The notes under the pieces were generated by a model. The model was not told the origin of the DNA. It saw only the letters and a list, made by a program, of their open reading frames with translations, and searched no databases. A DNA stretch of 64,000 nt, taken from the IMG/VR virus record IMGVR_UViG_3300045988_055134, positions 1,364 to 65,363 of that record. One strand, given 5' to 3'. Below, piece by piece: positions 1 through 64,000 of the stretch (positions within the stretch are counted from its first letter, which is position 1; each line of letters begins with the position of its first letter). Made by a program: the position numbers and the translations under genes. Source of the DNA: a virus.

Positions 1-91
1 TAAGTAGGGGATACTTGAGGAGTAGTTATAGGTGAAGCCCCACCTCCACCTTCCTCATTATAATAAAGACACTTACAGCAAACTTGCTTAA

Positions 92-167
92 AAGCAATTA
101 GCTCAGTTGGTTAGAGCATTAAAGTTTATTTTAATTATGGGTTGGTTCGATTCCAACATTCGCTTCA
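92..167 (+). tRNA. tRNA-like element with canonical D-arm (GCTCAGTTGGTTAGAGC) and T-arm (GGTTCGATTCC) but only 5/7 acceptor pairs and an apparent 6-nt anticodon loop; anticodon undetermined, possibly a pseudo-tRNA
   Basis: Manual cloverleaf folding; D and T arms are clear, anticodon arm TTAAA/GTTTAT/TTTAA. Confidence 0.35.
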
Positions 168-184
168 AAAGGGTGTCTTGATAT

Positions 185-260
185 GCTGGCGTAGCTCAGT
201 TGGTAGAGCGCTTCACTTGTAATGAAGATGTCGCAGGTTCGACTCCTGTCGCCAGCTCCA
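185..260 (+). tRNA. tRNA-Thr (anticodon UGU), CCA encoded
   Basis: Acceptor GCTGGCG/CGCCAGC, anticodon stem CTTCA/TGAAG, loop CTTGTAA, T-arm GCAGG-TTCGACT-CCTGT. Confidence 0.85.
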
Positions 261-263
261 TAT

Positions 264-340
264 GTCCCTTTAGCTTAGTTGGATAAAGCGTACGGCTACG
301 AACCGTAAGACCGGGAGTTCGAATCTCTCAAGGGATGCCA
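264..340 (+). tRNA. tRNA-Arg (anticodon ACG), CCA encoded
   Basis: Acceptor GTCCCTT/AAGGGAT, anticodon stem TACGG/CCGTA, loop CTACGAA. Confidence 0.85.
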
Positions 341-341
341 T

Positions 342-418
342 GTGGCTGTAGCTCAGGTGGTTAGAGCACTTGATTGTGGCTCAAGTTGTCGTGGATTCAA
401 ATTCCACCAGTCACCCCA
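342..418 (+). tRNA. tRNA-His (anticodon GUG), discriminator C73, CCA encoded; position -1 is T, not G
   Basis: Acceptor GTGGCTG/CAGTCAC, anticodon stem CTTGA/TCAAG, loop TTGTGGC. Confidence 0.8.
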
Positions 419-483
419 TGAGACCCAAACAGCGATTTTCAATCATATGTTTTTGGTACATACAAGATGAAAGGGGTCTAGAA

Positions 484-636
484 ATGAATAAGAAGACTTA
501 TAAGCAAGCTATGAAGAGGACTGGCGATGAACTACAAGAGTGGCTTCAGTTCAAGCGTCGAGGATCTTCTGTACAAGCTAAGAAGGGCAAGGGATCGTAT
601 TCCCGCAAACAAAAGCATAAAGATAAGGAGTGGTAA
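484..636 (+). CDS. small highly basic hypothetical protein (about 50 aa)
   Basis: ATG with AAAGGGG RBS; K/R-rich; lies between tRNA genes. Confidence 0.3.
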   Translation: MNKKTYKQAMKRTGDELQEWLQFKRRGSSVQAKKGKGSYSRKQKHKDKEW

Positions 637-638
637 TT

Positions 639-953
639 ATGGCTCGTTCATATCGGAAACAACCGGTTTGGAAGGATCATAACCGTGGCATGAAGAAGAT
701 TGCTAATCGTAAAGTGCGGCGGGCGCTTAATAGAAACATTAACCTCGACTTATCGAATTCTGCTTACAAGAAATATACTTGTCAGTGGGATATTTGTGAT
801 TATTGCTCTCTTGTTCCAAGTTCTTTTGAACAGTTCTATCATATCTCTGTTAATAGATGGAAAGAACGTAAAAGCTATTGGTTCTGGAAAGATGAACCAA
901 GTCCTACGAGAGAAGAAGCCTACAGAGATTGGCTTAAATATCGAATGAAATAA
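639..953 (+). CDS. hypothetical basic protein (104 aa)
   Basis: AAGGAG RBS 10 nt upstream of ATG; ORF ends TAA. Confidence 0.45.
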   Translation: MARSYRKQPVWKDHNRGMKKIANRKVRRALNRNINLDLSNSAYKKYTCQWDICDYCSLVPSSFEQFYHISVNRWKERKSYWFWKDEPSPTREEAYRDWLKYRMK

Positions 954-1030
954 GTGCTATTAGCTCAGTTGGACAGAGCATCGGTCTTCTAAACCGAGGG
1001 TCATTGGTTCGAGTCCAATATAGCATACCA
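954..1030 (+). tRNA. tRNA-Arg (anticodon UCU), CCA encoded
   Basis: Acceptor GTGCTAT/ATAGCAT, anticodon stem TCGGT/ACCGA, loop CTTCTAA. Confidence 0.85.
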
Positions 1031-1107
1031 TTAAGACTCTAACAGCAATTCTTTAGCTTATTGAGCATCTAACCGTTAATTAGACTATAATAGAGTCTTG
1101 ATAATAA

Positions 1108-1134
1108 GCAGAGATGGCCGAGCGGTGTTAAGCG
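1108..1134 (+). pseudogene. 5' fragment of a class II (Ser/Leu-like) tRNA (GCAGAGATGGCCGAGCGGT...) with no matching 3' half
   Basis: Resembles the acceptor plus D-arm of tRNA-Ser/Leu; downstream sequence runs into a CDS. Confidence 0.3.
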
Positions 1135-1153
1135 TAGTAACTATTGTTAAGAA

Positions 1154-1591
1154 GTGGTGATTTCTTTGTATGACGTACTGACAATCTCAGATTACATTCT
1201 TAGACGCTGTTCTGACGAAGGGCACACTGTTAGTAATCTGAAGCTACAGAAATTACTGTACTTTGTTCAGGCTGAATTCCTTGTTACAACTGGAAAACCA
1301 TGTTTCCGAGAAAAAATTGTCGCTTGGGATTTTGGACCAGTAATTCCTGAAGTATATCGCAAGTTTTGCATTTTTGGTTCTGCTCATATTCCGGTATCCG
1401 CAGTCGCGAATCCGATATTATCTAAGGGAACCAAAGAACTTATTGATGGTATTGTATTCACTTGCTTACCATTTAGTTCGTCACAGCTCGTTGAAATCAC
1501 TCAGCATCAGACTCCGTGGCTCAACGCTTATATTAAAGGCTATGGCAGCGAGATCACAAATGAGTCAATTCTCAATTTCTTCGCAGAATAA
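1154..1591 (+). CDS. Panacea-domain (DUF4065, SocA-like antitoxin domain) protein
   Basis: Motif LKLQKLLYFVQAEF...WDFGPVIPEVY typical of DUF4065; GTG start. Confidence 0.65.
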   Translation: MVISLYDVLTISDYILRRCSDEGHTVSNLKLQKLLYFVQAEFLVTTGKPCFREKIVAWDFGPVIPEVYRKFCIFGSAHIPVSAVANPILSKGTKELIDGIVFTCLPFSSSQLVEITQHQTPWLNAYIKGYGSEITNESILNFFAE

Positions 1592-1661
1592 TATGCTCAG
1601 TCGGTAGAGCGTTCGATTGATAATCGAAAGGTCGTAAGTTCAAGTCTTATCTGGACTACCA
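1586..1661 (+). tRNA. tRNA-Ile(GAU)-like element: good D, anticodon (TTCGA/TTGATAA/TCGAA) and T arms and encoded CCA, but the 5' acceptor strand does not pair; probably defective
   Basis: Manual folding; 3' acceptor CTGGACT has no complementary 5' strand. Confidence 0.4.
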
Positions 1662-1723
1662 TTTGGGAATATTTCTTTAATTTAATTATCTGCTTCTTTA
1701 TAAATACTGAGGAAGGTGATAAA

Positions 1724-2583
1724 ATGAAGATTTATAATCCAACTAACTATTCTTATATCACTGTTGTAGAAATCCCTAAGACAGAGATTTCAAAGTTTGA
1801 TATGGCATTATGTCAATAGCCACGTTAGACTTTGAAAGCCTATTATGATAGCTGTACTGTTAAGCCTTCTATTATTTCAAATGGTGGTTTCTTTAACATG
1901 AGTAATGGTTCAACTATTTTGAATTATTCTGATGAAGGAAAAATCATTAGCTCTAATTCTTCTTATAAAGAAGGGTTTGGAACTATAAATGGAGAGCTAA
2001 GATACGGTGTAATTGGTCAAGAGAAGTTTGAAGACTTCGTAAGTGGTTATCCAGTTTTGATTAAGGCTGGCGCCGCAGTTCCTATTACTATTGCTTCTGA
2101 GATTAACTATAAAGCTAGAAGAACTGTTTTAGCTTATAATAAAGAGAATATCTTTATTGTGGCTATTGAATCTCCAGGTATGAACTTCTCGCAAATGCAA
2201 TCTTTCTTGCAGACTCTCAAGGTTGATTATGCTATTAACCTTGATGGAGGCGGAAGTACCAAGGTATTACATGATGGTAAGTGTATCACAAAAGCACTTA
2301 CTAATCGTCCTGTTGATAATGTAATGGCTGTTTATTTAAAGCCAAAAGTTATTTATAGAGTATAGCTTGGTGCATTTAGCAAGAAAGCTAATGCAAACGC
2401 ATTTTTGGCTAAGATTAAAGTTCTTCCAGACACAATCAATGCAGGATATAAAAACGCTTATGTCCGCAAGGTTGGTAGTTATTGGAAGGTACAAGTTGGT
2501 GCGTTTTCTGTGAAGACTAACGCAGCAAGAGTAGTTCATGATCTAGCTAACAAGGGATATAATGCTTTTGTTACAACAATTTG
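1724..2583 (+). CDS. phosphodiester-glycosidase (DUF2233/NAGPA-like, NLDGGGST motif) plus C-terminal SPOR domain protein; three in-frame TAG codons (1817, 1826, 2363)
   Basis: GAGGAAGGTGA RBS before ATG 1724; the reading frame is continuous through the TAGs to a TGA at 2581; SPOR motif YRV-TAG-LGAFS. Confidence 0.75.
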
Positions 2584-2658
2584 ATTTTGTATAAATATTA
2601 TGATATAATATTTATACAAGATAAGGAAAGACACATATTACAATATGTGTCTTTATAA

Positions 2659-2730
2659 CGGGGTGTAAGTCAGTGGTAGACGGCGATATTTGGGGTATCG
2701 AGGTCGCAGGTTCGAATCCTGTCACTCCGA
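2659..2730 (+). tRNA. tRNA-Pro (anticodon UGG)
   Basis: Acceptor CGGGGTG/CACTCCG, anticodon stem CGATA/TATCG, loop TTTGGGG, T-arm GCAGG-TTCGAAT-CCTGT; CCA not encoded. Confidence 0.75.
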
Positions 2731-2813
2731 GTCTTTTGTGATATAAACCTCCACGCGGTAAAAGATGGGTAACGCTAATTATATCAAAGTAAAAAGAAAG
2801 GAGTCATTTAGTT

Positions 2814-3437
2814 ATGGCATACATCTATTAGATCACTAATGACATAAATGGTAAAATTTATGTCGGTAAAACTGAATTCTCTATCGAGAAACGCTTTAAG
2901 GAACATTGTCGAGATGCTTTCAAAGAGCGTAACGAAAAGCGTCCATTATATTCTGCTATGCGGAAATATGGAATTGAACATTTCCATATTGAGCTAATTG
3001 AAGAAACGGATGATCCAGAAGAGCGAGAAGTTTATTGGATTGAACAAAAACGTTCTTTCAAGAATGGATATAATGCAACCCTTGGCGGCGATGGAAAGAG
3101 ATATTGTGACTATGATTTAATATATTCTTTATATAAAGAAGGATTAAATATTAAAGAAGTTGCAAAAATTTTGAATTATTCTACGGACACTTGTTCAAAG
3201 GTGTTAAATCAATATGGTATTTCCAAAGAAGAGCGAAGTATTAAAAGTCGTTTAGGTATTATTAAGCCTGTTATACAGATAGATAAAAATACCAATCAAA
3301 TTTTGAATATTTTCCCTTCAATTAAAGCTGCTTATGATCGTTTGGGTAAACAACATTCAGGGCATATAGCTGCTGTATGCAATGGCAAACGAAAAACTGC
3401 TTATGGATACAAATGGAAATACGGTGAAACCTCGTAA
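2814..3437 (+). CDS. GIY-YIG homing endonuclease (Seg/I-TevI-like) with in-frame TAG at codon 6
   Basis: N-terminus MAYIY-TAG-ITNDINGKIYVGKT...R..H matches the GIY-YIG motif; C-terminal NUMOD-like DNA-binding region; AAAGGAG RBS. Confidence 0.8.
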
Positions 3438-3898
3438 CTTGCCAGAGCTTAGATAAGGTTATCCCTTATAGTTACGGCCACTTCCCCATTAAATGGGGTT
3501 ATGTATCACTCCTTTCCTATGTTATGGAAAAGACCCATACAGCAAATTCTTCTATTTACTTGAATACAAGAATGTTTATTGGTAAGTATATTACCTCCAG
3601 ACTATGATATATCTCTTTAAGACGGAAACAAGCGAGAGATATGGAGTCATTAGCTTGAGTTTCTGTGGGTCTTGATTTGAAAAAATAATAAACCTACACG
3701 GTTAAGCATAAATCATAAATCGTGTAGTAAAACGCTATATCAGCAAACTTTTGTGCTACTAATTTGAATAAATATAAAAGATATTTATGGTTTTAAGACC
3801 ACGATCTTAAAACTTAGTTCTTTTGGGTAGTGAACATATGGGGAACCGACAAAAGGACGAAAAGGAATTGGTTATGCCCGTTAGCGTCTTGTAAATAT

Positions 3899-3973
3899 TG
3901 GGGTGTCGCCAAGCGGCAAGGCAACGGACTTTGACTCCGGTATTCGTGAGTTCGAATCTCACCATCCCAGCCA
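3899..3973 (+). tRNA. tRNA-Gln (anticodon UUG), CCA encoded
   Basis: Close to E. coli tRNA-Gln (TGGGGT.TCGCCAAGCGG.AAGGCA); loop CTTTGAC. Confidence 0.8.
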
Positions 3974-3975
3974 TT

Positions 3976-4090
3976 TGGAAGTTAGTGTAAGAAATAACAC
4001 GCGCGTAAGATTTAGCCTAGCAATAGGTTGTAACAGCAGTTTTATCGTATGGGACGCGAGATATGGGTTCAAATCCTGTACTTCCAACCA
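3976..4090 (+). tRNA. tRNA-like gene (acceptor, D-arm, anticodon stem CGCGT/ACGCG, T-arm, CCA) with a 47-nt insertion in the anticodon-loop position that includes a GCCTA-GCAA-TAGGT GNRA hairpin
   Basis: Manual folding; class I spacing is exact except for the anticodon-loop insert; the insert contains CTA. Confidence 0.4.
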
Positions 4091-4112
4091 CATGAAAGAG
4101 AGGAGAATGTAT

Positions 4113-4544
4113 ATGTCACAATATCTTAACTTCTTTGTTCGTCACAATGAGGATTTTATTCCTCTCGCAAACTACTCTCGTAATACTCATGTTTATGATA
4201 TTGCAGAAGCCCCTTATGAAAAGATTAGGCGGTTTAGTCAAGAACAGCTTGAATCAATAGCAAGCAGATTGCGGGAGAGCAAGACTTCTGCTCATAAAGA
4301 GATTGCTCGTCTACAGCAAGAAATCGAGATTGTAAAAGGAATTATCATTACCGTGGATAATTTCGATGAATTGCTTTGCGCTATTCACAATATCACGAAC
4401 ATGATTTCTGAATATCAAGAGGATATTGAAGCTCTCGAGCGAGAAGCAATCGAGATTGAGTTTATGCGGAATATGACCTATGATGATTGCGAAATCTTCG
4501 CAGGCATTGAAATTAGTGATCCAACAATGGATGATATTTGTTAA
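4113..4544 (+). CDS. hypothetical protein (coiled-coil)
   Basis: AGGAGA RBS; ORF ends TAA. Confidence 0.55.
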   Translation: MSQYLNFFVRHNEDFIPLANYSRNTHVYDIAEAPYEKIRRFSQEQLESIASRLRESKTSAHKEIARLQQEIEIVKGIIITVDNFDELLCAIHNITNMISEYQEDIEALEREAIEIEFMRNMTYDDCEIFAGIEISDPTMDDIC

Positions 4545-4557
4545 GAGGAAGAAAGAT

Positions 4558-4743
4558 ATGTATATTTGTCCAACTTGTCATAAGGCTTTCAGTTCAGAGA
4601 GCTACATCAAAAAGCATTTCTTAGATTGTTGGAAGGAGCAACACCCATTCCATCAATCAACTCCAGCACCTCGTTCAGAGGATATTGTAGAAGTTCAAGC
4701 AGATGATGATGTATTGGCTTTCTTTGCGAGGTTAAAAGCATGA
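4558..4743 (+). CDS. small C2H2/zinc-finger-like protein
   Basis: GAGGAAG RBS; CPTCHKAFSS...H motif. Confidence 0.5.
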   Translation: MYICPTCHKAFSSESYIKKHFLDCWKEQHPFHQSTPAPRSEDIVEVQADDDVLAFFARLKA

Positions 4744-5093
4744 CAGAAGATGTTATGATTAAGACCCATCTGATTGTTACAGATGTTCACGAAGAATATT
4801 CAATTAGATGGTGCGGACGGATCATTGATACGAAGCCTTTATTAGTAAACAATAAACCTATTTTTGTAATCATTGGTAGAAACAAGCGTGTTGAGGTCAA
4901 TACTATTGATATGAAGCACGTCGAAGAGTGCGCGAAGCGTGTAACAAATCCACGAGGCCGTGCCGCAATCACAAGCGATCAGGCTTCTATTTACATTAAA
5001 GAAGTAGATGACAAAGAAACTTGTATTGGAGTTATTACTCATCGTCATGTGAAAAGTTATGCTCCAATGTATGATGCAGTAGGTTATGAATAA
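4740..5093 (+). CDS. hypothetical protein
   Basis: ATGA overlap with the upstream gene; 117 aa. Confidence 0.5.
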   Translation: MTEDVMIKTHLIVTDVHEEYSIRWCGRIIDTKPLLVNNKPIFVIIGRNKRVEVNTIDMKHVEECAKRVTNPRGRAAITSDQASIYIKEVDDKETCIGVITHRHVKSYAPMYDAVGYE

Positions 5094-5101
5094 GAAAGTA
5101 T

Positions 5102-5187
5102 GCCGCCATGGTGGAACTGGTAGACACAGGGGACTTAAAATCCCCCGGTGTAGAACCGTGCGGGTTCGAGTCCCGCTGGCGGCACCA
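5102..5187 (+). tRNA. tRNA-Leu (anticodon UAA), class II, CCA encoded
   Basis: Acceptor GCCGCCA/TGGCGGC, anticodon stem GGGGA/TCCCC, loop CTTAAAA, long variable arm. Confidence 0.85.
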
Positions 5188-5191
5188 ATTT

Positions 5192-5265
5192 ACCGGTTTA
5201 GTATAATGGTAGTACAGAGGACTCTGACTCTTCTGACGGTAGTTCGACTCTACCAACCGGTGCCA
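5192..5265 (+). tRNA. tRNA-Gln (anticodon CUG), CCA encoded
   Basis: Acceptor ACCGGTT/AACCGGT, anticodon stem GAGGA/TCTTC, loop CTCTGAC. Confidence 0.8.
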
Positions 5266-5311
5266 TTTTCTCCTTCTTTACGGACTCCTGGCGGCTTTAA
5301 TGCCGTCATAT

Positions 5312-5388
5312 GGTTCTTTAGCTGAGTTGGTTACAGCCTTCCGCTCATAACGGAAAGATCCAGAGTTCGAGCCTCTGAAGAACCACCA
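5312..5388 (+). tRNA. tRNA-Met/Ile2 (anticodon CAU), elongator type, CCA encoded
   Basis: Acceptor GGTTCTT/AAGAACC, anticodon stem TTCCG/CGGAA, loop CTCATAA. Confidence 0.8.
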
Positions 5389-5391
5389 TAC

Positions 5392-5465
5392 GCGGGGTTA
5401 GGCTATAGGTAGACCATCAGCGTTAAAAGGCTGAAAAAGCGGTTCGAATCCGCAACCCCGCACCA
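5392..5465 (+). tRNA. atypical class I tRNA with an apparent 8-nt anticodon loop GTTAAAAG (UAA or UUA anticodon) and a 3-nt variable loop; CCA encoded
   Basis: Acceptor GCGGGGT/ACCCCGC is perfect; T-arm GCGG-TTCGAAT-CCGC; only the stem TCAGC/GCTGA fits. Confidence 0.5.
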
Positions 5466-5489
5466 TATACATTTGAAAGGAAGTAAAGT

Positions 5490-6602
5490 ATGAATATTGT
5501 AAATGCAGGTTCTCGCTATCAGGTGTATGGCGAAGATGTTCAGACATACAAAGAGTTGCCTACTGCAACTTACACAGTCGGTTTCCATCCGCAGATGGGT
5601 TTTTGGCTTACCAAGCATGATGACCTTGTAATCAATGAGGGCACGATTTATGGCGATCATGCTCGCAAGGCAGATAAAATCCTTAAATCGTTTCAGATTA
5701 GCGCAAGAAACTTCGGTGTTATTCTTTCTGGTAAGAAGGGTATCGGTAAGTCTTTGCTCGCTCGAATGATTGCTAACAAATCTATTGAAAATGATATGCC
5801 TGTTATTATTGTTGATGCGGCTGTGCCCGGTATCAGCAATTTTCTTAGCTCTATTCAGCAAGAGGTAACAATCATTTTCGACGAGTTCGAAAAGACTTTC
5901 CACAAGACAGATGATGGTGATCCGCAGATAGAAATGCTTAGTCTATTTGACGGCATTGATAATGGCAAGAAATTATTCGTTATCACCTGTAACGACCCGC
6001 GTGACCTCAATGAGTTTCTTGTTAATAGACCTGGTCGTTTCCATTATCATTTCGAGATTACTTGCCCTGCACCTGAGGAAATTCGTGCTTACATGACTGA
6101 TAAGCTCGGCACTGGCTGGGACGACGAGATTGATAAGATTATTAAGCTGTCTCAGATGTCGAATATCACCTTCGACTGTTTGCGGGCTATTGCTTTTGAT
6201 CTTAAGCAGGGATACCCTCTCGAGGAAACTCTCATGGATCTAAATATCAACTACGAGCGTGATGTCGCTTATGATATTACCATTAGACTTTCTAATGGTT
6301 GGACTAATACCAAGTATAGTTACAGAGTTAACCTGTATTCTGCGGGATGGGTATATTGTGAATTTTACAATAAAGAGTTCTGCTACCACGTTAAATTCGA
6401 TGTGAAGAGTGTCGTTGCTGAGAATGGCGTGCTTTGTGTTGATCCCGATAAGGTCACACTATCGTTGCCGTGGGATGCTTTTGATGAGCTGCCAGACAAC
6501 GATGCAGAGATTGCTAAGAAACAGTGGCTCAATTCCACCTCCATTCTTTCTCTCACACTCACTAAGGTAAACGACTTGATGATTAACAAGTTTGGTGTGT
6601 AA
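5490..6602 (+). CDS. AAA+ ATPase (Walker A GKKGIGKS, sensor NRPGRFH)
   Basis: Motif content; GGAAG RBS. Confidence 0.75.
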   Translation: MNIVNAGSRYQVYGEDVQTYKELPTATYTVGFHPQMGFWLTKHDDLVINEGTIYGDHARKADKILKSFQISARNFGVILSGKKGIGKSLLARMIANKSIENDMPVIIVDAAVPGISNFLSSIQQEVTIIFDEFEKTFHKTDDGDPQIEMLSLFDGIDNGKKLFVITCNDPRDLNEFLVNRPGRFHYHFEITCPAPEEIRAYMTDKLGTGWDDEIDKIIKLSQMSNITFDCLRAIAFDLKQGYPLEETLMDLNINYERDVAYDITIRLSNGWTNTKYSYRVNLYSAGWVYCEFYNKEFCYHVKFDVKSVVAENGVLCVDPDKVTLSLPWDAFDELPDNDAEIAKKQWLNSTSILSLTLTKVNDLMINKFGV

Positions 6603-6612
6603 GTAAATATAA

Positions 6613-6647
6613 ACCCTGTCATTATTATATAATGACAGGGTTTTTTG
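6613..6647 (+). terminator. rho-independent terminator (CCCTGTCATTA...TAATGACAGGG then a T-run)
   Basis: Perfect inverted repeat followed by TTTTTT. Confidence 0.7.
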
Positions 6648-6776
6648 TTGCATATATGTGGGCATTGGACCGCGCTCGGTGCAAACGCAAAGTAGTTTTA
6701 GAATTTTTCGGGCCAAATATGGGAAAATGACTTGCTACAATTTTTATATCTATGTGAGAGGAGGGATTTATAAGAA

Positions 6777-6989
6777 TGGCTGATTTAGTAGTTCTTAAAG
6801 GTTCTTTTGCCAATCTCGATAGCATCCCGATTAAAGAGGGCTAGTTGATTTTCACGACAGATGAGGGTAATCGTCTGATTTTCTTGGATACTGATAACAG
6901 TACTCGAGTATAGATCACTTCTCCCGCGATTGAGGATACTGATACAATCATTTTGGACGCCGGCGGCGCTCCTATAACAATAGGAGGTT
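6777..6989 (+). CDS. small protein with two in-frame TAG codons; its N-terminal motif is shared with the neighbouring fibre-like genes
   Basis: GAGGAGGG RBS; ATG 6777; ends TAA 6987. Confidence 0.5.
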
Positions 6990-6996
6990 AAGGCAT

Positions 6997-7509
6997 ATGG
7001 CTGTTAAAACAATTTAGATTGTCTTAAAGATGCGCCGTGATAATGATTACAATTACGAGAAGGTAAAGGATAGTTTTATTCCCGAAAAGGGCGAAATTTG
7101 TTTAGTAGATACTGCTAAGCAAGGCCTTTGCGTGATTGTTGGCGATGGCGTGTCAACTTATGGAAGTCTTGAGTATGAGAATACTATCTTCCAACGCGCT
7201 TATTTCATTGGTGAAAAGATTTTCAAAGATGTTGATGGCACTCAAGAAATCACTCCTAATGAAAATAAAATTTATATTGATGCCAATAACTCAAATGCTT
7301 TATATTATTATAATGGTGTTGAGTTTGTTGGCATTGGACCGGGTTCGCTTCCCGTAGCGTCTGCGGAAACCGCTGGTATTATGAAACTTTACACTGGTAG
7401 TGGAGAGAATACTGATGGCACCATGACGCAAAAAGCGATTACAGATGTACTGAACACCAAAATTGGCGTTACAGTTAATTTAGAAGATGAAATAGCTATC
7501 TTCAAATAA
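6997..7509 (+). CDS. tail-fibre/structural-like protein with in-frame TAG at codon 7
   Basis: TAGGAGG RBS; ATG 6997 is in frame with ORF 7030-7509. Confidence 0.6.
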
Positions 7510-7532
7510 TCTTATAGGAAGAAATTAATTTT

Positions 7533-8741
7533 ATGGCTATTTTTGATCCTAAGAATGTTCCTGTTATTTCCAAACTAACTATTGGAGATCAGACTTATTA
7601 TCTAAAGGACGCTGAAGTTCGTGAGCTGCTTAAGACTCTTGGTACTGCTGCTCAGAAAGATGTTGCCGCGGGTGTTGGCGCTGATGAGCAGGGTCTTGTA
7701 ACTGGTGCTCAGGTTCAGGCTGCCATTGCTAGCTCTATGCACTTCCGCGGTGTTGTTACTTCTTTTGATGACATTACCGATCCTGCCGCAGGTGATGTAA
7801 TTATCATTGGTGTTAAGGAGTACGTGTATGGCGGTGAGCCTGCTACATGGCATGAGCTTGGCGATGAGAGCATTTATGCTTTAAAGACTGTTACTATTGG
7901 TACTCAGAATCTGTCTGCTAATATTAACCTTGATACCCTTGCTGCGGATATGGGTCTTGGCAAGCTGGCTAAGAAGGATTCCGCTACTGGTACCGTAGCT
8001 GGCCAGACTATTACCGGTCTGAAGGCTAAGGGCAATGCCGCGGGTTCTATTGAGGTTGGTCTTACTCAGACTGCAACTGATGCTACTCTAACCAAGAGTG
8101 ATTATACTCCAGCAGGTACTGTAACCGGTACGACAACTGCTGCTGGTACTGTTAGTATTGCTAAGGATGCTGAAAACGGTGTTCAAATTTCCGGTTCTGT
8201 GTCTGCACCAAACGTAACCGTAACCCCAGCTAAGGATAGTATTAAAAAGGTAACTTCCGTTGGTTCTTTGCCGTCTAAGGCTAAGGATACTTTTGTTACC
8301 AACGGCGATGATACTTTTACTCAAGGTTCTCAGGCTTCTTGGAGTGCTTCTGTTGATGATGCCACTGAGACTTTAAGTTTTAGCTTTACCGCGAATGTAC
8401 TTCCTACTTTTGTGCAGGGCGCAAAGGCTTCTTATACAGAAGGTGCATTTGATGCAGGTACTCTTCCAGAACTTGCTGAAACCGCAACCGATGTTGTAAC
8501 TGGTATTACTAGCGCGACTGCTACGGCTCCAGTATTTACTGGCGATAAATTTGCAGCTACCTTTGCTGGTAATGAAGTCGATGTTAATGCTACCTTCGCA
8601 GGCACTAAGACTCAGGTTGTTACCGGCGTATCTTACGATAAGGCTGGCGTAGACACTGACAAGACCAAGTTCACTGGCGCTGCTGTTGAGCTTGATGTTG
8701 ACGACGTAGTAGTTACCGCTAAGGAAGTTACTGTTAAGTAA
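7533..8741 (+). CDS. Ala/Thr/Gly/Val-rich structural (fibre-like) protein
   Basis: Low-complexity TGT/TAT repeats; high GC; N-terminal motif ..YYLKDAEVREL. Confidence 0.6.
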   Translation: MAIFDPKNVPVISKLTIGDQTYYLKDAEVRELLKTLGTAAQKDVAAGVGADEQGLVTGAQVQAAIASSMHFRGVVTSFDDITDPAAGDVIIIGVKEYVYGGEPATWHELGDESIYALKTVTIGTQNLSANINLDTLAADMGLGKLAKKDSATGTVAGQTITGLKAKGNAAGSIEVGLTQTATDATLTKSDYTPAGTVTGTTTAAGTVSIAKDAENGVQISGSVSAPNVTVTPAKDSIKKVTSVGSLPSKAKDTFVTNGDDTFTQGSQASWSASVDDATETLSFSFTANVLPTFVQGAKASYTEGAFDAGTLPELAETATDVVTGITSATATAPVFTGDKFAATFAGNEVDVNATFAGTKTQVVTGVSYDKAGVDTDKTKFTGAAVELDVDDVVVTAKEVTVK

Positions 8742-8794
8742 TTTAGCACTAGCGAGTTAAATGCTCATTTATGAAAATAAAGGATGGTGAGTAA

Positions 8795-9265
8795 ATGGCG
8801 AATAAGTACATTTCCCATGTAGAACTCGGCAGTACCATTTACTCCCTTAAAGATGAAGAAGCAAGAGCCGCGGTCAATGCATTGCAAACTGCGGTTTCTT
8901 CTTCTCTAGTCTTTAAAGGTGTCGTCTCTAGTGCTGCCGATCTTACTGGTCTAAAGAACTACAAAATTGGTTGGACATATAAAGCTAATGCTTCTTTCGA
9001 GATTGCTTCTTTGGGCAAACTTGAAGTAGGCGATATGATTATATGTATCGGCGATTATAGCTCTAGCTATAAAGCAAGTGACTGGACAGTAGTTCAAAAC
9101 AATGTAGATACTATGACTGGAGCTTCCTCTACGGCCGGAGGCACGAGAGGTTTAGTACCAGCGCCTCAAGCAGGAGATACTGATAAGTATCTTAAAGGTG
9201 ATGGATCGTGGGGTTCTCCTTCTGCGTCTGTTGCTTGGGGCAATTTCTCTGATTTAATAGGATAA
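8795..9265 (+). CDS. structural/fibre-like protein paralogue
   Basis: N-terminus ...IYSLKDEEARAAV resembles the 7533 and 18180 genes. Confidence 0.55.
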   Translation: MANKYISHVELGSTIYSLKDEEARAAVNALQTAVSSSLVFKGVVSSAADLTGLKNYKIGWTYKANASFEIASLGKLEVGDMIICIGDYSSSYKASDWTVVQNNVDTMTGASSTAGGTRGLVPAPQAGDTDKYLKGDGSWGSPSASVAWGNFSDLIG

Positions 9266-9295
9266 AGCCATTAGGCTTTATCCTATTTTTTTATT
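9259..9295 (+). terminator. rho-independent terminator
   Basis: GGATAAAGCC/GGCTTTATCC followed by a T-run. Confidence 0.7.
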
Positions 9296-9377
9296 TTTCT
9301 CAAAAATTATTGTATTATATGTATATAAACAAAAGGAAATATGATAAGGATCGACACTAAGCTAGCTTAGATGATCT

Positions 9378-9406
9378 TTGACATATATGAAATTTTATTA
9401 TATAAT
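9378..9406 (+). promoter_or_regulatory. sigma70-type promoter: TTGACA, 17-nt spacer, TATAAT
   Basis: Exact consensus hexamers with 17-nt spacing. Confidence 0.65.
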
Positions 9407-9439
9407 ATATATAGTAAATGAGAAAAGGAGTTACAAGTT

Positions 9440-9772
9440 ATGTTTCCGATTGAGAAGTACAAGTTTTATACCAATGGTTCTCGTGTAATTGTGGTTTCCA
9501 CCTACGCAGGCAGGGTAGTGCGTGGTGTTGCAGTATGCCATGCAGATGACGAGTTTTCACTGGAGAAGGGTAAGCAGCTTGCTGCTCTGCGATGCGCAGA
9601 AAAGATTGCTACTAAGCGTATGAAGCGCGCAACGGCGAAGAAACTTGAGGCTAGACGCATTTATGATGATGCGGTTGCTCATTATTCTGATATGGCTGAT
9701 TATGAGAATGAGGCTGCGCATGAACTGCATGAAGTTATGGAAGCTAAACGAGAGTTTCTTGAAACTCTATAA
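9440..9772 (+). CDS. hypothetical protein
   Basis: AAAGGAG RBS. Confidence 0.55.
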   Translation: MFPIEKYKFYTNGSRVIVVSTYAGRVVRGVAVCHADDEFSLEKGKQLAALRCAEKIATKRMKRATAKKLEARRIYDDAVAHYSDMADYENEAAHELHEVMEAKREFLETL

Positions 9773-9809
9773 GTTGCTATCCTGAGCAAGATATAAAACT
9801 GCTCTATTT

Positions 9810-9903
9810 GGAGGATTAACCCTAATTGGTAAGGGAGCGGTCCTGAAAACCGCTAGTACCCGTGAACAACGGCGTAAGAGTTCAAGTCTCTTATCCTCCG
9901 CCA
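9810..9903 (+). tRNA. tRNA-Ser (apparent anticodon UGA, unusual C33), class II, CCA encoded
   Basis: Acceptor GGAGGAT/ATCCTCC, anticodon stem GCGGT/ACCGC, loop CCTGAAA, 22-nt variable arm. Confidence 0.7.
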
Positions 9904-9960
9904 ACAAATTAGACGAGAAATAGGAGGCAGAATAATGGACGCTTTAGAATTTGCAAAAGA

Positions 9961-10272
9961 ATGTGCAGGAGCCACGAGAGATGTCTCGACTGTCCGCTTA
10001 AAGGAGTCAAATGTAACGAGATTGATGAAAGTTACAGTAAAATCATTGCTATCGTTGAACAATGGTCGAAGGATCATCCACGCAAAACGCGACAGAGTGT
10101 ATTTCTAGAGCAGTGGCCTGATGCCGTCCTTGATAGGTTTGGAGTAATGCAGCTTTGTCCGATGAATGTTTCTGCTGCTCACAGAAGAAGAGACAATAGC
10201 GAAAAGTGTAAGAATCCAGAAAAACTGTGTATAGACTGCCGCCGCGAATTCTGGATGCAGGAAGTAGAATAA
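9961..10272 (+). CDS. Cys-rich (CxxC) hypothetical protein
   Basis: ORF of 103 aa; weak RBS; there is an alternative ATG at 9935 in another frame. Confidence 0.4.
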   Translation: MCRSHERCLDCPLKGVKCNEIDESYSKIIAIVEQWSKDHPRKTRQSVFLEQWPDAVLDRFGVMQLCPMNVSAAHRRRDNSEKCKNPEKLCIDCRREFWMQEVE

Positions 10273-10351
10273 TGAGAGATAAAAATCTCATAAATGCGGA
10301 AACTACACGCTGACTCATGAGACTGTAACGGATGCCGATGGAGGAGGAAAT

Positions 10352-10765
10352 GTGATGGAAAATGTTAATTGCCTGCGTTGCCGCTTTAGGCATAAGGATA
10401 ACGGAAACTGTACTGCGGTCGGTGGATTCTGCACGGCGGTCCCGGCGGCGCACTGCCCGCTACTGCGGGAATATTTGGACGGAGGTCAGTTAATGGGTAA
10501 ATACATCACGAAAGAAGCCGCGCTGAATACAATCTTCAGCGAACCGCCGGAAGCGCATTATCCGAGTTGGTACGCAGAGAGGATTAAGGCGCTGCCAGCT
10601 GCCGATGTTGCGCCGGTGGCGCATGGGTGGTGGAACGCAGACGAAACTTGCTCATTGTGCGGAGAGAAGTCAACGGAAGGACTGGACGCAACGAAGTGGA
10701 ACTATTGGCTCCCTAACTACTGCCCCAACTGTGGTGCAAAGATGGGCGGAAAGGATGGCTGCTAA
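10352..10765 (+). CDS. Cys-rich hypothetical protein in a GC-rich segment
   Basis: GAGGAGGAAATG RBS. Confidence 0.55.
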   Translation: MMENVNCLRCRFRHKDNGNCTAVGGFCTAVPAAHCPLLREYLDGGQLMGKYITKEAALNTIFSEPPEAHYPSWYAERIKALPAADVAPVAHGWWNADETCSLCGEKSTEGLDATKWNYWLPNYCPNCGAKMGGKDGC

Positions 10766-10827
10766 GCAGTCCTGGATTATTTACAATAAAAGCAAGAAAT
10801 GAGAAATTTGCAATAAAATAAATATTA

Positions 10828-10836
10828 TGATATAAT
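10828..10836 (+). promoter_or_regulatory. extended -10 promoter element TGATATAAT
   Basis: Member of the repeated promoter family. Confidence 0.5.
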
Positions 10837-10857
10837 ATGAAAGTGAGGGATTTAATA

Positions 10858-10950
10858 ATGCTGAATAAAGTAAGACACTTCTTCAAGGGTGTTTATCAGG
10901 CTGAGATGGATTATCAAAAGAAGAATAATGTTCGCTTCTTCTTGCGATAA
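10858..10950 (+). CDS. 30-aa peptide
   Basis: GAGGGA RBS directly downstream of a promoter element. Confidence 0.3.
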   Translation: MLNKVRHFFKGVYQAEMDYQKKNNVRFFLR

Positions 10951-10969
10951 TTCTCTTCTCTTCTTTTAA

Positions 10970-11051
10970 GGGCGAGTGGTGGAATGGTAGACACGGCAGA
11001 CTCAAAATCTGCTGCTTACGCGTGAGGGTTCGAATCCCTCCTCGCCTACCA
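10970..11051 (+). tRNA. tRNA-Leu (anticodon CAA), class II, CCA encoded
   Basis: Acceptor GGGCGAG/CTCGCCT, anticodon stem GCAGA/TCTGC, loop CTCAAAA. Confidence 0.8.
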
Positions 11052-11078
11052 TTAACTTACAGAAAGGGTTATAAAACA

Positions 11079-11330
11079 ATGAAAAAGAAGATTGTGGCAC
11101 TGGTTGCAGCTGCGGGTTTAGCATTCTGCTTAACTGGATGCGGAAACCATCAGATTTTAGATACTAATTTCTATTTTAATAGAGCAATTATCTCGATACC
11201 AGATGGCACAGTAGTTGATGGTATAGTTCAGTCTTGGAAAGACTTTGACGATGGTGATACTATTCAAATCAAGATTGATGATGTAACATATCTTACACAT
11301 ATTTCCAATGTAGTCTTAATGACCGATTAA
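11079..11330 (+). CDS. small lipoprotein (signal peptide plus lipobox LTGC)
   Basis: MKKKIVALVAAAGLAFCLTGCG. Confidence 0.65.
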   Translation: MKKKIVALVAAAGLAFCLTGCGNHQILDTNFYFNRAIISIPDGTVVDGIVQSWKDFDDGDTIQIKIDDVTYLTHISNVVLMTD

Positions 11331-11350
11331 GCGGCTTTTGTCGCTCTTAT

Positions 11351-11437
11351 GCGAACGTAGTCAAGTGGATTAAGACCCCGGCCTGCAAAGCTGTGTGACC
11401 CGTAAGGGCGTGAGTTCGAATCTCACCGTTCGCTCCA
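11351..11437 (+). tRNA. class II (long variable arm) tRNA with apparent anticodon GCA (Cys codons); anticodon stem is weak
   Basis: Acceptor GCGAACG/CGTTCGC, loop CTGCAAA, variable arm with CCC-GTAA-GGG hairpin, T-arm GTGAG-TTCGAAT-CTCAC, CCA. Confidence 0.5.
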
Positions 11438-11440
11438 TAA

Positions 11441-11515
11441 GACCTTAACAGCAAAGGAATGGACTGTAAATCCGTCGCTTATGCTACGCAGGTTCGAATC
11501 CTGCCCTCCTCACCA
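11441..11515 (+). tRNA. tRNA-Tyr(GUA)-like element lacking a complementary 5' acceptor strand; it abuts the CCA of the preceding tRNA
   Basis: Anticodon arm ATGGA-CTGTAAA-TCCGT, T-arm GCAGG-TTCGAAT-CCTGC, 3' CCTCCTC-A-CCA. Confidence 0.45.
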
Positions 11516-11628
11516 CTATATGCGGAGGTAGGGAAGTGGTCAAACCCAACGGAACCAAAAACAATAGGTCTAGAATTTAATCTCCCTTGTCCAAGGGAGC
11601 GACTAAAAATCAAAAGGAGATTGATACA

Positions 11629-13116
11629 ATGAATACTTTTATGAACGCTATGAAGCAGGACACTAACTTCACTCTGACTGAGAATGGCGCTATTACTCAT
11701 AAGTCTACGCTAAATGGACTTATGGATCTTTTTGCGCTTGGAGGCGCTTATCGTCAGCGCACTGATGCAGATTGCATCACTCTGTTCAAGGCTGCTTTTG
11801 ATGAGGACGAGGCTCATGCGCTGAAGTGTCTGTTTTATCTGCGCGATGTGCGTGGTGGACAGGGAGAACGTCGTTTCTTCCGCGTGGTTTCTCGTTGGCT
11901 TGCCTTCAATGAAACTGCAGCAATGCGCCGTAATCTGAAGTTCGTGCCCGAGTATGGTCGCTGGGATGATTTCTACGTCTTTGTCGGCACTCCTCTGGAG
12001 GACGAGGCTTTCAAGATTATGCGGCATCAGCTTGCGCTCGATGTTTCTTGTAAGACTCCGTCGCTTCTTGCTAAGTGGCTGAAGTCTGAGAACACTTCTT
12101 CTAAGGAGTCGCGCCGTCTGGCAACGATCTCTCGCAATCATTTCCATATGACTCCGAAGGAGTATCGCAAGACTCTGTCTGTACTGCGCGAGCGCATCCG
12201 CATTGTCGAACGTCTTATGTCTGAAAACCGTTGGGATGAGATTGAGTTTGATAAAATTCCTTCTCGCGCAGGCATTATCTATCGTAACGCATTTGCGCGT
12301 CGCGATATGATTAAGGCAAAGTATGAGGCTTTTGCTAAGGATACTGAAACTACCGTTAACGCTGGTGCGCTGTATCCGCATGACATTGCTCATCGTGCCT
12401 TCAACTCTCGCCATAAGAGCCTGGAAGAGCCTGAGCGTCTAATGCTCCAGAAATATTGGGATAATCTGCCCAATTTCTATGGCGACAATGCAGAGAATGG
12501 GATCGCGATTGTCGATGTTTCTGGCTCTATGTCTGGTGTTCCTATGGAAGCGGCTGTTTCTATGGGCGCATACATTGCAGATAAGGCGCACGGTCCGTTT
12601 GCTAACCACTTCATTACTTTTTCTGGCTCTCCGAAGCTGGTAAAGTTCGAAGGCGCAGATATTACGGATAAGCTGTGTCGCTGCATTAGCGCGGATTGGG
12701 GTATGAATACTAATATCGAAGCTGTTTTCGATATGCTGCTTGCGACCGCTATGAAGCAGTCTGTCCGTGCGGAAGATATGCCTGAGCGCGTATATATCTT
12801 TTCGGATATGGAATTTGATCGCTGTGTAACGAGTAATCATTTTACTGGCGGATGGTTTCGTGGCATGGAAATGCAGCAGATCAACACTCTCTTTGAAGAC
12901 ATGAAGGCTAAGTGGGCGCGTTGCAGTTACAAGATGCCGAGCTGTGTCTTTTGGAACTTGAACGCGCGTAATAACAACATTCCCGCGATTGGGGATGGCT
13001 TTAGCTATGTAAGCGGCTTTAGCCCTATTATGATCCAGCAGATTCTGAGTGGTAAGGACGGACTTGATCTTGTTCTTGAGAAGCTGGATAGTGAGCGTTA
13101 CGCGCGGATTCACTAA
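11629..13116 (+). CDS. vWA-domain protein (MIDAS motif DVSGSMSG), DUF2828/TROVE-like
   Basis: Motif content; AAAAGGAG RBS. Confidence 0.7.
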   Translation: MNTFMNAMKQDTNFTLTENGAITHKSTLNGLMDLFALGGAYRQRTDADCITLFKAAFDEDEAHALKCLFYLRDVRGGQGERRFFRVVSRWLAFNETAAMRRNLKFVPEYGRWDDFYVFVGTPLEDEAFKIMRHQLALDVSCKTPSLLAKWLKSENTSSKESRRLATISRNHFHMTPKEYRKTLSVLRERIRIVERLMSENRWDEIEFDKIPSRAGIIYRNAFARRDMIKAKYEAFAKDTETTVNAGALYPHDIAHRAFNSRHKSLEEPERLMLQKYWDNLPNFYGDNAENGIAIVDVSGSMSGVPMEAAVSMGAYIADKAHGPFANHFITFSGSPKLVKFEGADITDKLCRCISADWGMNTNIEAVFDMLLATAMKQSVRAEDMPERVYIFSDMEFDRCVTSNHFTGGWFRGMEMQQINTLFEDMKAKWARCSYKMPSCVFWNLNARNNNIPAIGDGFSYVSGFSPIMIQQILSGKDGLDLVLEKLDSERYARIH

Positions 13117-13120
13117 TATA

Positions 13121-13155
13121 AACGAGGAAATAGAAATATTTCCTTGTTTTTTCTT
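13121..13155 (+). terminator. rho-independent terminator
   Basis: AACGAGGAAATA/TATTTCCTTGTT followed by a T-run. Confidence 0.7.
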
Positions 13156-13226
13156 TTCTATTTGAAAATAATAAATAATTATTATATAATATATACATAA
13201 GGAAATAGGAAAGGAAGTTTATAAGA

Positions 13227-14045
13227 GTGTCTTATAATATGTATAAAGAAGAATTTAGCAGCATTTTTGAGCTTATGAACACGCTTAAAGAACGACCAAA
13301 CAATAGGTTTATGAGAGATGAACATAGTTCTCAAAAGACTGGTAACTCGAATTGGAGCGGTACAAATACTTATGAGGAAGCTGAATCTCTCTTGATTTAT
13401 GGATATCATGATCCAGTTAAAAATATCAAGAGCAATCTGATAAAGAACAAAAAGTTGGTTAGTAAGATGTATAATCTTATTCCTAAGCCGATTGCAACTA
13501 ATCAGATTGTAGGTTTCGTGCCTAATGTACCAAATGCGCTAATGGGCTTGCCGAAGTCTATGATTTCAGTAGAGAAAATCAATAGAAAGAAGAAAACTAT
13601 TTCTATTATCTATGCTACCGGTGGCGCGGCTATGGTAGAAAAAGAAGCGCTAGAAAGTGCGGGTGCAGCTCTTGTATCTGCTATTAACCTTATTGAACTT
13701 GCGGGAATTCAGACCAGACTCTCGATAGGATTTATTCCTTCTGTCTATAATAGACAGATAATTTTCCCTACTGTAAATATCAAAAATTTCAATGAGCGCT
13801 TTAGTCTGCAAAAGATTTGTTTCCCTATGGTTCACCCCAGTATGTTTAGGCGTATTGGTTTTAAGTATCTAGAGACTTGTCCTGGTATGGAAGAAGATTT
13901 TTCTTGTGGATATGGTAGACCAGCCTCGTTAGAAGAGATTAAAACTTGCTTAAAGGAAAAAGATACTTACATTATCAACAGAGAGTGGATTACAGATCAT
14001 GATAACAACATTGAAGAAATTCTTAAATACATGGAGGTATGCTAA
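13227..14045 (+). CDS. hypothetical protein; possible partner of the MoxR/vWA pair
   Basis: AGGAAAGGAAG RBS. Confidence 0.5.
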   Translation: MSYNMYKEEFSSIFELMNTLKERPNNRFMRDEHSSQKTGNSNWSGTNTYEEAESLLIYGYHDPVKNIKSNLIKNKKLVSKMYNLIPKPIATNQIVGFVPNVPNALMGLPKSMISVEKINRKKKTISIIYATGGAAMVEKEALESAGAALVSAINLIELAGIQTRLSIGFIPSVYNRQIIFPTVNIKNFNERFSLQKICFPMVHPSMFRRIGFKYLETCPGMEEDFSCGYGRPASLEEIKTCLKEKDTYIINREWITDHDNNIEEILKYMEVC

Positions 14046-14046
14046 T

Positions 14047-15006
14047 ATGGATAACGAGAAGATGCTTAAAGCAATGATGCAGGCGGTGACTAATGCCGTA
14101 GTTGATGTTAACGCGGACGAAGTTTTCGATCAGCTGTATCCTAAGATCGAGGAAAAGATCCATCAGACTTATGGTTTTCTCCCCGAAATTCATGAAATTC
14201 GCTCTCCCGAAGGTATTCATAAGATTGTCGGCACTACGCATGAGAAGTTCGATGAAGTAGCCAATATTGTTAATCTGGATATTCCAGTATATCTGACCGG
14301 TAAAGCAGGCACCGGCAAGAATGTTATTTGTCAGCAGGTTGCGGAAGCTCTGGGTCTGGATTTTTACTTCACCAATGCCGTTACGCAGGAGTACAAACTC
14401 ACTGGCTTTATTGATGCAAATGGCAATTATCAGGAGACCCAGTTTTATAAGGCTTTTACGAAGGGCGGTCTGTTCTTCTTGGACGAGATGGATGCGTCTA
14501 TCCCCGAGACTCTGATTATTTTGAACGCGGCCATCGCGAATAGATACTTCGATTTCCCCACCGGTAAAGTCAATGCGCACCCTAATTTTAGAGTTATTGC
14601 TGCCGGTAACACGGTTGGTACCGGTGCTGATAATAACTACACTGGTCGCTATTGCTTGGATAGAGCAAGTCTTGATCGTTTTGCAATGGTGAATATCGAC
14701 TATTCTGAGAAGATTGAGATGGCAATGGCGCATGATAACAAGAAGCTCGTTTCTTTCTGTCATTGTTTTCGTAATATTACTGATAAAACCGGCATTGAGT
14801 GTCTGTTCTCTTATCGTACTCTTGATAGAATTGCAAAACTGGAGCAGGTAATTAGTAACCTGTCTGAAGTTATGGCTATCTCTCTGCTCAAGGGTATTGA
14901 CGAAGATACTCTTACTATTCTGCGGAATGAACTGTCTAATGCGCCCGGAATGTCTAACAATAAGTATGCTAAAGCAATTATTAATAGCAATGCTTGGGAT
15001 TTTTAA
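14047..15006 (+). CDS. MoxR-like AAA+ ATPase (AAA_5; GKAGTGKN, FLDEMD)
   Basis: Walker A/B motifs; GGAGGT RBS. Confidence 0.75.
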   Translation: MDNEKMLKAMMQAVTNAVVDVNADEVFDQLYPKIEEKIHQTYGFLPEIHEIRSPEGIHKIVGTTHEKFDEVANIVNLDIPVYLTGKAGTGKNVICQQVAEALGLDFYFTNAVTQEYKLTGFIDANGNYQETQFYKAFTKGGLFFLDEMDASIPETLIILNAAIANRYFDFPTGKVNAHPNFRVIAAGNTVGTGADNNYTGRYCLDRASLDRFAMVNIDYSEKIEMAMAHDNKKLVSFCHCFRNITDKTGIECLFSYRTLDRIAKLEQVISNLSEVMAISLLKGIDEDTLTILRNELSNAPGMSNNKYAKAIINSNAWDF

Positions 15007-15019
15007 GGGAAGGTAAATC

Positions 15020-15283
15020 ATGAATAAAGAAAACTTTATTAAGCACGCACATAATCTCGCGCTCTATAATAAAAAAACAGTTGAACTCAGCAATATTCTT
15101 GATTACGGAGAGAGTTTTATTGACCTCATTGTAGGTGAGTATGGTGTTGCTCTTATTGAAGCTGTCAATCCGAATATCTCTGATGCCACTTATGAAGAGT
15201 TTTGGAGCAACATTTTCCGCGATACCTCTGATAATGGTCCCGTAGACTGGGGCGCATATTATGATAAAATGCGAGGTGAGTAA
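15020..15283 (+). CDS. hypothetical protein
   Basis: GGGAAGG RBS. Confidence 0.5.
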   Translation: MNKENFIKHAHNLALYNKKTVELSNILDYGESFIDLIVGEYGVALIEAVNPNISDATYEEFWSNIFRDTSDNGPVDWGAYYDKMRGE

Positions 15284-15285
15284 TC

Positions 15286-15387
15286 ATGTAGATAGGTTGG
15301 ATTTGTCCAAAGTGCGGACACGCAAATGCTCCGTGGGTAAAGTAGTGCGGCTGTGGCTACTTTAGAGAGCCATGTAAGCAAGAATAA
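15286..15387 (+). CDS. 33-codon zinc-ribbon peptide (CPKCG...CGCG) with two in-frame TAG codons (codons 2 and 20)
   Basis: GAGGTGAG RBS; the frame is open only if TAG is sense. Confidence 0.4.
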
Positions 15388-15390
15388 TGG

Positions 15391-15428
15391 TAAAGGAGAG
15401 CTAGATTAATAGCTCTCCTTTATTTTAT
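15391..15428 (+). terminator. rho-independent terminator
   Basis: AAGGAGAGCT/AGCTCTCCTT followed by a T-run. Confidence 0.7.
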
Positions 15429-15483
15429 TATAAAAATATCATATAATATATATAGAAAGTAAAGAAAGAGGGTAAATGAATTT

Positions 15484-16287
15484 ATGAAGTATTTTGTTGA
15501 CTTTGAAGCTACTCAGTTCGCGGGAGAGATTATTTCGATTGGTTGCGTGCGGGAAGATGGCAAGACTTTTTACTCGCTTGTGGCTCCCAGTAATTTTAAT
15601 AAAGTCACTGAATTTATCACTAAGCTGACAGGTCTCACGGTAGATATGCTGAAAAGTGCGCCGTCCGCGGACAAGGCTTTTGAAGAGTTCTATGATTGGG
15701 CTTTTGATGATGTTGATGATATGCCAGAGTTCTATGCTTGGGGTAACGCTGATATTGAATATCTGCGCCATACGTTCCATAATACGACTTCTATGAAAGC
15801 ACGTACTATGATGGGTTATATGTGCGGTGATATGAGAAATGCAGCCAAATGGTTCAGTAAGAGAACTAAAATTAAGGATTGCGCTTTGATTAGAGCCTAT
15901 AACCTCTTGATTGACAATGCAGCAGTTCAGACTCATAATTCTCTTGATGATGCAATGATGTTGGCTAAGGTCGTTAAGATTACTGATTCTATTCCTGCTG
16001 AAGAGCTGCGAGAGAAAATGGGTGTTAAGAAGAAAGAGGAAGTAGCTCCTTCTGTTAAGTTGAATGAAGTAGAATTTTCTGTCGGGACTGTTTGTATTGT
16101 AAACAAGAAGAAAGCAGTAATCAATCATTTTGATAACTTGCAGGCAGCTGCCGAGTGGGTTATTACCACAAAGGTTGGTGTAAAGCAACAGGAAACTATT
16201 AATGAGGATAATGTTGCTAAGAAAATTAAGCGAGCTTGCTTGAACGGTAAACTCTATTTTAGCTATAAATGGAGACTTATTGCATGA
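15484..16287 (+). CDS. DEDDh 3'-5' exonuclease (DnaQ-like; Exo I VDFEATQ, Exo III HNSLDDAMM)
   Basis: Motif content. Confidence 0.7.
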   Translation: MKYFVDFEATQFAGEIISIGCVREDGKTFYSLVAPSNFNKVTEFITKLTGLTVDMLKSAPSADKAFEEFYDWAFDDVDDMPEFYAWGNADIEYLRHTFHNTTSMKARTMMGYMCGDMRNAAKWFSKRTKIKDCALIRAYNLLIDNAAVQTHNSLDDAMMLAKVVKITDSIPAEELREKMGVKKKEEVAPSVKLNEVEFSVGTVCIVNKKKAVINHFDNLQAAAEWVITTKVGVKQQETINEDNVAKKIKRACLNGKLYFSYKWRLIA

Positions 16288-16595
16288 AATTATGGATTGA
16301 TGATACAAGACCCGCTCCCGTCGGATATATCTGGATTAAAAGCGTAGACTCAGCTAAAACCGCAATTTGGCACTATGAGCATAACATGGTAGATGATAAT
16401 ATCTTGATTGACCTTGATCATGATGCTGGTGACTATGTATCTAAAGGTGGGGACTATATCAAGTTACTCGATTGGCTAGAAGCTAAAGGTATTGTAGATA
16501 CTGGATATAGCTTTCATATACATAGTATGAATCCTGTCGGCGTCCAGAATATGAGAGTGATCATTGAGAAAAATAGATGGAGGGAGATTAGATAA
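16284..16595 (+). CDS. receiver-like phage domain protein (LWIDDTRP...LDHDAG motif)
   Basis: Conserved motif of unknown function. Confidence 0.45.
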   Translation: MKLWIDDTRPAPVGYIWIKSVDSAKTAIWHYEHNMVDDNILIDLDHDAGDYVSKGGDYIKLLDWLEAKGIVDTGYSFHIHSMNPVGVQNMRVIIEKNRWREIR

Positions 16596-16777
16596 TGGTT
16601 ATTATTAAGAAGCATAGATATATTGGTTATCGAGTTAAATGCGAAAAGTGCAAGTGCGTTTTTCATTGTAAGTTTAATGAAGTTACCCGTGGGGTTGGCA
16701 CTGGCCGACTTTTGACAGTTTGTCCTGCTTGTAACGAAATAGTTTACTACAATCATTTTAATTGGAGGAAGATTTAA
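16595..16777 (+). CDS. zinc-ribbon small protein
   Basis: CEKCKC...CPAC. Confidence 0.45.
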   Translation: MVIIKKHRYIGYRVKCEKCKCVFHCKFNEVTRGVGTGRLLTVCPACNEIVYYNHFNWRKI

Positions 16778-16839
16778 TAGGTAAGTTTTCAGAACTTAAT
16801 CTAAGATGGTATAAAAAAGAGAGGAAGAGGTGTAAAGTA

Positions 16840-17145
16840 ATGGGACGAATTACAAGACATAGCAAAGAGCGTATTGTTCAGCGAACCGATGGTTGCACTA
16901 GTTTTGCAGAAGCTAAAAAGCTAGCTAAGCAAGCTAAACGCTCCGGTGCGACGATTAATCAATTCCAGAAGTTTCCGCGATTTTTCTCTTACTTACAGAA
17001 CAAAAGAAATCAAACAAATACTTGCTCTATCAGAATATATCGGGGAAACATCTACATCTGGAGAGGTAAGGATACGCTCATTACCGCGCATCCTATTCCC
17101 GAGAGATATGTTAAAGAAATGGAGGCTATTGATAATGAAAAATGA
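16840..17145 (+). CDS. DUF4258-like (RelE/ParE-fold) small protein
   Basis: ITRHSKERIVQR motif; GAGAGGAAGAGG RBS. Confidence 0.4.
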   Translation: MGRITRHSKERIVQRTDGCTSFAEAKKLAKQAKRSGATINQFQKFPRFFSYLQNKRNQTNTCSIRIYRGNIYIWRGKDTLITAHPIPERYVKEMEAIDNEK

Positions 17146-17926
17146 AATTATGCAGCGTGTTCATGATCATCTGGAGGAAGCAAGAGAGACATTTGATAGC
17201 TCTCGTATCGTAGGTATTTTCCTTCAAGGCTCTCAAAATTATGGTTTGCAAATCCCGACTAGTGATGTGGATACCAAATTGATCCTCACTCCTACCTTTA
17301 AGGAGATTGTTTTCAATAAGAAACCAATCAGTACCACTCATGTTCGTGCCAACGATGAGTATACTGACCTTAAAGATATTCGCCTGATGTTCTCTACTTT
17401 CCGCAAGCAAAATCTCAATTTCATCGAGATCCTGTTCACTCCTTATCTGTGGGTAAATCCGCTTTTCGCAGATGAATGGAATAGACTGACTGCGGAACGC
17501 GAGAAAATTGCGCATTATTCTCCTTATAGTGCGGTAAAAACCATGAAGGGTATTGCTATGGAGAAGTACCATGCGATGGAGCATGAGTATCCTAGTAAAG
17601 TCGCCGTTCTCGCTAAATATGGCTACGACCCAAAACAGCTGCACCATCTACTGAGAGTACAGGAGTATATCCATCGTTATACTGAAGGCGAGTCTTACGA
17701 GGATTGTCTGCATCCCCGCAATCCAGAATTTCTTGTCGCAGTTAAGCAGGGATATTTTAATCTTGAGCAAGCGCGCATTTCTGCCAACAGTGCGATGGAA
17801 GATGTTCTTGCAACTGCGGACGCATTTTGTGAGAAAGTAGGCAAGTCTTTCGATCCTGAAGTCGATGAACTGCTTGATGATGTGCAATATAATATCGTGA
17901 AAGCCGCAATCCAGAAGGAGTTTTAA
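17135..17926 (+). CDS. Pol-beta superfamily nucleotidyltransferase (G-S-x10-SDVD)
   Basis: GSQNYGLQIPTSDVD motif; GGAGG RBS. Confidence 0.65.
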   Translation: MKNEIMQRVHDHLEEARETFDSSRIVGIFLQGSQNYGLQIPTSDVDTKLILTPTFKEIVFNKKPISTTHVRANDEYTDLKDIRLMFSTFRKQNLNFIEILFTPYLWVNPLFADEWNRLTAEREKIAHYSPYSAVKTMKGIAMEKYHAMEHEYPSKVAVLAKYGYDPKQLHHLLRVQEYIHRYTEGESYEDCLHPRNPEFLVAVKQGYFNLEQARISANSAMEDVLATADAFCEKVGKSFDPEVDELLDDVQYNIVKAAIQKEF

Positions 17927-17928
17927 GT

Positions 17929-18138
17929 ATGGGTACATTATATTTCGATAGAAGCAATGGCGAGCGCATTACTATTGCTGAGAATATTTCTAAACAAGAG
18001 GTATATAAATGTATTACTAAGGCTGTCAAGGATATGAACCCCAATTATAAGATTTATTATATGCGTGAGTGGGAGACCGCAGACGGCACAAGATATGACG
18101 TAGGTAGTCATACCGAGTTTTTCCAATTTGTTAAATAA
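17929..18138 (+). CDS. hypothetical protein
   Basis: ORF of 69 aa. Confidence 0.45.
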   Translation: MGTLYFDRSNGERITIAENISKQEVYKCITKAVKDMNPNYKIYYMREWETADGTRYDVGSHTEFFQFVK

Positions 18139-18186
18139 AAAAAAATAAGGGTCGAAGTATTTTAACTTCGACCCTTTAATTAAAAA
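18136..18186. terminator. bidirectional rho-independent terminator between convergent genes
   Basis: AAGGGTCGAAGT/ACTTCGACCCTT flanked by an A-run and a T-run. Confidence 0.7.
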
Positions 18187-18437
18187 TCTTTCCAAGTAAT
18201 TGTTTGCGGACTTCCAGTTCCACCGATCTCTTGATAGCGACCTTCGGAAGTGTAAATCAAAATAGCATCTTCTACAAAATAGATCTTTCCTTCTTCGCCA
18301 ACCTCGGGAAGTTCTGCTCTTGTAGTAATTTCTGCGCTTGTAGCGTTATCAATCTATTCCTTAACCCAGTTTTTTAGTTTGGCGTCATAGTGTGATAACA
18401 AGTTAAGGTCAATCAGTTTTTCTAATGCAACGCTCAT
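18180..18437 (-). CDS. fibre-family small protein with one in-frame TAG
   Basis: AAGGAGTG RBS on the minus strand; N-terminus MSVALEKLIDL. Confidence 0.5.
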
Positions 18438-18448
18438 TTTTTCACTCC

Positions 18449-18712
18449 TTAACCAAATAAATTATCAATGTCAGAAATATCGGCTAAGCTGCCATCAACG
18501 ACAACTGTCCCACCGCCTCCGCCACTACTTGACTTTTGTTTAATCCATTGACCCTGGTTATTCAATCTATAAACATTAGAGGTTGCAATAACCTCACAGG
18601 TACTGCCAGGGGCATAGTGGGTAGGAAGGGTGGCAATCTCGTCTTCGGTATCAGCTACTAAACGCACTAAATAGGGAGTTACTTTTTCCCCGCTCATCAT
18701 CTGAGAATACAT
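18449..18712 (-). CDS. hypothetical protein (Gly5 linker)
   Basis: Minus-strand ORF; start at the MYSQ methionine. Confidence 0.45.
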   Translation of the reverse strand: MYSQMMSGEKVTPYLVRLVADTEDEIATLPTHYAPGSTCEVIATSNVYRLNNQGQWIKQKSSSGGGGGTVVVDGSLADISDIDNLFG

Positions 18713-18856
18713 AGACAATCTGCCCCTTTCATTATTTTCTCTATTGTTATCTAAAAAATGATAATAAGAGTATATCAACTTTTGACCAAATAATAAGAGC
18801 AATTTGAAAATATTATATATTTATTATATAATATATATAGAAAGTGAGGGAAAGTA

Positions 18857-19255
18857 ATGAATAAGAACTTAAACAGCTACTTTAATTTAAGAGAACTTGT
18901 AAAAGACTATGGAGGTATTGAGAACTTTAGATTCTTTGGGCATTTGGACAAACCCGCAGGGTTATTTTTCTCTAGCTATTCCGATGATTGGGTAGAGTGT
19001 AAGTTGGAAGATGACCATTCTTATGGTGATCTTTACACGCTTGAAGGTGGCTATAAAGTAAAGGTTGTTCCTGCGAGAGATATGCGATATATTGGTCGCC
19101 ATTTCTATCAGCACGATCTACTTTCTATGATTAAAAATGGTTGTTTCATTCTTAAGACTGAAGATGGCGATCGTATTGTTGAACGAGAGGGAATTGAACC
19201 TTTGTGCGGAAGTGCCTATCTCTATCATCGTTGGCAAGAAGTTGTTAAGGAGTGA
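18857..19255 (+). CDS. hypothetical protein
   Basis: AGTGAGGGAAAG RBS downstream of a promoter element. Confidence 0.5.
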   Translation: MNKNLNSYFNLRELVKDYGGIENFRFFGHLDKPAGLFFSSYSDDWVECKLEDDHSYGDLYTLEGGYKVKVVPARDMRYIGRHFYQHDLLSMIKNGCFILKTEDGDRIVEREGIEPLCGSAYLYHRWQEVVKE

Positions 19256-19656
19256 TTATTATTCGTATCTGGCACCAAAAACTTATTCCCTATCTTGACC
19301 GTCAGCGTCTCTTAGGTCAGCATCGAGAATGCGCGGCTCTAAGAGGAAAAGGTTGGGGCAAGAAGCACGCAACTGTAGACTACGCTTTTACACATGACCC
19401 TGCTCTACTTGTCGCTTATCATTATCTGATTATGGACGAGATGGAGAAGCGTGGTTACCATCCAGATAAGATTTGGAAGAATCCGAACTGGCGAGGTGCT
19501 ACGCTAGGGGAAGATACATGGATTTCTGATTCCCGATATAAGGAAATTTATGAAACCGCAAAGCAGGGTAATATGATTTATCCTGAACATGATGACAGCT
19601 ATCTGCAAGAGTGTATTCGCATTTTGCATGATAAAGGAATTGACATTATGCTTTAA
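19252..19656 (+). CDS. denV: pyrimidine-dimer DNA glycosylase (T4 endonuclease V family)
   Basis: RIW..L..QRLLGQHRE motif; GTGA coupling to the upstream gene. Confidence 0.7.
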   Translation: MIIIRIWHQKLIPYLDRQRLLGQHRECAALRGKGWGKKHATVDYAFTHDPALLVAYHYLIMDEMEKRGYHPDKIWKNPNWRGATLGEDTWISDSRYKEIYETAKQGNMIYPEHDDSYLQECIRILHDKGIDIML

Positions 19657-19677
19657 TTAACAAGAGGAGGTTATAAT

Positions 19678-19851
19678 ATGATGCCTTATGTATGCAAAGG
19701 TACTATCGTTAATGTGGCTGGTGGTTACACCGGCAAGATCATTGGCATAAATCGTAAGACCAAGGTTGCGGTAATCTATACCGGCAAGGTATCTATTGCA
19801 ACCAAACTTGAGAATGTGGAAGTGGTTTCCTATAAAGATGTAGATGAATAA
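19678..19851 (+). CDS. 57-aa hypothetical protein
   Basis: Strong AGGAGG RBS. Confidence 0.5.
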   Translation: MMPYVCKGTIVNVAGGYTGKIIGINRKTKVAVIYTGKVSIATKLENVEVVSYKDVDE

Positions 19852-20188
19852 AGATATAAGATCTTATTATAAGGAAGAAAATCTTAATTTTAGACCTAGG
19901 TCAGAACAGATACGAGAGCTGGCGCGAGAATTTCAAGACAATCTGCAACAATTTGGTGAATGTATTCAGAAAACCCAAGAGTGTGCAAAACAGACGATGG
20001 GTATTATTGATGAAGCGAAGGGTCTTAATCAATCAATGATGAATTCGTGTCAAAAGATTTCAACTGCGTGTCAAGAGGTTTCGACTTCATGTCGAGAAAT
20101 TTCAGATGGTTGTCAAAATATAATTACCGCTACTAATAAAGCAAAAGAAGTAGGAAACACAATTAAACAAACTATAAGGAGAGTGTAA
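19844..20188 (+). CDS. hypothetical protein
   Basis: ORF of 114 aa. Confidence 0.5.
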   Translation: MNKDIRSYYKEENLNFRPRSEQIRELAREFQDNLQQFGECIQKTQECAKQTMGIIDEAKGLNQSMMNSCQKISTACQEVSTSCREISDGCQNIITATNKAKEVGNTIKQTIRRV

Positions 20189-20191
20189 GTT

Positions 20192-21457
20192 ATGGCATAT
20201 TTTGGTTTGATAACTCGACTGCAGAACTGCCGCAAGGACGAGAACTCTGATCGTCTGTATCTCGCCGATTGCTTTAATGAAGGCGTCATCATCGGTCCTG
20301 ACATGAAGACCGGCGACCCTGTTCTGTATCTGCCTACCGACGGCGAGATTGACCATTGGTTTGGTGATAAATTCAAACTCTTCCGCAAGAATGAGGATGG
20401 TACTGAGCAGGGTGGTTATCTGGAGAATAATGGCCATGTGCGGGCGATTAAGCTCCGTGGCAACCAGAGTTCTGGTATTGTCATTTCTCTTCCTCATGTC
20501 TATGAGGTATTTGGCGATCAGCATTGGGAGGATGGCGACAAGGTAAATACCGTCAATGATAAAGAGTTCTGCCGCAAGTATATCCCGAAGCGTAAATATC
20601 CGCAGACTGCGGCCAAGACTTCTTATAAGGGTCGTAAGGCAGAGGGTATTGTATATCCGGATTTTGCAATGCACATTGATACTGCGCAGCTTGCTTACAA
20701 TCTTGATGCGTTCCGTCCGGGTGATCAGTTGAACATGACTCTCAAGATGCACGGTACTTCTCAGCGTTCTATGAATACTGTTGCGGAGCTGCCGAATGGC
20801 TTCTTTCGTCGTCTGTTTCATATGAAGAAGCGTACTAAGCAGGCTTATGTACTTGGTACTCGTCGTTGTGTAGTTTCTGAGGATGATGGTGGCTACTACG
20901 GTGATAATAAGTTTCGACTGCCGCATCACGAGGCGCTGAAGCCGTTCCTTGAGCCGGGCATGGAAGTCTTTTACGAGGTCGTAGGTTACTATGGTCTTGG
21001 CGATGGAGATACTATCATGCCGATTGGCGATAACTCGAAGCTGAAAGATAAGGCTTTCCAGAAGCAGTTCGGCAAGCGTTCTATTTTCTCTTACGGGTGC
21101 GAGCCGGGTGAGTCTCATATGTGGATTTACCGCATCACTTCTGAGAACGGCGAGCGCGAGTGGACTCCTGACGAGATTACTGCATGGTGCGATAAGCATG
21201 GCTTTAATCGAGTACCAGTGATTGACAACTTTGAGTTTACTACCGTAGATGATCTGTTGAAGCGCATCAATGATTACTTCGAGGATCTTGCAGACCCGAT
21301 TGGCAAAACTCATGTCAAGGAGGGCGTTGTAATCCGTATTGTAAATCGTCGTTCTTTCACTGCTTTCAAGTCTAAGACCTACGAGTTTAAGGTACTTGAA
21401 GGTATCATTAAGGAGACTGAAACCGCTCCAGATATGGAGGAAGCGCAGGAGGTATGA
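20192..21457 (+). CDS. RNA ligase, Rnl2/Rnl5-like (motif I KMHGTS) with N-terminal extension
   Basis: KxHGT nucleotidyltransferase motif. Confidence 0.6.
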   Translation: MAYFGLITRLQNCRKDENSDRLYLADCFNEGVIIGPDMKTGDPVLYLPTDGEIDHWFGDKFKLFRKNEDGTEQGGYLENNGHVRAIKLRGNQSSGIVISLPHVYEVFGDQHWEDGDKVNTVNDKEFCRKYIPKRKYPQTAAKTSYKGRKAEGIVYPDFAMHIDTAQLAYNLDAFRPGDQLNMTLKMHGTSQRSMNTVAELPNGFFRRLFHMKKRTKQAYVLGTRRCVVSEDDGGYYGDNKFRLPHHEALKPFLEPGMEVFYEVVGYYGLGDGDTIMPIGDNSKLKDKAFQKQFGKRSIFSYGCEPGESHMWIYRITSENGEREWTPDEITAWCDKHGFNRVPVIDNFEFTTVDDLLKRINDYFEDLADPIGKTHVKEGVVIRIVNRRSFTAFKSKTYEFKVLEGIIKETETAPDMEEAQEV

Positions 21458-21606
21458 AAATTATTTGTTTTCTCTTGTGGATTGCTACAATCATTATTGG
21501 TCAGATTATTGGAGCTGACCAAGAAGATTTGGCAACCGCTTATCAGGCAGGGTTTATGTTTGGCAACTTAGCGGTTGCATTTGCGTATATTGCATTATTT
21601 GGGTAA
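21454..21606 (+). CDS. small membrane peptide
   Basis: ATGA overlap with the upstream gene; hydrophobic. Confidence 0.4.
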   Translation: MKIICFLLWIATIIIGQIIGADQEDLATAYQAGFMFGNLAVAFAYIALFG

Positions 21607-21618
21607 AGGAGAATATAA

Positions 21619-22008
21619 ATGGTTAATTGGATGATTGTTGCATTGATCGCGGCGATGCTGTTTGTAATGCTGCTTATCGTTTCTATTAAGGTATTTGGCC
21701 ATGAATACGATTGGATTGCGGCGCTCGGCGCAGCTTTTTGTGGCGTGACGGCCTTAGTTATTCTGCTTGTTGCTATTTCTTATAGCATGGAATATAAAAA
21801 CTTTGAAGCATCGTTTGAAATCCAGAGACAGACTATTGCTGCACTAACTGAAAAAAATAACATCAATAGTGACAATCTACTCTATATGGCTGATATGGTA
21901 GAAGCTAATAAACAGCTCGCAGAAATGCAGGCAAGCAAGAGAAATTGGAAAAACTGGAGTATGTATCCAGATAGTGTGCTTGATATTAAGCCTATTGGTC
22001 TGGATTAA
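21619..22008 (+). CDS. membrane protein (2 TM)
   Basis: AAGGAGAA RBS. Confidence 0.5.
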   Translation: MVNWMIVALIAAMLFVMLLIVSIKVFGHEYDWIAALGAAFCGVTALVILLVAISYSMEYKNFEASFEIQRQTIAALTEKNNINSDNLLYMADMVEANKQLAEMQASKRNWKNWSMYPDSVLDIKPIGLD

Positions 22009-22012
22009 AAAC

Positions 22013-22047
22013 ATGAGAGCCTTGTTCAAAGGCTCTCTTTTATTTTT
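22013..22047 (+). terminator. rho-independent terminator
   Basis: GAGAGCCTT/AAGGCTCTC followed by a T-run. Confidence 0.7.
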
Positions 22048-22048
22048 A

Positions 22049-22057
22049 TAAATAATT
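22049..22057 (+). promoter_or_regulatory. extended -10 element TGATATAAT
   Basis: Promoter family member. Confidence 0.5.
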
Positions 22058-22095
22058 ATGATATAATTAAAGAATAAGGAAAGGAGTTTTCCCCT

Positions 22096-22608
22096 ATGAA
22101 GAAAATTCTTATTGTAATTGATATGCAGAATGATTTTGTGACCGGCGCACTCGGTTCTGAAGCTGCTCAGACTGCGACAAAGAACATTGCCGATCATATT
22201 AAGGACTACGATATGGTTGTCTTTACTCGTGACACTCACAATGATGATTATCTCAATACTCTTGAAGGCAAGTATCTGCCGGTTCAGCATTGTGTGAAGA
22301 ATACTGAGGGTTGGGATATTGTTCCCGAATTAACAGACGCGGCTTCTGCAATTAAGAACTTTTATGTTATTGATAAGGATACTTTTGGTACCTTTATGTG
22401 GAAGAATATGCCGGTAAAGGATACTGCACAGATTGAGATTTGCGGTGTTTGCACTGACATTTGTGTTGTATCGAATGCACTGATCCTTCGAGCACTCTAT
22501 CCCAATAGAGAAATTGTATGCCATAAGGATTGGTGCGCCGGTACTACCAAGGAAGCGCATGAAGCAGCTCTGGCAGTAATGAAGTCTTGCCAGATTAAAA
22601 TTGTGTAA
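22096..22608 (+). CDS. isochorismatase-family hydrolase (nicotinamidase PncA-like)
   Basis: ILIVIDMQNDF; catalytic Cys in CGVCTDICV. Confidence 0.75.
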   Translation: MKKILIVIDMQNDFVTGALGSEAAQTATKNIADHIKDYDMVVFTRDTHNDDYLNTLEGKYLPVQHCVKNTEGWDIVPELTDAASAIKNFYVIDKDTFGTFMWKNMPVKDTAQIEICGVCTDICVVSNALILRALYPNREIVCHKDWCAGTTKEAHEAALAVMKSCQIKIV

Positions 22609-22620
22609 GGAGAATATATT

Positions 22621-23433
22621 ATGCTTTCTGTTAAAACTTTCTCTTACCCCGGAATTTGGCTGCCAGTTATTCAGAGTCATTTTCCAGATGGGACTTTACG
22701 TTTGGAACCTCCGGAGTTGAGTAATACTTTTGCTTCCGCAATACGGTGGGACTATGAAAACGATGCAGAATTATTCTCGCTTATTTGTTTAAAGAACCAC
22801 TATTGCAATGATAATATCTCGCTTTATATGCCCTACTGTCCGCACGCCCGCATGGACAGAGTAAAGAGTTCTAATGATGTTTTTACTCTCAAGAGTTTTG
22901 CAGGCATTATCAACTCGCTTAATTTCTCTAAGGTAGTTGTCTATGATGCACACAGTAATGTAAGTCTAGCACTTATTGATCGTGTTGAAAATCGTGATAA
23001 CACTCCTTTTGTTGAACGTGCAATCAACAAAATCAGCGATCCAGATCTTGTTATGTATTATCCTGATGAGGGAGCAATGAAGAGATACTCTGAACAGTTT
23101 AATCGTCCTTATAGTTTCGGCATGAAGAAGCGAGATTGGGCGACTGGTAACATTAAAGGCATTGATATTATCAACAAGGAAGCTGTAAGAGGCAAGAATA
23201 TTCTTATTGTTGATGATATTTGTTCGCGCGGCGGCACCTTCTTCCATTCTGCTAAGGCACTTAAAGCTGAGGGTGCGAAGAATATTTATCTCTTTATCAC
23301 TCATTGCGAAACCACTATCATGGAAGGAGAGCTAATCAAGAGTGGACTGATTAAGCACATCTTTACGACCAACTCTCTTGCTAGTAATTTCCCAACTAAT
23401 CTCATCACTGTCGACCCTATTATTCTTTCATAA
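22621..23433 (+). CDS. ribose-phosphate pyrophosphokinase (Prs)-family enzyme; candidate ADPR-PP synthetase (Adps-like)
   Basis: PRPP-binding motif ILIVDDICSRGGT and overall Prs-like layout. Confidence 0.7.
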   Translation: MLSVKTFSYPGIWLPVIQSHFPDGTLRLEPPELSNTFASAIRWDYENDAELFSLICLKNHYCNDNISLYMPYCPHARMDRVKSSNDVFTLKSFAGIINSLNFSKVVVYDAHSNVSLALIDRVENRDNTPFVERAINKISDPDLVMYYPDEGAMKRYSEQFNRPYSFGMKKRDWATGNIKGIDIINKEAVRGKNILIVDDICSRGGTFFHSAKALKAEGAKNIYLFITHCETTIMEGELIKSGLIKHIFTTNSLASNFPTNLITVDPIILS

Positions 23434-23448
23434 AGGAGTTTTGCATAA

Positions 23449-25173
23449 ATGTTTAATCCTCTGTTAATGATTGATTTCTATAAGAGCACTCACCATGAGC
23501 AGTATCCCGCGGGATTAACTAAGATGGTTAGTTACTATACTCCTCGTATGAGTAGGCTGCAGGGAGTTGATAAAGTTACTCTCTTTGGTCTGCAAGCCTT
23601 TATTAAAGAATATCTTATTGCAGGCTTCAACGATAGTTTCTTTAATCGCTCGGAGGATGAGGTAGTGACCGAGTATGAACGTGTGCTCAATGCCACGCTC
23701 GGTAAAGGTGCTTTCCAGTCTGATAAGATTAGAGAACTGCATCGACTCGGTTATTTGCCGCTTGAAATCTCCGCTGTCCCGGAAGGTACTAGAACTGCGA
23801 TTGGAGTTCCACAGATTGAGATCACTAATACCCATCCAAACTTTGTTTGGCTTGTAAATACCATTGAAACTCTGCTGTCTGCAACTATGTGGCATACGCA
23901 GGTATCCGCGGAAGTCGGCTATCGGTATCGTCAGATTGTGCAGCAGTATCACGATATTAGTTGTGATGATGATGTTTCTGTCGCTCGACTGCTTGGTGAT
24001 TTCTCTATGCGCGGTCAGCAGTCTGCAGAATCCGCGATTAAGAGTTCTGCGGGTTGGTGTCTTTCTTTCTTGAATACTGCTACTGTACCCGCAATTATGT
24101 GGCTTGAGAAGAACTATAATTGTGATTGTGCTACTGAGCCTGTTGCTTATGGCGCAATCTCTACAGAGCACAGTGTTATGTGTTCTAATTACGCGGTTGA
24201 TGGTGATGAGATCACTCATATCCGCAGACTTCTAACAGAGATTTATCCTCACCACAATTTCTCTATGGTATCTGATAGTTATGACTATTGGAGACTCGTA
24301 GATAAGATCCTTCCGCAGTTGAAAGACGAAATTATGGCGCATGATGGTTGTCTTTCTATTCGTGGTGACAGCGGCGATCCTGTGGAGATTATCGCAGGAA
24401 AAGAAATCTTCTATCTCGACGAGAAGGAATGGAAGAACCTAAAAGATGACCCCAGCGAATTCGTTGCTGAGTTCTTTGAACGAGACTTAAAGGAGGACAC
24501 TCAGCAGATTTTCTCTTACAATGGAGAGTATGCTCTTGCTGACATCACAGTCGAATGGACTAATGAGCGTGGGGCTTGGACTGATTGCAAATATTGGTTC
24601 ATTGAAGGCTATAACGTCAAACTGACTGAAAACTATGAGCTTACTTCCGAAGATAAAGGAACCGTCTGGCGCCTGTGGGATATTTTCGGTGGCACCATCA
24701 ATAGCAAGGGTTATAAGGTTCTTGATCCCCACATTAAAGCTATCTATGGTGATAGTATTACTCCTCAGCGTTGCGCTCGTATTTATCATCGCCTTGTGAA
24801 TAATGGATTTGCCATTAACAACACTTCACTTGGCGTGGGTTCGTTCTCGTTCATGTGTCTTGAGGAAGATGGTAAGTTTAATCCTTATACGAGAGATACT
24901 TTCGGCATTGCGGTAAAAGCTACTTACGCAGAAGATGCAAATGGCAAGCCTATTATGATCTATAAGCAGCCTAAAGCGCTTAGCTGGAAGAAGTCTCAAA
25001 AGGGTTGCTGTCGAGTTTGTCTTGATGGTCAGAGTTATGAAGATGAGCTGACTTGGAATGAACACCTTGGTGAAGACAACCTGCTTCAACCCATTTTCCG
25101 TAATGGCACTATGATTAAGGAGGATACATTGCATGATATTAGAGCAAGACTCTACCGAGAAGGTTTTATGTGA
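23449..25173 (+). CDS. nicotinamide phosphoribosyltransferase family (NAMPT/NadV/Namat-like)
   Basis: N-terminus NPLLMIDFYKSTHHEQYP resembles NAMPT. Confidence 0.8.
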   Translation: MFNPLLMIDFYKSTHHEQYPAGLTKMVSYYTPRMSRLQGVDKVTLFGLQAFIKEYLIAGFNDSFFNRSEDEVVTEYERVLNATLGKGAFQSDKIRELHRLGYLPLEISAVPEGTRTAIGVPQIEITNTHPNFVWLVNTIETLLSATMWHTQVSAEVGYRYRQIVQQYHDISCDDDVSVARLLGDFSMRGQQSAESAIKSSAGWCLSFLNTATVPAIMWLEKNYNCDCATEPVAYGAISTEHSVMCSNYAVDGDEITHIRRLLTEIYPHHNFSMVSDSYDYWRLVDKILPQLKDEIMAHDGCLSIRGDSGDPVEIIAGKEIFYLDEKEWKNLKDDPSEFVAEFFERDLKEDTQQIFSYNGEYALADITVEWTNERGAWTDCKYWFIEGYNVKLTENYELTSEDKGTVWRLWDIFGGTINSKGYKVLDPHIKAIYGDSITPQRCARIYHRLVNNGFAINNTSLGVGSFSFMCLEEDGKFNPYTRDTFGIAVKATYAEDANGKPIMIYKQPKALSWKKSQKGCCRVCLDGQSYEDELTWNEHLGEDNLLQPIFRNGTMIKEDTLHDIRARLYREGFM

Positions 25174-25594
25174 TCCATATATCTACACTCATAATGCCGC
25201 TGAGAGACTATACAATGAATATAAGAAGTATGGCAGTATAATCATAGCATTTGACTTTGATTATACTGTCCATAATTTCAAAGATGAACAATGGCGCTAT
25301 GATGGTGTAATTAACTTGCTGCGGGCATGGCAACCATATGCCAAGCTCGTTGTATTTACAGCTTCCGCGGAAGAGCGTTATCCATATATTGAAAAATATT
25401 TACGCGATAATGATATTCCATTTGGCTATATCAATGAAGATATTCTTCCACCAGAAAAGCATACCCCAGCGCGAAAAATTTATTACAATATTTTGCTCGA
25501 TGATCGCGCTGGGCTTGGTAATGCGTTCGCAATATTGAGAGAAGTATACAATAGACTTGAAGCAGAAGGAGAACTTAAAACATGGAGAAAGTAA
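25133..25594 (+). CDS. HAD-superfamily phosphatase/nucleotidase-like
   Basis: DxDxT motif FDFDYTV; LDDR. Confidence 0.5.
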   Translation: MILEQDSTEKVLCDPYIYTHNAAERLYNEYKKYGSIIIAFDFDYTVHNFKDEQWRYDGVINLLRAWQPYAKLVVFTASAEERYPYIEKYLRDNDIPFGYINEDILPPEKHTPARKIYYNILLDDRAGLGNAFAILREVYNRLEAEGELKTWRK

Positions 25595-26316
25595 TTCCTA
25601 AGATTTTAGATTGGACTAAGAACTATTTTGTGCAGAATGGCGCAGATTGCAAGGCAATCATCGGTATTTCTGGCGGTAAAGATAGCACTGTAACTGCGGC
25701 GCTTCTCGTTAAAGCGCTCGGAAAAGACAGGGTAATTGGTGTAAAGATGCCGCAGGGCAATCAGCATGACATCGACATTGCCAATAAAGTAATTGATTAT
25801 CTCGGTATTCGGAGTTACGAAATCAATATTGGCGATGTCTGTGAATCCTTATATCATGCTATTGATGAGGGGTATGATTTTGATAGTACGGTTAAAAACA
25901 ATCCCCAAGTTACTTCTAACTCTCCTGCCCGCGTCCGCATGACAGTGCTTTATGCTATTGCTGCGCTTGAACATGGTAGAGTAGCAAATACCTGCAACAA
26001 GAGCGAGGATTTTATTGGTTACTCTACTAAGTTTGGCGACTCCGCAGGTGATTTTTCTCTTCTGTCGAACCTTACAGTAAAGGAAGTTCTTGCTATTGGT
26101 AGAGAACTGGGCTTGCCGGAAGAGTTTATTAGCAAAGCACCGGAAGATGGTCTTAGTGGAAAAACTGACGAAGATAATCTTGGTTTTACCTACAAAGAGC
26201 TAGATGATTTTCTTGTATTTGGCAATGTACCTGACTACGACACCTTTGCCAATATTATGGAACGTCACCACCGTAATCTCCATAAGGTAGAACCGATGCC
26301 TACTTTTCCGTGGTAA
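25582..26316 (+). CDS. nadE: NH3-dependent NAD+ synthetase
   Basis: PP-loop GISGGKDST. Confidence 0.8.
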   Translation: MEKVIPKILDWTKNYFVQNGADCKAIIGISGGKDSTVTAALLVKALGKDRVIGVKMPQGNQHDIDIANKVIDYLGIRSYEINIGDVCESLYHAIDEGYDFDSTVKNNPQVTSNSPARVRMTVLYAIAALEHGRVANTCNKSEDFIGYSTKFGDSAGDFSLLSNLTVKEVLAIGRELGLPEEFISKAPEDGLSGKTDEDNLGFTYKELDDFLVFGNVPDYDTFANIMERHHRNLHKVEPMPTFPW

Positions 26317-26325
26317 ACATAGATT

Positions 26326-26356
26326 TTAAGGGAGCTTAAAGCTCCCTTTATTTTTT
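26326..26356 (+). terminator. rho-independent terminator
   Basis: AAGGGAGCTT/AAGCTCCCTT followed by a T-run. Confidence 0.7.
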
Positions 26357-26485
26357 ATAAAATATATGTTATTATATATACATAAAATAAAGAAGAATGA
26401 AAAGCAATAGCTGTTATATCTTATTTGATTTAGATTATCCGTTTATTGCAGATAATGCGATTGATTTAACTAAGGAGGTTTTGTA

Positions 26486-27394
26486 ATGATCCCTGGACTC
26501 TATAAGATCTTTGACCACTGGCACGCTGAAGGCACGGTGTATATCTACTCTGATCCCCACTTCAATGATGAAGAGATTGTAGCAGGTGTGCCGGAACGAC
26601 CCTCCGCAGAAGAACAGGTTAAACTTATCAATAGTAAAGTTGGTAAGAAGGATACGCTCATTATTCTTGGAGATTGCGGCGATCCAGCTATGTGCGCCAA
26701 ACTGCGTGGTTACAAGGTACTTATTATGGGAAACCATGACGCCGGTCGCAGTAACTATGAGCGCAAAAAGATTTCTCGTAAGTTTCCCAAAGAAGTCTTT
26801 CAGAAATCTGAGGCTCTTGATGAAATGAAACGCGTCTATCCCGGTTGTCAGTATTTTATTACCGAAGGATATGACTTCCACTCTCCCTTTGAGTATTGGG
26901 AAGTCTTTGCGGACAATAATCTCTTTGACGAGATCTATGAAGGGCCTCTCATGATTGGTGAGAAACTTATTCTATCGCATGAACCGCTTCCTATGATGCC
27001 TTGGGTATTCAACATTCATGGTCATATCCATGATCGTTGTCACAAAGATGATGACAGACATCTGAATGTTTGCTCTGATGTAATTAACTACACGCCAGTC
27101 AATCTGAACAGGTTAATGAAGAGAGGATTAACGGCAAAAATCCAATCTGTGCATAGACAGACCATTGATGTAGCTACGAAAAGAGCGAGAAAAAGAAAAC
27201 TGAAGAACAAAGAATGTTATGATTGTAAACATTTTTACCGTGAATGGTTCCGCGGCCATGCTGCTTGTAGATGTCATAAGCATGGTTCTTTAGATTGCGA
27301 CCAGCCTAAGGAACATAGACCTGATACCGCTGCGAAACATTGCAAAGATTACTGCTACGAAAAGGGGCATCAAAAACAGAAATGTTATTTTTAA
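26486..27394 (+). CDS. calcineurin-like metallophosphoesterase with C-terminal Cys-rich tail
   Basis: DPHFND...GDCGD...GNHD motifs. Confidence 0.7.
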   Translation: MIPGLYKIFDHWHAEGTVYIYSDPHFNDEEIVAGVPERPSAEEQVKLINSKVGKKDTLIILGDCGDPAMCAKLRGYKVLIMGNHDAGRSNYERKKISRKFPKEVFQKSEALDEMKRVYPGCQYFITEGYDFHSPFEYWEVFADNNLFDEIYEGPLMIGEKLILSHEPLPMMPWVFNIHGHIHDRCHKDDDRHLNVCSDVINYTPVNLNRLMKRGLTAKIQSVHRQTIDVATKRARKRKLKNKECYDCKHFYREWFRGHAACRCHKHGSLDCDQPKEHRPDTAAKHCKDYCYEKGHQKQKCYF

Positions 27395-27567
27395 TGCTTT
27401 TAGCTATGCTGTTTATTAGCATATTCTTAATCGTTGGAGTCGGCTCTCGACTTGCCATTTGGGGAGGACTTATTATAGGTTCGTGGGCGCTTATGATCTC
27501 TATTGTCTATTTTATTTATTTTATCGTGAGGAGTATAATCGGATGTTTGATGATTTTCTGTCTGTAA
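27382..27567 (+). CDS. small 2-TM membrane peptide
   Basis: Hydrophobic ORF. Confidence 0.4.
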   Translation: MLFLMLLAMLFISIFLIVGVGSRLAIWGGLIIGSWALMISIVYFIYFIVRSIIGCLMIFCL

Positions 27568-27812
27568 TTGGCGCGTTAGTAAGTATCGTTTTCCTGATTG
27601 TAATTAAGCCATTCGTATATTTTTGGTTCGCTTACCTTGGTGGTTGGATTGCTTCAATCACGATTGGTAATATTCTCGCTACTGGTTTGAATACTATGTT
27701 CAATGTAGCATGGTTCACTAAGGATATGATCCCGCTGTGTGCAGGTACTCTTGGTTGGATCGGTGGCTTCTTTAAGAATGATACCTCTATTTTCGGAAAG
27801 GATAAAGACTAA
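27543..27812 (+). CDS. membrane protein
   Basis: GAGGAG RBS. Confidence 0.45.
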   Translation: MFDDFLSVIGALVSIVFLIVIKPFVYFWFAYLGGWIASITIGNILATGLNTMFNVAWFTKDMIPLCAGTLGWIGGFFKNDTSIFGKDKD

Positions 27813-27962
27813 TGAAGCTACGTAAGCTATCTAAGACTCTCGAAAACATGGAACGAGATCTCGCCAAAATGGACGATGAAACTTTCTTCGCTCTTCTTGG
27901 GACAAGTATTGAGGAACTTAAACAAAAAGCGAAAGAAATGGAAGGAGCAAACAAAGAATGAC
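27813..27962 (+). CDS. 49-aa hypothetical protein
   Basis: Short ORF coupled to the next gene. Confidence 0.35.
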
Positions 27963-28800
27963 TGATAAACTTGGTATGCGCATGAAAGAGTTTTATGAAA
28001 CGGTTCCTAAGGCTAGATTGATGCGCAGAACTCCTGTCGCAATCCGCATTGATGGCAAGGTTTTCCACACTTTCACTCGTGGTTTTAACAAGCCTTTCGA
28101 TCATATTCTTGGAACTGCTATACAAGAAACTATGAGATACCTGTGTCAAAATATTCAAGGTTGTGTACTTGGATATACCCAGAGTGATGAAATTACTCTG
28201 ATCCTTGTAGATTATAAACGACTAAATAGCTCCGCATGGTTTGATTATGAGGTTCAGAAAATGTGCTCTGTCGCCGCATCTATGGCGACTATGGCTTTCA
28301 ATAAAGCCTTCCATAAGGCAGTTGAAGACGCAGATTTCTTCTGGAAAACTAGTCTAACTCCTCAAAGCGTTGAAATCCAGCAAGGGCATCAAAAGTACAT
28401 GGAAATTCTGCGGGCCGCCAGCTCTAAAGGCGCCATGTTTGATGCACGTTGCTTCAATATCCCGAGAGAAGAAGTTACTAACCTTATCTATTGGCGCCAG
28501 TTAGACGCAACCCGCAATTCTATCCAGATGGCAGGCCAGGCTAATTTCTCTCATAAAGAACTTCAAGGTAAATCTTGTATCCAAATCAAGAAAATGCTCT
28601 CTGATATTGGTATTGAATGGGACGATTATCCCATTTCTTATCAGCGCGGCTCTTGTTGTATTAAGACTTATATCCAAGATGTCGCTCCCGATGGAATTGA
28701 GCATATTCGTTCTGAATGGATTATTGATAAAAACATCCCGCTGTTTATCGGAGAGGGACGTGAATATATCGAATCTCTAATCCAGAGCGAGGAGGAATAA
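27958..28800 (+). CDS. Thg1-like protein (tRNA-His guanylyltransferase family, 3'-5' nucleotide addition)
   Basis: VAIRIDGKVFHTFTRGFNKPFD...YTQSDEITL signature. Confidence 0.75.
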   Translation: MTDKLGMRMKEFYETVPKARLMRRTPVAIRIDGKVFHTFTRGFNKPFDHILGTAIQETMRYLCQNIQGCVLGYTQSDEITLILVDYKRLNSSAWFDYEVQKMCSVAASMATMAFNKAFHKAVEDADFFWKTSLTPQSVEIQQGHQKYMEILRAASSKGAMFDARCFNIPREEVTNLIYWRQLDATRNSIQMAGQANFSHKELQGKSCIQIKKMLSDIGIEWDDYPISYQRGSCCIKTYIQDVAPDGIEHIRSEWIIDKNIPLFIGEGREYIESLIQSEEE

Positions 28801-28802
28801 TT

Positions 28803-29282
28803 ATGGCTGAATGGCAAAGAGGAACAGGATGGAAAGAATGGTTTGAAATCACTGGCGCAGATGGAGTAGATTTCCACCCAATTGGTCAAGATCCGCGTAA
28901 AACCCCGGTCATGATATTGCAGTCTAATACCAAGGAAGATATTCTAGAAAGAAAAGTCGGCTATCCAAAGAGTGACTATTCATTTTGGAAGAAAATCAAT
29001 GGTAAGAAGTATTATATCTCTCTTGATAATCCAATGGAACTAACCCATAAAATTAATGTAACAGTTGAGGTAGAGTACGTCATAGGCCATCTGCAAAACG
29101 GCTATTATAATGGAAACCTTGAGCTTTCTGATGAAGAGTATAAAAAGTTCCGAAAAGCACCGGAGGTTTTTCTATTAACCCATCCGAATCTATGGGAAGA
29201 TTGGCCTCTTACAGTAGATAGCTATGAGGTTGATGAAATTGGAGATATTGACAAAATCTATTTTACCGATCAAACTAATTAA
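28803..29282 (+). CDS. hypothetical protein
   Basis: ORF of 159 aa. Confidence 0.5.
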   Translation: MAEWQRGTGWKEWFEITGADGVDFHPIGQDPRKTPVMILQSNTKEDILERKVGYPKSDYSFWKKINGKKYYISLDNPMELTHKINVTVEVEYVIGHLQNGYYNGNLELSDEEYKKFRKAPEVFLLTHPNLWEDWPLTVDSYEVDEIGDIDKIYFTDQTN

Positions 29283-29286
29283 ATAA

Positions 29287-29330
29287 AAATCAAAAGGTTC
29301 TAAGGAAATAGAACCTTTTGATTTTTTTAT
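29287..29330 (+). terminator. rho-independent terminator
   Basis: ATCAAAAGGTTC/GAACCTTTTGAT followed by a T-run. Confidence 0.7.
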
Positions 29331-29380
29331 AAATATATATTATAATATATATAGAAAGTGAAAGAGAGGAGAAAATAAAT

Positions 29381-29530
29381 ATGATTGATAAGAACAAGGC
29401 TCTTGAAGCATGGAAGCACCTTGATGCAATTATTGACAGCCTCGATTGGAGTGGTGCATTTGCCAATAGCGAGATGTGTACAGTTGAAGAGTCTATGAAT
29501 ATTATCTATCGGTTTATTAAGGAGGAATAA
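29381..29530 (+). CDS. 49-aa hypothetical protein
   Basis: AGAGGAGAAAA RBS. Confidence 0.4.
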   Translation: MIDKNKALEAWKHLDAIIDSLDWSGAFANSEMCTVEESMNIIYRFIKEE

Positions 29531-29531
29531 T

Positions 29532-29717
29532 ATGTATACCGTCCCTTTTCTTTCGTTTGCCGAACATCAACAAGATCTTGAGGACGCGGTTAATATCATT
29601 CTTGAAGCAAGAGCAAAAGGAGAGAATTGTTCGATCGAGTTTGAAACCGAAGTATCTGATGAAGATATTGCGTGGGTTATGGCAGAAGCTAATCGAAGAA
29701 TGAGAGGGGTTATTTAA
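29532..29717 (+). CDS. hypothetical protein
   Basis: ORF of 61 aa. Confidence 0.45.
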   Translation: MYTVPFLSFAEHQQDLEDAVNIILEARAKGENCSIEFETEVSDEDIAWVMAEANRRMRGVI

Positions 29718-29758
29718 GATGTGGGATCCTTTTATTGAGATTTGGGAGGGAAAAAGCT

Positions 29759-29959
29759 ATGAGATGGCTATGTTTCTTTGGTGTCCATGAGTTAGAAGAC
29801 AAAGATCGTTTTTCTAATTTGCTTGATGACACGTGGATAAAGAAATGCAAATACTGTAACCGTTATACGGTATATTGTCATGGTATAAAAACAAATATGT
29901 CGCAGAAAGCAGCTAAACGCCTTATAAGAAAGGTAAATAGCATTGCAACGGGAGAATGA
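29759..29959 (+). CDS. Cys-containing small protein
   Basis: GGGAGGG RBS. Confidence 0.4.
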   Translation: MRWLCFFGVHELEDKDRFSNLLDDTWIKKCKYCNRYTVYCHGIKTNMSQKAAKRLIRKVNSIATGE

Positions 29960-30041
29960 TTGCAAATACTGTAGTGCACCAAATACAAGATGTATTCATT
30001 GGCAAGGTATCTTTTGTGAGCTAGATATGGAGGTACGAAGA

Positions 30042-30560
30042 ATGACGACTGAACTTAAAGTAATGGTAGGTGTACCCGGTAGTGGTAAATCTACTTGGGT
30101 CGAGCAAGAGATTGCTCGACTGGAAGATGATCACCGCACCACTTGTGTAGTTTCCAGAGATTTCGTGCGGAAGTCCCTCTTAAACGATCACGATGGCTAC
30201 TTCGATAAGGAAACCGAAGTATTCAATGAGTTCGTGCGGCAGATCAATGAAGCCATGGAGCTTGGTATTGATGTTGTGTTTGCTGATGCAACGCATATCA
30301 GTCCTGCTTCTCGAGCCAAATTGCTTGGTCGGTTGGCAGCAGACCCGCACACTAAGCTGACCTTTGAGGTTATTGATGTTCCTCTTGATGTTGCTATTAA
30401 GCGCAATGCACAGCGTAGTGGTTTCGCGAGAGTGCCGGATTCTGCAATCAAGAACATGAAGAAAGGATTTTCTATCCCGAGTGCAAAGGAGTTCCCTAAG
30501 ACTAAGTGGGGCTTTTCGGATATTAAAATCAATGTACATGGATACGAGAGAAAAGATTGA
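30042..30560 (+). CDS. polynucleotide 5'-kinase (T4 Pnk kinase-domain-like)
   Basis: GVPGSGKSTW...DVP..VAIKRN..R motifs parallel T4 Pnk; GGAGG RBS. Confidence 0.75.
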   Translation: MTTELKVMVGVPGSGKSTWVEQEIARLEDDHRTTCVVSRDFVRKSLLNDHDGYFDKETEVFNEFVRQINEAMELGIDVVFADATHISPASRAKLLGRLAADPHTKLTFEVIDVPLDVAIKRNAQRSGFARVPDSAIKNMKKGFSIPSAKEFPKTKWGFSDIKINVHGYERKD

Positions 30561-30656
30561 ATGTAGAGGAGGGTTTTAGCTATGCAGTAGTAGAAGATTT
30601 AGCAAGAGTAATGGATAACAAATTAAAGATATTACTTTATTAACTAATCAAAAGGA

Positions 30657-31226
30657 GTGATAACACTGAATATTTATGTTTCTAGCGACTACCACCTGAA
30701 CCATGATAAAGAATTTATCTGGAAGGCTCGCGGTTTTGATAGTGTCGAAGAGATGAATGAAGCCATTATCACACGAAATAATGAGCTTGTTTCTCCAGAT
30801 GATCCTTTGATTATCTGCGGCGACCTAATGCTTGGTGGAAGCGAGAACCTTGAAAAAGGTATTGAAATGCTAAACCGCATGAATGGTAAGAAACTCATTG
30901 TTGGCGGTAATCACGATACTCGCGCTAGACGCGAAGCATATCTTAAAGCAAATATTCCGGTATTTGATGCTTATGCTTTCACTTATCGCAAGTATCATTT
31001 TTACGCATCGCATTATCCAACTTTGACCGGCAATCTTGAAAAAGAGTCGCTCAAAAAGACGGTATGCAATCTTTTTGGGCATACCCATCAGACTACTAAC
31101 TTCTACAATGAAATTCCTTTTATCTACCACGTAGGTGTTGATTCACATAATTGCTATCCCGTTCATCTCGATACTGTAATCGAAGATATGGAACAGCAGG
31201 CAAAGAAATGTATTGAAATGCTTTAA
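30657..31226 (+). CDS. calcineurin-like metallophosphoesterase (candidate 2',3'-phosphatase or phosphodiesterase)
   Basis: SDYHLNHD...GDLM...GNHD...GHTH motifs. Confidence 0.7.
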   Translation: MITLNIYVSSDYHLNHDKEFIWKARGFDSVEEMNEAIITRNNELVSPDDPLIICGDLMLGGSENLEKGIEMLNRMNGKKLIVGGNHDTRARREAYLKANIPVFDAYAFTYRKYHFYASHYPTLTGNLEKESLKKTVCNLFGHTHQTTNFYNEIPFIYHVGVDSHNCYPVHLDTVIEDMEQQAKKCIEML

Positions 31227-31273
31227 TTGGCATTTATAAATAAATAAACAATTTAATATTAAGGAGTAAACAC

Positions 31274-32761
31274 ATGGAAATTCTAACTACTATCCTTCCT
31301 TTTGTCCCCGTAGCGATTATCGTAATTGCGATTATCGTATTTCTTGTTTCGAGCTATGTAAAGGCTCCGCCGGATGTGGCATATATTATCTCTGGTATGC
31401 ACAAGAAACCGCGAGTACTTGCTGGTAAGGCTGGTATTAAAATTCCTTTCCTTGAGCGAATGGATAAGTTGGCACTTGGCGCTATTCAGATCGACGTAAA
31501 GACAGGATCTGCCGTTCCCACCGCGGAATACATCAATGTACGCGTTGACTCCACTGTTTCTGTACGAGTAGGACAGACTGATGAAATGATTGCTCTTGCT
31601 GCACAGAACTTTCTGAATGTATCCCGTGCGGAGATTGCTCAGAAGATTAACGATCTCCTTGAAGGTAATATCCGTGAGATTGTAGGTCAGATGAAGCTGA
31701 CCGAGATGGTTGGCGACCGCAAGGCATTCTCCGAAAAGGTACAGGAAAATGCAGTGCCTGATCTGGCTCGTTTCGGCCTGGAACTGGTTTCCTTTAATGT
31801 TCAGAACTTCTCTGATGACAATGATGTTATCACCAACCTTGGTATTGATAATGTCGAGCAGATTCGCAAGGATGCTGCTATTGCTAAGTCTAATGCCCAG
31901 CGTGAGATTGCAGTCGCTGAAGCAGAAAATGCTAAGGCTTCTAATGACGCTCGTGTAAAGGCTGAGGAAGAGATTGCTAAGCGCAATAATAGTCTTGCTA
32001 TCCAGAAGGCTCAGCTGAAGCAGGAATCCGATACTAAGCAGGCTCAGGCTAATGCTGCTATGGAAATCGAGTCTGAGAACCAGCGCAAGCTGCGTGATGT
32101 TGCAGCGGCTGACGCAGATATTGCTCGTCAGGAGAAGGAAATCGACCTTAAGGAACGCGAAGTTACTATCAAGGAACGTGCTCTGGAAGCTGAGGTAAAG
32201 AAGACCGCTGAGGCTAAGAAGTATGCCGCTCAGCAGGAAGCTGATGCGCGACTCTACGCAACGCAGAAGCAGTCTGAGGCTGATCTCTATGAGCGTCAGA
32301 AGACCGCAGAGGCTGAGCGTTTCGAAGCAGAGCAGCGAGCTGAAGCACAGCGTGCAACCGCGGAAGCTATTCGTATTCAGGGTGAGGCTGAAGCCGCAGC
32401 TGCAAAGGCTCGTGGTGAAGCAGAGGCAGCTGCTATTCAGGCAAAGGCTGAGGCAGAAGCTGAAGGTCTTATGAAGAAGGCAGAAGCCATGAAACAGTAT
32501 GGTGAAGCCGCTAAGATGGATATGCAGATGGAAGCCCTCAAGATGTACTTCCAGCAGCTCCCGGCTATCGCAGAAGCAACTGGTCAGGCGTATACCAATG
32601 TTGATAAGATTGTGATGTTTGGCGACAACACAAGCAAGCTCTCTGGAGATATTATCAACAATGTCGCTCAGATTTCTGAGGGACTGAGTGAGTCTCTCGG
32701 CATTGATGTAAAGGCTATGCTGGCTGGCTTCCTTGGTGGAAAGATCGCTGATAAGAACTAA
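31274..32761 (+). CDS. SPFH/band-7 (flotillin/YqiK-like) membrane protein with long Ala/Glu coiled coil
   Basis: N-terminal TM, SPFH region, EA-rich repeats. Confidence 0.7.
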   Translation: MEILTTILPFVPVAIIVIAIIVFLVSSYVKAPPDVAYIISGMHKKPRVLAGKAGIKIPFLERMDKLALGAIQIDVKTGSAVPTAEYINVRVDSTVSVRVGQTDEMIALAAQNFLNVSRAEIAQKINDLLEGNIREIVGQMKLTEMVGDRKAFSEKVQENAVPDLARFGLELVSFNVQNFSDDNDVITNLGIDNVEQIRKDAAIAKSNAQREIAVAEAENAKASNDARVKAEEEIAKRNNSLAIQKAQLKQESDTKQAQANAAMEIESENQRKLRDVAAADADIARQEKEIDLKEREVTIKERALEAEVKKTAEAKKYAAQQEADARLYATQKQSEADLYERQKTAEAERFEAEQRAEAQRATAEAIRIQGEAEAAAAKARGEAEAAAIQAKAEAEAEGLMKKAEAMKQYGEAAKMDMQMEALKMYFQQLPAIAEATGQAYTNVDKIVMFGDNTSKLSGDIINNVAQISEGLSESLGIDVKAMLAGFLGGKIADKN

Positions 32762-32764
32762 TTT

Positions 32765-32805
32765 TAAGAACCTCGTCTATATAGACGAGGTTCTTTTTTT
32801 TTTTA
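32765..32805 (+). terminator. rho-independent terminator
   Basis: AAGAACCTCGTCTAT/ATAGACGAGGTTCTT followed by T10. Confidence 0.75.
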
Positions 32806-32897
32806 TCGCCAGCGTCGTCAGGCTCCGAGTTTCCGTGCGCATAGGCCCAGCAATTTTTTTTAGTAATTAGGCCAAATTTGATTTATCTATAAAAATG

Positions 32898-32906
32898 TGC
32901 TATTAT
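32898..32906 (+). promoter_or_regulatory. extended -10 element TGCTATTAT
   Basis: Promoter family member. Confidence 0.45.
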
Positions 32907-32939
32907 ATAAATAAAGAGATAGATAAGGAGAATCAAACA

Positions 32940-33404
32940 ATGAAACTAATTAAATCTATATATAAAGCTCCTGTAGTTGTAAAAGAATATTGCGAAGAGC
33001 AAGGTATAACTTTTGTAATAATCAATTATAATGGAAAAAATTTTTATGGTACAGCCATTTTAAGCAAGCAAGATGAAGGTTTTTATTCTAAAAAAGTAGG
33101 TTACAACATCGCCCTATCAAAAGCAAGAATTCAAGCTCTTAAATACTCTTATGAGAAAGAGGAAAGTAAGCTCAATTCCCGCAAGCAATTCTATCAAGAG
33201 GTATTAGGCTTCGGTGCTAAAACTTCTGCGGAAGTTGATCCCTCTAACGCTTTCCACCACAATATTGCGCGTATTGAATCTCGCCTTTCCGCAATTAAAT
33301 CAGCTCTTGATAAAGAGGAAGATATGTTAAATAAATATATTGTTGGTCAAGATAAAGCGATTGAATCTGTAAAGCGTTTTAGACGTAAGGCCAACGATAA
33401 TTAA
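32940..33404 (+). CDS. hypothetical protein
   Basis: AAGGAGAA RBS. Confidence 0.5.
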   Translation: MKLIKSIYKAPVVVKEYCEEQGITFVIINYNGKNFYGTAILSKQDEGFYSKKVGYNIALSKARIQALKYSYEKEESKLNSRKQFYQEVLGFGAKTSAEVDPSNAFHHNIARIESRLSAIKSALDKEEDMLNKYIVGQDKAIESVKRFRRKANDN

Positions 33405-33663
33405 AAATTCTTTTTTATTTATCATTATAAATAAGAGGTGGTTTTATTGACAATATTATTATATATCTTACTGGGAGTTCTTTTGATCACTGTGGGTACC
33501 ACCTTATTGACTAGTGTTACTGAAATCATCAGCACACTAACAGAACTTGTTAAAGCTAATATAAATGAAAGGATTGTTCGACACAATGTTACCATTAGTG
33601 AACTTAATGAGTAGAAAACTCAAACTAGAACAATCGGATTCACTACCACAACTGAAGAGGACA

Positions 33664-34935
33664 ATGAATATGTATAATGAATTTCGCTTCCCAACAGACA
33701 CTTATTTTTATGATACTTGCTCTCTGTTGTTGGGAGGAGAAGAGTTATTTGAGCAAGATACTAAGCCATTTTTAGTATCCTCTATTACACTTAAAGAGCT
33801 TGAAAGAATTAAGACAGCATCTAATAAAGACGCTGATATAAAATATGCCGCTCGTCTCTTGTTACATCTATTTGAGAAATATCCAGATAGATATGAAGTA
33901 GTCCCGCATAAGATTTGTTACGAAAAGGTCATTCTTAAAAAGGGATTTGATATTACTGATGACACTAGAATCTTGTCTGACGCAATCGCAAGAGATAAGA
34001 ATGAAGATATTGTATTCGTAACTAATGATCTTAGTCTCAAACATATCGCAAATCAATTTCTTGGTCACGGAATGATAGAAAGCGTGAACGAAGATGCTGA
34101 TAACTATACAGGTTATGTAGAAGTAATCTTAGATGATAATGAGCTAAATGACTTCTATCAAAAGGCAGATAATAACTTTGGTTTACTGCCAGGACAGTAT
34201 CTCATTATTAAAGATAAAGACAATAAGATTGTAGACCTGCGAGTTTGGACAGGTAATGAGTTCAAATATCTTGTTTCAAAGCCCATTAAATCTAAATGGT
34301 TTGGCAAGATTATCCCGTATCAAGATGACATCTATCAAAAAATGTTATTTGATAGTTTACGAAATAATAAGTTGACTTTAGTGAAAGGCCCTGCTGGTAG
34401 CGGAAAAACTTATGTTTCTCTTGCTTATTTAATGGCGAAATTAGAAGCCGGAGAGCTAGATAAAATTATCGTATTTTGTAACACTATTGCCACAGCAAAT
34501 TCTGCTAAATTGGGTTATTACCCTGGAACAAAAGATGAAAAACTACTAGATTCTCAGATCGGTAATTTGCTGAGTAGTAAATTTGGAGGCAGAGAAGCTG
34601 TTGAAAAAATGATTGCAGACGGCAAGCTAGTTCTTCTACCTTTTTCCGATATTCGTGGATATGATACAACAGGAATGAGCGCAGGCATCTATATTTCCGA
34701 AGCTCAAAATCTAGATCGTACACTTATGAAACTAGCTTTACAGCGAGTTGGCGAAGATTGTATTTGTATTATTGATGGTGACGAAAAAACCCAGGTAGAT
34801 GACATTCATTTTTCTGGAGCTAATAACGGTATGAAACGTGTCTCTAAAATCTTTAGAGGACAAGACAGTTATGGTGAAGTCACTCTTAAGAATATCTATC
34901 GAAGCAAGATTGCGGCGATTGCTGATAAAATTTAA
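33664..34935 (+). CDS. PIN-domain plus PhoH-like ATPase (YlaK-like)
   Basis: N-terminal PIN, Walker A GPAGSGKT. Confidence 0.75.
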   Translation: MNMYNEFRFPTDTYFYDTCSLLLGGEELFEQDTKPFLVSSITLKELERIKTASNKDADIKYAARLLLHLFEKYPDRYEVVPHKICYEKVILKKGFDITDDTRILSDAIARDKNEDIVFVTNDLSLKHIANQFLGHGMIESVNEDADNYTGYVEVILDDNELNDFYQKADNNFGLLPGQYLIIKDKDNKIVDLRVWTGNEFKYLVSKPIKSKWFGKIIPYQDDIYQKMLFDSLRNNKLTLVKGPAGSGKTYVSLAYLMAKLEAGELDKIIVFCNTIATANSAKLGYYPGTKDEKLLDSQIGNLLSSKFGGREAVEKMIADGKLVLLPFSDIRGYDTTGMSAGIYISEAQNLDRTLMKLALQRVGEDCICIIDGDEKTQVDDIHFSGANNGMKRVSKIFRGQDSYGEVTLKNIYRSKIAAIADKI

Positions 34936-34942
34936 TAGTTAA

Positions 34943-34975
34943 GCCAAGAGTCTGAAAAAGACTCTTGACTTTAAT
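34943..34975 (+). terminator. rho-independent terminator
   Basis: CAAGAGTCT/AGACTCTTG followed by a T-rich tail. Confidence 0.6.
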
Positions 34976-35061
34976 TATATCCTTAGCAACAACTAAGATT
35001 TAATTAATTGCTACTAAGATAAAACTAAATAACTTAATTCACATTTGGAGGTGAACCATTA

Positions 35062-35805
35062 ATGGAAATAAAATTTATTCCCGCTCATTCATCTAATTAT
35101 TATAGTGGGCGTAGTGGTAACTCTATTCTATATATTGTAGTCCACTATACTGCGAATAACGGAGATACAGCAGCCGGTAATGGCAACTATTTCTCTGGAG
35201 CTAATCGCCAGGCTTCCGCGCACTACTTTGTAGATGAAAACAGCATAGTTCAATCTGTGAAGGATTCAGATGGTGCTTGGCATTGCGGCGGCTCTTTAGA
35301 GTCTTCACATCACCCATATCGAAATATCTGCACAAACCGAAATTCTATTGGTGTCGAGATGTGCAGCGATATTGTAAATGGTAAATATGTCATTACCGAA
35401 GCAACAGTAAATCGTACAGTTGAACTAGTAAAGATGTTAATGAAAAAGTATAATATTGCGGCAGACCATGTTATTAGACATTATGACGTAACTGGTAAGC
35501 GTTGCCCAGAACCTTGGGTACGCGATGAAAGCAAGTGGATTGATTTCAAAAAGCGTCTGACCGCGACTGCACCAGCTAAATAGGAGGAAGAAATTGTGAC
35601 ACAGGATCAATTTAATAAAATGATGGATACTTACCTTGCGCAAAGAGATGTAAAGCCTATGACTTGGGAACAAGAGGCAATGAAATGGGCACAGGAGCAA
35701 GGTCTAATTAAAGGTAACGAAAAGGGTCAATTGATGCCAAAAAGCTTCCTGACTCGTGGCGAATTCGTTACTGTATTGAAGCGCTATGCTGAAAAGCAAA
35801 ACTAA
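35062..35805 (+). CDS. endolysin: N-acetylmuramoyl-L-alanine amidase (Amidase_2/PGRP) joined through an in-frame TAG (35581) to a C-terminal SLH-like wall-binding segment
   Basis: YIVVHYTANNG...AHYFVD...HCGG motifs; ORFs 35062-35583 and 35596-35805 are contiguous in frame across the TAG. Confidence 0.7.
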
Positions 35806-35878
35806 ATCAACTTAGCAAAAAAAGCATAGACAAAAATCTAAGAAAGAGTTTTCTAAATAGTTAATTTGCGATATTCGC

Positions 35879-36133
35879 TTGCTGTTATGGGTCGTAACTC
35901 TTTCTGGTATTTTGTTAGCGTTTTATTGCGTGCACTTAGGATATCTGGGATCTTTACCTTGGATTAGTGCGTTAGTTGGTTTACCTTGGTCAGCTCATGG
36001 GATAGTTTGCTCATTCTATCTTAATATGAGCAAGTCAGATCATAAAAAGGGTGGGATTACCTACGATCTAGCTATGTATAATGCATAGTAGTAGATGACA
36101 TACCCTTCTGATGAAGATTCAACGATCTAATAA
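35879..36133 (+). CDS. holin-like 2-TM protein whose frame runs through TAGTAGTAG (36086-36094) to a TAA at 36131
   Basis: Hydrophobic small ORF downstream of the endolysin. Confidence 0.4.
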
Positions 36134-36178
36134 TAAAGCTCGATAGACTTTCGTCTATCGAGCTTTTATTTGTTTTTA
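36134..36178 (+). terminator. rho-independent terminator
   Basis: AAAGCTCGATAGAC/GTCTATCGAGCTTT followed by a T-run. Confidence 0.75.
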
Positions 36179-36200
36179 ATTTGATTTTTTATAAAAAATA

Positions 36201-36209
36201 TGATATTAT
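36201..36209 (+). promoter_or_regulatory. extended -10 element TGATATTAT
   Basis: Promoter family member. Confidence 0.45.
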
Positions 36210-36267
36210 ATATACAGAAAAGGAAAAGGAGAACTTAAAAATAAATGAAGTATTTGAGGTATTCGCT

Positions 36268-36771
36268 ATGATTGTGATTTATACAGATGGTTCAACCTTG
36301 AAGAACGGCGATAAAAACGCTAAAGGTGGTTTCGGTGTTGTAGTTTGTGAAGCCGAACCGTATCAGGATCCAGAAACTTATAAGGTAATTGCCGCATACT
36401 CAGAACGAGCTGAAGGCACTACAAACAATAGAATGGAAATGTCCGCAATCTTGTGGGCTATCAATAACTATGGAGCTAAAGATGGTGATTTCTTTGTTCC
36501 TGTTGTTTATAGCGATTCTATGTATTGCGTGAATAGTTTCACTAATTGGATTAAGAACTGGAAGGCAAATGGCTGGGTTCGCGCCGGCAACAAACCATTA
36601 GAAAACAAGGATTTAATTCTTGAATATGATAGACTTACATCAAAAGAAGGATTAAAAATAGATTTACGATATGTAAAAGGACATAATGGAACACTATTTA
36701 ATGAGCTTGCTGATCAATTAGCTACTGGCAAAATTACTGAACAGCAAGTATTAGATATGTATGGAGGTTAA
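36268..36771 (+). CDS. rnhA: ribonuclease HI
   Basis: IYTDGS...TNNRMEM...GHNG..NELAD motifs. Confidence 0.8.
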   Translation: MIVIYTDGSTLKNGDKNAKGGFGVVVCEAEPYQDPETYKVIAAYSERAEGTTNNRMEMSAILWAINNYGAKDGDFFVPVVYSDSMYCVNSFTNWIKNWKANGWVRAGNKPLENKDLILEYDRLTSKEGLKIDLRYVKGHNGTLFNELADQLATGKITEQQVLDMYGG

Positions 36772-36773
36772 AG

Positions 36774-38672
36774 ATGGGAAAACTATATGATGAGAAGTCA
36801 ATTGAGTCACTCTCGCCTCTTGAATTTACAAGACTGCGGCCAGGTGTTTACGTCGGCAGTACTGAGTATTCTACTCAGCTGTTGATTGAGATTGTATCTA
36901 ACGCGGTTGACGAGTTTAAAGCTGGGCATGGTAATAAAATTAACGTGACTATTAAGAAAGATAATACTATTATCGTGGAAGATAATGGTCAGGGTTTTAT
37001 TCCTAACGCCAAGCGAGACGATGGAAAGACCGTTCTTGAAGCATCTTTTAGCGTACTCAATACTTCTGGTAAGTATTCTGATGATGGCGTTTATGAAGGT
37101 ACAGCTCTTGGCTTGAACGGTATCGGTAGTAAGCTGACCACTTATCTTTCTCATTGGCTCGAAGTAATCAGTCATAGAGATGGTAAGTATGAACATATCT
37201 GGTTCAAGGAAGGCGTCTTCGAGAAGCGTGAATGTGGCGCATGGGATAATAAAAATTATCCTTCTGGTACTCTTGTTCAGTGGCAGCCAAGTGAAGAGTT
37301 CTTCACTCATCCAGAAGTAGATATGCCAGTTATTATCAACCTCTTTAAAGTAATTGCGTGTCTGTGTCCCGGTCTGACTATCGAGCTAAATAGAGAGAGA
37401 CAGCCGCAGATTATTTTCGCTTCTAAGAATGGTCTTATGGACTTAGTAGATGAAGCAGTAAAGGGCAAGGAGATTTTGAAAAACCGTCTGAACTTCAACT
37501 TTTCTGATAACAAGAACAAGCTGGATTTAGTTCTGACCTACACAAATTCTTATTCTGCAACCATTGTTCCGTATGTAAATACTGGTCTTACAGATTCAGG
37601 TCCGCATATTACGCAGGTAAAGACTATTCTCACTAGAGAAATGAATAAGTTCTTCCGTGAGAAAGGTTGGCTGAAAGACAAGGACGAAAATCTCACGGGT
37701 GAAGATTGTCAAGAAGGCGTATATATCGCATTCAACGTAACTGCGCCGGGTGTTGCATATGATGCGCAGACCAAGAGTAGAGTAGTTAAACTTGACATGA
37801 AGCCATTTACCTCGGCAATCGCTGAAGAGCTTCAATATTGGCTCGCAGCGAATGAAAAAGATGTCAAGAAGATTGCGGATAAGGCTCTTAATGCGCGTAA
37901 GGCTAGAGAAGCAGCACGTAAAGCGCGTGATGCTGCTCGTGGTGTAAAGGGTAAGAAAGAAACCGGTTTAAAGGCAAAAATGCAAATCAGTAATAAGTTT
38001 ATTGATTGCACAAATAAGAACCCCAAAAACCGTAATCTTCTGGTAGTAGAGGGCTTGTCTGCAGGTGCCTCCGCAGTAGAAGCCCGCAATCCAAAGACAG
38101 ATTGCATCTATATGTTGCGTGGTAAAATTGTATCTCCGCTTAAAACTGCGGTAGAAAAAATTCTTGCTAATCAAGAGATGTCTGATATTGTGCGTGTAAT
38201 TGGCGCCGGATTTGGTTCTTCTTTTGATGTCAACAAGATGAATTTCGACAAGGTTGTTATTACTTCTGATGCTGATAGTGATGGCGCGGACATTGAGTTG
38301 CTGCTGATTACTTTCTTCTATACTTATATGCGCCCTCTTGTGGAAGCTGGTAAGCTATACAGAGCTGTAACTCCGTTGTATATTATTCGTCATAAGGGAA
38401 ATGAGTATTACTGTTACACAGAAGATGAACTGACTGAATGGAAGAATACTCATACCGGTTCATACGACCTGCTTCGCGCAAAGGGCCTTGGTGAGTTAAA
38501 TCCTGAGGATTTGCAGAAAGTATGTTTTATGAATGAGAGATATAAACGTATTTCTATCTCTGATGCAGAGAAAACCACGGAATTGTTAAATATTCTCATG
38601 GGTAGTGCAGTGGAACCTCGCAAGCAGTATATCTATGATAATGCTAATGAATTAGGTTTCAATTTTGAGTAA
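36774..38672 (+). CDS. type II DNA topoisomerase ATPase/Toprim subunit (GyrB/T4 gp39-like)
   Basis: GHKL ATPase and Toprim EGLSAGAS motifs. Confidence 0.8.
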   Translation: MGKLYDEKSIESLSPLEFTRLRPGVYVGSTEYSTQLLIEIVSNAVDEFKAGHGNKINVTIKKDNTIIVEDNGQGFIPNAKRDDGKTVLEASFSVLNTSGKYSDDGVYEGTALGLNGIGSKLTTYLSHWLEVISHRDGKYEHIWFKEGVFEKRECGAWDNKNYPSGTLVQWQPSEEFFTHPEVDMPVIINLFKVIACLCPGLTIELNRERQPQIIFASKNGLMDLVDEAVKGKEILKNRLNFNFSDNKNKLDLVLTYTNSYSATIVPYVNTGLTDSGPHITQVKTILTREMNKFFREKGWLKDKDENLTGEDCQEGVYIAFNVTAPGVAYDAQTKSRVVKLDMKPFTSAIAEELQYWLAANEKDVKKIADKALNARKAREAARKARDAARGVKGKKETGLKAKMQISNKFIDCTNKNPKNRNLLVVEGLSAGASAVEARNPKTDCIYMLRGKIVSPLKTAVEKILANQEMSDIVRVIGAGFGSSFDVNKMNFDKVVITSDADSDGADIELLLITFFYTYMRPLVEAGKLYRAVTPLYIIRHKGNEYYCYTEDELTEWKNTHTGSYDLLRAKGLGELNPEDLQKVCFMNERYKRISISDAEKTTELLNILMGSAVEPRKQYIYDNANELGFNFE

Positions 38673-38686
38673 TAAGGAGTGATTTT

Positions 38687-41050
38687 ATGAGTTTGATTAC
38701 TGAAGTTGATATTCTTGATGAAGCGAAAGATAATTTCTTGACATATGCAGAAGAAGTCTTGACTGATCGAGCCATCCCCGCCGCAGAGGATGGACTCCTT
38801 AGTGCTCAACGAAAAATCCTGTGGACTATGGAAGATTACTTAAAAATGGATAGCAAGAGTAAAACAAAGAAGTGTAATGCTATCATTGGCTCTACGCTTG
38901 CGACCTCTTATTTCCATGGCGATATTGCTTGTTATGGCGTTCTTCGTAAGATGGCACAGGAATTTCTTATGCGTTATCCTCTTGTTACAGGACAGGGGCA
39001 GCTGGGTACGCAAGAGAGCAATGATATGTTCTCGTCTTCTCGTTATACTGAAGCTAAGCCATCTAAGTTTACTGATCTAATGATGAATGACTTTGCTAAG
39101 AAAGTTGTTCCAACAAAAGAAACTTATAATGGTGAGTTCCAGGAGCCAATTATTCTCCCGTCGTTGTTCCCTAATGCTATCTGCAATGGTCGTCAAGCTA
39201 TTGGTATTTCAATGGCACATAATTCCGCGCCACACAATCTTACTGAGGTATGTAACGCGGCAATTGCACTAATTAAAAAGGGCAATCTTTCTATTGATGA
39301 AGTATTGTCTTATATTCCCGGTCCAGATTTTCCTCTCGGCGGCACAGTTCTTAATATTAAGGATGTGCGGACTGCGTTTGCATCTGGCAAATCTAATGTA
39401 TCACTTAAAATTCAAGGTGATTATGAGATTGACGGGCAAGACATTATTTTTACAAGTATCCCTTATCGCACTTATCGTAACAAGATTAAAGAGCAGATCG
39501 AAAAGAATATTGATGTTCTGAGCGAGATGATTGACGACTTTGATGATGAGTCTAATATCGGTCAGAATAGACTGGTGTTTCATATTAAAGATGGTGTTTC
39601 TGTATCTAAAGCCTTGAACAAGCTGTTTCTGCTGACTGATTTGCAGTCTACGCTATCTTACAATATGAATTACATTGTCAATGGTACACCTAAGTTATGT
39701 TCTATGGTGGATCTACTGCGAGCTTATGTAGACCATCAGGAAAATGTGTTAATCAATGCGATAACCTTTGATAAAGAAAAAGCAGAAGCAAGAGCACATA
39801 TCTTAGAAGGTCTGATTGCGGCAGTTGATAAAATTGACGATGTAATCGCGCTTATCAAACAGTCTGCTGGTCGCGCAGATGCCCGCGCTAAGTTGATGGA
39901 ATTTCTTACCGTTGATGAAGTGCAGGCAAATGCAATTCTTGATATGAAGCTCGGTAAATTAACACGCATTGACAAGGAAGAACTTGTAAATGAGTTGAAA
40001 GAAAAGAGAGTTTTTATCGAGGAGTGTATCAATCTTTTAACTAATAAGGAAATCCGCAACCGAGTTCTTATCGAGAAAATCTCTAAGTTAAGAGATACTT
40101 ATGGTGACGCTCGTAGAACTAAACTTCTCAATGTCGATATTCCTAAGCAGGAAAAAGAGATGGTAGTAGTCGAACCAAAGGACTGCGTTGTAGTAGTTTC
40201 TAAAAAGAACATTATCAAGAGAATTGATGCTAAGAGTTTTAAAGCGCAGAAACGCAATACTGTTGGTGTTAAGACTGGAGATATTATTATCTTTTCGCAG
40301 AGAACTAATACTCAGGATACTTTAATGGTATTCTCGTCTAAGGGTAAAATGTATCGTATACTGGTAGACAATATTCCAGAGGGTACTAATGCATCTAATG
40401 GTGCGCCTATCTCTAGCTTAATTGAATTTGAGAATGGCGAAGTACCTATGGCATTTACTACTCTAACAAGAGATACAGATAAGAAATTTATTTTCTTTGC
40501 TACCAAAAATGGCACTATTAAAAAGGTTCCGTTAAATGAGTACGATAAAATGAAGCGTACTGGCATTATTGCAATTAGCTTCAAGGGCGATGATGAACTC
40601 GTAGATGTTACATTTATTAATCAAGAGCAGATGATTCTTGTAACTAAAAATGGTATGACCATTCGCTTTGGAACCGCGGAAATGCCCATTTCTTCGCGTA
40701 CAGCGCAAGGTGTAAAGGGTATGAAACTAAATGATGGAGATAGCGTAATCGCGGCTTTGCCGATCACAGATCCCGCAGACTATCTTGCTATTGTTTCTAA
40801 GAATGGCTTAGGCAAGAAAATTAAGATTGATGAACTTACACTCCAGAATCGTGGAGGTAAGGGTCTGATGTGCTATAAGGAAGAAATTGCGGGTGCGGAG
40901 ATTATTAAGGAAACTGATAATCTCCTCATCAATGGTAATAAATCTTCTATTGTTATTAGTGGTAAGGATATTCCCACTCTTGGAAGAGCTTCTATGGGTA
41001 ATATCATGCTGAAGAATAACGATCAGACTATCTCTATTACGCGAGTATAA
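38687..41050 (+). CDS. type II DNA topoisomerase subunit A (GyrA/T4 gp52-like)
   Basis: AAEDGLLSAQRKILW region; C-terminal beta-pinwheel repeats. Confidence 0.8.
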   Translation: MSLITEVDILDEAKDNFLTYAEEVLTDRAIPAAEDGLLSAQRKILWTMEDYLKMDSKSKTKKCNAIIGSTLATSYFHGDIACYGVLRKMAQEFLMRYPLVTGQGQLGTQESNDMFSSSRYTEAKPSKFTDLMMNDFAKKVVPTKETYNGEFQEPIILPSLFPNAICNGRQAIGISMAHNSAPHNLTEVCNAAIALIKKGNLSIDEVLSYIPGPDFPLGGTVLNIKDVRTAFASGKSNVSLKIQGDYEIDGQDIIFTSIPYRTYRNKIKEQIEKNIDVLSEMIDDFDDESNIGQNRLVFHIKDGVSVSKALNKLFLLTDLQSTLSYNMNYIVNGTPKLCSMVDLLRAYVDHQENVLINAITFDKEKAEARAHILEGLIAAVDKIDDVIALIKQSAGRADARAKLMEFLTVDEVQANAILDMKLGKLTRIDKEELVNELKEKRVFIEECINLLTNKEIRNRVLIEKISKLRDTYGDARRTKLLNVDIPKQEKEMVVVEPKDCVVVVSKKNIIKRIDAKSFKAQKRNTVGVKTGDIIIFSQRTNTQDTLMVFSSKGKMYRILVDNIPEGTNASNGAPISSLIEFENGEVPMAFTTLTRDTDKKFIFFATKNGTIKKVPLNEYDKMKRTGIIAISFKGDDELVDVTFINQEQMILVTKNGMTIRFGTAEMPISSRTAQGVKGMKLNDGDSVIAALPITDPADYLAIVSKNGLGKKIKIDELTLQNRGGKGLMCYKEEIAGAEIIKETDNLLINGNKSSIVISGKDIPTLGRASMGNIMLKNNDQTISITRV

Positions 41051-41086
41051 TAAGAAAGAATGGCTATGCCATTCTTTCTTTTATTG
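41051..41086 (+). terminator. rho-independent terminator
   Basis: AAGAAAGAATGGC/GCCATTCTTTCTT. Confidence 0.7.
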
Positions 41087-41143
41087 ACTTTTCTTTTTAA
41101 TTATTATATTATATTCATATAAAAGAAAGGGTAATAACAATAA

Positions 41144-42292
41144 ATGAGTTTTGATAAAGAAAAGATACATGAATTGTATCCCGAAGCAGAGGAGCTAATG
41201 ATTGAGCCGATGCTTATTTGGAAGCTCCCAGCAGGCAAGGAATCTATGCTTTCTGAAGTATGCTCTAATGGAGAATACTTTCTTGAAGAGAAGATCGATG
41301 GAGCCTTTTATCAGTTTGTAAAAACCGAAAATCATTGTTATCTTTTTGGTCGCACGGTAAGTAAATTATCTGGTATTCTTACAGAAAAAAGTGACAATGT
41401 ACCTCACCTAAAAGAAGCATTGAACTGCCTTCCCGCGGGAACAATTCTCATTGGAGAAATTTATGTTCCCGGTGGTACATCGAAAGATACTGTAAGTATT
41501 ATGGGTTGTCTTCCAACTCTTGCTATCAAGAGACAGAAAGACGCTCCAATTCATTACTATGTGCATGACATTATTGCATATGATAGCGTCAATCTTATTA
41601 ACTCACCTGCGGATTTGCGCTATAAAATTCTTGCAGCAATCTGGGAGAAACATAATCTTAACCAGTATAGTTTCTTGAGACTTGCTACTCGTGTTGACGA
41701 AGATATGGAAGCTGAAATCTCTCGTATCTTAAAATCTGGTGGTGAGGGCGTAGTTCTAAAGAAGAAAGACTATCCATATAGTCCTGGTAAAAGACCCGCT
41801 TGGTCTACTATTAAAGTTAAACAGATGGATTCTATTGACCTAATTTGTACGGGTTTTTGTGATGCTACTAAAGAATATACTGGTAAGGAGCTAGAAACCT
41901 GGCCCTATTGGGAAGAGCGCGGTGAGCAAAATCAAGATGGTGAATATACTTGGCTATTAAGCGAAGGTCAGTATTATGAGGATTATATTCATAATCCTCA
42001 TATTTATAGACCAGTAACCAAACCTTATTTTCTTGGCTGGAAAACCGCAATTAGAATTGGAGCATACAATGATAAAGGTGAACTTATTGACTTAGGTACA
42101 GTTAGCTCTGGTTTAACTGACGATAACAAAAGAGAGATGACTGAACATCCAGAATTGTGGCTTGATAAGGTTGTAGCTCTTGATTGTATGCAAGTTGACA
42201 AGAAAGAACACACTCTGCGGCATCCTGTTTTCAAGTGTAAGAGAGATGATAAGGATGCGAAAGATTGCGTAATATCAGAAATTTTTTGTTGA
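41144..42292 (+). CDS. ATP-dependent DNA ligase
   Basis: Motif I EEKIDGA (KxDG). Confidence 0.75.
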   Translation: MSFDKEKIHELYPEAEELMIEPMLIWKLPAGKESMLSEVCSNGEYFLEEKIDGAFYQFVKTENHCYLFGRTVSKLSGILTEKSDNVPHLKEALNCLPAGTILIGEIYVPGGTSKDTVSIMGCLPTLAIKRQKDAPIHYYVHDIIAYDSVNLINSPADLRYKILAAIWEKHNLNQYSFLRLATRVDEDMEAEISRILKSGGEGVVLKKKDYPYSPGKRPAWSTIKVKQMDSIDLICTGFCDATKEYTGKELETWPYWEERGEQNQDGEYTWLLSEGQYYEDYIHNPHIYRPVTKPYFLGWKTAIRIGAYNDKGELIDLGTVSSGLTDDNKREMTEHPELWLDKVVALDCMQVDKKEHTLRHPVFKCKRDDKDAKDCVISEIFC

Positions 42293-42308
42293 CTTAAAAA
42301 ATATTTTC

Positions 42309-42317
42309 TGATATAAT
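42309..42317 (+). promoter_or_regulatory. extended -10 element TGATATAAT
   Basis: Promoter family member. Confidence 0.5.
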
Positions 42318-42363
42318 ATATAATGTAATCAGGAAGCAATAGAAAAGTTAAAGGACAGATTAT

Positions 42364-42564
42364 ATGACCCGAAAACAGATGAAGAAGTTCGCGGACGAAA
42401 TCTACAAATGCGAACTTATTCACCAAGATGAAAATGCTTCGAAAGAAGCAAAATCTCGTGCTGAAGATAGAATCATATCTCTTACTAATCAAATTATGGC
42501 TCTATCAGACGGGATAAATGCTTTACTGGAAATTGATGCAATGATAGCATCGAAAAATAAATAA
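42364..42564 (+). CDS. hypothetical protein
   Basis: ORF of 66 aa. Confidence 0.45.
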   Translation: MTRKQMKKFADEIYKCELIHQDENASKEAKSRAEDRIISLTNQIMALSDGINALLEIDAMIASKNK

Positions 42565-42589
42565 ATGTATTAAGAGAGGAAAAATTATT

Positions 42590-42853
42590 ATGGCTATGAA
42601 GGAAAACACTCGTAAGGTTTTTGATTATCTAAAGGACAATGCTGGCAAGGATCTGACCGCTGCTGACATCGCTGAGGTTCTTGGTCTTGAGAAGCGCCAG
42701 GTTGATGGCATCTTTACATCTGCTCTACAGCGCAAGGATCTTGGCGTTCGTGAGCCGGCTGAGGTTGAGCTTGCCGATGGCTCCCATCAGAAGGTTAAGT
42801 ATCTCCGCTTGACCGACAAGGGCATGGCTTTCGATCCTGATGCACAGGAGTAA
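42590..42853 (+). CDS. hypothetical protein (GC-rich)
   Basis: GAGAGGAAAAA RBS. Confidence 0.5.
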   Translation: MAMKENTRKVFDYLKDNAGKDLTAADIAEVLGLEKRQVDGIFTSALQRKDLGVREPAEVELADGSHQKVKYLRLTDKGMAFDPDAQE

Positions 42854-42861
42854 TAAATTGA

Positions 42862-42898
42862 GAGTCGGTAAGAGAATATCTCTTACCGACTTCTTTTA
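42862..42898 (+). terminator. rho-independent terminator
   Basis: AGTCGGTAAGAGA/TCTCTTACCGACT followed by a T-run. Confidence 0.75.
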
Positions 42899-42901
42899 AT
42901 T

Positions 42902-43813
42902 ATGATATATTTACTATTAGGTTTAATTATTGCTGCTTTGGCAGGATATGCTGTCCACCTCCGCAATGATCGGCTTAAAGTAGTATCAATAAATAGAGAG
43001 CGATAGGCAGAAAATGAGCGCATTGAATCAGATATTGAACGACATAATCTAGATTTAATGTAGCTAAAAGCTAACATAGATTAGTAGAATGAAGTTATCA
43101 ACTCTTTAATTGATACAGCTACTAAAATGCGGGAAAACGCAGAGCAGCAAGCTAAAGAAAGCGCAAAGACAATATATGCGCGAGAAACTGAAAAGTTAGA
43201 AAAAGTCTATCAAGAGTTCGAACAGCAAAAGGAAAAAGAACTCGCGGAAATCGCCTAGTAGGTTCTAGTAGAACAAGACAAACTGGAGCAGTTAGAAGCT
43301 AAATAGTTAGCATATATCCAAGCTCAATAGCGTCAAGAAGAGAGTGCCGCAAATTAGGACTATTATAGACTAACTATTGATGATTTAAGTGTTAATGATA
43401 TAAGTCTGTTGCGAGAATTATAGACTCGTTTCTTCAAGAAAGAAGCTATTGATAAGTTAATTTGGGAAACTTATTATAAGCCATCTTATGATGCACTTAT
43501 GAGTAAGTTATTTCCAAAAGCCTCTAAAGTCTGTGGTATCTATAAGATTACCAATTTAATCACTGGCTAGGCCTATATTGGTCAATCTGTTGATATTAAA
43601 GAACGTTTTAGGCAACATATTAAAACTTCTTTAGCTTACGGTCCAGCAACTAATAAGCTATATCAGGCAATGCAAAAATCCGGACAGCATAATTTCATGT
43701 TCGAAGTTTTGGAAGAAGTGCCTCGAGCTTAGTTGAATGAGCGAGAGACTTATTGGATTGAGTTCTATAAAACAAAAGATTATGGTCTAAATAGTACCAG
43801 AGGAGGCTCCTAA
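42902..43813 (+). CDS. 303-codon ORF carrying about 12 in-frame TAG codons: N-terminal TM helix, Gln/Glu coiled coil, C-terminal GIY-YIG nuclease domain (possible internal start at 43499)
   Basis: Continuous frame from ATG 42902 to TAA 43811 if TAG is sense; GIYKITNLITG-TAG-AYIGQS...YWIEFYK motif. Confidence 0.55.
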
Positions 43814-44118
43814 TGTTTAAGGTAATTACAAATAGAGGAGCTGGTAAAACAGCTACCTTAATGCGATATGCTAATTAGCTTGCTAAAGAAAATCCCGACA
43901 AGCAAGTTTTATTTGTTGGTAATGCCCCTTCTTCTCAGGTAAAACGATTTATTACAGAAGTGGGACCTCTTCCATCAAACTTGGGATTTATTAGCTATTC
44001 ATATTATATGGATAACTTTAGAGGCAAGAGATGCGTCGCCGTTGTAGATGATTTAGATTATTGGTTAGCTAGTAATTTTAATGTAGTAGGCTATTCTAAT
44101 ACAGTGGGAGAATCATAA
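43813..44118 (+). CDS. 101-aa protein with P-loop-like TNRGAGKT and one in-frame TAG
   Basis: TAATG coupling; frame open to TAA 44116. Confidence 0.45.
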
Positions 44119-44756
44119 TGCAAGTAAATAATGTAAAAATTTATGACCTTGAAGAGAGCTTGGTCGCGGCAGGCTATCCAATGCGGACGACCGTGGAAAT
44201 GCGTGAAGCAACAGAGTAGGATGTAAAGCGTGGTACTAGACTATCAAAAGCAGCATCGGGTGGCAATGGCGCACATAATCAGTTTATGACTGGTATTAGA
44301 GTAGCTTTTGATTTAACCTGCTCTAATAAAATGTGGGTAGAGGCTGAGAGATACCGCTTCTTGGAGTTTGTAAGTTCTCAAAGCACGATGCACCGCATTA
44401 CCAAATTTGATGTGCGAGAGCAGTATAATGAATATGTTGATCCTCGTGTTATTGATATTATGGAAGAAAAAATCGCTCGTTATAACGCACTTGATCAAGC
44501 AAGAGCGCAGGCTGTAAAGGATAATAAGGTTGCTCTTGTTGTCAAATTAACCGAACAGATGAAACAATTATATCTTGAAATTCTTTATACAAATCCCGCG
44601 GGATTTGAGCTTACTGCGCGCATGACAACGAATTATCGTTGCCTAAAGAATATTTATGTTCAGCGTCACGACCATCGTCTCCCCGAATGGAGAGAGTTTT
44701 GCAAGTGGATTGAAACTCTTCCGTACGCACAAGAATTGATTCTTTGTGAAGCATGA
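44118..44756 (+). CDS. 212-aa hypothetical protein with one in-frame TAG (44217)
   Basis: ATG 44118 is in frame with ORF 44286-44756. Confidence 0.5.
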
Positions 44757-44769
44757 TAGACAACGCTAG

Positions 44770-44798
44770 TTGACATAACTTCTTTTTTATTGTATTAT
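44770..44798 (+). promoter_or_regulatory. promoter: TTGACA, 17-nt spacer, TG-TATTAT
   Basis: Consensus -35 plus extended -10. Confidence 0.6.
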
Positions 44799-44828
44799 AT
44801 ATACATAAAAAATAAAGGAAATGAATAA

Positions 44829-45209
44829 ATGAATAATAAGTATAAGCGTTTTATTGAATATTTCGATTGGCTCGTGCAGAATTGTAAAGAGCCAGTAAAT
44901 CTTCCTGACGAGGTTCAGGATGTCTATAATCTGTTGCGTGAGCAGCAAAATATGGAGAAGCCAATGTTCACAGAGAGTGGACTGGCAATTTTAGAATACT
45001 TACAGTCCTGTGATGCTACAAGTTAGAAAGCAAAAGATATTGCAGATGGAATGATTATTTCATCTCGTAAGATCTCTGGAGCTATTCGAAAACTCGTAAC
45101 CGATGGGTTTGTAGATAAATATGGCCAGAATCCTGTCATTTATAGCTTGACGGAAAAGGGTAAAAATTTTGATATTGACGGCTATAAAAACAATTTGAAC
45201 GAGAACTAA
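44829..45209 (+). CDS. winged-helix (MarR/PadR-like) DNA-binding protein with in-frame TAG (45024)
   Basis: The frame continues past the TAG into the wHTH segment ...ISGAIRKLVTDGFV... Confidence 0.5.
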
Positions 45210-45222
45210 AAGGAGAATAATA

Positions 45223-46176
45223 ATGTCCAAGAAAATGAAAAATGAATCTCATGTTGAAGGTTATGTTTACGAGCACAAGCTGGAAATGAAGAAGAGTGGT
45301 CCAAACTCTAAGAATCCGGGTACTGAGTTTATTAGCGGTATTCTGAGTGTCGCAACAGACGATGAACTGCTCAATGTTGTGCAGACTCATTTCACTTATG
45401 TTACTGCGGTAACTGCCAAGGGTAAGCCCAACAACACTTTCAATGTTCTTCAGTCTATTATCAGTGGTAAGATTGGTTCTGTTATGGAACATGGTAAGGA
45501 AAATGCGGGTAAGGTTCGTATTGATACTGCCATTGGTCTGAATGAGTGGTATGATAAGGATGACAAGCTCGTCTCTATTCGCCGCAATGAGGGTGGTTTT
45601 GTTCACCAGGTACAGGAGCTGTGTGAGCCAAAGAGCCGCGCAACTTTCAATACTGATATGGTAATTACCAATGTTCGTCGCATTGAGGCAGATGAAGAGC
45701 GCAATACTCCGGAAAAGGTAATTGTTAAGGGTTGTGTATTTGATTTCCGCAATGCACTGCTCCCTGTTGAGTTCAGTGTTTACGAGCCTCATGCTCCGGC
45801 AAAGGCACTTGATTACTTTGAAAATCTCGGTGCTTCTAGTAGTAATCCGGTATTTACTCGTGTTCAGGGTATTCAGGTATCTCGAACTATTGTTCGTAAG
45901 ATTGAGGAGGAAAATGCTTTTGGTGAAGCAATCGTCAAGGAAAGCCGTTCTTCTCAGCGTGATCTGGTAATCAACTGGGCACAGCCAGAAATTTATGAGT
46001 GGGATAGCGAAGATACTCTGCTCGCATCCGAGTTTGCTGAAATGATTTCTAATCGTGAGGTTCACCTCGCTGAAATCAAGCGACGTCAGGACGAGTATCA
46101 GGCTTCTCGCGGTAACGCATTGACCGGTGGCGCGACTAAGACTGCAACTCCTGCGAAGGGCGACTACAACTTCTAA
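45223..46176 (+). CDS. putative ssDNA-binding protein
   Basis: Position ahead of the replication genes; GC-rich and probably highly expressed; weak call. Confidence 0.4.
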   Translation: MSKKMKNESHVEGYVYEHKLEMKKSGPNSKNPGTEFISGILSVATDDELLNVVQTHFTYVTAVTAKGKPNNTFNVLQSIISGKIGSVMEHGKENAGKVRIDTAIGLNEWYDKDDKLVSIRRNEGGFVHQVQELCEPKSRATFNTDMVITNVRRIEADEERNTPEKVIVKGCVFDFRNALLPVEFSVYEPHAPAKALDYFENLGASSSNPVFTRVQGIQVSRTIVRKIEEENAFGEAIVKESRSSQRDLVINWAQPEIYEWDSEDTLLASEFAEMISNREVHLAEIKRRQDEYQASRGNALTGGATKTATPAKGDYNF

Positions 46177-46251
46177 TTGAATAAGGGGTAGTTAATCTAC
46201 CCCTTTTAATTCCTCATTAAATAAAAGAATATATAAAGGAGAAAATCATTT

Positions 46252-47226
46252 ATGAGTTTGCTAGACCTTAAACCGCATGAAGTATCAAGAGATCTAAGAG
46301 GATATTCCGTTTTGTTCTATGGCACTCCTAAGTCTGGTAAGACTACGATTGCCAGTAAGTTTCCGGGAGCACTGCTTCTCGCTTTTGAGAAAGGTTATAA
46401 TGCACTGCCAGGTGTATATGCCCAGCCGATCAATAGCTGGGGCGAATTTAAGAAGCTATTTACAGAGTTAAAAACTCCAGAAGTACAGGAAAAGTTCCAG
46501 ACCATTGTTATTGACACCGCAGATATTGCTTACAGCTATTGCGAAAAGTATATTTGCAACCGCGAAGGTGTTGATACCATCGCCGACCTTGCTTATGGTA
46601 AAGGCTATTCCATGGTTGGTACCGAATTTGACGAGGCAATCCGCAAGATTCTCCAGTTGAATTATGGTCTAATTCTTATTTCTCACTCTACCGATAAGGT
46701 ATTTAAAGACGAGGAAGGTAATGAGTATAATCAGATTGTTCCTACTCTTGATAAGAGAGGCCGTTTAATTTGCGAAAGAACTTGTGACATCATTGGTTAT
46801 TCTACTTCCGTAAATACTGATGAAGGTGTCCAAACCCGTCTCTTTATGAGAGGTACTCCTCGTTACGTAGCAGGTTCTCGTTTCAAGTATATTCCTAATT
46901 CTATTGAATTTACTTATGACAACTTGGTAAGCGCGATTGCGGGAGCTATTGATAAGCAGGCAGAAGAAACTGGTGGTAAGTTCATCTCTAACGAAGCAAC
47001 ACAGGTTGTTACAGAAGATGTTACTTATGATTTTGACCGACTAACAGCTCGTTTTCAGGAGCTTGTTGGTGAGCTGATGTCTGCAAATCAGTCCAATGCC
47101 GCGAAGATTACAGCTATTGTTGACAAGTATCTCGGTAAAGGAAAGAAAGTCGGAGAATGTTCTCCTGAGCAAGCTGAACAGATTGATCTTATTGTTCACG
47201 ACTTGGAGCTTCTGATCGCTGGCTAA
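46252..47226 (+). CDS. Sak4-like/AAA_24 RecA-fold ATPase
   Basis: LFYGTPKSGKTT Walker A. Confidence 0.7.
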   Translation: MSLLDLKPHEVSRDLRGYSVLFYGTPKSGKTTIASKFPGALLLAFEKGYNALPGVYAQPINSWGEFKKLFTELKTPEVQEKFQTIVIDTADIAYSYCEKYICNREGVDTIADLAYGKGYSMVGTEFDEAIRKILQLNYGLILISHSTDKVFKDEEGNEYNQIVPTLDKRGRLICERTCDIIGYSTSVNTDEGVQTRLFMRGTPRYVAGSRFKYIPNSIEFTYDNLVSAIAGAIDKQAEETGGKFISNEATQVVTEDVTYDFDRLTARFQELVGELMSANQSNAAKITAIVDKYLGKGKKVGECSPEQAEQIDLIVHDLELLIAG

Positions 47227-47228
47227 TA

Positions 47229-47272
47229 TAAAGGAGAGTATTATAAATAATACTCTCCTTTGATTTTTTATC
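47229..47272 (+). terminator. rho-independent terminator
   Basis: AAGGAGAGTATTAT/ATAATACTCTCCTT followed by a T-run. Confidence 0.75.
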
Positions 47273-47279
47273 ATAAATT

Positions 47280-47288
47280 TGATATAAT
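47280..47288 (+). promoter_or_regulatory. extended -10 element TGATATAAT
   Basis: Promoter family member. Confidence 0.5.
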
Positions 47289-47325
47289 ATATATAGAAAA
47301 GTAATAAAGAAAGGAGCGTAATATT

Positions 47326-47856
47326 ATGGCAAAGCACATGGTCAAATGTTTATATTGTGGCAAAATGTTTGACGCTAATATGGAGCCATTTGTGAAACCA
47401 AATCCTAGACGTTACGCTCATGAGTCGTGCGCGAAAGCAGCAGAAGAAAATCAAAATCAAGAAGAGAAAGATAAGAAAGAATTAGAAACATATATCAAGA
47501 GCTTATTTGGAATTAACAGTATCTCCGTTAAAATTAGAAAACAGATGGAGACCTTTAGAAAGGATAATAATTATACCTATTCTGGCATGAGAAAGACGTT
47601 AAAGTATTTCTTTGAGATACGAGGAAACTCGATCGAAAAGGCTAATGGTGGTATTGGTATTATCCCATATGTCTATGATGAAGCGTTCAATTATTGGAGA
47701 GCTTTATGGGAAGCTAAGCAACGCAATCAAGGAATAGAAATTCAGAAATATAATTTGCCAGTAAGAGAAGTTCACATTGTTCCTCCTAAGCGAGAACCGA
47801 TGAAGCATACGCGGCAATTATTTACATTCTTAGATGAACAGGAGGAAGATACATGA
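47326..47856 (+). CDS. hypothetical protein with N-terminal zinc ribbon
   Basis: AAGGAG RBS. Confidence 0.5.
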   Translation: MAKHMVKCLYCGKMFDANMEPFVKPNPRRYAHESCAKAAEENQNQEEKDKKELETYIKSLFGINSISVKIRKQMETFRKDNNYTYSGMRKTLKYFFEIRGNSIEKANGGIGIIPYVYDEAFNYWRALWEAKQRNQGIEIQKYNLPVREVHIVPPKREPMKHTRQLFTFLDEQEEDT

Positions 47857-49397
47857 ATAGTAGCTTTGTTGATACTGCTGCTATCACTCAAATCATTGGA
47901 TGTGTCTTTAATAATGCCGCAATTCTCGATGATACAGATAAGTATATAATCCACGAAGATGACTTTGTAGAGAACTTCCACAAGATTGTATTCGGTAGTA
48001 TGTATAATATTCATCAGACAGGAAGCCAGGTGAATATTGATGCAATTATTGATTATCTCGCAAATCGACCGAAATTTGATGCTATCTTTAAGCAGAATAA
48101 AGGCGTTGAATATCTTCTAGAAGCATCCCAGAATGCTCGACAGGATACTTTCAATTACTATTATGGCAGAATGAAGAAATTTTCATTGCTGCGAGCATAT
48201 GATAGCTATGGTGTAAATGTAAGCGAGCTTTACGATCCAGATAATCTACTCGATACTAAGAAGCGCCAACGACAAGAGGATTGGCTTGATGCAACTTCAT
48301 TAACTGATATAGCCAATACTATTGATAAGCGTATTGATGAAATCAAAAGCAAATATATCGAAGATGATTTAGGCTTGGGATACCAGGCGGGCGACGGTAT
48401 TATAGATTTGATCGAGCGTTTGGAAGAGCATCCTGAGGTTGGTATTCCTCTTTACGGACCACTTATCAACACGGTAACAAGAGGTGCAAGATTAAAGAAG
48501 TTTTATTTACGATCTGCGGCCACTGGCATTGGTAAGACACGAAGTCTAATCGCGGATGCCTGTAACTTTGCTTGTAATAGAATTTATCACGAACAATTTG
48601 GTTGGATAAAAAATGGCGCGTCACAGCCTACTTTATTTATTGCAACAGAGCAAGATAAAGAAGAGGTTCAAACTATGATGTTAGCTTTTCTTTCTTCTGT
48701 TAATGAGGATCATATCTTGAATGGTCAGTATCTTGAAGGAGAAAGAGAACGCGTAGTAGAAGCTGGTAAGATTATCCAAGAAAGTCCAATTTGGGTTGAA
48801 GAATTGCCGGATTTCTCGTTACAGGATGTTGAAAACAAGATTAAGAAGAATATTCGCGAGCATGATGTGAAATACGTCTTGTTTGATTATATTCAGACCT
48901 CGCTAAAAATTCTAGAAGAAATTTCACGAAGAAGTGGCGGAGTTCGATTAAGAGAAGATAATATCTTGTTTATGTTATCTGCTCGACTAAAAGATTTGGC
49001 GAATAAATATGGTATCTTTATTATGTCAGCTACTCAGCTAAATGGTGATTATAAAGATAGTGAAACTCCAGATCAGAACTTGCTGCGCGGTGCTAAAAGT
49101 ATCGCAGATAGAATTGACGTAGGCATGATTTTGTTAGGTGTATCAGAGGAAGACTTGGTAAAGCTAGAACCTATTTTGGAAGCAAATCCAAATCTTCAAA
49201 GACCAAATGTTAAAATGTCAGTATATAAAAATAGACGAGGAGCCTATAAAGGAGTATTCCTATGGTGCACCGCAGACTTAGGCACTTGTCGTATTCATCC
49301 TCAGTTCTGTACCACTTGGCATCATGAGATGGTAGGTATCGAGGATCTGCGGGTTATTATAGATGACGAACCCAGCGCATGGGATAATAAAAATTAA
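47853..49397 (+). CDS. DnaB-like replicative helicase
   Basis: SAATGIGKT Walker A; DnaB-like N-terminal domain. Confidence 0.75.
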   Translation: MNSSFVDTAAITQIIGCVFNNAAILDDTDKYIIHEDDFVENFHKIVFGSMYNIHQTGSQVNIDAIIDYLANRPKFDAIFKQNKGVEYLLEASQNARQDTFNYYYGRMKKFSLLRAYDSYGVNVSELYDPDNLLDTKKRQRQEDWLDATSLTDIANTIDKRIDEIKSKYIEDDLGLGYQAGDGIIDLIERLEEHPEVGIPLYGPLINTVTRGARLKKFYLRSAATGIGKTRSLIADACNFACNRIYHEQFGWIKNGASQPTLFIATEQDKEEVQTMMLAFLSSVNEDHILNGQYLEGERERVVEAGKIIQESPIWVEELPDFSLQDVENKIKKNIREHDVKYVLFDYIQTSLKILEEISRRSGGVRLREDNILFMLSARLKDLANKYGIFIMSATQLNGDYKDSETPDQNLLRGAKSIADRIDVGMILLGVSEEDLVKLEPILEANPNLQRPNVKMSVYKNRRGAYKGVFLWCTADLGTCRIHPQFCTTWHHEMVGIEDLRVIIDDEPSAWDNKN

Positions 49398-49409
49398 GGA
49401 GAGAAAACT

Positions 49410-49571
49410 ATGAAGATCGGTTATCAGATGAATAAGAAGCAGTTTGACGCACTTGTTGCAACTCGTAAGGGCGCAGACGCAAAGAAGAATCCGTATCAGT
49501 ATGTCATGGAGATTATCAACACATCTTATGGTCTGCGTGGCACTGTAACTCGTCTTTCTATTGTAGACTGA
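49410..49571 (+). CDS. 53-aa hypothetical protein
   Basis: AAGGAGAG RBS. Confidence 0.45.
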   Translation: MKIGYQMNKKQFDALVATRKGADAKKNPYQYVMEIINTSYGLRGTVTRLSIVD

Positions 49572-50677
49572 TGTCGCGTTACTATGATAAAGACGAGCTA
49601 AAGGAGAAACTTGAACTTGAGCAGATATATGATTTAATTGAAGCCTGGGGAGGTGAGCCTGAATATACAGATGGCGGGCTTATCTCCCAAACTATCTGTC
49701 ATAATCTGCCGGGAGAGGGTTCTCGCAAGCTCTATTATTACACAAATACAAGATTGTTCAGATGTTACACTGGGTGTGTAGATCCTACCTTCGATATTTT
49801 TGATTTGTGTATTAAGGTAATGAAAAATCAAAAGGACTTGAAGTGGGAGATGTATGATGCAATGGATTATATTGCATCATACTTTGGCTTTGACGGCGTA
49901 GAACAACGAGATGACGAACAGCCAGAACTGAAAGATTGGGAAGTGTTTAAGCGACATAATTTGCGGATGGCAGAGAAAAAATCTACCAATCAGCTAAAAG
50001 AATATGATCCAATTATTCTTAGTCGTTTCGCCTATCCAAGAATAGAAAGTTGGGAACGAGAAGGAATTAGCGATGAGGTGAGTAAGAAGAATCTCATTGG
50101 CTACTATCCTGGCGGTGAGCAGATCACAATCCCGCATTTCGACATTAATAATCGTTTAATTGGCATCAGAGGTCGTTCATTAGCAGAAGATGAAGCTGAA
50201 CGATATGGCAAGTATAGACCTCTATTGATTGGCAAGAAGCTGTATAATCACCCTCTTAGTATGAATCTATATAATCTCAACAATAGCAAAGATAATATTG
50301 CTAAGATGCACGCAGCAGTTATCTTCGAGTCTGAGAAGTCTTGCCTTATGTATCAGTCTTATTATGGTCATGAAAATGATATTTCTGTGGCAATTTGCGG
50401 AAGTAGCTTATCAAGCTATCAAGTTGATTTATTAAAGCAGGTTGGAGCGAGAGATATTGTAATTGCTCTTGATCGACAATTCCAAGAAATTGGAGATGAT
50501 GAGTTTAAGCGATTAAAAGCTAAATTAATTCATTTCTACAACAAGTATAATAACTCTATTAGAGTAACCGCTATATTCGATAAAGCTATGATTTCTCCTT
50601 ATAAGGCAAGTCCGATAGATGAAGGTCCGGAAGTCTTTGAGAAGCTATTAGCTTCGCGAATTATTCCTAAAAACTAA
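49571..50677 (+). CDS. DnaG-like DNA primase (CHC2 zinc finger plus Toprim)
   Basis: CHNLPGEG...CYTGC zinc finger; FESEKS; DIVIALDRQ. Confidence 0.75.
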   Translation: MSRYYDKDELKEKLELEQIYDLIEAWGGEPEYTDGGLISQTICHNLPGEGSRKLYYYTNTRLFRCYTGCVDPTFDIFDLCIKVMKNQKDLKWEMYDAMDYIASYFGFDGVEQRDDEQPELKDWEVFKRHNLRMAEKKSTNQLKEYDPIILSRFAYPRIESWEREGISDEVSKKNLIGYYPGGEQITIPHFDINNRLIGIRGRSLAEDEAERYGKYRPLLIGKKLYNHPLSMNLYNLNNSKDNIAKMHAAVIFESEKSCLMYQSYYGHENDISVAICGSSLSSYQVDLLKQVGARDIVIALDRQFQEIGDDEFKRLKAKLIHFYNKYNNSIRVTAIFDKAMISPYKASPIDEGPEVFEKLLASRIIPKN

Positions 50678-50688
50678 GGAGGTTAATC

Positions 50689-52437
50689 ATGGATTATCAA
50701 TTAATCAAGCCTATTCAAGAAAACTATTCAGCGATTGAATAGGTTCTTACTAATCGAGGTATTAAGTTTGAAGACATCGCTCATTATCTTAATGTAACAG
50801 AGGAAGATAACTTATCTCCACTGCTATTAGACAATATAGAACAAGCCGCTAAGATGCTGTTTAACCAGTTACATAAAGACGGTTTCCATATTCATGTGCA
50901 AGTAGATAGTGATTGCGATGGTTATACTTCAGCAGCCTTACTATTGAATTACATTCATGCAATTATTCCATCTGCTATTGAGCATATCTCTTATAGTTTC
51001 CATAATGGCAAAATGCACGGAATTAATCCAGCTCTTATTCCATCAGAAACAACGCTGGTGATTGCTCCAGACTCGAGTTCAAACGATTATGATATTCATA
51101 AGATGTTGCATAATAAAGGAGTTGAAGTTCTTGTACTGGACCACCACCAAGCAGAAAAGATTTCTGAATATGCGTGTATTGTAAATAATCAGTTATGTGA
51201 TTATCCAACCAAATCATTATCTGGTGTTGGTGTTGTGTATAAGTTATGCCAGTTTATTGATTCTTTACTCCCAGCCAGTGAGCAAAAGGCAAATCAATTC
51301 TTAGATATGGTTGCAGTTGGTCTCGTTGGAGATATGATGGATTTACGAGATTTTGAAACCCATTATCTTGTTCAAACTGGTTTAAGTCAGCTTCAAAATC
51401 CTTTTATCAAGGGTATGGCAGAAAAAAACCATTATCAATTAGGTGACAATCCCACTCCAATAGGCGTAGCGTTCTACATTGTTCCTTTAATCAACTCGAT
51501 TACACGAGTAGGTACGTTAGAAGAAAAGACTTTATTATTCGAATCTATGTTGAATTGGAAAGCCTTTGACCTGGTGCCCTCCACTAAACGAGGATGCGCT
51601 GGCCAGCAAGAGACAAGATTAGATCAAAGTTTGCGGACTTGCACTAATGTCAAAAACCGCCAGACTAGAAACCAAGATGCTGCGGTTGAATAGGTTAAAA
51701 GTATTATCAAAGAAAATAATCTTTTAGATCATAAAATCTTACTTGTTAAGTTAGAACATCCGTCTTTTGATAGAGGTATTACTGGTCTAATTGCTAACAA
51801 GCTAATGGCAGAATATCAGCGTCCTGTTGCTCTACTTGTTGAAGTAGACGAAGATGGTAAAAAGGCTTGGAGTGGTTCTGCACGAGGATATGAGAAATCT
51901 AAGCTCAATGATTTTAGAGGTTTCTGCCGAGATAGTGGTTTGATTTATCTCGCGGAAGGACATCCTAATGCGTTTGGCTTTGGTATCTTAGATGAAAATT
52001 TTGATGCTTTTGTTGAGTACGCAGATACAACTCTTAAAGATATTGAGTTCTCACCTAGTTACAAGGTAGACTTTATTCATTCAGCCAATGACGTTAGACC
52101 TAAAGAAATCTTAGAACTAGGTAATATGAAGAATCTTTGGGGACAGAATGTAGATGAGCCGCTTATCGCGGTAGAACATTTATCTATCACTAAAGATATG
52201 ATTACCTTAATGTCTAGAGATCGAAATCCCACTTTAAAGATACAGTTATCCAATGGAATAACCTGTATCAAGTTTAAGTCTAGCGAAGAAGAACTAGAAA
52301 GTTTGTTTAGCGAGAATGGTTGTGTTACGATTAATCTCGTTGGCAAGGCGGAGGTAAACAAGTATTTCAATAGCGTGACACCACAGCTAATTATTCAGAA
52401 CTATGAAATCATAAATCGTCAAGAGTATTTCTTTTAA
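50689..52437 (+). CDS. RecJ-like DHH/DHHA1 phosphoesterase-exonuclease with two in-frame TAG codons (50740, 51691)
   Basis: AAGGAGG RBS; ORFs 50854-51693 and 51805-52437 are joined in frame across the TAGs; DHH motif VLDHHQ. Confidence 0.7.
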
Positions 52438-52529
52438 ATAGATTGAGGAAACTGCGGACTGGCCGGAGCCTAGACGATCGTCCGCAGAAACCAAAATAGG
52501 GTTTACTATTTTTTGAAAGGAAAAGCGGT

Positions 52530-52739
52530 ATGAATATTTTATATGTAGATTTGACTAGCATGAATACTTCAAAAGCGGAACAGATACATAAGCAACTCTC
52601 ACATGAACTAAATGGTGATTTGATTACATTGCCGATGAATACTAGATTACTCTATGATGTGAAATTGGAAGATCTGTATAATTTAAAAGCTAAAGTAGAT
52701 GCAGCGATTAAGGAGAAGGAAAATGGAACTAACACGTAA
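52530..52739 (+). CDS. hypothetical protein
   Basis: ORF of 69 aa. Confidence 0.45.
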   Translation: MNILYVDLTSMNTSKAEQIHKQLSHELNGDLITLPMNTRLLYDVKLEDLYNLKAKVDAAIKEKENGTNT

Positions 52740-53880
52740 GCAAGAGCAAGGACTCAAGATTGCTATTGATAGATACCATAACGGAGAAGCATATACTGTA
52801 ATTAGTGGTTACGCAGGAACAGGTAAATCTACTCTTATCAAGTTTATTATCTCCGCTCTCGATATTGACCCCGAAAGAGTTGGATATATCGCTTATACTG
52901 GCAAAGCTGCACAGGTACTAAGAAATAAAGGTTGTCCCACTGCTATGACCGCACATAGACTCTTATATAAATCTGTCCCGCGCGCAGATGGCAGCTTTAT
53001 TCATATCCCTAAAGACAGTATTTCTGATTATGATATTATCGTAGTTGATGAGGTATCTATGCTACCTAAGCTTATGTGGAATTTGCTGCTGTCGCATGGC
53101 ATTTATGTAATTGCTTGCGGCGATCCTGGTCAGCTACCGCCTATTGGCGAAGAAAATGGCATTCTTGAACATCCGCATATTTTTCTCGATGAAATTATGC
53201 GTCAGGCTGCGGAAAGCGAGATTATTCGTCTGTCCGCGGACATTCGAGAGGGTAAACTTATCAAGCCTTATAAGGGTACTGAAATCAATATTGTGCGTCA
53301 TAGAGAAATGTGTGATGGCATGTTTACATGGGCAGATCAGATTCTTTGCGGGAAAAATATTACTCGTCATACATTAAATAATTATTACCGCAATATGCGC
53401 TATGGTGAAGACATTCCTAATCCTATTGTTGGAGATAAAGTTATTTGTCTTAAAAACAACTGGGATAAGATTACTGAGACTGGAGACGCTCTTGTCAATG
53501 GCACTATTGGCACTATTGATAAGATTGCTACCGCCCCAAATAAGTGGCTTAATCCTATGTGCTTAATTGATTTTACTCCTGAGACGATTGATAATGCTGA
53601 TAAAAGAGATCAGACATTTCATGACCTCTTGATGGATTGGAAACTTATTACCACCAAAGAAACAACAGTAAATCGAGAAAACTTTCGACTGTTTCCTAAG
53701 CAGTTGCGGCCGGAGCAGTTTGATTATGGCTATTGTATCACGACTCATAAATCCCAAGGTAGCGAGTATGATAAGGTATTAGTAGTCGAGGAAGTATTAA
53801 GACAAGCAGATCATGCTCGGTGGCTTTACACAGCTTGTACTCGTGCGGCACAGAAATTAACTTTGGTGTTAAAAGATTGA
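52723..53880 (+). CDS. Dda/RecD-like SF1B DNA helicase
   Basis: GYAGTGKST, VVDEVSM, TTHKSQGSE motifs. Confidence 0.75.
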   Translation: MELTRKQEQGLKIAIDRYHNGEAYTVISGYAGTGKSTLIKFIISALDIDPERVGYIAYTGKAAQVLRNKGCPTAMTAHRLLYKSVPRADGSFIHIPKDSISDYDIIVVDEVSMLPKLMWNLLLSHGIYVIACGDPGQLPPIGEENGILEHPHIFLDEIMRQAAESEIIRLSADIREGKLIKPYKGTEINIVRHREMCDGMFTWADQILCGKNITRHTLNNYYRNMRYGEDIPNPIVGDKVICLKNNWDKITETGDALVNGTIGTIDKIATAPNKWLNPMCLIDFTPETIDNADKRDQTFHDLLMDWKLITTKETTVNRENFRLFPKQLRPEQFDYGYCITTHKSQGSEYDKVLVVEEVLRQADHARWLYTACTRAAQKLTLVLKD

Positions 53881-53904
53881 TGAATTGCTTTTTATTATAA
53901 AATA

Positions 53905-53913
53905 TGATATAAT
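53905..53913 (+). promoter_or_regulatory. extended -10 element TGATATAAT
   Basis: Promoter family member. Confidence 0.5.
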
Positions 53914-53942
53914 TATTATAGAAAGATTAAAGGAGGAAGTGT

Positions 53943-56900
53943 ATGAGTTATTTTAACAACCATGCTCATACTGAGTATAGTAATTTGCGCCTTCTCGATT
54001 GTATCAATCATCCAGAAGAGTTGATTGATAAGGCTATTGAGCTTGGTTTGACTGGTATTGCCATCACAGATCACGAATCCTTAAGTTCGCATATGCGAGT
54101 AAATAAGTATGCAAAGAAACTTCAGGAAACTCATCCTGAGTTTACTGTAGCATTGGGTAATGAGATTTATCTTACCGATACTCGAGATATGGGACAAAAG
54201 TATTATCACTTTATTTTGCTTGCAAAGAACGAGCATGGATACAGAGGTCTTAAAGAGCTATCTTCTATTGCGTGGACTAATAGTTACTATGATCGTGGTA
54301 TGGAACGAGTTCCGCTTTTGAAATCAGAATTACAGGAAGTTATGCAGAGATTTAAGGGAGATATTATCGGCACGACTGCATGTATCGGTGGTGAATTAGG
54401 TAGTTCTATTCTTAATCTCGATGCTCGCGAAAAAGCTAATGATACTGACAACGCGTATCGTTACCATAGACAGATTATTGACTTTATGGAATTTTGTATT
54501 GGCGTTTTTGGCAAGGACGATTTCTATGTTGAGTGCGCTCCTGCAAGCAACAATGATCAGATTACTGCAAATAAGAGAATGCTCAAAATTGCTCAAGCAT
54601 TTGATGTAAAGATGTGCGTTGGTACGGATGCTCATTATCTAACTAAAGAAGATAGATATGTTCACAAGTCTTATCTTAATTCTAAGGGTGGTGAGCGAGA
54701 AGTTGATTCATTCTATGAATTCACATATCTTATGACTGAGCAAGAGACAACTGATTTACTTTTGTCTAGCTTTGACTTAAATACAGTTTACTCTATCTAT
54801 GACAATTCTAATGAGATCAAGGATAAGATTGAGTTTTATTCTCTTGAGAAGCATCAGTCTGTCCCAGAAGTAGCAGTAACTCATTATAATCGCAGCGACT
54901 GGTCTCGCGTTCCCGCGGATATGATGGATACTTTCCGTGATGATTATAAGGTACTAACTTCCTTGATTGAGTCTGATAATGAGCAAGAGAAATATTGGAT
55001 TCAGGAGTGCATCATTGCAATGCAGGAGAAAGGTCTTATCCACAAGAAAGAGTATTGGGAAAGACTCGAAGAAGAAGCAAGAGTAAAGAGAGTTATTGGT
55101 GAGAAGTTGCAGACTTGTATGTTCGCATATCCTAATACATTGAAGCACTATGTAGATTTGTTCTGGAATTGCGGCAGTACAGTCGGCGCAGGTCGTGGTT
55201 CTGCGTGTGCAGCTTTAAATCATTATCTCCTTGGTATTACTCAGCTTGACCCCCTTGAATGGGACTTACCTTTCTGGCGTTACATTAATGATGAACGTGT
55301 TGAGTTAGGTGATATTGATCTTGACTTGGCGCCGTCTAAAATTCAGAAGATTTTTGCCGAAATCCGCAAGGAAAGAGGAGAACTTGGTCTTATTCAGGTT
55401 TGCACTTTCGGTACAGAGGGCACAAAATCTGCAATCTTGACTGCGTGTAGAGGTTATCGTTCTGAGGAATATCCCGACGGCATTGATGTTGATGAAGCCC
55501 AGTATTTAAGTTCTTTGATTCCTCAAGAGCGTGGTTTCCTGTGGCCGATTGAAGATGTTGTAAATGGTAATCAAGAGAAAGGCAGAAAGCCTGTTAAAGC
55601 ATTTGTAACCGCGGTTTCGCAGTATGAAGGCTTGCTTGATATTATTATTCGTATTCAAGGCATGGTTAATAAAAGAAGTAGTCACGCTTCTGGTGTTATC
55701 CTTTTTGATGAAAACATCTATGACTCTGCCGCGGTTATGCGAACTCCTAAGGGCGCGTTAATTACACAGTGGGATCTGCATGACCAAGAGGCTGCAGGTT
55801 CTGTAAAGTATGACTTCCTGCTAACAAGTGTACAGGACATTATCATTCAGACTATTGAGCTGCTTCAAGCAGATAAAGTTATTGAGCAAAACTTAACTCT
55901 TAGAGAGGTCTATAATAAGTATCTGCATCCATCTATTTTGCCGCAAGATGATGAAGCTATGTGGAACGCTCTGGCTAACAATGATGTAATTGGTTGTTTT
56001 CAGTTTGATAGCGCAGTTGGCGCACAGGCAGCTAAGAAAATCCGTCCGCATAATCCGTTAGAGATGGCGGATGCCAATGGTTTGATGCGTCTTATGGCTT
56101 CTGAGCCGGGCGCGGAAACTCCGATGGAAAAGTATGTTCGTTATAAGCATGATATTTCTCTTTGGTATAAAGAGATGGACAATAATGGCTTGACTAAGCA
56201 AGAACAGAAAACTTTGGAACCTTACTTCTTATCTTCTTATGGCGTACCTCCTTCTCAGGAGCAGCTAATGAAGATGTTGCGGGATCCAGATATTTGTAAC
56301 TTTAGTCTGGCTGAAGCGAATGCCGCGAGAAAGATTGTTGGTAAGAAACAGATGCATAAAATTCCAGAGCTTCATCAGAAAGTTTTGGATACGGCGAAAT
56401 CCGAGAAGTTAGGTAAGTACGTCTGGAAGTTTGGTCTCGGTCCGCAGATGGGTTATTCATTCTCCGTCATTCATGCTCTTGCTTATAGCTTCGTTGGTAT
56501 GCAGACTCTTTATCTTGCTACACATTTCAATCCTGTATATTGGAATACAGCATATCTTATCGTTAATAGTGGTGCTATTGATGAAGATGAGAGTGAGCAG
56601 TCAGATTATACAAAGTTAGCAAAGGCGATTGGTGAAATTCGTAACAAGGGTATTAAGGTATCTCTTGTTGATATTAACCATTCTGAGCTTGGCTTTAAAC
56701 CCGATACAGAGAATAATCAGATTTTGTTTGGCTTAAAAGGTTTAACAAATGTCAATAACGATTTGATTAAGACTATTATTGCAAATCGCCCATACGCATC
56801 TATGATAGATTTCTATTATAGAATAGCTCCTAATAAGCAAGCTATGATTGCTCTTATTAAGGGTGGCGCATTTGATCAATTCAAAGACCGCAAGAAGACT

Positions 56901-57833
56901 ATGGTAGAATATTTGTGGTTAACTTGCGACAAGAAGAAGCGATTAACTTTGCAGAATATACCGGGTCTTATTCGTTATGATTTAATTCCAAAGAATGATA
57001 CTTTTGCTTTACCAAAGCGAGTATTTGAGTTTAATAGATATTTAAAGGCTGAATGTAAAGATCCATTTGACCATGAGAGATACCATCTTGATGTAAGAGC
57101 GATTAACTTCTTAACTGAGATTGATTGTGAAGGACTCCTTGATGGTGAACTCGAGTCTTGGTATATCAATATTAAGACTTGGGATAAAGTTTATCAGAGT
57201 TATATGGATATTTTTAGAGATTGGATTAAAGAGAATAAGGATAGTATTCTTGATGAGTTGAACTCTCGTATCTTTATGCAAGATTGGGAAAAGTATGCTA
57301 GTGGTAACATCTCGTCTTGGGAAATGGAAGTTCTTTGCTTCTATTATCACGACCATGAATTAAGTAATGTAAATACTACTAAGTATGGTTTAGTTAATTT
57401 CTTTTCTCTTCCTGAAGAACCGGTTATTGAGAAAACTTTCAAGAAGGGTGCATCTCTTATTCCAATTTACAAGCTCAACCGCATTTGCGGAACTTGTATT
57501 GCAAAGAATAAAACCAAGAGTGTTGTATATCTTTTGACAACGACTGGTGTAGTATCTGTTAAGTTTAGACAGGAATATTTTTCACTGTTTGATAGACAGA
57601 CATTCCGCCGAAATAGCGATGGTACTAAGATTGTCATTGAGAAATCTTGGTTTAATCGCGGTAATATGATTGTTGTACAGGGCATCCGTCGTGGTGATGA
57701 ATTTGTAACCAAGAAGTATGCAAGTTCTGGTGGACATCAGTTGTATCATATTGACGAGGTATTAACAGATGGTTCGCTTATTCTTAGAAGTGAGCGAGCA
57801 ACAGGAGAGGAAGAAGATAATGGAGAAAACTAA
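53943..57833 (+). CDS. DNA polymerase III alpha-like (DnaE family) replicative polymerase with N-terminal PHP domain
   Basis: HTEYSNLRLLD...GIAITDHE PHP motifs; length 1296 aa. Confidence 0.8.
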   Translation: MSYFNNHAHTEYSNLRLLDCINHPEELIDKAIELGLTGIAITDHESLSSHMRVNKYAKKLQETHPEFTVALGNEIYLTDTRDMGQKYYHFILLAKNEHGYRGLKELSSIAWTNSYYDRGMERVPLLKSELQEVMQRFKGDIIGTTACIGGELGSSILNLDAREKANDTDNAYRYHRQIIDFMEFCIGVFGKDDFYVECAPASNNDQITANKRMLKIAQAFDVKMCVGTDAHYLTKEDRYVHKSYLNSKGGEREVDSFYEFTYLMTEQETTDLLLSSFDLNTVYSIYDNSNEIKDKIEFYSLEKHQSVPEVAVTHYNRSDWSRVPADMMDTFRDDYKVLTSLIESDNEQEKYWIQECIIAMQEKGLIHKKEYWERLEEEARVKRVIGEKLQTCMFAYPNTLKHYVDLFWNCGSTVGAGRGSACAALNHYLLGITQLDPLEWDLPFWRYINDERVELGDIDLDLAPSKIQKIFAEIRKERGELGLIQVCTFGTEGTKSAILTACRGYRSEEYPDGIDVDEAQYLSSLIPQERGFLWPIEDVVNGNQEKGRKPVKAFVTAVSQYEGLLDIIIRIQGMVNKRSSHASGVILFDENIYDSAAVMRTPKGALITQWDLHDQEAAGSVKYDFLLTSVQDIIIQTIELLQADKVIEQNLTLREVYNKYLHPSILPQDDEAMWNALANNDVIGCFQFDSAVGAQAAKKIRPHNPLEMADANGLMRLMASEPGAETPMEKYVRYKHDISLWYKEMDNNGLTKQEQKTLEPYFLSSYGVPPSQEQLMKMLRDPDICNFSLAEANAARKIVGKKQMHKIPELHQKVLDTAKSEKLGKYVWKFGLGPQMGYSFSVIHALAYSFVGMQTLYLATHFNPVYWNTAYLIVNSGAIDEDESEQSDYTKLAKAIGEIRNKGIKVSLVDINHSELGFKPDTENNQILFGLKGLTNVNNDLIKTIIANRPYASMIDFYYRIAPNKQAMIALIKGGAFDQFKDRKKTMVEYLWLTCDKKKRLTLQNIPGLIRYDLIPKNDTFALPKRVFEFNRYLKAECKDPFDHERYHLDVRAINFLTEIDCEGLLDGELESWYINIKTWDKVYQSYMDIFRDWIKENKDSILDELNSRIFMQDWEKYASGNISSWEMEVLCFYYHDHELSNVNTTKYGLVNFFSLPEEPVIEKTFKKGASLIPIYKLNRICGTCIAKNKTKSVVYLLTTTGVVSVKFRQEYFSLFDRQTFRRNSDGTKIVIEKSWFNRGNMIVVQGIRRGDEFVTKKYASSGGHQLYHIDEVLTDGSLILRSERATGEEEDNGEN

Positions 57834-58374
57834 AATAATTGCTATTTGCGGCAAGGCGGGAAGCGGGAAGGATAGTATCCTTCACGCTCTCGTTAAACGT
57901 TACCCCGATAAATTTAATGAGATCATTAGTTGCACTACTCGTCCTGCACGACAGGGGGAGCGTTATGGCGTTAACTATTATTTCTTGACAGTAGATGAAT
58001 TTACTACTAAGGTATTAAATGGTGATATGCTAGAAGCTACGGAATTTAATGGCTGGCATTATGGCACTGCTTTATCGAGTTTATCAAAAGATAAAGTCAA
58101 CGTTGGTGTCTTTAATCCAGAAGGTATCCGCTGTCTTATGGAGGATGGCCTTATTGACTTAACCGTATATTATGTACAGGCTAGCGATAAAGAACGCTTG
58201 CTTCGTCAGCTTAAAAGAGAACAGGATCCAGACGTTAAAGAAATTATTCGACGTTTTTCCGCAGACGAACAAGATTTTAGCGATCTAACGGATATTGATT
58301 ATCAGGTACTTGCAAACCAAGATATAGGAAACTTTTTTCAAGCTATTGATCTTATCGCTGGGCAGTTTTGTTAA
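57820..58374 (+). CDS. guanylate-kinase-family nucleoside monophosphate kinase
   Basis: GKAGSGKDS...CTTRPARQGE..GVNYYF. Confidence 0.7.
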   Translation: MEKTKIIAICGKAGSGKDSILHALVKRYPDKFNEIISCTTRPARQGERYGVNYYFLTVDEFTTKVLNGDMLEATEFNGWHYGTALSSLSKDKVNVGVFNPEGIRCLMEDGLIDLTVYYVQASDKERLLRQLKREQDPDVKEIIRRFSADEQDFSDLTDIDYQVLANQDIGNFFQAIDLIAGQFC

Positions 58375-58430
58375 ATTTGCCTATCAAAAATACCAAATAT
58401 AGTATCCGTCTAAAAAAATAAATACAAGGG

Positions 58431-60659
58431 GTGTTTCTATTGCTACAAGTAAAGAAAAGAAATGGTATCCTTGTACCATTTGATAAGCAAAGAATTGTAA
58501 ACGCTATCAACAAGGCTTTTATCGAGGTTGATGGCATTCTGTATGAAGAAGATACGGCGAAAGATATTGCCGATGAAATTAAATATAGCGTAAAGACTGC
58601 GGATGATATTATCTCAGTTGAAGAAATTCAAGATATGATTGAGAATTTCTTAATGCGCTCTGAAAGAAAAGATGTTGCCAAGGCTTATATCAGATATAGA
58701 TATAAGAGAGAAATGGTGCGCTCTAGTAATGATGACTTTATTCAAGCGTTCTCTGAAAAAGTTAGCGGCTCTTCTATTGAACGACAAAACGCTAATGTTG
58801 ATGAGCTATCGTTTGGAGGTCGTGTTGGCGCAAGTTCAGACCTTTAGATGAAGAAATATGCGCTTGATTATTGCGTATCTGATATGGCTCGCAATAATCA
58901 CCGCAATAATGAAATTTATATCCATGATTTATCCGCTTATGCAGTTGGTATGCACAACTGTCTATCTATTCCTTTTGATCACTTGCTTGCCGATGGGTTT
59001 AACACTAGACAAACTGATGTAAGACCCGCAGGTTCAGTGAATACTGCATTTCAGTTGGTAGCAGTGATTTTCCAACTTGAATCTCTCCAGCAGTTTGGTG
59101 GCGTAAGTGCAACACACCTCGACTGGACGATGGTTCCTTATGTAAGAAAAAGTTTTAGAAAGTACTATATTGAAGGCTTAAAATATATTGAGAATATCTC
59201 CGATAAAGAGCTTTTTGACCATATTCCAGATAATGCTGGAATTGAAGATGATGAATATATGATTTATGATAAAGCATATCAATATGCTCTTGATATGACT
59301 ATTAAAGAAGTACATCAAGCTGTAGAAGGTATGTATCATAATCTTAATACTCTTCAGTCTCGCTCTGGTAATCAACTACCATTCACATCTATTAACTATG
59401 GTACTTGCACTTTGCCCGAAGGTAGAATGGTAATTAAAGCATTACTTGATGTCTCTATTGAGGGACTTGGTAAACTGCATAAAACTTCTATCTTCCCATG
59501 CGGTATCTTCCAATGTATGAAGGGCGTCAATCAAAAGCCAGATGATCCGAACTATGATTTGTTTAGACTGGCTCTAAGATCCACTGCAACTAGACTCTAT
59601 CCTAACTATGCTAACGTTGATTGGTCTGGCAATGCAGGATATGACCCGAATGATCCCAAGACCTATTTTAGCACGATGGGTTGCCGCACCGCGAATGGTT
59701 GGGACGTCAATGGCATGGGTCAAACAAAAGATGGTAGAGGTAATATCTGCCCTGTAACCATCATCATGCCTACTCTTGCTATGGAAGCAAAAGAAGCAGC
59801 AGATGCCGCATATCCTGACGCAAACGCCATTGATTGTTTTATGTCTCTACTTGACCAGAAAATTCATGAAGCTAAGGATATGCTGCTAGAACGATTTGAT
59901 TATATTTGCTCTCAGCCTGCTGAATCCGCGAAGTTCATGTATGAAAATGGCGTAATGGCTGGCTATGATGGCAAGACAACCCGTAGTGCATTAAAGCATG
60001 GTACTCTTGCTGTTGGTCAATTAGGCCTTGCAGAAACGCTACAAATTCTTATTGGTCAGGATCATACTACTTCGCAGGGTATGGAACTAGCTAAGAAGAT
60101 TGAGCAGCTCTTCCAAGATAGATGTGCAGCTTTCAAACAACAGTATCAGTTAAACTTTGGCGTTTATTATACACCTGCGGAGAACCTCTGTTACACTGCT
60201 ATGACGAAGTTTAAGGACAAGTATGGAGAAATTCCAAACGTAAGTGATAGAGATTATTTCACTAACTCTATTCATGTTCCGGTATGGAAGAAGATGTCAC
60301 CTTTTAAGAAGATTGATATTGAAAGCCAGCTGACCGGTTATTCTTCTGCTGGCTGCATTACTTACGTTGAACTTGATAGTGGCGTTAAGAATAACATTGA
60401 CGCTCTGGAAACTTTGGTACTTTATGCTATGGAACATGATATTCCGTATTTCGCAATTAACGTTCCTAACGACACTTGTCTTGAGTGTGGTTACATGGAC
60501 GAATTTAATGATCACTGCCCAGTTTGCGGAAGTCACCATATTCAACAGCTTCGACGTGTTACAGGCTATCTAACCGGTAATTATACAACTGCCTTTAATG
60601 CAGGTAAAGTTGCCGAAGCCAATGATAGAGTAAAACATTCAGGTCGATTGGAGGAATAA
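58431..60659 (+). CDS. nrdD: anaerobic ribonucleoside-triphosphate reductase with N-terminal ATP-cone; in-frame TAG at 58845 at the cone/catalytic junction
   Basis: ATP-cone VKKRNGILVPFD; glycyl-radical RVTGYL; C-terminal CxxC..CPVC. Confidence 0.8.
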
Positions 60660-60662
60660 CTC

Positions 60663-61157
60663 ATGCAGTACGCAGGAATTATTTATGATGACTTTTCAGC
60701 CGCGCCAGGCGTGTGCCTATCTTTCTTTGTCCAAGGTTGTCCTTTCCGTTGTGAAGGATGTCACAATCCAGAAACATGGGATTTTAGTGGAGGTAGAGAG
60801 TTCACTCAAGGAACTCTCGACTCCATTATTAAAGGACTGCGCGCTAATGGTGTGCATAGAAATCTTTGTATTATGGGCGGAGAACCTCTTTGTCCAGAGA
60901 ACTCTTTCCTTACTAGGTTGGTCGTAACAACAGTAAAGAAGGAATTACCGGATACTAAGATCTATATTTGGACAGGTAATACCTATGAAAATCTCGCAAT
61001 CTTCTCAGACTTAAATATGCGAGAAATCTTTAATAACGCGGATTTCTTGATTGATGGCCCCTATATTCAAGCTGAACGCGATTTAACTCTACCTATGCGC
61101 GGCAGCCGCAATCAACGTATTATTGATTTGCACGAGGTATGCCATGAAGAAGCGTGA
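60663..61157 (+). CDS. nrdG: anaerobic RNR activating protein (radical SAM)
   Basis: CPFRCEGCHN. Confidence 0.8.
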   Translation: MQYAGIIYDDFSAAPGVCLSFFVQGCPFRCEGCHNPETWDFSGGREFTQGTLDSIIKGLRANGVHRNLCIMGGEPLCPENSFLTRLVVTTVKKELPDTKIYIWTGNTYENLAIFSDLNMREIFNNADFLIDGPYIQAERDLTLPMRGSRNQRIIDLHEVCHEEA

Positions 61158-61182
61158 GTAGATCAAAAGAGAAGTTACCTTA

Positions 61183-61779
61183 ATGAATGATAAGATTTAG
61201 GCTGGAGTAGAATCCAGCCTAAATCAAATTGTTCAGCAGGTTATTACGTATAGTAATAAACCGGAACAATCAAAAACTTTATTAGATAAAACGCAACAGT
61301 TGTTCTATGACTCCCTTACTCAAACTTATAGCACGACTTCGGGTGATTTAAAACGGATTTATTCTAGAACAAAGGATTTTGAAGTCAAGGATATTTTATC
61401 TTTAACATATAATAAAGATAATAAAACCTTGAATGAAAGAATTGCAGAACACTGGAATAAAGCATCAGAGTATTCTAATAAAACAGCGATGCAAGCATAT
61501 TTAATTGATAAATATGATAGACTACTAAGAAACGAAACACAGATTGTTAAAAATGCCGTTATGTTTAATAAAGTAGGTACACTTAGTCAACTTGCTATTG
61601 TTGAAAATAGCGGCGGAGATTGTGATGGTGGTTGCGCTGAATATGCAGGTGAGTGGCCAGTAGATGAGGTAATCCTCCCTCCGTATCATCCTAATTGTTG
61701 TTGCCAAGTGTACTATGATGATACAGATAACGAGGATGACATAGAAGATTTGGAGCTAGAAAATGAAGATATTGTCTAA
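61183..61779 (+). CDS. hypothetical protein with in-frame TAG at codon 6; Cys cluster and acidic tail
   Basis: ATG 61183 is in frame with ORF 61300-61779. Confidence 0.45.
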
Positions 61780-62317
61780 CTCAATTCTTGGAGGAGTAAT
61801 GATAGCAATAGCAAGCTATATTTACCTACAAATAGGTGGTATCGCTGGCGCTTTCTTATTCTCCATTGGATTATTAAGTATATTAAATATGGATTTTAAG
61901 TTATACACTGGCGCGATAGGATTTTATCACTCTTCATTACAAGACATGAAGATGCTAACGACCATACTTATCGGCAACTGCATAGGCACATCTTTGCTTT
62001 TGATGTTTCCTAACGCGGAAGCCCAGGTTTTAGTTGCCACCAAACTAGCTTTATTACCGGGCATAGTGTTTATTAAAGCAGTGGTTTGCGGGATGTTTAT
62101 GTATATAGCAGTAGCCTGTTTCCGCAATTCGGCTTACTATATGGTTCCAGTATGTGTAGCAGGATTTATCCTATTTGGTGGAGAACACTGTATCGCTGAT
62201 CTATGTTACTTTATAGCATCTAATTCATTTGATTATAGGATGTTTCCTTTCTTTATTACCACTCTCATAGGCAACTCTACGGGAGCAATTTTAATTGACA
62301 AAATTAAAGTTTTATGA
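61763..62317 (+). CDS. polytopic membrane protein (about 6 TM), transporter-like
   Basis: Hydrophobicity pattern. Confidence 0.55.
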   Translation: MKILSNSILGGVMIAIASYIYLQIGGIAGAFLFSIGLLSILNMDFKLYTGAIGFYHSSLQDMKMLTTILIGNCIGTSLLLMFPNAEAQVLVATKLALLPGIVFIKAVVCGMFMYIAVACFRNSAYYMVPVCVAGFILFGGEHCIADLCYFIASNSFDYRMFPFFITTLIGNSTGAILIDKIKVL

Positions 62318-62347
62318 TATTATAATAATAGAAAAGGAGATTTGTAT

Positions 62348-62692
62348 ATGACTTTATATGAAATCAACTAGGCTGCTTATAGCAACCTTTCTAAGATGAC
62401 TAAGGCCGACGTGCAGAAGGCAGCTGAGAAGCTAGAAGAGTTTCTTACAAAGCACGACGCAAAATATTATCTCATGCTTAATGTAGAAGGTAGATATTAT
62501 ACTATGTACACCTATAATCAAGAGCATGATGTTAAAAAGATGGCTTACGAGATGATTGATGTAGCAAAGACTCTCGGCGTCCTCAAAGGCATTCAGATCG
62601 AAAAGGATATGGTAGAGTTCTGGATTCAAAATGGCAAGACCTGTGAAATGTATGCTATGTTCGACTATACAAAAGGAGTGATTGAAGTATGA
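62348..62692 (+). CDS. hypothetical protein with in-frame TAG at codon 8
   Basis: Strong AAAGGAG RBS before ATG 62348; in frame with ORF 62396. Confidence 0.5.
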
Positions 62693-62949
62693 ATCAGACA
62701 ATGGTAATTCTATATGATCCATTTGCCGTAGACTCTACAATTTATGTATTTCAAGATGGACATATTATCAATCAAGCGTCTATCCCATCTGATGCTTCAA
62801 CGCTCGCTGCTAATATCGCGGCGTATGCAGATGCAACTAATATTTTTTCTGTAAAGATTGAGGCTTCACCTTCTTTAGTAGAAGAAATTAAACAACAGCT
62901 AAATACAACTAATTATACAAAGCAAAAAATTGAAGTGGAAGGTATTTAA
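62689..62949 (+). CDS. hypothetical protein
   Basis: ATGA coupling. Confidence 0.45.
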   Translation: MNQTMVILYDPFAVDSTIYVFQDGHIINQASIPSDASTLAANIAAYADATNIFSVKIEASPSLVEEIKQQLNTTNYTKQKIEVEGI

Positions 62950-63200
62950 TGATGTATACTTTGAAAACAACTACTGTATATCGCGTGCCCACGGTTGAAG
63001 ATGCTCTTCGTCTGCGGGAATGGCTTGATAAGAATTGCACTGGCGAGCTAACCGGCTTTAAGTATACCACCAAGTATATCAAGGCTAAGGGTGAAATTAT
63101 TGAAGAATATCAGCTCGTTACTGCTACTATTACTATCGACAATGAGAAAGAACCAGAAGGCATTATGCCGATTATGATGGAGGATGTAAATAATGGTTAA
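62949..63200 (+). CDS. hypothetical protein
   Basis: TAATG coupling. Confidence 0.45.
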   Translation: MMYTLKTTTVYRVPTVEDALRLREWLDKNCTGELTGFKYTTKYIKAKGEIIEEYQLVTATITIDNEKEPEGIMPIMMEDVNNG

Positions 63201-63756
63201 GTTTCAGAAGGTATCTCGTTTTGCTGACATTGATCTCCCTCTGCCGACTCGAGCAACCGCAGATTCCGCAGGTTATGATTTTGTAGTCGCAGAGGATATT
63301 GTAATTCCTCCATATGACTTCCTGAGAACTAAGATTCAGGACGACTTGTTCGAGAAGGAACGTCACGAAGACTTCTATGGTTTTATCGACCCTCTTACTC
63401 TTGATGATATGGCAAGTATTACTAAGGCCCTCAAGGCAAAGATCCCGCTTGTATCTACTGGTATGAAATGTCATCTGGAGCCAGGTCAGTATCTTGAACT
63501 AAGTGTCCGCAGTTCTACTCCCCTTAAACACTGGTTGATTATGGGTAATAGCGTTGGTATTATTGATGCTGATTATTGTGATAATCCGGATAATGAGGGC
63601 GAGATTTTCTTCCAGCTTATCAACCTTTCTCCTTTTGCTATTCAGCTTAAGCGCGGTGATAAGATTGGACAGGGTATTATTAAGACTTACGGTGTAACCG
63701 ATGATGACTCTGCGACTGGCGAGCGTTTGGGTGGTTTCGGTTCTACAAGCAAGTAA
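63193..63756 (+). CDS. dut: dUTP pyrophosphatase
   Basis: AGYDF, IIDADY, GERLGGFGSTS motifs. Confidence 0.75.
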   Translation: MVKFQKVSRFADIDLPLPTRATADSAGYDFVVAEDIVIPPYDFLRTKIQDDLFEKERHEDFYGFIDPLTLDDMASITKALKAKIPLVSTGMKCHLEPGQYLELSVRSSTPLKHWLIMGNSVGIIDADYCDNPDNEGEIFFQLINLSPFAIQLKRGDKIGQGIIKTYGVTDDDSATGERLGGFGSTSK

Positions 63757-64000
63757 TGAGTCGCCTTTTAGCTTTAGATTAGGCTTCGAAGGTTACTGGT
63801 TGGGCAATCTTTGAAGATGGTAAGTTAGAAAAGTATGGTAAGATTTCCTTAGACGATCCTAATATCGACACTAGACTAGTTTAGTTACGATAGAATATCT
63901 GGGCTTTAATTGAAAGCGAAAATATCAACGAAGTAGTATTTGAAGATATTCAACAATAGAATAATGTCGCTAATAACGTCTAGACCTTTAAGATTTTAGC
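63757..64000 (+). CDS. RuvC-like Holliday-junction resolvase, 5' partial, with at least 5 in-frame TAG codons in 80 codons
   Basis: LLALD-TAG-ASKVTGWAIFEDGKL resembles the RuvC N-terminus. Confidence 0.5.

Follow-up and report, generated by a model that had tools for sequence, protein, structure and literature searches.

NAD+ reconstitution by phages has been described in several forms. NARP1 is composed of Adps and Namat (Osterman et al. 2024, bioRxiv 10.1101/2024.02.11.579819), and 97% of Adps-clade genes adjoin a Namat homologue (Osterman et al.). In NARP1-AP, the pair is completed by Adpp, a Macro-domain protein whose function as an ADPR-1''-phosphate phosphatase has been demonstrated (bioRxiv 10.64898/2026.01.28.702374). 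NARP2, of the Vibrio phage KVP40 type, relies on Nampt and Nmnat. Finally, the Preiss-Handler operons (pncA-pncB-nadD-nadE) are regulated by NrtR, whose effector is ADP-ribose (PMC2330246).

Here we describe a locus in a 64-kb window of the ~146-kb genome of a gut phage, with a Clostridia-class anaerobe as probable host. An Adps gene adjoins a Namat-clade transferase gene, as in NARP1, where both also lie in this order in one operon; we therefore class the operon as NARP1-type, and are highly confident of this and of the accessory genes that it carries. The locus nonetheless departs from NARP1 by the substrate pocket and adenine clamp of its transferase, by an inserted subdomain and by its constant partners, a nicotinamidase and NadE.

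Organisation of the operon

The sequence-only reading had described a NARP1-like Adps/Namat pair extended by a nicotinamidase, a HAD phosphatase and NadE in one promoter-to-terminator module (22049-26356). Clade placements and domain calls support this description, and the five ORFs exist on the + strand exactly at the coordinates that it gave, tightly packed and flanked by hairpins on both sides:

22015..22037, + strand, terminator-like hairpin (GAGAGCCTT-GTTCA-AAGGCTCTC, then a T-run) closing the upstream gene; 5' boundary of the module
22059..22067, + strand, candidate extended -10 promoter element TGATATAAT, read from the sequence
22080-22086, + strand, AAAGGAG, 9 nt 5' of the nicotinamidase ATG (22096)
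22096..22608, + strand, PncA-like nicotinamidase, isochorismatase fold, 170 aa (PF00857, E 5.6e-25)
22621..23433, + strand, Adps, putative ADP-ribose pyrophosphokinase, Prs-like, 270 aa (Pribosyl_synth and Pribosyltran; phrog_619, E 1.5e-68)
23449..25173, + strand, Namat-clade transferase, Ala-type subclade (A211), 574 aa (NAMPT_N and NAPRTase; phrog_448, E 1.7e-158)
24403..24654, + strand, inserted alpha/beta subdomain of ~84 aa (residues 319-402) within the transferase (alignments; predicted structure)
25118-25124, + strand, AAGGAGG ahead of the HAD gene start codon
25133..25594, + strand, cap-less HAD-superfamily phosphatase, 153 aa (Rossmannoid HAD fold)
25582..26316, + strand, NadE, NH3-dependent NAD+ synthetase, single domain, 244 aa (NAD_synthase, E 3.5e-48)
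26328..26348, + strand, terminator-like hairpin (AAGGGAGCT-TAA-AGCTCCCTT, then a T-run), 12 nt past the NadE stop; 3' boundary of the module

From 5' to 3', the nicotinamidase, Adps-like, Namat-like, HAD phosphatase and NadE genes are spaced by 12, 15, -41 and -13 nt. Since the two terminator-like hairpins flank the genes and an extended -10 box is present, the promoter-to-terminator reading is reasonable, with a promoter 5' of the nicotinamidase gene that is a candidate by consensus match only. Indeed, TGATATAAT is not among the matches of the promoter consensus scan, which demands a -35 box.

Predicted route to NAD+

We find it reasonably probable that this operon lets the phage turn the products of NAD+-cleaving defences back into NAD+ by way of a deamidated intermediate, NaAD. 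First, phosphorylated ADP-ribose, most likely ADPR-1''-phosphate, the product of aRES-type defences, would be trimmed to ADPR by the HAD phosphatase. Adps would then pyrophosphorylate it (ADPR + ATP -> ADPR-PP + AMP), while the nicotinamidase would convert the freed nicotinamide into nicotinate and ammonia. The Ala-type transferase would join nicotinate to ADPR-PP, giving NaAD and PPi directly, without NaMN, PncB or NadD, and NadE would complete the route by amidation (NaAD + NH3 + ATP -> NAD+). The operon would thereby have an anti-defence role.

The accessory genes would probably change the chemistry of NARP1 toward the nicotinate route, with the HAD gene replacing the known Macro phosphatase. 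For the nicotinate/NaAD route specifically, the residues and gene contents described below tilt the balance slightly in its favour; a counterpoint is that a deamidated path is costlier and that no obvious advantage of it has been established. If this route is correct, the one-step formation of NaAD from nicotinate and ADPR-PP is a reaction undescribed in the literature searched, and nicotinate-based rebuilding of NAD+ is an undescribed route to this cofactor. A broader proposal has, in our view, an even chance of being right: a one-step nicotinate:ADPR-PP transferase, together with a nicotinamidase, Adps and NadE, might form a complete “deamido-NARP1” that serves both as housekeeping ADP-ribose recycling in gut Clostridia, under the ADPR-sensing NrtR, and as a counter-defence module captured by phages, which would add a phosphatase, either Macro or a HAD protein not homologous to it, to deal with phosphorylated ADPR.

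Nicotinamidase and NadE

The isochorismatase/nicotinamidase and the NadE proposed earlier are borne out by matches to PF00857 and to TIGR00552/NAD_synthase, respectively. The closest solved relative of the first is the P. horikoshii pyrazinamidase/nicotinamidase (1ILW, E 2.4e-15). In the alignment with P. horikoshii PncA, its catalytic D9, K94 and C123 and its metal site (D46, H48 and H65) are matched, and both sets of residues are kept in 72-73 of the 73 operon-linked homologues. The 170-aa protein does not reach the E. coli PncA equivalog cut-off of the NCBIfam profile.

NadE scores 163 bits against TIGR00552 (cut-off 63.65), carries the SGGKDS motif and consists of a single PP-loop ATPase domain without a glutaminase domain. 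Its closest solved relatives include Francisella NadE 3FIU, an NMN synthetase that prefers NaMN; because of this relative, the phage enzyme may prefer either NaAD or NaMN.

The operon is similar to Preiss-Handler operons in having PncA as its first enzyme and NadE as its last, and its bacterial counterpart adjoins NrtR. However, neither PncB nor NadD was found in the window operon with Pfam and NCBIfam profiles, and Adps and the Namat-clade transferase stand in for them, which implies a one-step synthesis of NaAD from nicotinate and ADPR-PP.

A Namat-clade transferase with an altered nicotinamide site

The closest solved relative of the 574-aa transferase is Namat 9W5X (400 bits, versus 146 for Xanthomonas Nampt and ~120 for human NAMPT), and the protein is 45-46% identical to SPβL1 Namat. 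It belongs to the Namat superclade, which is split from human, ValKK3, Mx1 and B23 Nampt in 100/100 bootstraps, and Foldseek returned Namat 9W5X and 9W5W as the top matches of its predicted fold. Both the phylogeny and the structure-based comparison called for by the sequence-only reading thus agree with its assignment of this protein to Namat rather than to NadV.

Contact residues were mapped on the Namat-NAD+ structure and are given in SPβL1 Namat numbering. In SPβL1 Namat, D215 hydrogen-bonds nicotinamide and the D215A substitution lowers NAD+ output 8.1-fold (PMC12774641); its human NAMPT equivalent, Asp219, sets substrate specificity (PMC7096376). The window transferase has A211 at this position, where Ala or Ser is found in each of the 159 loci of a subclade that is monophyletic in 100/100 bootstraps and includes identities down to about 40%. 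Unlike in NARP1, neighbouring pocket residues are changed too, the nicotinamide site of the subclade being modified by D215->A (83/84), G213->N, A242->S and P307->G. Beyond this site, only one mapped contact residue is changed throughout the subclade, Y396 of the clamp, replaced by C; the other mapped ones are kept, including S190, S391 and F392, which discriminate Namat from Nampt. The transferase has likely been re-tooled from nicotinamide to nicotinic acid.

We compared 247 loci, 159 of the Ala/Ser type and 88 of the Asp/Glu type, that are the best 80 matches of each scan and not a random sample. NadE lies at most 5 kb away in 149/159 Ala/Ser-type loci, and a nicotinamidase is present in 73/84 of the viral ones; neither gene was found in any of the 88 Asp/Glu-type (canonical) operons, 82 of which, in the nicotinamidase count, are viral. 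The same association is seen in divergent operons of Clostridium (41-54% identity), whose gene order, Adps>Iso>transferase>NadE, is a different one. As the Ala/Ser subclade is monophyletic, the association between residue and NadE goes back to a single evolutionary event or very few of them, and its Fisher and hypergeometric P values do not take phylogeny into account. In an unbiased census of same-strand neighbours (244 loci), the only known NAD- or ADPR-related families were Adps, NadE, Iso, Macro, NrtR and HAD; PncB, NadD and NMNAT were not recognised among these recurrent neighbours, of which further clusters are unannotated.

These data also bear on a more conventional explanation, a canonical NARP1 with unrelated helpers. 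The transferase would join nicotinamide to ADPR-PP to form NAD+ directly, while the nicotinamidase and NadE, co-inherited from a clostridial NAD regulon, would boost the host Preiss-Handler pathway (PncB, NadD) as a parallel branch. Bacterial NAD regulons do often mix branches, as nrtR-pncA-pncB-nadD-nadE in C. acetobutylicum (PMC2330246), and the chromosomal counterpart of the module adjoins NrtR; moreover, most NAD-contact residues are conserved and, the subclade being monophyletic, the pocket-residue association may be a single historical event. Yet it is difficult to reconcile with the loss of the nicotinamide-binding Asp in 159/159 members, when D215A alone cuts canonical Namat activity 8-fold, and with a nicotinamidase that would vie with the transferase for the same nicotinamide. 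The absence of both accessory genes from the 88 Asp/Glu-type operons, and their retention by phages that did not retain NrtR, also argue against it, and we consider this explanation rather unlikely.

ADPR-PP or PRPP as the activated substrate

Turning to the other half of the pair, the Prs-like protein lies below the NCBIfam cut-off for ribose-phosphate diphosphokinases (TIGR01251, 96.5 versus 113 bits) and shares 37-39% identity with SPβL1 Adps, a validated member, compared with 21-25% for the Prs of E. coli, B. subtilis and human. A phylogeny placing it among PRPP synthetases had been named beforehand as the result that would overturn its assignment to Adps; in our NJ tree it is placed within the phage Adps clade and not with true PRPP synthetases. 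It also possesses Adps-specific traits, namely ARMDR in place of ARQDR/K, a missing QIQGFF segment and DDIC... in its PP loop. An identity as Prs was rejected on the family cut-off and on the lack of the RQDR/K loop motif and of the HxxQIQGFF ATP-site motif. The gene is directly upstream of the NAMPT-family gene, as first read, with 15 nt between this Adps-clade gene and the Namat homologue.

The selectivity-clamp helix of Namat has the motif GSxΦxΦxΦTRD, in which the aromatics at positions 3 and 7 stack on the adenine (PMC12774641). The window enzyme reads GSFSFM-CLEEDGKFNP-Y-TRD, a 9-residue insertion that brings the GS-to-TRD spacing to 15 residues instead of 6, with C470 in place of Y396; S465 and F466 are kept, where Nampt has Gly-Gly. 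Because this motif is disrupted, the use of ADPR-PP by the window transferase is not secure.

A PRPP-based salvage, of the Preiss-Handler or NARP2-like type, might then be envisaged, in which PRPP would come from the Prs-like protein, the transferase would be a nicotinate or nicotinamide phosphoribosyltransferase forming NaMN or NMN, and NadE would use NaAD from host NadD or itself be an NMN synthetase. Besides the altered clamp, it agrees with the Pfam and NCBIfam family names, with the JGI label of the exact 574-aa protein (nicotinic acid phosphoribosyltransferase) and with the resemblance of NadE to 3FIU. In addition, H. ducreyi NadV (9KE8, deposited with NMN and NAM), a nicotinamide/PRPP enzyme, is Namat-like overall, scoring 568 bits against SPβL1 Namat. 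Nevertheless, the Prs-like protein nests with Adps, falls short of the Prs cut-off and lacks the QIQGFF ATP-site segment, the transferase has S465/F466 and not the Gly-Gly of Nampt, and ADPR-linked partners (Macro Adpp, NrtR) go with the module. NARP2 shares with the window operon a NAMPT-superfamily enzyme and the same end product, but human and KVP40-like (ValKK3) Nampt are split from the window transferase in 100/100 bootstraps. Moreover, no NMNAT/NadD was found in the operon or among recurrent neighbours, and a Pfam scan of 28 window ORFs, in 64 kb of the ~146-kb genome, gave no cytidylyltransferase/NMNAT match. A PRPP-based salvage therefore appears improbable.

The ~84-aa subdomain inserted in the transferase has no counterpart in SPβL1 Namat or in many sister loci, and is predicted with block-mean pLDDT values of 91-97, residues 371-380 being at 73.

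The phosphatase and the chromosomal counterpart

The 153-aa protein was confirmed as the HAD phosphatase initially reported, with a Rossmannoid HAD fold and all the motifs of the family (DxDxT, S/T, K and DD). Its gene takes the slot between Namat and NadE that is held by a Macro gene in sister loci of the window phage (L001, L009-L012), and no Macro gene was found in the window operon. Across the 247 loci, Macro is present in 66 and HAD in 34, and they never occur together (0/247). Related Macro genes are annotated by depositors as Poa1p-like Appr-1''-p phosphatases. The window operon thus resembles NARP1-AP, a NARP1 with an operon-encoded phosphatase, but its cap-less HAD fold is non-homologous to Macro and its substrate is predicted. 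Whether the HAD protein would be an analogue of Macro-domain Adpp, converting ADPR-1''-phosphate into ADPR, is a question on which we are evenly divided.

The four-gene core is also chromosomal and adjoins NrtR in many gut Clostridia. That the phage merely copied this housekeeping ADPR-recycling operon as a metabolic booster, raising NAD+ supply irrespective of immunity, is compatible with the nicotinate route, since it concerns purpose and not chemistry, and NAD-synthesis clusters have been reported as auxiliary metabolism in gut jumbo phages (PMC11662467), but it is very improbable given that ADPR is scarce in canonical NARP1 hosts unless NAD+ is cleaved (Osterman et al.) and that a phosphatase accompanies 66/83 viral Ala/Ser-type loci versus 2/52 NrtR-linked bacterial ones. 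The addition of a phosphatase in phage copies fits an arms-race add-on. In 11 Asp-type operons, the HAD gene is located between Adps and Namat.

A NARP1-type operon in a gut phage

NAD+ depletion is among the commonest antiviral strategies of bacteria, against which NARP1 is the chief phage countermeasure known. We identified an operon that, as judged from sequence comparisons, most likely represents a form of NARP1 working through nicotinate and a deamidated intermediate, with a non-homologous phosphatase as an add-on. The five genes of the sequence-only reading are all on the + strand, as open reading frames at exactly the positions it had given:

22015-22037, strong terminator-like hairpin 5′ of the module
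22059-22067, candidate extended -10 box (TGATATAAT), a consensus match only, with a Shine-Dalgarno sequence downstream
22096-22608, + strand, nicotinamidase of the isochorismatase family (PF00857, E 5.6e-25)
22621-23433, + strand, Prs-like protein (Adps), Pribosyl_synth and Pribosyltran (phrog_619, E 1.5e-68)
23449-25173, + strand, transferase, NAMPT_N and NAPRTase (phrog_448, E 1.7e-158)
25133-25594, + strand, HAD phosphatase, without Pfam match
25582-26316, + strand, NadE, NAD synthase (TIGR00552, 163 bits vs a cut-off of 63.65)
26328-26348, strong terminator-like hairpin 3′ of the module

The first two intergenic gaps measure 12 and 15 nt and the next two junctions are overlaps of 41 and 13 nt; AAGGAGG lies upstream of the HAD start codon, and a single transcription unit is plausible. 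Of the promoter-to-terminator module proposed earlier, the hairpins at both ends were found and the promoter stands as a match to the consensus. Searched by megablast against 50,697 phage records, the module gave no match and thus no close nucleotide relative.

First, the Prs-like protein shares 37% identity with the Adps (the enzyme making ADPR-PP from ADPR) of Bacillus phage SPβL1, whose NARP1 is experimentally validated (Osterman et al. 2024, bioRxiv 10.1101/2024.02.11.579819), and 21-25% with the Prs of E. coli, B. subtilis and human. It scores 96.5 bits against the NCBIfam ribose-phosphate diphosphokinase model, under the cut-off of 113 bits, and lies far under every NCBIfam equivalog cut-off. 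A neighbour-joining tree places it inside the clade of phage Adps proteins and well away from all three Prs references, and it has the derived Adps traits: ARMDR instead of ARQDR/K, a lost QIQGFF segment and a PP loop with DDIC. Tree topology, identities and indel motifs thus support its placement in the Adps clade rather than among true PRPP synthetases, the latter being the outcome that would have spoken against the sequence-only reading.

Second, the 574-aa transferase reaches 400 bits with Namat (9W5X/9W5W), the transferase of NARP1, vs 146 with Xanthomonas Nampt and about 120 with human NAMPT. It is split from the human, ValKK3 (KVP40-like), Mx1 and B23 Nampt in 100/100 bootstraps, and Namat is also the closest fold to its AlphaFold model (pLDDT 85). 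The alternative of a NadV-type salvage enzyme is therefore not borne out. Since an Adps-clade protein is paired with a transferase that groups with Namat, the gene pair is of NARP1 type, as had been proposed, and the operon is a real NARP1-type operon. The NCBIfam name of the transferase, “nicotinate phosphoribosyltransferase” (NF006629), was read as the name of a family and given no weight on the question of substrate. About 84 aa of the protein (residues 319-402; 24403-24654) form an inserted alpha/beta subdomain, mostly of high predicted confidence, which is found in the related locus L009 and in Bacillus phages such as Kirov and is absent from loci L001 and L010 and from SPβL1.

The position of H. 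ducreyi NadV in the Namat/Nampt split is noteworthy. This protein (9KE8/9KEO), which we take to be a nicotinamide/PRPP enzyme and whose structure was deposited with NMN and NAM, scores 568 bits with SPβL1 Namat and is far more distant from human and Xanthomonas Nampt. The clamp residues are missing from it (GAQTYQRN-TRD vs the Namat clamp motif GSFTYQYN-TRD). Overall similarity to Namat is therefore no proof of ADPR-PP use.

An altered pyridine pocket in the Ala/Ser-type subclade

We aligned the transferase with human NAMPT (identical in sequence to 2GVG) and SPβL1 Namat. It reads NTATVPA where both others have GTDT, which puts Ala211 in the place of an Asp that forms a hydrogen bond with nicotinamide (SPβL1 D215, human D219). 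Khan et al. reportedly found in 2006 that human D219S gains nicotinic acid activity. D219 sets the substrate specificity of human NAMPT (PMC7096376). In SPβL1 Namat, D215 hydrogen-bonds nicotinamide, and with D215A nicotinamide yields 8.1-fold less NAD+; the same paper is silent on nicotinate, nicotinic acid and NaAD (Lan et al., PMC12774641).

We mapped the reported NAD+-contact residues of Namat, and several adjacent ones, in 84 Ala/Ser-type, 82 Asp/Glu-type and four Nampt sequences, the types being named after the residue at this site. D215 is replaced by Ala in 83/84 Ala/Ser-type sequences and by Ser in one. The other subclade-wide changes around the nicotinamide site are G213 to N, A242 to S and P307 to G, and away from it the sole contact residue changed throughout is Y396 of the clamp, to Cys. 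F189, R192, R306, D308, G360, D361, G390, T398, R399 and D400 are kept, as are S190, S391 and F392, which mark Namat vs Nampt. Among the 120 database homologues listed, NTAT is present in all 119 with a readable motif, and the distance from GS to TRD is 15-35 residues in all 120, vs six in canonical Namat. The clamp motif is altered in the window transferase as well, a limit on the nicotinate route proposed below.

The Ala/Ser subclade is monophyletic in 100/100 bootstraps. Its Ser-type member (L085:7001-8767; 41% identity) branches deeply within it, in an operon with the order nicotinamidase, Adps, transferase, NadE. In the neighbour-joining tree of Adps, strict monophyly of the proteins from Ala/Ser loci was not recovered, that of locus L087 pairing with that of L085. 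Asp/Glu-type Namats were monophyletic in just 37/100 bootstraps, and we therefore make no claim for them as a clade.

A proposed nicotinate-based route to NAD+

The transferase type goes with the gene content of the operon. We gathered 247 Namat-family loci (IMG/VR, GenBank phages and GTDB genomes). A NadE gene occurs no more than 5 kb away in 149/159 Ala/Ser-type vs 0/88 Asp/Glu-type loci; of the ten exceptions, many lie on contigs that are short or truncated. A nicotinamidase accompanies 73/84 Ala/Ser-type vs 0/82 Asp/Glu-type loci of the viral set. The association (P = 4e-56) reflects one clade and this P value is therefore without phylogenetic meaning. The same four genes occur in divergent Clostridium isolates (motif GTATIPA, 41-54% identity), in the order Adps, nicotinamidase, transferase, NadE. 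In a census of same-strand neighbours, the known NAD- or ADPR-related families were Adps, NadE, nicotinamidase, Macro, NrtR and HAD only; no PncB, NadD or NMNAT was recognised there, other recurrent clusters being unannotated.

The nicotinamidase is assigned as such because its closest solved structure is P. horikoshii PncA and because its catalytic D/K/C and its Asp/His/His metal residues are (near-)invariant (72-73/73). The nearest solved relatives of NadE include, with equal scores, archaeal NadE (P. horikoshii) and Francisella NadE 3FIU, presumably an NMN synthetase, so that its substrate could be either NaAD or NaMN.

The simplest reading of these comparisons is a Preiss-Handler-like route via Adps and the transferase. 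The nicotinamidase would convert nicotinamide into nicotinate and ammonia, Adps would convert ADPR into ADPR-PP, the transferase would form NaAD from nicotinate and ADPR-PP, and NadE would use NaAD and ammonia to yield NAD+. The proposed pathway is similar to that of Preiss and Handler, but Adps and the transferase would take the place of PncB and NadD. All its steps are encoded in the operon, and ammonia is balanced.

If the subclade truly uses nicotinate, the formation of NaAD from ADPR-PP would be a new reaction in NAD+ biochemistry, and it would account for NadE and nicotinamidase travelling with the transferase. Homologues of the latter are abundant in metagenomes (at least 8000 candidates, 1684 sequences in the cluster of the window protein itself) and are labelled at source as nicotinate or nicotinamide phosphoribosyltransferases; the phosphoribosyltransferase label would then be wrong for Ala-type members. 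In the literature searched, no paper names Adps and Namat together with NadE, the terms NARP4 and NARP5 do not occur, and ADPR-PP, nicotinic acid and phage together return two known NARP papers only. NAD-synthesis gene clusters were reported in gut jumbo phages by annotation only (PMC11662467), and NARP3 is an unrelated PnuC/NadR system.

A HAD phosphatase in the slot of Adpp

Neither Pfam nor NCBIfam matches the HAD protein, and its sequence has no meaningful match in the PDB, so that structure prediction was needed; the model is confident (pLDDT 89.8). The PHROG name of its family, “phosphoheptose isomerase”, was set aside in favour of the HAD fold and motifs. Just one of 88 database homologues carries a precomputed Pfam domain. 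An alignment of 68 homologues shows no variation at D43, K115, D123 and D124 and at least 90% conservation of D41 and T45.

In the close relatives L002-L008, as in the window, the HAD gene lies between transferase and NadE. In L001 and L009-L012 this slot holds a Macro-domain gene (PF01661), whose homologues in cultured phages are annotated as Poa1p-like ADP-ribose 1′′-phosphate phosphatases. Such a phosphatase is the Adpp enzyme of the recently described NARP1-AP, which lets NARP1 overcome the aRES defence (bioRxiv 10.64898/2026.01.28.702374). Of the 247 loci, 66 have Macro and 34 have HAD, with no locus shared between the two sets, and a phosphatase is found in 66/83 viral Ala/Ser-type vs 2/52 NrtR-linked bacterial loci.

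The HAD family extends to Asp-type operons, in 11 of which it lies between Adps and Namat. Its members there, from cultured and uncultured phages, are labelled “hydrolase” or are without annotation; gp65 of Bacillus phage DIGNKC (L171:7100-7510) is one such “hydrolase”, and further homologues sit inside canonical Asp-type NARP1 operons (L088, L092, L098, L138, L143, L149 and L164). We infer that the HAD protein is the functional counterpart of Adpp, although it may act on other phosphorylated ADPR or pyridine nucleotides. The operon thus differs from NARP1-AP by a phosphatase that is non-homologous to the Macro Adpp. If true, HAD would be a second, independent answer to ADPR-phosphorylating defences, found in cultured Bacillus phages too.

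A bacterial counterpart linked to NrtR

Asp-type bacterial NARP1 homologues were already reported (Osterman et al.). In Clostridium sartagoforme (L236:5643-10126), NrtR comes after Adps, nicotinamidase, an Ala-type transferase and NadE, and the module is flanked by ordinary chromosomal, non-phage genes. NrtR adjoins the module in 52/75 Ala-type genome loci, this one included, and in 0/83 Ala/Ser-type viral loci. ADP-ribose releases NrtR from DNA, and “prs-nadV” operons linked to NrtR were called unexplained in 2008 (PMC2330246). The NrtR linkage and its effector fit an ADPR-consuming pathway, and the distribution suggests the capture by phages of a recycling operon from their hosts. The module would connect phage counter-defence with a host housekeeping operon under an ADPR-sensing regulator.

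Phage setting and host

The window is phage DNA. It encodes topoisomerase II, a large DNA polymerase, PhoH, DnaB and an ATP-dependent DNA ligase, together with the following features:

93-11437, cluster of 14 tRNA genes
19252-19656, DenV-like pyrimidine dimer glycosylase
20192-21457, 26486-27394, 27958-28800, 29943-30560 and 30657-31226, RNA-repair-type gene set (RNA ligase, Thg1-like tRNA-His guanylyltransferase, AAA_33 kinase, two metallophosphoesterases)
31274-32761, SPFH/flotillin-like protein
58848-60659, anaerobic ribonucleotide reductase NrdD

The RNA-repair-type genes surround the NAD module, a setting that suggests a role of this region in counter-defence or repair. An anaerobic host is indicated by NrdD. 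In genome collections, related loci belong for the most part to Lachnospiraceae, Oscillospiraceae, Ruminococcus and Clostridium, which makes a gut anaerobe of the class Clostridia the probable host. Eight metagenomic contigs, the longest of 146,170 bp, encode the exact transferase protein. Finally, two of the tRNAs (93-166 and 5392-5465) have unusual anticodon loops and were assigned no amino acid by ARAGORN.

Follow-up and report, generated by a model that had tools for sequence, protein, structure and literature searches.

Reassigned TAG codons in the endolysin and holin-like genes of an uncharacterised gut phage lineage: a possible suppressor-dependent safety catch on lysis

The recoded gut phages described by Borges et al. 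(2021/2022) comprise crAss-like, Lak, Garnet, Amethyst and some Agate phages. In these phages the TAG codon is biased towards genes encoding an amidase, a spanin, a transmembrane protein of the lysis cassette and a homing endonuclease (bioRxiv 10.1101/2021.08.26.457843), which is the same bias that we find here. Another described case is phAss-1 of the proposed Phassvirus, which is about 136 kb in size, inhabits the gut and reads TAG as glutamine; it carries many tRNA genes including tRNA-Sup(CTA), and 28% of its ORFs, among them those for TerL and portal, contain TAG (Babkin et al. 2023, PMC10607447).

The DNA analysed here, referred to as the window, is a stretch of 64,000 nucleotides of the IMG/VR virus record IMGVR_UViG_3300045988_055134 (positions 1,364 to 65,363). 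It stems from a tailed phage of about 146–148 kb with a host among gut Clostridia, probably a member of the Oscillospiraceae. The phage is predicted to use genetic code 15, in which TAG specifies glutamine, leaving TAA and TGA as the sole terminators. Several traits are shared with the code-15 phages of Borges et al.: TAG is read as Gln and dropped as terminator, a tRNA(CUA) is present in the lineage, and the replication genes are nearly free of TAG. TAG is enriched in the lysis amidase, the transmembrane protein of the lysis cassette and a GIY-YIG/homing-type endonuclease, and the cassette lies apart from the tail-fibre-like genes, which are located here just past the window end. The host is likewise a Firmicute, and the genome size is near the 154 ± 27 kb reported for Agate phages. 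By contrast, the window lineage is separate and uncharacterised (its nearest isolates are 39% identical in DNA polymerase III alpha), its TAG load rests mainly on the holin-like gene and less on the amidase, and the suppressor tRNA of its sub-lineage has an unusually long variable arm. Like phAss-1, the phage is a gut phage with TAG as Gln and with in-frame TAGs in functionally assigned ORFs; unlike in phAss-1, they are found in only 13 of 77 genes, mostly one in each. When 50,697 phage records were searched with the nucleotide sequence of the lysis region, only short matches of 66–75% identity and no usable annotated relative were obtained, and no similarity to phAss-1 was detected. The preference of TAG for lysis genes is a pattern already described for gut phages by Borges et al., and the window lineage is one more case of it. 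The lineage adds an independent member to the phages whose recoded stops favour lysis genes and thereby strengthens the case for recoding as a safety catch on lysis, while the known workings of recoded phages are unchanged by it.

Under code 15 all 77 genes of the window end in TAA or TGA, and no convincing TAG-terminated gene was found among them. In-frame TAG codons amount to about 31, and 64 of the genes have none. With translation table 11, 87 ORFs are obtained of which eight end in TAG. Seven of these extend in frame, six into the rest of their own protein and the seventh into a longer small transmembrane protein (33438–33614), and the eighth is a 57-codon ORF without support. Proteins that are interrupted by TAG alone include combinations of Amidase_2 with SLH, DHH with DHHA1 and RecJ_OB, ATP-cone with NRDD, and NAGPA with SPOR, as well as proteins with HTH_27 and GIY-YIG matches. 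The preliminary description of this DNA had considered TAG as glutamine, and comparison with relatives bears this out: CAA or CAG is present opposite the window TAGs at positions 1817, 2363, 35858, 36086, 36089, 43004, 43259, 43328, 43421, 51691 and 58845. In the reverse comparison, over the replication module (about 44.8–62.3 kb of the window), 155 sites are TAG in relatives, and for 62 of these the window has CAG or CAA; in both directions CAA or CAG is the most frequent partner of TAG. The site at 45024 is an exception, with Leu or Trp codons and no Gln in relatives.

If TAG were a true stop within the standard code, the amidase would lack its binding domain, the membrane protein would end in ...AMYNA before a fail-safe triple stop, and the in-frame ORFs downstream would be separate genes or decayed remnants. 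Such a reading can draw on the fact that every TAG-ended ORF is a possible table-11 gene and that the window has no suppressor tRNA. We nevertheless regard it as hardly conceivable, because five conserved multi-domain proteins would all be split precisely at TAG, relatives have sense codons and uninterrupted ORFs at these sites, the sole table-11 start of the membrane protein comes only after its conserved N-terminal motif, and a near-identical relative encodes a tRNA(CUA). Programmed readthrough, as known for the A1 protein of phage Q-beta and for gag-pol of MuLV, involves a single leaky stop in a standard-code genome that is read through at a few percent. It resembles the present case in that a C-terminal extension or domain is made only when the stop is decoded as sense. 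In the window, however, TAG never serves as terminator, interchanges with CAA and CAG in relatives and would be served by a dedicated tRNA; programmed readthrough of a single site was rejected in view of the many in-frame TAGs and the lack of a convincing gene that ends in TAG. For annotation the consequence is that at least 13 genes of the window would be called wrongly with table 11: the endolysin would be truncated, the holin-like gene reduced to a 69-aa fragment, and a 303-aa GIY-YIG gene missed entirely.

A tRNA(CUA) was not found within the 64-kb window. It is encoded, however, at positions 2999–3089 of L098, a contig that is about 96% identical to the window. Since base 1 of the window corresponds to L098 position 4658, this tRNA gene is situated about 1.6 kb upstream of the window start, and the genome from which the window derives would be expected to carry a tRNA(CUA) of the L098 type. 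The L098 gene is part of a tRNA array and has a U1–C72 mismatch, G73 and an encoded CCA end. The suppressor tRNA of the L098 lineage is 91 nt long with a variable arm of about 20 nt, and it is presumably charged with glutamine. Among the other phage tRNAs no clear candidate for its closest paralogue emerged. The sister lineages L100–L115 also encode tRNA(CUA), while none was found in the 20-kb loci of a related sub-lineage (82–88% identity) that were matched via the window ORF at 1154–1588. This ORF is a window-specific insertion, and an exact-protein look-up returned no record for it. Two tRNA-like genes within the window (93–166 and 5392–5465) were rejected as suppressors on the grounds that they have no CUA anticodon and that their loops are 6 or 8 nt long. 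The gene at 93–166 also shares no homology with the odd tRNA in the loci with 82–88% identity. Near-cognate decoding of TAG by a phage tRNA-Gln(CUG) is superfluous given the tRNA(CUA) in the near-identical contig.

The lysis cassette, with its in-frame TAGs, initiation signals and flanking hairpins, is encoded on the plus strand amid replication-type genes of the same orientation. Upstream it is bounded by a terminator-like hairpin at 34945–34967 that follows a PhoH-like gene and was detected by a consensus scan (9-bp stem, T-rich tail), and downstream an intrinsic-terminator-like hairpin at 36135–36166 (14-bp stem, T tract) closes the lysis unit. The first gene of the cassette encodes the endolysin (35062–35805); a Shine–Dalgarno-like TGGAGGTGA is located 7 nt 5' of its ATG at 35062. 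As a standard-code ORF (35062–35583) it would comprise 173 aa with an Amidase_2 match (E=7e-27) and end at TAG 35581–35583. The frame beyond this codon contains neither TAA nor TGA up to TAA 35803–35805, and the stretch downstream of the TAG encodes an SLH domain (E=4.5e-8). When TAG is translated as Gln, a protein of 247 aa results which matches PHROG endolysin families and, in Pfam, Amidase_2 at residues 19–151 (1.7e-26) and SLH at residues 196–235 (3.5e-7). The endolysin is thus predicted to be a single polypeptide in which the catalytic domain is joined to the SLH wall-binding domain by a linker with one TAG-encoded Gln (...TATAPAK-Q-EEEIVTQ...). Both the presence of this TAG and the need to decode it for the wall-binding segment to be made were recognised correctly in the preliminary description. 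In L018 and L019 (96% identical) the gene is one uninterrupted ORF with AAG (Lys) at the TAG site; the comparison identifies the TAG as a recent single substitution from AAG which is absent in the nearest relatives. Of the 11 Gln codons of the endolysin gene in the window 1 is TAG, which is no significant excess (p=0.23). Endolysins throughout the family retain their C-terminal domain.

Immediately past the endolysin TAG the sequence reads as a possible internal start (35582–35598), with AGGAGG at 35582–35587, a spacing of 8 nt and an in-frame GTG at 35596 from which a free SLH module might be translated. At the corresponding position relatives conserve an acidic linker and then a Met, where the wall-binding module begins. 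Some endolysins of Gram-positive phages (Lys170, CTP1L, CD27L) give rise to an additional binding-domain product by internal initiation. These points favour a design in which suppression is incomplete and the ratio of truncated to full-length forms tunes lysis. The endolysin gene would then yield the 173-aa catalytic domain, the full-length enzyme and possibly the SLH module, and the holin-like gene a 100-aa form (...AMYNA) beside the 114-aa form, with the ratio acting like that of a holin/antiholin pair or in a heteromeric endolysin. We consider such a two-product design improbable: the endolysin TAG is missing altogether from the nearest relatives, AGGAGG simply encodes the K/Q-E-E of the linker, and termination at the two N-terminal TAGs of the holin-like gene would leave peptides of 9 and 24 residues, which would be useless.

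The second gene of the cassette (35786–36130) shares its first 20 nt with the end of the endolysin gene and encodes a holin-like protein of 114 aa with five TAG codons. It had previously been taken to start with TTG at 35879, and TAGs at 35813 and 35858 had been missed. The ATG at 35786 is the start codon because it is the sole in-frame ATG, GTG or TTG upstream of the conserved motif EFSK-Q-LICDIR in the ORF bounded by TAA or TGA. About 200 homologues of 96–115 aa span both the N-terminal extension and the tail. According to hydropathy analysis the N-terminus carries a charge of +9, residues 32–52 form a strongly hydrophobic segment (Kyte-Doolittle peak >2) and residues 57–79 a moderate one, and an acidic tail (–2) ends in TI. 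The protein resembles class II (two-TMD) holins in its size, basic N-terminus, two hydrophobic segments and hydrophilic charged C-terminal tail as well as in the position of its gene next to that of the endolysin with a 3' overlap; this arrangement is conserved at roughly 78 of the 80 related loci. It differs from them in that the second segment is only moderately hydrophobic, the tail is acidic rather than basic, and no holin family of Pfam or PHROG is matched; no PHROG family was hit at E<=0.01, and no Pfam family beyond noise at E<=0.1. In 78 of 80 IMG/VR loci the ORF just upstream of the holin-like gene ends in an SLH-type wall-binding domain, as is typical of the endolysins of that family. 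Assignment as a putative holin hence relies on size, hydropathy and gene neighbourhood.

Two of the five TAGs lie in the N-terminal part: codon 10 (35813–35815) belongs to the variable basic N-terminus, and codon 25 (35858–35860) encodes the Q of EFSK-Q-LICDIR, for which relatives have CAA (17), CAG (5) or TAG (7) and distant relatives K, R or W. The other three (codons 101–103, 36086–36094) form the run TAGTAGTAG, that is TAG TAG TAG, which is in frame with the hydrophobic ORF, as originally reported, and encodes QQQ in a poly-Gln linker. The region is identical in L018 and L019, whereas L003 has CAA CAA TAG and L001 CAA CAA TAG CAG CAA at the homologous position; the central TAG of the run is kept across lineages that differ in about 25% of their residues. 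Earlier, the run had been interpreted as either QQQ followed by a 12-residue tail up to a TAA at 36131 or a triple stop. The QQQ and a conserved acidic tail stand, but the first in-frame TAA after TAGTAGTAG is at 36128–36130, and the tail (MTYPSDEDSTI) therefore has 11 residues. The triple-stop alternative is excluded, as conservation extends through the tail past TAGTAGTAG to a stop in common: homologues have the same TI ending, those with the standard code stop directly after the conserved C-terminal Ile, and none ends in ...AMYNA. The true stop is present in triplicate (TAA TAA TAA, 36128–36136), otherwise seen only in L018 and L019, and the end of the gene is formed by the trinucleotide repeat TAATAATAA.

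TAG accounts for 5 of the 7 Gln codons of the holin-like gene, whereas the remaining 76 genes of the window use it for 26 of 626 (Fisher p=4e-6). That the lysis cassette is preferred by TAG is seen again in sister lineages: in every TAG-bearing lineage with both lysis genes scorable, the endolysin gene, the holin-like gene or both are rich in TAG. Sister-lineage endolysins have TAG at 4–5 of about 31 or at 10–11 of 24 Gln codons, and their holin-like genes contain two, three or no TAGs. The lysis cassettes of the scorable TAG-bearing lineages hold 4–12 TAGs versus 0–2 per about 60 Gln codons in five flanking housekeeping genes (PhoH, RNase H, GyrB, GyrA and ligase).

Such a distribution might be a neutral by-product of recoding. 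C-to-T changes (CAG to TAG) and poly-Gln slippage would scatter TAGs over fast-evolving, weakly constrained genes and linkers, including TAGTAGTAG and the linker of the endolysin, and these codons would have no regulatory role. In line with this idea, the positions and numbers of TAGs differ between close lineages, ranging from 0 to 5 in the holin-like gene (among relatives with tRNA(CUA) or TAG-rich neighbours) and from 0 to 11 in the endolysin gene, whose TAG in the window goes back to one recent AAG change within a linker. TAGTAGTAG is located in a low-complexity Q stretch of variable length and codons, and the holin-like gene terminates in a trinucleotide repeat. Moreover, TAG-rich genes favour CAA over CAG, the opposite of TAG-free genes (155 CAA, 322 CAG). 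Yet the accumulation of TAG in the lysis cassette of every scorable sub-lineage argues against pure scatter, as does the retention of several TAGs in the GIY-YIG gene and of the middle TAG in the Q-run in spite of the residue divergence. Recoded phages that are unrelated show enrichment in these same classes of gene. AT bias was dismissed as the cause of the enrichment, since the lysis genes have a GC3 no lower than that of their TAG-free neighbours and the flanking housekeeping genes are as AT-rich or more so at third positions. On balance, we judge a purely neutral origin to be rather unlikely, although it deserves to be taken seriously.

We favour, with moderate confidence, a model in which a code-15 phage with a one-polypeptide endolysin and a five-TAG holin-like gene employs TAG as a suppressor-dependent, late safety catch on lysis. 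The host would use the standard code, so that full-length lysis proteins would be made only after the phage suppressor has become active. Because the holin-like protein would require five independent suppression events, its yield should scale with about the fifth power of the per-codon suppression efficiency, which would make the catch steep and late-acting. The endolysin of the window strain, with its one TAG and none in the nearest relatives, would depend only weakly on the suppressor. That lysis is delayed until the suppressor has built up is a published hypothesis with which the present data appear compatible. One may go further and view the holin-like gene as an ultrasensitive translational timer, a notion that we put forward as speculative and unlikely in its full form. 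With five suppressions needed, three at adjacent codons, full-length output would rise as a steep power of the charge of the suppressor tRNA, and lysis would switch on sharply once the 91-nt tRNA(CUA) crosses a threshold. Proteins cut short at the Q-run (...AMYNA, without the acidic tail) might be inhibitory in an antiholin-like manner, and the TAG load could shift between the holin-like and endolysin genes from lineage to lineage, as either may act as the gate. For the safety-catch model the locus offers a compact test object, namely a five-TAG gene of 114 codons in a hairpin-bracketed cassette, with sister lineages that have two, three or no TAGs.

TAG is not restricted to late genes. Single TAGs are present in genes for a RecJ-like exonuclease, NrdD, a ThyX-like protein and a winged-helix protein, and those in the RecJ, NrdD and ThyX-like genes, which belong to replication and nucleotide metabolism, rule out a strict early/late partition. 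The RecJ-like gene (50854–52437), like the four genes described below, is located on the plus strand; its TAG at 51691 separates the DHH from the DHHA1/RecJ_OB domains (Pfam, both halves) and is replaced by CAG (16) or CAA (7) in relatives. Similarly, the TAG at 58845 in the gene for the anaerobic ribonucleotide reductase NrdD (58431–60659) falls after the ATP-cone and ahead of the NRDD core (Pfam), with CAA in 22 and CAG in 6 relatives. In the winged-helix gene (44829–45209) the exceptional TAG at 45024 falls within the HTH_27 match, where relatives have TTG, TTA or TGG. The window maximum of 12 TAGs is reached by the gene for a GIY-YIG protein (42902–43813; Pfam GIY-YIG, one transmembrane segment and a coiled coil), in a region (42872–43813) that might be mistaken for a non-coding gap of 1.1 kb. 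TAG makes up 12 of its 27 Gln codons (p=2e-10), as many as 13 TAGs are present in the orthologue from L001, and TAG and CAA are swapped at many sites while several TAGs are kept across lineages of about 25% divergence. A second cell-wall-directed gene rich in TAG (1724–2584) encodes a NAGPA (phosphodiester glycosidase)–SPOR protein (Pfam NAGPA 5e-18, SPOR 1.4e-14) with TAGs at 1817, 1826 and 2363, which are three of its nine Gln codons (p=8e-4). The TAG at 2363 specifies the Q of the SPOR motif VQLGAF, for which relatives use CAA or CAG.

TAG is a sense codon over the whole window. On this stretch, whose genes lie nearly all on the + strand, ORFs called with the standard bacterial code (table 11) end in TAA 61 times, in TGA 18 times and in TAG eight times, and six of the eight TAG-ending ORFs run on in frame into the evident remainder of the same protein. 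The codon separates Amidase_2 from SLH (TAG 35581), a holin-like ORF from a conserved acidic tail (TAG 36086), DHH from DHHA1 plus RecJ_OB (TAG 51691), an ATP-cone from the NRDD core (TAG 58845) and NAGPA from SPOR (TAG 2363), while TAG 45024 falls within a winged-helix (HTH_27) domain found on both sides. The seventh, ORF 33438-33614, encodes a small TM protein and extends in frame to 33677, and the eighth, of 57 codons, is without support. With TAG read as Gln (code 15), 77 genes with 18,649 codons are modeled; 13 of them share 31 TAGs and 64 have none. Read through TAG 33612, whose counterpart in relatives is GGA, ORF 33438-33677 would encode a small, hydrophobic protein of 79 aa and overlaps the start annotated for the PhoH-like gene, which probably begins near 33664 instead.

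Codon comparison indicates that TAG means Gln in this phage. About 200 homologues of the holin-like protein in the protein database were evidently called with TAG as Q, because table-11 translation of their loci does not give the query. Codons were compared on homologue DNA, between the window and loci L003 and L001 of related viruses and, in a wider set, with the fetched relatives. The Q in the motif EFSK-Q-LICDIR is TAG in the window and L003 and CAA in L001; the window's TAG TAG TAG reads CAA CAA TAG in L003 and CAA CAA TAG CAG CAA in L001; and an N-terminal site with CAA in the window has TAG in L001 (no codon listed for L003). Systematic comparison with the fetched relatives revealed CAA/CAG as the most frequent partner of the window's TAGs, as at positions 1817, 2363, 43004, 43259, 43328, 43421, 51691 (CAG 16, CAA 7) and 58845 (CAA 22, CAG 6), and the Q in VQLGAF, a SPOR motif, is encoded by TAG 2363. 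In the reverse direction, 62 of the relatives' 155 TAG sites in the replication module are CAG/CAA in the window, with GAA a distant second. The exception is TAG 45024, for which relatives carry TTG, TTA or TGG (Leu/Trp codons) instead of Gln; it falls within the winged helix of a small, putative regulatory protein and is the only in-frame TAG with Leu/Trp counterparts. Termination at TAG under the standard code, which the preliminary description had kept as a triple-stop alternative for the TAG run, is contradicted by these comparative data and thus excluded; its other reading of the run as QQQ agrees with CAA/CAG at the homologous positions in L003 and L001.

In the lysis cassette, the endolysin gene (35062-35805) starts at ATG 35062 downstream of the SD-like TGGAGGTGA. 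It comprises 173 codons with an Amidase_2 match (E=7e-27) up to TAG 35581-35583 and, 3' of this codon in the same frame, 73 further sense codons to TAA 35803-35805 that encode an S-layer-homology (SLH) domain (E=4.5e-8). In IMGVR_UViG_3300045988_051734 and _059494, which share about 96% identity with the window in all fetched regions, the endolysin is a single unbroken ORF (...TATAPIK-K-EEEIVTQDQF...) with AAG at the position of the window's TAG. The window endolysin is thus one protein of 247 aa, and its TAG arose recently in the linker between the two domains. The SLH module is attached to the amidase only if TAG is decoded, in line with the earlier proposal that the wall-binding segment needs readthrough at 35581. 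Homologous endolysins lacking any C-terminal domain would have spoken against that proposal; across 80 related loci an SLH-type C-terminus after an acidic linker is kept, and the catalytic domains differ (lysozyme-like plus amidase, CHAP-like, Amidase_3, Amidase_2). Immediately 3' of the endolysin TAG (35582-35598), AGGAGG is followed after 8 nt by an in-frame GTG (35596), and relatives conserve the acidic linker and, behind it, a Met with which the SLH-type module starts. This arrangement hints at a putative internal start giving a free wall-binding domain, and it speaks for a rival reading in which the TAGs serve the deliberate production of truncated isoforms.

Homologues of the downstream membrane protein (96-115 aa) span a basic N-terminal extension and a C-terminal tail. 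Because the invariant residues S23, L26, D29 and R31 are encoded upstream of TTG 35879, and ATG 35786 is the sole in-frame ATG/GTG/TTG before them within the TAA/TGA-bounded ORF, the gene is delimited as 35786-36130 (114 aa; TAGs at 35813, 35858, 36086, 36089 and 36092), overlapping the last 20 nt of the endolysin gene. The TAG triple at 36086-36094 noted previously in this hydrophobic ORF is indeed present, but the tail behind it counts 11 residues (MTYPSDEDSTI) rather than 12, and the first in-frame TAA is at 36128, not 36131. This TAA opens a triple TAA (36128-36136) that overlaps the foot of a strong terminator-like hairpin with a 14-bp stem directly past it (36135-36166). The triple TAA is common to the window and its two ~96% relatives (L018, L019) only; the remaining lineages show either TAA-TAT-TGA or just one stop. 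More distant family members, including copies in Oscillospiraceae genomes (Flintibacter, Colidextribacter, Oscillibacter, Flavonifractor), terminate with TAG, TGA or TAA right behind the conserved C-terminal Ile (...SPAI). The protein has a strong hydrophobic segment (32-52), a moderate one (57-79), an N-terminus with a net charge of +9 and an acidic tail, and at 78 of 80 loci the adjoining upstream ORF ends in a wall-binding domain of the SLH type, as is typical of endolysins in this family. Since Pfam and PHROG searches with the protein gave no match, we infer its putative holin function from size, topology and position.

TAG is unevenly distributed among window genes when scored as a fraction of all Gln codons per gene (Fisher p versus the rest). 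It accounts for 5/7 Gln codons in the holin-like gene (p 4e-6), 12/27 in the TM-coiled-coil-GIY-YIG gene (p 2e-10), 3/9 in NAGPA-SPOR (p 8e-4) and 1/11 in the endolysin gene (p 0.23), and for 1/23 in RecJ and 1/32 in NrdD (no p given). Among sister lineages the TAG load shifts between the two lysis genes. Five flanking genes (PhoH, RNase H, GyrB, GyrA, ligase) have 0/61-63 in the window type, with 5/7 in the holin-like and 0-1/10-11 in the endolysin gene. The corresponding values are 0-2/about 60, 2-3/7-9 and 4-5/30-33 in the L001 type; 0/56, no Gln codons and 10/24 in the L040 type; and 0/55, 1/1 and 11/24 in locus L043. In the L038/L039 lineage, where the holin-like gene was the one lysis gene identified, that gene is without TAG. 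At 0.35-0.36, GC3 in the lysis genes does not fall below the 0.27-0.37 of TAG-free neighbours, and therefore simple AT pressure does not explain the bias. Neutral accumulation, by CAG-to-TAG transitions and by slippage in the poly-Gln repeat, is another rival reading of the cassette's TAGs.

No CUA anticodon occurs among the 14 window tRNAs identified by ARAGORN and the two additional Rfam tRNA hits. Retrieval of the region around the 370-aa gene at 5490 yielded L098 (contig _059494), where positions 2999-3089 encode a tRNA with the anticodon CUA. As L098 4658 corresponds to window base 1, the tRNA of this relative lies about 1.6 kb upstream of the point matching the window start, in the same tRNA array. 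It comprises 91 nt, with the anticodon loop CU-CUA-AA, a U1-C72 mismatch, G73, an encoded CCA and a ~20-nt variable arm. Identity features of tRNA-Gln include a weak 1-72 pair and G73. Sister lineages encode either this 91-nt tRNA or a 75-76-nt homologue that lacks the long arm, the latter in L110-L115 at another position of the array. A search for the closest paralogue of the suppressor tRNA produced none, and it is the codon comparisons that carry the Gln assignment. Non-canonical anticodon loops mark two tRNA-like genes of the window, one at 93-166 with a loop of 6 or 8 nt (ARAGORN 'tt', 33.9 bits in Rfam) and another at 5392-5465 with a good fold (z = -4.3) and the 8-nt loop GUUAAAAG ('taaa'), which relatives L098-L109 retain at the equivalent position, with 'taga' instead in L099. 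A tRNA-Ile(GAT)-like sequence at 1585-1658 (48 bits in Rfam) is without a 5' acceptor strand and adjoins ORF 1154-1591. At the same place L098 has intact tRNA-Ser(AGA) and tRNA-Ile(GAT) and is without this ORF; window 1139-1658 thus looks like an insertion into the array.

With the code, the gene structures, the TAG enrichment and the lineage's suppressor tRNA at hand, we hypothesize a regulatory role of the TAGs in the lysis cassette. If the host terminates at TAG, full-length endolysin and above all full-length holin-like protein would be made only while the phage tRNA(CUA) is active, and, with five suppression events needed, the yield of holin-like protein would climb steeply with suppressor activity. 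Two terminator-like hairpins (34945-34967, 36135-36166) flank the cassette, and its neighbours on the same strand are replication-type genes; in such surroundings a safety catch at the level of translation would be of use. A strict early/late switch is argued against by occasional TAGs in replication genes and by the differing cassette TAG numbers among relatives.

The phenomenon itself is already known. Borges et al. (bioRxiv 10.1101/2021.08.26.457843) described recoded stops in structural and lysis genes, with significant preference in amidase, spanin, lysis-cassette transmembrane protein and homing endonuclease, and, for large phages of Firmicutes (Agate among them, 154 +/- 27 kb), lysis cassettes distributed across several modules; they proposed that recoding blocks premature lysis. 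The window lineage matches their pattern of preferential lysis-gene recoding. Another TAG=Gln gut phage, of 136 kb and with a tRNA-Sup(CTA), was reported by Babkin et al. (PMC10607447). The window lineage is not close to any isolate, identity to Enterococcus and SPbeta-type phages being 39% in DNA polymerase III alpha. It provides a clear, well-supported instance in an undescribed lineage, in which the five TAGs of a 114-codon gene (three of them in tandem), the shifting TAG load and the long-armed suppressor tRNA are worth recording.

The region 42872-43813, taken as a 1.1-kb gap, proved to hold a gene (42902-43813) with 12 in-frame TAGs that table-11 annotation would overlook altogether. Its product combines a transmembrane segment at the N-terminus with a long coiled coil rich in Gln and, at the C-terminus, a GIY-YIG nuclease domain, an architecture unlike that of a typical free-standing homing endonuclease. 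The NAGPA (phosphodiester glycosidase)-SPOR gene (1724-2584; three TAGs), a second TAG-enriched, peptidoglycan-directed gene, lies inside the tRNA array, far from the lysis cassette. Past the window end, a near-identical contig (L207:1-9400; window-equivalent roughly 67.8-76.7 kb) carries an opposite-strand module in which tail-fibre-like genes occur together with genes for a reverse transcriptase (8 TAGs) and for a serine recombinase/invertase (6 TAGs). Its TAG content is far above that of the replication module; TAG-rich modules therefore occur elsewhere in the genome as well. The module may represent a tail-fibre system that generates diversity or is invertible. DNA polymerase III alpha of _059494 (L173:10001-15065) is ~1.2 kb longer than that of the window (53943-57830), which suggests an intein or homing-endonuclease insertion that only one of the two strains carries. 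Finally, the contigs L287 and L325, which carry the holin-like gene, measure 147.8 and 147.9 kb, a size at which they probably represent complete genomes of phages in this clade, misplaced in the Eubacterium and Oscillospiraceae MAGs into which they were binned.

What the first reader, a model, noticed from the sequence alone, without database searches (positions are those of the whole stretch)
42902..44756. Block of heavily TAG-loaded genes: a TM coiled-coil ORF reading through into a GIY-YIG domain
From ATG 42902 the frame stays open for 303 codons only if about 12 TAGs (4% of codons) are sense. It encodes an N-terminal TM helix, a Gln/Glu coiled coil and a complete GIY-YIG catalytic domain (GIYKITNLITG-x-AYIGQS...YWIEFYK), followed by two more TAG-containing genes. 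This may be a freestanding GIY-YIG endonuclease (internal ATG 43499) fused by the absence of stops to an upstream spanin-like or membrane protein, or a real membrane-anchored nuclease. The TAG density is far above that of the rest of the window (0-3 per gene).
Basis: seen in the sequence. Interest (0 to 1): 0.7.

Follow-up and report, generated by a model that had tools for sequence, protein, structure and literature searches.

The report
TAG-loaded membrane-anchored phage GIY-YIG nuclease
In a gut phage that reads the stop codon TAG as glutamine, this is one real conserved gene for a membrane-anchored DNA-cutting enzyme, and across dozens of related phages it is the most TAG-rich gene in its neighbourhood, which probably keeps a dangerous enzyme from being made until the phage's own suppressor tRNA is present.

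Summary
ORF 42902-43813 has 303 codons with 12 in-frame TAGs and ends in TAA.

It is one gene, not a fusion artefact. Hundreds of full-length homologues exist, and the junction between the coiled coil and the GIY-YIG domain is the best conserved part. Relatives that use the standard code (L045, L220-222, L224-225) encode the same architecture with no TAG.

TAG means glutamine here. TAG and CAA/CAG swap at invariant Gln columns. A Gln-like tRNA(CUA) lies about 1.6 kb upstream of window position 1 in a 96%-identical relative.

The protein has four parts:
- an N-terminal transmembrane (TM) helix;
- a helix of about 130 residues;
- a small conserved helical module;
- a C-terminal I-TevI-type GIY-YIG domain with all catalytic residues invariant and no DNA-binding domain.

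The new result is comparative. In about 35 diverged loci the orthologue carries 6-25 TAGs, which is 40-69% of its Gln positions, against 2-17% in neighbouring genes. TAG positions turn over between lineages.

In this clade a conserved terminator hairpin abuts the start codon and no Shine-Dalgarno sequence is visible.

Best reading: production of a probably toxic, membrane-tethered nuclease is gated by suppressor tRNA. Its biological role (host DNA breakdown or exclusion of other phages) is inferred. This is a new variant of known phenomena, of moderate interest.

The parts
42289..42317 (+). Promoter-like site (TTGACT, 17 nt, TG-TATAAT; 11 of 12 matches) ahead of the small HTH gene
   Evidence: Consensus scan. 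This is a pattern match only; the total number of matches in the region is not above that of shuffles.
42590..42853 (+). Small winged-helix/HTH gene (87 aa, 0 TAG). It is the conserved upstream neighbour of the nuclease gene.
   Evidence: Same position in L001-L006.
42862..42901 (+). Intrinsic-terminator hairpin (14 bp stem, 3-nt loop, 42862-42892) plus a T-run that ends directly at the start codon. No Shine-Dalgarno sequence lies between it and ATG 42902.
   Evidence: Fold energy is -22.7 kcal/mol, z = -8.1 against shuffles. A hairpin is kept in 11 lineages with different stem sequences. It is absent in Phass-1 and L046-L048, which have a Shine-Dalgarno sequence instead.
42902..43813 (+). Single gene for a 303-aa TM, coiled-coil and GIY-YIG protein, read in code 15. 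It has 12 TAG = Gln codons at nucleotides 43004, 43061, 43082, 43085, 43256, 43259, 43304, 43328, 43355, 43421, 43568 and 43730.
42902..42958 (+). N-terminal transmembrane helix (codons 1-19), followed by a basic flank (HLRNDRLK). The predicted topology is N-out, C-in.
   Evidence: Hydropathy 2.06 over 19 residues. A hydrophobic N-terminus followed by K/R is conserved in orthologues. The topology is inferred from the positive-inside rule.
42959..43348 (+). Long helix / coiled-coil stalk (codons 20-149), rich in Gln, Glu and Lys. It holds 8 of the 12 TAGs.
   Evidence: AlphaFold2 helix over residues 2-149, pLDDT about 77-93. There are weak coiled-coil-type hits to ATP synthase subunit b.
43349..43531 (+). 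Conserved helical module (codons 150-210: DYYRL...NDI.LLRELQ.RF.KKE.IDKLIWE.YYKP.YD.L), with no known family. It contains the non-conserved internal ATG 43499.
   Evidence: It holds many invariant columns of the family. Helices 161-174 and 180-203. No Pfam hit in any of 37 members.
43532..43777 (+). GIY-YIG catalytic domain (codons 211-292). Y214, Y225, R235, H239, E282 and N297 are invariant and correspond to I-TevI Y6, Y17, R27, H31, E75 and N90. No DNA-binding domain follows.
43813..44118 (+). Small P-loop protein (101 aa; Walker A GAGKT, Walker B VVDD; 1 TAG). Its start overlaps the nuclease stop (TAATG) and it has its own GGAGG.
   Evidence: Conserved downstream neighbour, 54% identical in L004 and 32% in L001.
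44118..44756 (+). 212-aa protein of unknown function (phrog_6721; 1 TAG). Its start overlaps the previous stop (TAATG). It occupies the slot where relatives carry ThyX or ThyA+DHFR, but it is not detectably related to ThyX.
44770..44798 (+). Promoter-like site (TTGACA, 17 nt, TATTAT; 11 of 12 matches) after the three-gene block
   Evidence: pattern match only.
44829..45209 (+). Winged-helix (MarR/TrmB-like) gene, 126 aa, 1 TAG. It looks like a paralogue of the HTH gene at 42590.
   Evidence: HTH_27, E = 1e-4. The similarity to 42590-42853 was seen by eye.
35786..36130 (+). Context: the only other ORF in the window with a comparable TAG density (5 TAGs in 114 codons). It is a two-TM, holin-like ORF that overlaps the end of the amidase gene 35062-35805.

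Best explanation
**What it is (shown).** Positions 42902-43813 are one gene of a phage that decodes TAG as glutamine (genetic code 15). The product is a 303-aa protein with these parts:
- an N-terminal membrane anchor;
- a helical stalk of about 130 residues, probably a dimerising coiled coil;
- a small conserved helical module of unknown family;
- a C-terminal I-TevI-type GIY-YIG nuclease domain with an intact active site and no DNA-binding domain.

It belongs to a large, unnamed family. In phages of gut Clostridia, including the 'code 15 clade' phage Phass-1, the family sits at a fixed place in the replication and nucleotide-metabolism module.

**Why it is full of TAG (inferred).** The load is a gene-specific, evolutionarily maintained property. 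It makes synthesis of the nuclease domain depend steeply on the phage's suppressor tRNA-Gln(CUA), because all 12 TAGs, including two TAG-TAG pairs, must be read through. In this clade a terminator hairpin abuts the start codon and no Shine-Dalgarno sequence is visible. Together these features would keep the enzyme from being made early or by accident, and keep its level low.

**What it does (inferred, weakest step).** The positive-inside rule places the nuclease on the cytoplasmic face of the membrane. From there it most likely cuts DNA non-specifically or with low specificity. The target would be either the host chromosome, which would feed the adjacent thymidylate and ligase functions, or DNA entering from other phages.
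For: **Single gene**
- 857 homologues were found, hundreds of them full length at about 303 aa and down to 55% identity.
- A profile search finds 734 clusters (50% identity) at E < 1e-30, nearly all 290-380 aa.
- The junction region is the most conserved part.
- Standard-code relatives L045, L220, L221, L222, L224 and L225 encode the whole architecture with 0 TAG.

**TAG = Gln**
- TAG alternates with CAA/CAG at invariant Gln columns. Examples are K-Q-L at codon 135, REL-Q at codon 174, and YIG-Q-S, which is TAG in L001 and L004 but CAA in the window.
- Gln is the residue most enriched opposite TAG, 2.9-fold.
- A 91-nt tRNA(CUA) with a Gln-type acceptor (U1, G73) lies about 1.6 kb upstream of window position 1 in the collinear, 92-96% identical contig L186. 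It is also present in L187 and L190-L194.

**Active nuclease**
- Y214, Y225, R235, H239, E282 and N297 are invariant in 37 sequences and align to the catalytic residues of I-TevI.
- The predicted fold matches 1ln0.

**Gene-specific TAG load**
- In the window, Fisher p = 4e-8.
- In about 35 loci the orthologue has 6-25 TAGs, 40-69% of its Gln positions. It ranks first or second in TAG density within +/-10 kb, while neighbours are at 2-17%.
- In L004, 13 TAGs lie in this gene against 2 in 3,316 neighbouring codons.
- In the complete Phass-1 genome the orthologue is eighth of 133 ORFs, and second on its strand.
- TAG positions are mostly different between lineages, with 0-7 shared. The load is therefore maintained rather than merely inherited.

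**Expression restraint**
- A conserved terminator hairpin lies directly 5' of the ATG, with compensatory changes between lineages, and no Shine-Dalgarno sequence is present.

**Fixed synteny**
- All 27 ligase-bearing relatives carry the gene just downstream of the ligase.

**Precedent**
- Borges et al. report gene families that are preferentially recoded. These include a group I intron endonuclease and a TM protein of the lysis cassette. They interpret this as blocking premature expression.
Against: - No expression, proteomic or biochemical data exist for this phage, so the timing of suppressor-tRNA expression is unknown. The tRNA sits in a tRNA array among auxiliary genes, so it may be made early. 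In that case gating would amount only to a short delay or a dosage limit.
- A high TAG share could also arise if the gene merely tolerates inefficient decoding, without TAG being selected for.
- TAG use is equal before and within the nuclease domain, 47% in each. There is therefore no positional design beyond an early first TAG at codons 23-49.
- Phass-1 and L046-L048 have a normal Shine-Dalgarno sequence and no hairpin, so that layer of restraint is specific to this clade.
- The suppressor tRNA was not found inside the window itself.
- The membrane topology, dimerisation, substrate and biological role are all inferred.
Confidence: 0.62

Rival explanations
1. Passive accumulation. The gene is real and TAG means Gln, but the TAG load has no regulatory function. 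The protein is needed in tiny amounts, so selection against the poorly decoded TAG codon is weak. In an AT-rich genome, CAG-to-TAG transitions then drift to a high equilibrium.
For: - TAG share is uniform along the gene, 47% before and 47% within the GIY-YIG domain.
- TAG positions turn over freely.
- The genome is about 39% GC.
- Other small ORFs also have high TAG shares.
Against: - The two translationally overlapping genes just downstream, with no promoter-like site in between, have only 1 TAG each (1 of 3 and 1 of 11 Gln positions).
- The enrichment recurs in at least 8 diverged lineages at 10- to 70-fold over neighbours.
- Weakly recoded lineages keep their only TAG right after the TM helix: L041 at codon 34 and L046 at codon 25.
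Confidence: 0.25
2. Selfish element. The gene is a free-standing GIY-YIG homing endonuclease, as in the Seg and I-TevI group. It has been kept quiet by in-frame stops, like the recoded group I intron endonuclease of Agate phages.
For: - The best family matches are homing and group I intron endonucleases: TIGR01453 at E = 4.5e-21 and PHROGs 7168, 5123 and 314.
- There is a precedent.
- Extra GIY-YIG ORFs occur near the gene in L218, L223 and L224.
Against: - Only the catalytic part of the model matches (positions 3-86 of 215).
- The domain is C-terminal and no DNA-binding domain follows it.
- The gene is present at the same locus in 27 of 27 relatives, down to 39% ligase identity, which is not the sporadic distribution of a mobile gene.
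- The N-terminal TM helix, stalk and middle module are conserved with it.
Confidence: 0.07
3. Lysis accessory. The TM and coiled-coil part acts like a holin, spanin or lysis regulator. The gene is TAG-rich because it belongs to the late lysis programme, and the nuclease is a cargo that destroys host DNA at lysis.
For: - Lysis genes and TM proteins are the classic preferentially recoded families.
- The holin-like ORF 35786-36130 in this window is equally TAG-dense.
- There are weak resemblances to ATP synthase b-type TM and coiled-coil proteins.
Against: - The gene is 7 kb from the amidase and holin, between the ligase and thymidylate-synthase-slot genes, in all relatives.
- The inferred hosts are Gram-positive Clostridia, which need no spanin.
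- No lipoprotein partner was seen.
Confidence: 0.05
4. Artefact. Two separate genes, or a decaying pseudogene, only look fused because TAG stops were ignored, or because of sequencing or assembly errors.
For: - Under the standard code the frame breaks 12 times.
- GenBank annotates the Phass-1 orthologue as two short CDSs.
- Database clusters contain many truncated gene calls.
Against: - The same TAG-containing ORF is found in dozens of independent assemblies.
- Purifying selection acts across the whole length.
- Standard-code relatives have an uninterrupted ORF.
- A tRNA(CUA) is present in the clade.
Confidence: 0.01

Closest known systems
I-TevI and the group I intron / Seg-type GIY-YIG homing endonucleases (TIGR01453, PF01541; PDB 1ln0, 1mk0)
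   Same: The catalytic fold and all catalytic residues are the same. These are the best sequence and structure matches.
   Different: - The domain order is reversed: the nuclease is at the C-terminus.
- There is no linker or DNA-binding domain.
- The protein has an N-terminal membrane anchor, a long stalk and a novel middle module.
- The genomic position is fixed rather than sporadic.
Gene families preferentially written in the recoded stop codon in alternatively coded phages (Borges et al., bioRxiv 10.1101/2021.08.26.457843, read)
   Same: The excess of the reassigned stop codon over the synonymous sense codons is gene-specific. It is interpreted as a block on premature translation. Their list includes a group I intron endonuclease and a TM protein annotated as holin, spanin or 'ATP synthase B chain'.
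   Different: - Different phage clade (Firmicutes phages related to Phass-1, recoding TAG to Gln).
- Different protein family (TM, coiled coil and GIY-YIG in one polypeptide).
- Different location (the replication and nucleotide module, not the lysis cassette or an intron).
Phage Phass-1 (OQ749652; PMC10607447), 'Caudoviricetes code 15 clade'
   Same: - It carries a 38-41% identical orthologue with the same architecture and 8 TAGs.
- It has tRNA-Sup(CUA) genes.
- It shares NAD-salvage and nucleotide-metabolism genes.
   Different: - In Phass-1 the gene has its own extended -10 element and a Shine-Dalgarno sequence, and no terminator hairpin.
- Two suppressor tRNAs lie 400 nt downstream of it.
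- The record splits the gene into two hypothetical CDSs, and the paper does not discuss it (0 mentions of GIY-YIG).
T4 endonuclease II (DenA). Comparison from my own knowledge, not tested here.
   Same: It is a small GIY-YIG nuclease without a separate DNA-binding domain. It starts host DNA breakdown and is encoded next to nucleotide-precursor genes (nrd, td, frd).
   Different: - DenA is soluble, is an early gene and is not recoded.
- T4 protects its own DNA by hydroxymethylcytosine. No protection mechanism is known here.
Single-gene GIY-YIG anti-phage defence proteins (Uzume UzuA, PD-T4-3, PD-lambda-1)
   Same: UzuA also carries its GIY-YIG domain at the C-terminus, at model positions 181-277 of 278. 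All are thought to degrade nucleic acid.
   Different: - The match is confined to the nuclease domain (E = 2e-6).
- Those proteins are host- or prophage-encoded defence genes.
- No similarity was seen in the N-terminal 200 residues.
RNase Y of Firmicutes. Architectural analogy from my own knowledge.
   Same: It has an N-terminal membrane anchor, then a coiled-coil region, then a C-terminal nuclease, with the active site in the cytoplasm at the membrane.
   Different: The catalytic domain is unrelated (KH + HD), the substrate is RNA, and it is a cellular housekeeping enzyme.

Membership tests
GIY-YIG nuclease superfamily (PF01541) | GIY and YIG motifs about 10 residues apart on a three-stranded sheet | tested here: met
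   GIY at residues 212-214 and YIG at 225-227. Pfam E = 1.2e-7 and score 32.3, above the cut-off of 22.6. Strands 212-218, 224-229 and 265-272 in the model.
GIY-YIG nuclease superfamily (PF01541) | Catalytic Arg, His, Glu and Asn (I-TevI R27, H31, E75, N90) present | tested here: met
   R235, H239, E282 and N297 align to them and are invariant in 37 family members.
GIY-YIG nuclease superfamily (PF01541) | Fold superposes on a solved GIY-YIG domain | tested here: met
   Foldseek hit to 1ln0 at E = 1.6e-4, target TM-score 0.74-0.76, rmsd 2.3-2.5 A over 82-84 residues. UvrC 1yd6 also matches. This rests on a predicted model.
GIY-YIG nuclease superfamily (PF01541) | Metal-dependent DNA cleavage | not testable with these tools
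   Needs biochemistry.
GIY-YIG homing endonucleases (I-TevI/Seg, TIGR01453) | N-terminal catalytic domain joined to a C-terminal DNA-binding region | tested here: not met
   The catalytic domain is at residues 211-292 of 303 and nothing follows it. Only model positions 3-86 of 215 match. No DNA-binding Pfam domain occurs in any of 37 members.
GIY-YIG homing endonucleases (I-TevI/Seg, TIGR01453) | Sporadic, mobile distribution among related genomes (presence/absence at a locus, or residence in an intron) | tested here: not met
   The gene is present at the same position after the ligase and HTH genes in 27 of 27 relatives, down to 39% ligase identity.
Phages using genetic code 15 (TAG = Gln) | In-frame TAGs in conserved genes that align with Gln in homologues | tested here: met
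   At invariant Gln columns only TAG, CAA and CAG occur.
Phages using genetic code 15 (TAG = Gln) | Phage-encoded suppressor tRNA with anticodon CUA | tested here: inconclusive
   None is found in the 64-kb window. One is present about 1.6 kb beyond the window's 5' end in the collinear, 92-96% identical contig L186, and in five further relatives.
Phages using genetic code 15 (TAG = Gln) | TAG no longer used to end genes | tested here: inconclusive
   With TAG as sense, 82 ORFs end in TAA (64) or TGA (18), and most TAGs lie deep inside ORFs. A few lie within 3-11 codons of an ORF end, so dual use cannot be excluded.
Preferentially recoded gene families (in the sense of Borges et al.) | Significantly higher use of the reassigned stop than of synonymous codons, relative to the rest of the genome, recurring across the clade | tested here: met
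   Window Fisher p = 4e-8. The gene ranks first or second in about 35 loci and eighth of 133 ORFs in complete Phass-1. Their exact family-wise Mann-Whitney test over complete genomes was not run.
Spanins / lysis-cassette TM proteins | Encoded in the lysis cassette of a phage of a host with an outer membrane | tested here: not met
   The gene is 7 kb from the amidase and holin-like ORFs, inside the replication module. Related contigs are binned with Oscillospiraceae, Lachnospiraceae, Eubacterium and Clostridia.
Uzume (UzuA) defence protein | Full-length match to the UzuA model | tested here: not met
   The PADLOC hit at E = 2e-6 covers only model positions 181-277 of 278, which is the GIY-YIG part.

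The most novel reading that the evidence does not exclude
The TAG load is an evolved high-order translational timer. A family of membrane-tethered, dimeric GIY-YIG nucleases acts as a host-takeover or superinfection-exclusion weapon of gut Clostridia phages. The enzyme is so dangerous to the phage's own replication that three layers were recruited to license it only after the phage has changed the cell's genetic code. The layers are a terminator at the start codon, the lack of a ribosome-binding site, and 6-25 reassigned stops. Without the suppressor, the 22-48-residue TM peptide ending before the first TAG may itself have a function.
Probability: 0.3. Interest if true: 0.7.

Novelty: new variant of a known kind. 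Interest (0 to 1): 0.5.

Why it matters
- **A compact experimental handle.** Stop-codon reassignment in phages has been proposed to time the expression of dangerous late genes, but the evidence is mostly correlative and centred on lysis cassettes. Here one gene outside the lysis and structural modules concentrates most of the reassigned codons of its neighbourhood, in many lineages. Its likely activity, DNA cleavage, is easy to score. Comparing the native gene with a TAG-to-CAG version, with and without the tRNA(CUA), would test the gating idea directly.
- **An undescribed architecture.** The work defines a large, unnamed protein family with a GIY-YIG architecture not described in the literature I could search: a membrane anchor, a stalk and a nuclease.
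- **An annotation problem.** Standard-code gene calling shreds this gene. The Phass-1 record and many database clusters hold only fragments of it.

Tried and rejected
- **Nucleotide search of the GenBank phage collection** with 42000-46200 found nothing. Only the protein-level search reached Phass-1.
- **Cultured phages.** No cultured phage in that collection has the full architecture.
P0001, 99% identical, was used instead.
- **The afdb50 fold library** was unavailable.
- **Suppressor tRNA.** It was not found in the window, around the gene in close relatives, downstream of the window end, or near ORF 1154 homologues. An exact tRNA-Thr pattern scan gave no hit. It was finally found upstream of the window start through ORF 630-950.
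- **Odd tRNAs.** The two at 93-166 and 5392-5465 are not CUA suppressors.
- **Internal start at 43499.** Rejected: the Met is not conserved, there is no Shine-Dalgarno sequence, and the promoter-like match is at background frequency.
- **Third gene as ThyX.** Rejected: there is no BLAST similarity to the ThyX of L001, and no Pfam or PDB hit.
- **The P-loop protein** has no PDB relative by sequence.
- **N-terminal 210 residues.** No Pfam family matches them in any of 37 members, so my remembered DUF4041/T5orf172 analogy found no support.
- **Positional gradient of TAGs along the gene.** None: 47% against 47%.
- **Source names for family members.** None exist.
Full report
**1. What the window is**

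All long ORFs lie on the + strand and GC is about 39%. The window contains:
- a tRNA array at 93-11,504;
- RNA-repair and NAD-salvage genes: RNA ligase, PRPP synthetase, NAMPT, NadE and Thg1;
- an SPFH protein, PhoH and RNase H;
- an amidase followed by a small two-TM ORF;
- a replication module. In relatives this reads gyrB, gyrA, ATP-dependent ligase, small HTH, the gene of interest, small P-loop, ThyX or ThyA+DHFR, winged-helix protein, YorF, AAA_24, YorH, DnaB.

This is a large phage of the kind recently described as the 'Caudoviricetes code 15 clade' around Phass-1. Related contigs of about 148 kb are binned with Oscillospiraceae, Eubacterium, Lachnospiraceae and other Clostridia.

**2.

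- ORF 42902-43813 is 303 codons long with 12 in-frame TAGs, no in-frame TGA, and a terminal TAA. The other two frames are full of TAA and TGA.
- TAG supplies 12 of its 27 Gln-type codons, against 38 of 663 in the other 81 ORFs of the window (Fisher p = 4e-8).
- The only comparably TAG-dense ORF in the window is the holin-like 35786-36130, with 5 TAGs in 114 codons.
- The next three genes each carry one TAG. The genes on either side of this four-gene stretch carry none: RNase H through the small HTH gene upstream, and YorF through the 368-aa ORF 49571-50677 downstream.

**3. It is one gene, and TAG is glutamine**

- A search with the TAG-to-Gln translation found 857 homologues. Hundreds are about 303 aa and align end to end, down to 55% identity.
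- A profile search of 1.8 billion cluster representatives found 734 clusters at E < 1e-30, nearly all 290-380 aa. None carries a name.
- The most conserved stretch runs straight across the supposed fusion point: KQLAYIQAQQRQEE...DYYRL...NDI.LLRELQ.RF.KKE.IDKLIWE.YYKP.YD.L...K.CGIYKIT.
- The orthologous DNA in other assemblies also has in-frame TAGs, but at different places. At invariant Gln columns TAG simply alternates with CAA/CAG. For example, the Q of YIGQS is TAG in L001 and L004 and CAA here, while the Q of KQL is TAG here and CAA/CAG in L001.
- Relatives with little or no recoding encode the same architecture as an uninterrupted ORF: L045, L220, L221, L222, L224 and L225 have 0 TAG, and L041 and L046 have 1.
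No homologue has two proteins separated by TAA or TGA at the junction.
- The proposed internal start is not supported. Met200 is often Thr in orthologues, it lacks a Shine-Dalgarno sequence, and the promoter-like match upstream is at background frequency.

**4. The decoding machinery**

- The window has no tRNA(CUA).
- The near-identical contig L186 is collinear with the window, at 92-96% nucleotide identity. It extends the tRNA array upstream and carries a 91-nt tRNA(CUA) about 1.6 kb before window position 1. Five further relatives have it at the same place.
- Its acceptor end (U1, G73) is Gln-like. Unusually, it has a long variable-arm hairpin.

**5. The protein**

- Residues 1-19 are a hydrophobic helix (mean hydropathy 2.06) followed by a basic flank. 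By the positive-inside rule the rest of the protein is cytoplasmic; this is inferred.
- AlphaFold2 (pLDDT 84) gives one helix over residues 2-149, two short helices at 161-174 and 180-203, and an alpha/beta GIY-YIG domain at 212-289.
- That domain matches the I-TevI catalytic domain by sequence and by fold.
- Y214, Y225, R235, H239, E282 and N297 correspond to I-TevI Y6, Y17, R27, H31, E75 and N90. All are invariant in 37 family members.
- Nothing follows the nuclease domain, and no member has any other Pfam domain.
- The protein therefore has the chemistry of a homing endonuclease but not its architecture.
- It also lacks the population behaviour of a homing endonuclease. The gene is present at the same locus in 27 of 27 ligase-bearing relatives.

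**6. The comparative result**

- In about 35 loci covering at least eight diverged lineages, the orthologue carries 6-25 TAGs. That is 40-69% of its Gln positions and up to 7.5% of all codons.
- It ranks first or second in TAG density within +/-10 kb. Neighbouring genes use TAG for 2-17% of Gln.
- In L004 the gene holds 13 TAGs, against 2 in 3,316 neighbouring codons.
- In the complete Phass-1 genome TAG is concentrated in the structural arm, but the orthologue on the other arm is eighth of 133 ORFs and second on its strand.
- TAG positions are mostly not shared between lineages, with 0-7 in common. The load is therefore a maintained, gene-specific equilibrium and not an inherited relic.
- TAG share is the same in the stalk and in the nuclease domain, 47% each. 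The first TAG always falls at codons 23-49, just after the membrane helix. This includes the lineages that keep only one TAG.

**7. Expression context in this clade**

- A 14-bp hairpin plus T-run at 42862-42901 ends at the start codon, and no Shine-Dalgarno sequence is visible.
- Equivalent hairpins of about -20 kcal/mol (z from -5 to -12) occur at the same place in 11 lineages, with different stem sequences.
- Promoter-like sites lie before the upstream HTH gene and after the three-gene block. The block 42902-44756 therefore looks reachable only by terminator read-through; this is inferred from pattern matches.
- The three genes overlap stop to start (TAATG).
- Phass-1 and L046-L048 instead have an ordinary Shine-Dalgarno sequence.

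**8. Interpretation**

- **Shown:** the region is a single conserved gene, TAG encodes Gln, the nuclease active site is intact, and the TAG enrichment is gene-specific and recurrent.
- **Inferred:**
  - The enrichment acts as a translational gate. Yield falls as the twelfth power of suppression efficiency. Combined with weak initiation and an upstream terminator, this keeps a potentially self-destructive nuclease off until the suppressor tRNA has changed the code.
  - Borges et al. proposed the same logic for lysis genes and for a group I intron endonuclease in TGA-recoded phages. The idea is therefore not new, although this family and its location are.
- **Weakest step: the biological role.**
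  - The position next to thymidylate-synthase-slot genes and the ligase, together with the lack of a specificity domain, recalls T4 endonuclease II (from my own knowledge). That suggests host-DNA breakdown.
  - A membrane-tethered nuclease could equally attack incoming DNA of competing phages.
- **Main rival:** passive drift of TAG in a gene needed only in trace amounts. The low TAG share of the two overlapping downstream genes and the recurrence of the enrichment across lineages argue against it, but it cannot be excluded without expression data or an explicit evolutionary model.

**9. Verdict**

- It is a new variant of known things: code-15 recoding with gene-specific TAG bias, and the GIY-YIG superfamily.
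- Its value lies in a clean comparative signal and in an uncharacterised but very widespread membrane-anchored nuclease family that standard annotation fragments.

Noticed in passing
window 5392-5465 (also L186 14395-14468, L187 15222-15295, L190 14852-14925, L191 15603-15676, L194 14048-14121): A tRNA-like gene with an 8-nt anticodon loop (GUUAAAAG; ARAGORN reports the four-base anticodon 'taaa'). It is conserved in several relatives, scores 37.9 bits with the Rfam tRNA model, and is not a CUA suppressor. It could be a quadruplet-decoding or otherwise non-canonical tRNA.
   Followed up: partly
window 93-166 (L186 9239-9313): A second odd tRNA-like gene with a very AT-rich anticodon arm (6-bp stem with 6-nt loop, or 5-bp stem with 8-nt loop; ARAGORN reports anticodon 'tt'). 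It scores 33.9 bits with Rfam tRNA. Some relatives have a '(tgtt)' or '(aa)' variant instead.
   Followed up: partly
L186 7491-7581 (about 1.6 kb upstream of window position 1); L187, L190-L194; L007 8097-8187: The clade's suppressor tRNA(CUA) is 91 nt long. It has a Gln-type acceptor (U1, G73) but a long variable-arm hairpin, which is unusual for a tRNA-Gln. Phass-1 carries both a 75-nt and a 91-nt form.
   Followed up: partly
L187 10406-10751, L192 10406-10750, L194 10406-10750, L195 10494-10832: Relatives encode a tmRNA (tag peptide DNNYFDSHMAA or DNSYFENHLAA) inside the tRNA array. None is found in the window or in its closest relative L186. A phage tmRNA is notable in genomes whose in-frame TAGs would terminate translation early when unsuppressed.
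   Followed up: no
window 35786-36130: A two-TM, holin-like ORF that overlaps the end of the amidase gene (35062-35805) has 5 TAGs in 114 codons. Three of them are consecutive, 11 codons before the end. That run could be a QQQ tract or a genuine TAG stop.
   Followed up: partly
window 1585-1658 and 11442-11504: Rfam finds two more tRNAs that ARAGORN missed: a GAU (Ile) tRNA with a mismatched acceptor stem, and a GUA (Tyr) tRNA matched only at model positions 9-63.
   Followed up: partly
window 42590-42853 and 44829-45209: Two small winged-helix/HTH genes with a similar sequence pattern flank the three-gene block. They may be paralogous regulators.
   Followed up: no
L007 6644-7624 (OQ749652.1 63005-63985, minus strand): The GenBank record of Phass-1 annotates the orthologue as two separate hypothetical CDSs (WIC39637 and WIC39636) and leaves the TAG-rich middle unannotated. 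Two tRNA-Sup(CUA) genes lie about 400 nt downstream.
   Followed up: yes
window 20192-28800: An auxiliary module is present: RNA ligase (20192), PRPP synthetase-like (22621), NAMPT (23449), NAD synthase (25582) and the tRNA-His guanylyltransferase Thg1 (27958). All are free of TAG.
   Followed up: partly
L106 10564-20335 (region just beyond the window's 3' end in a 99%-related contig): Several small + strand ORFs there carry 4-6 TAGs each (for example 6 in 159 codons and 5 in 249). A more heavily recoded region therefore seems to begin right after the window.
   Followed up: no
L223 7888-8766: In one standard-code relative the orthologue loses similarity inside the GIY-YIG domain and ends early. 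It is probably a frameshifted pseudogene or an assembly error.
   Followed up: no
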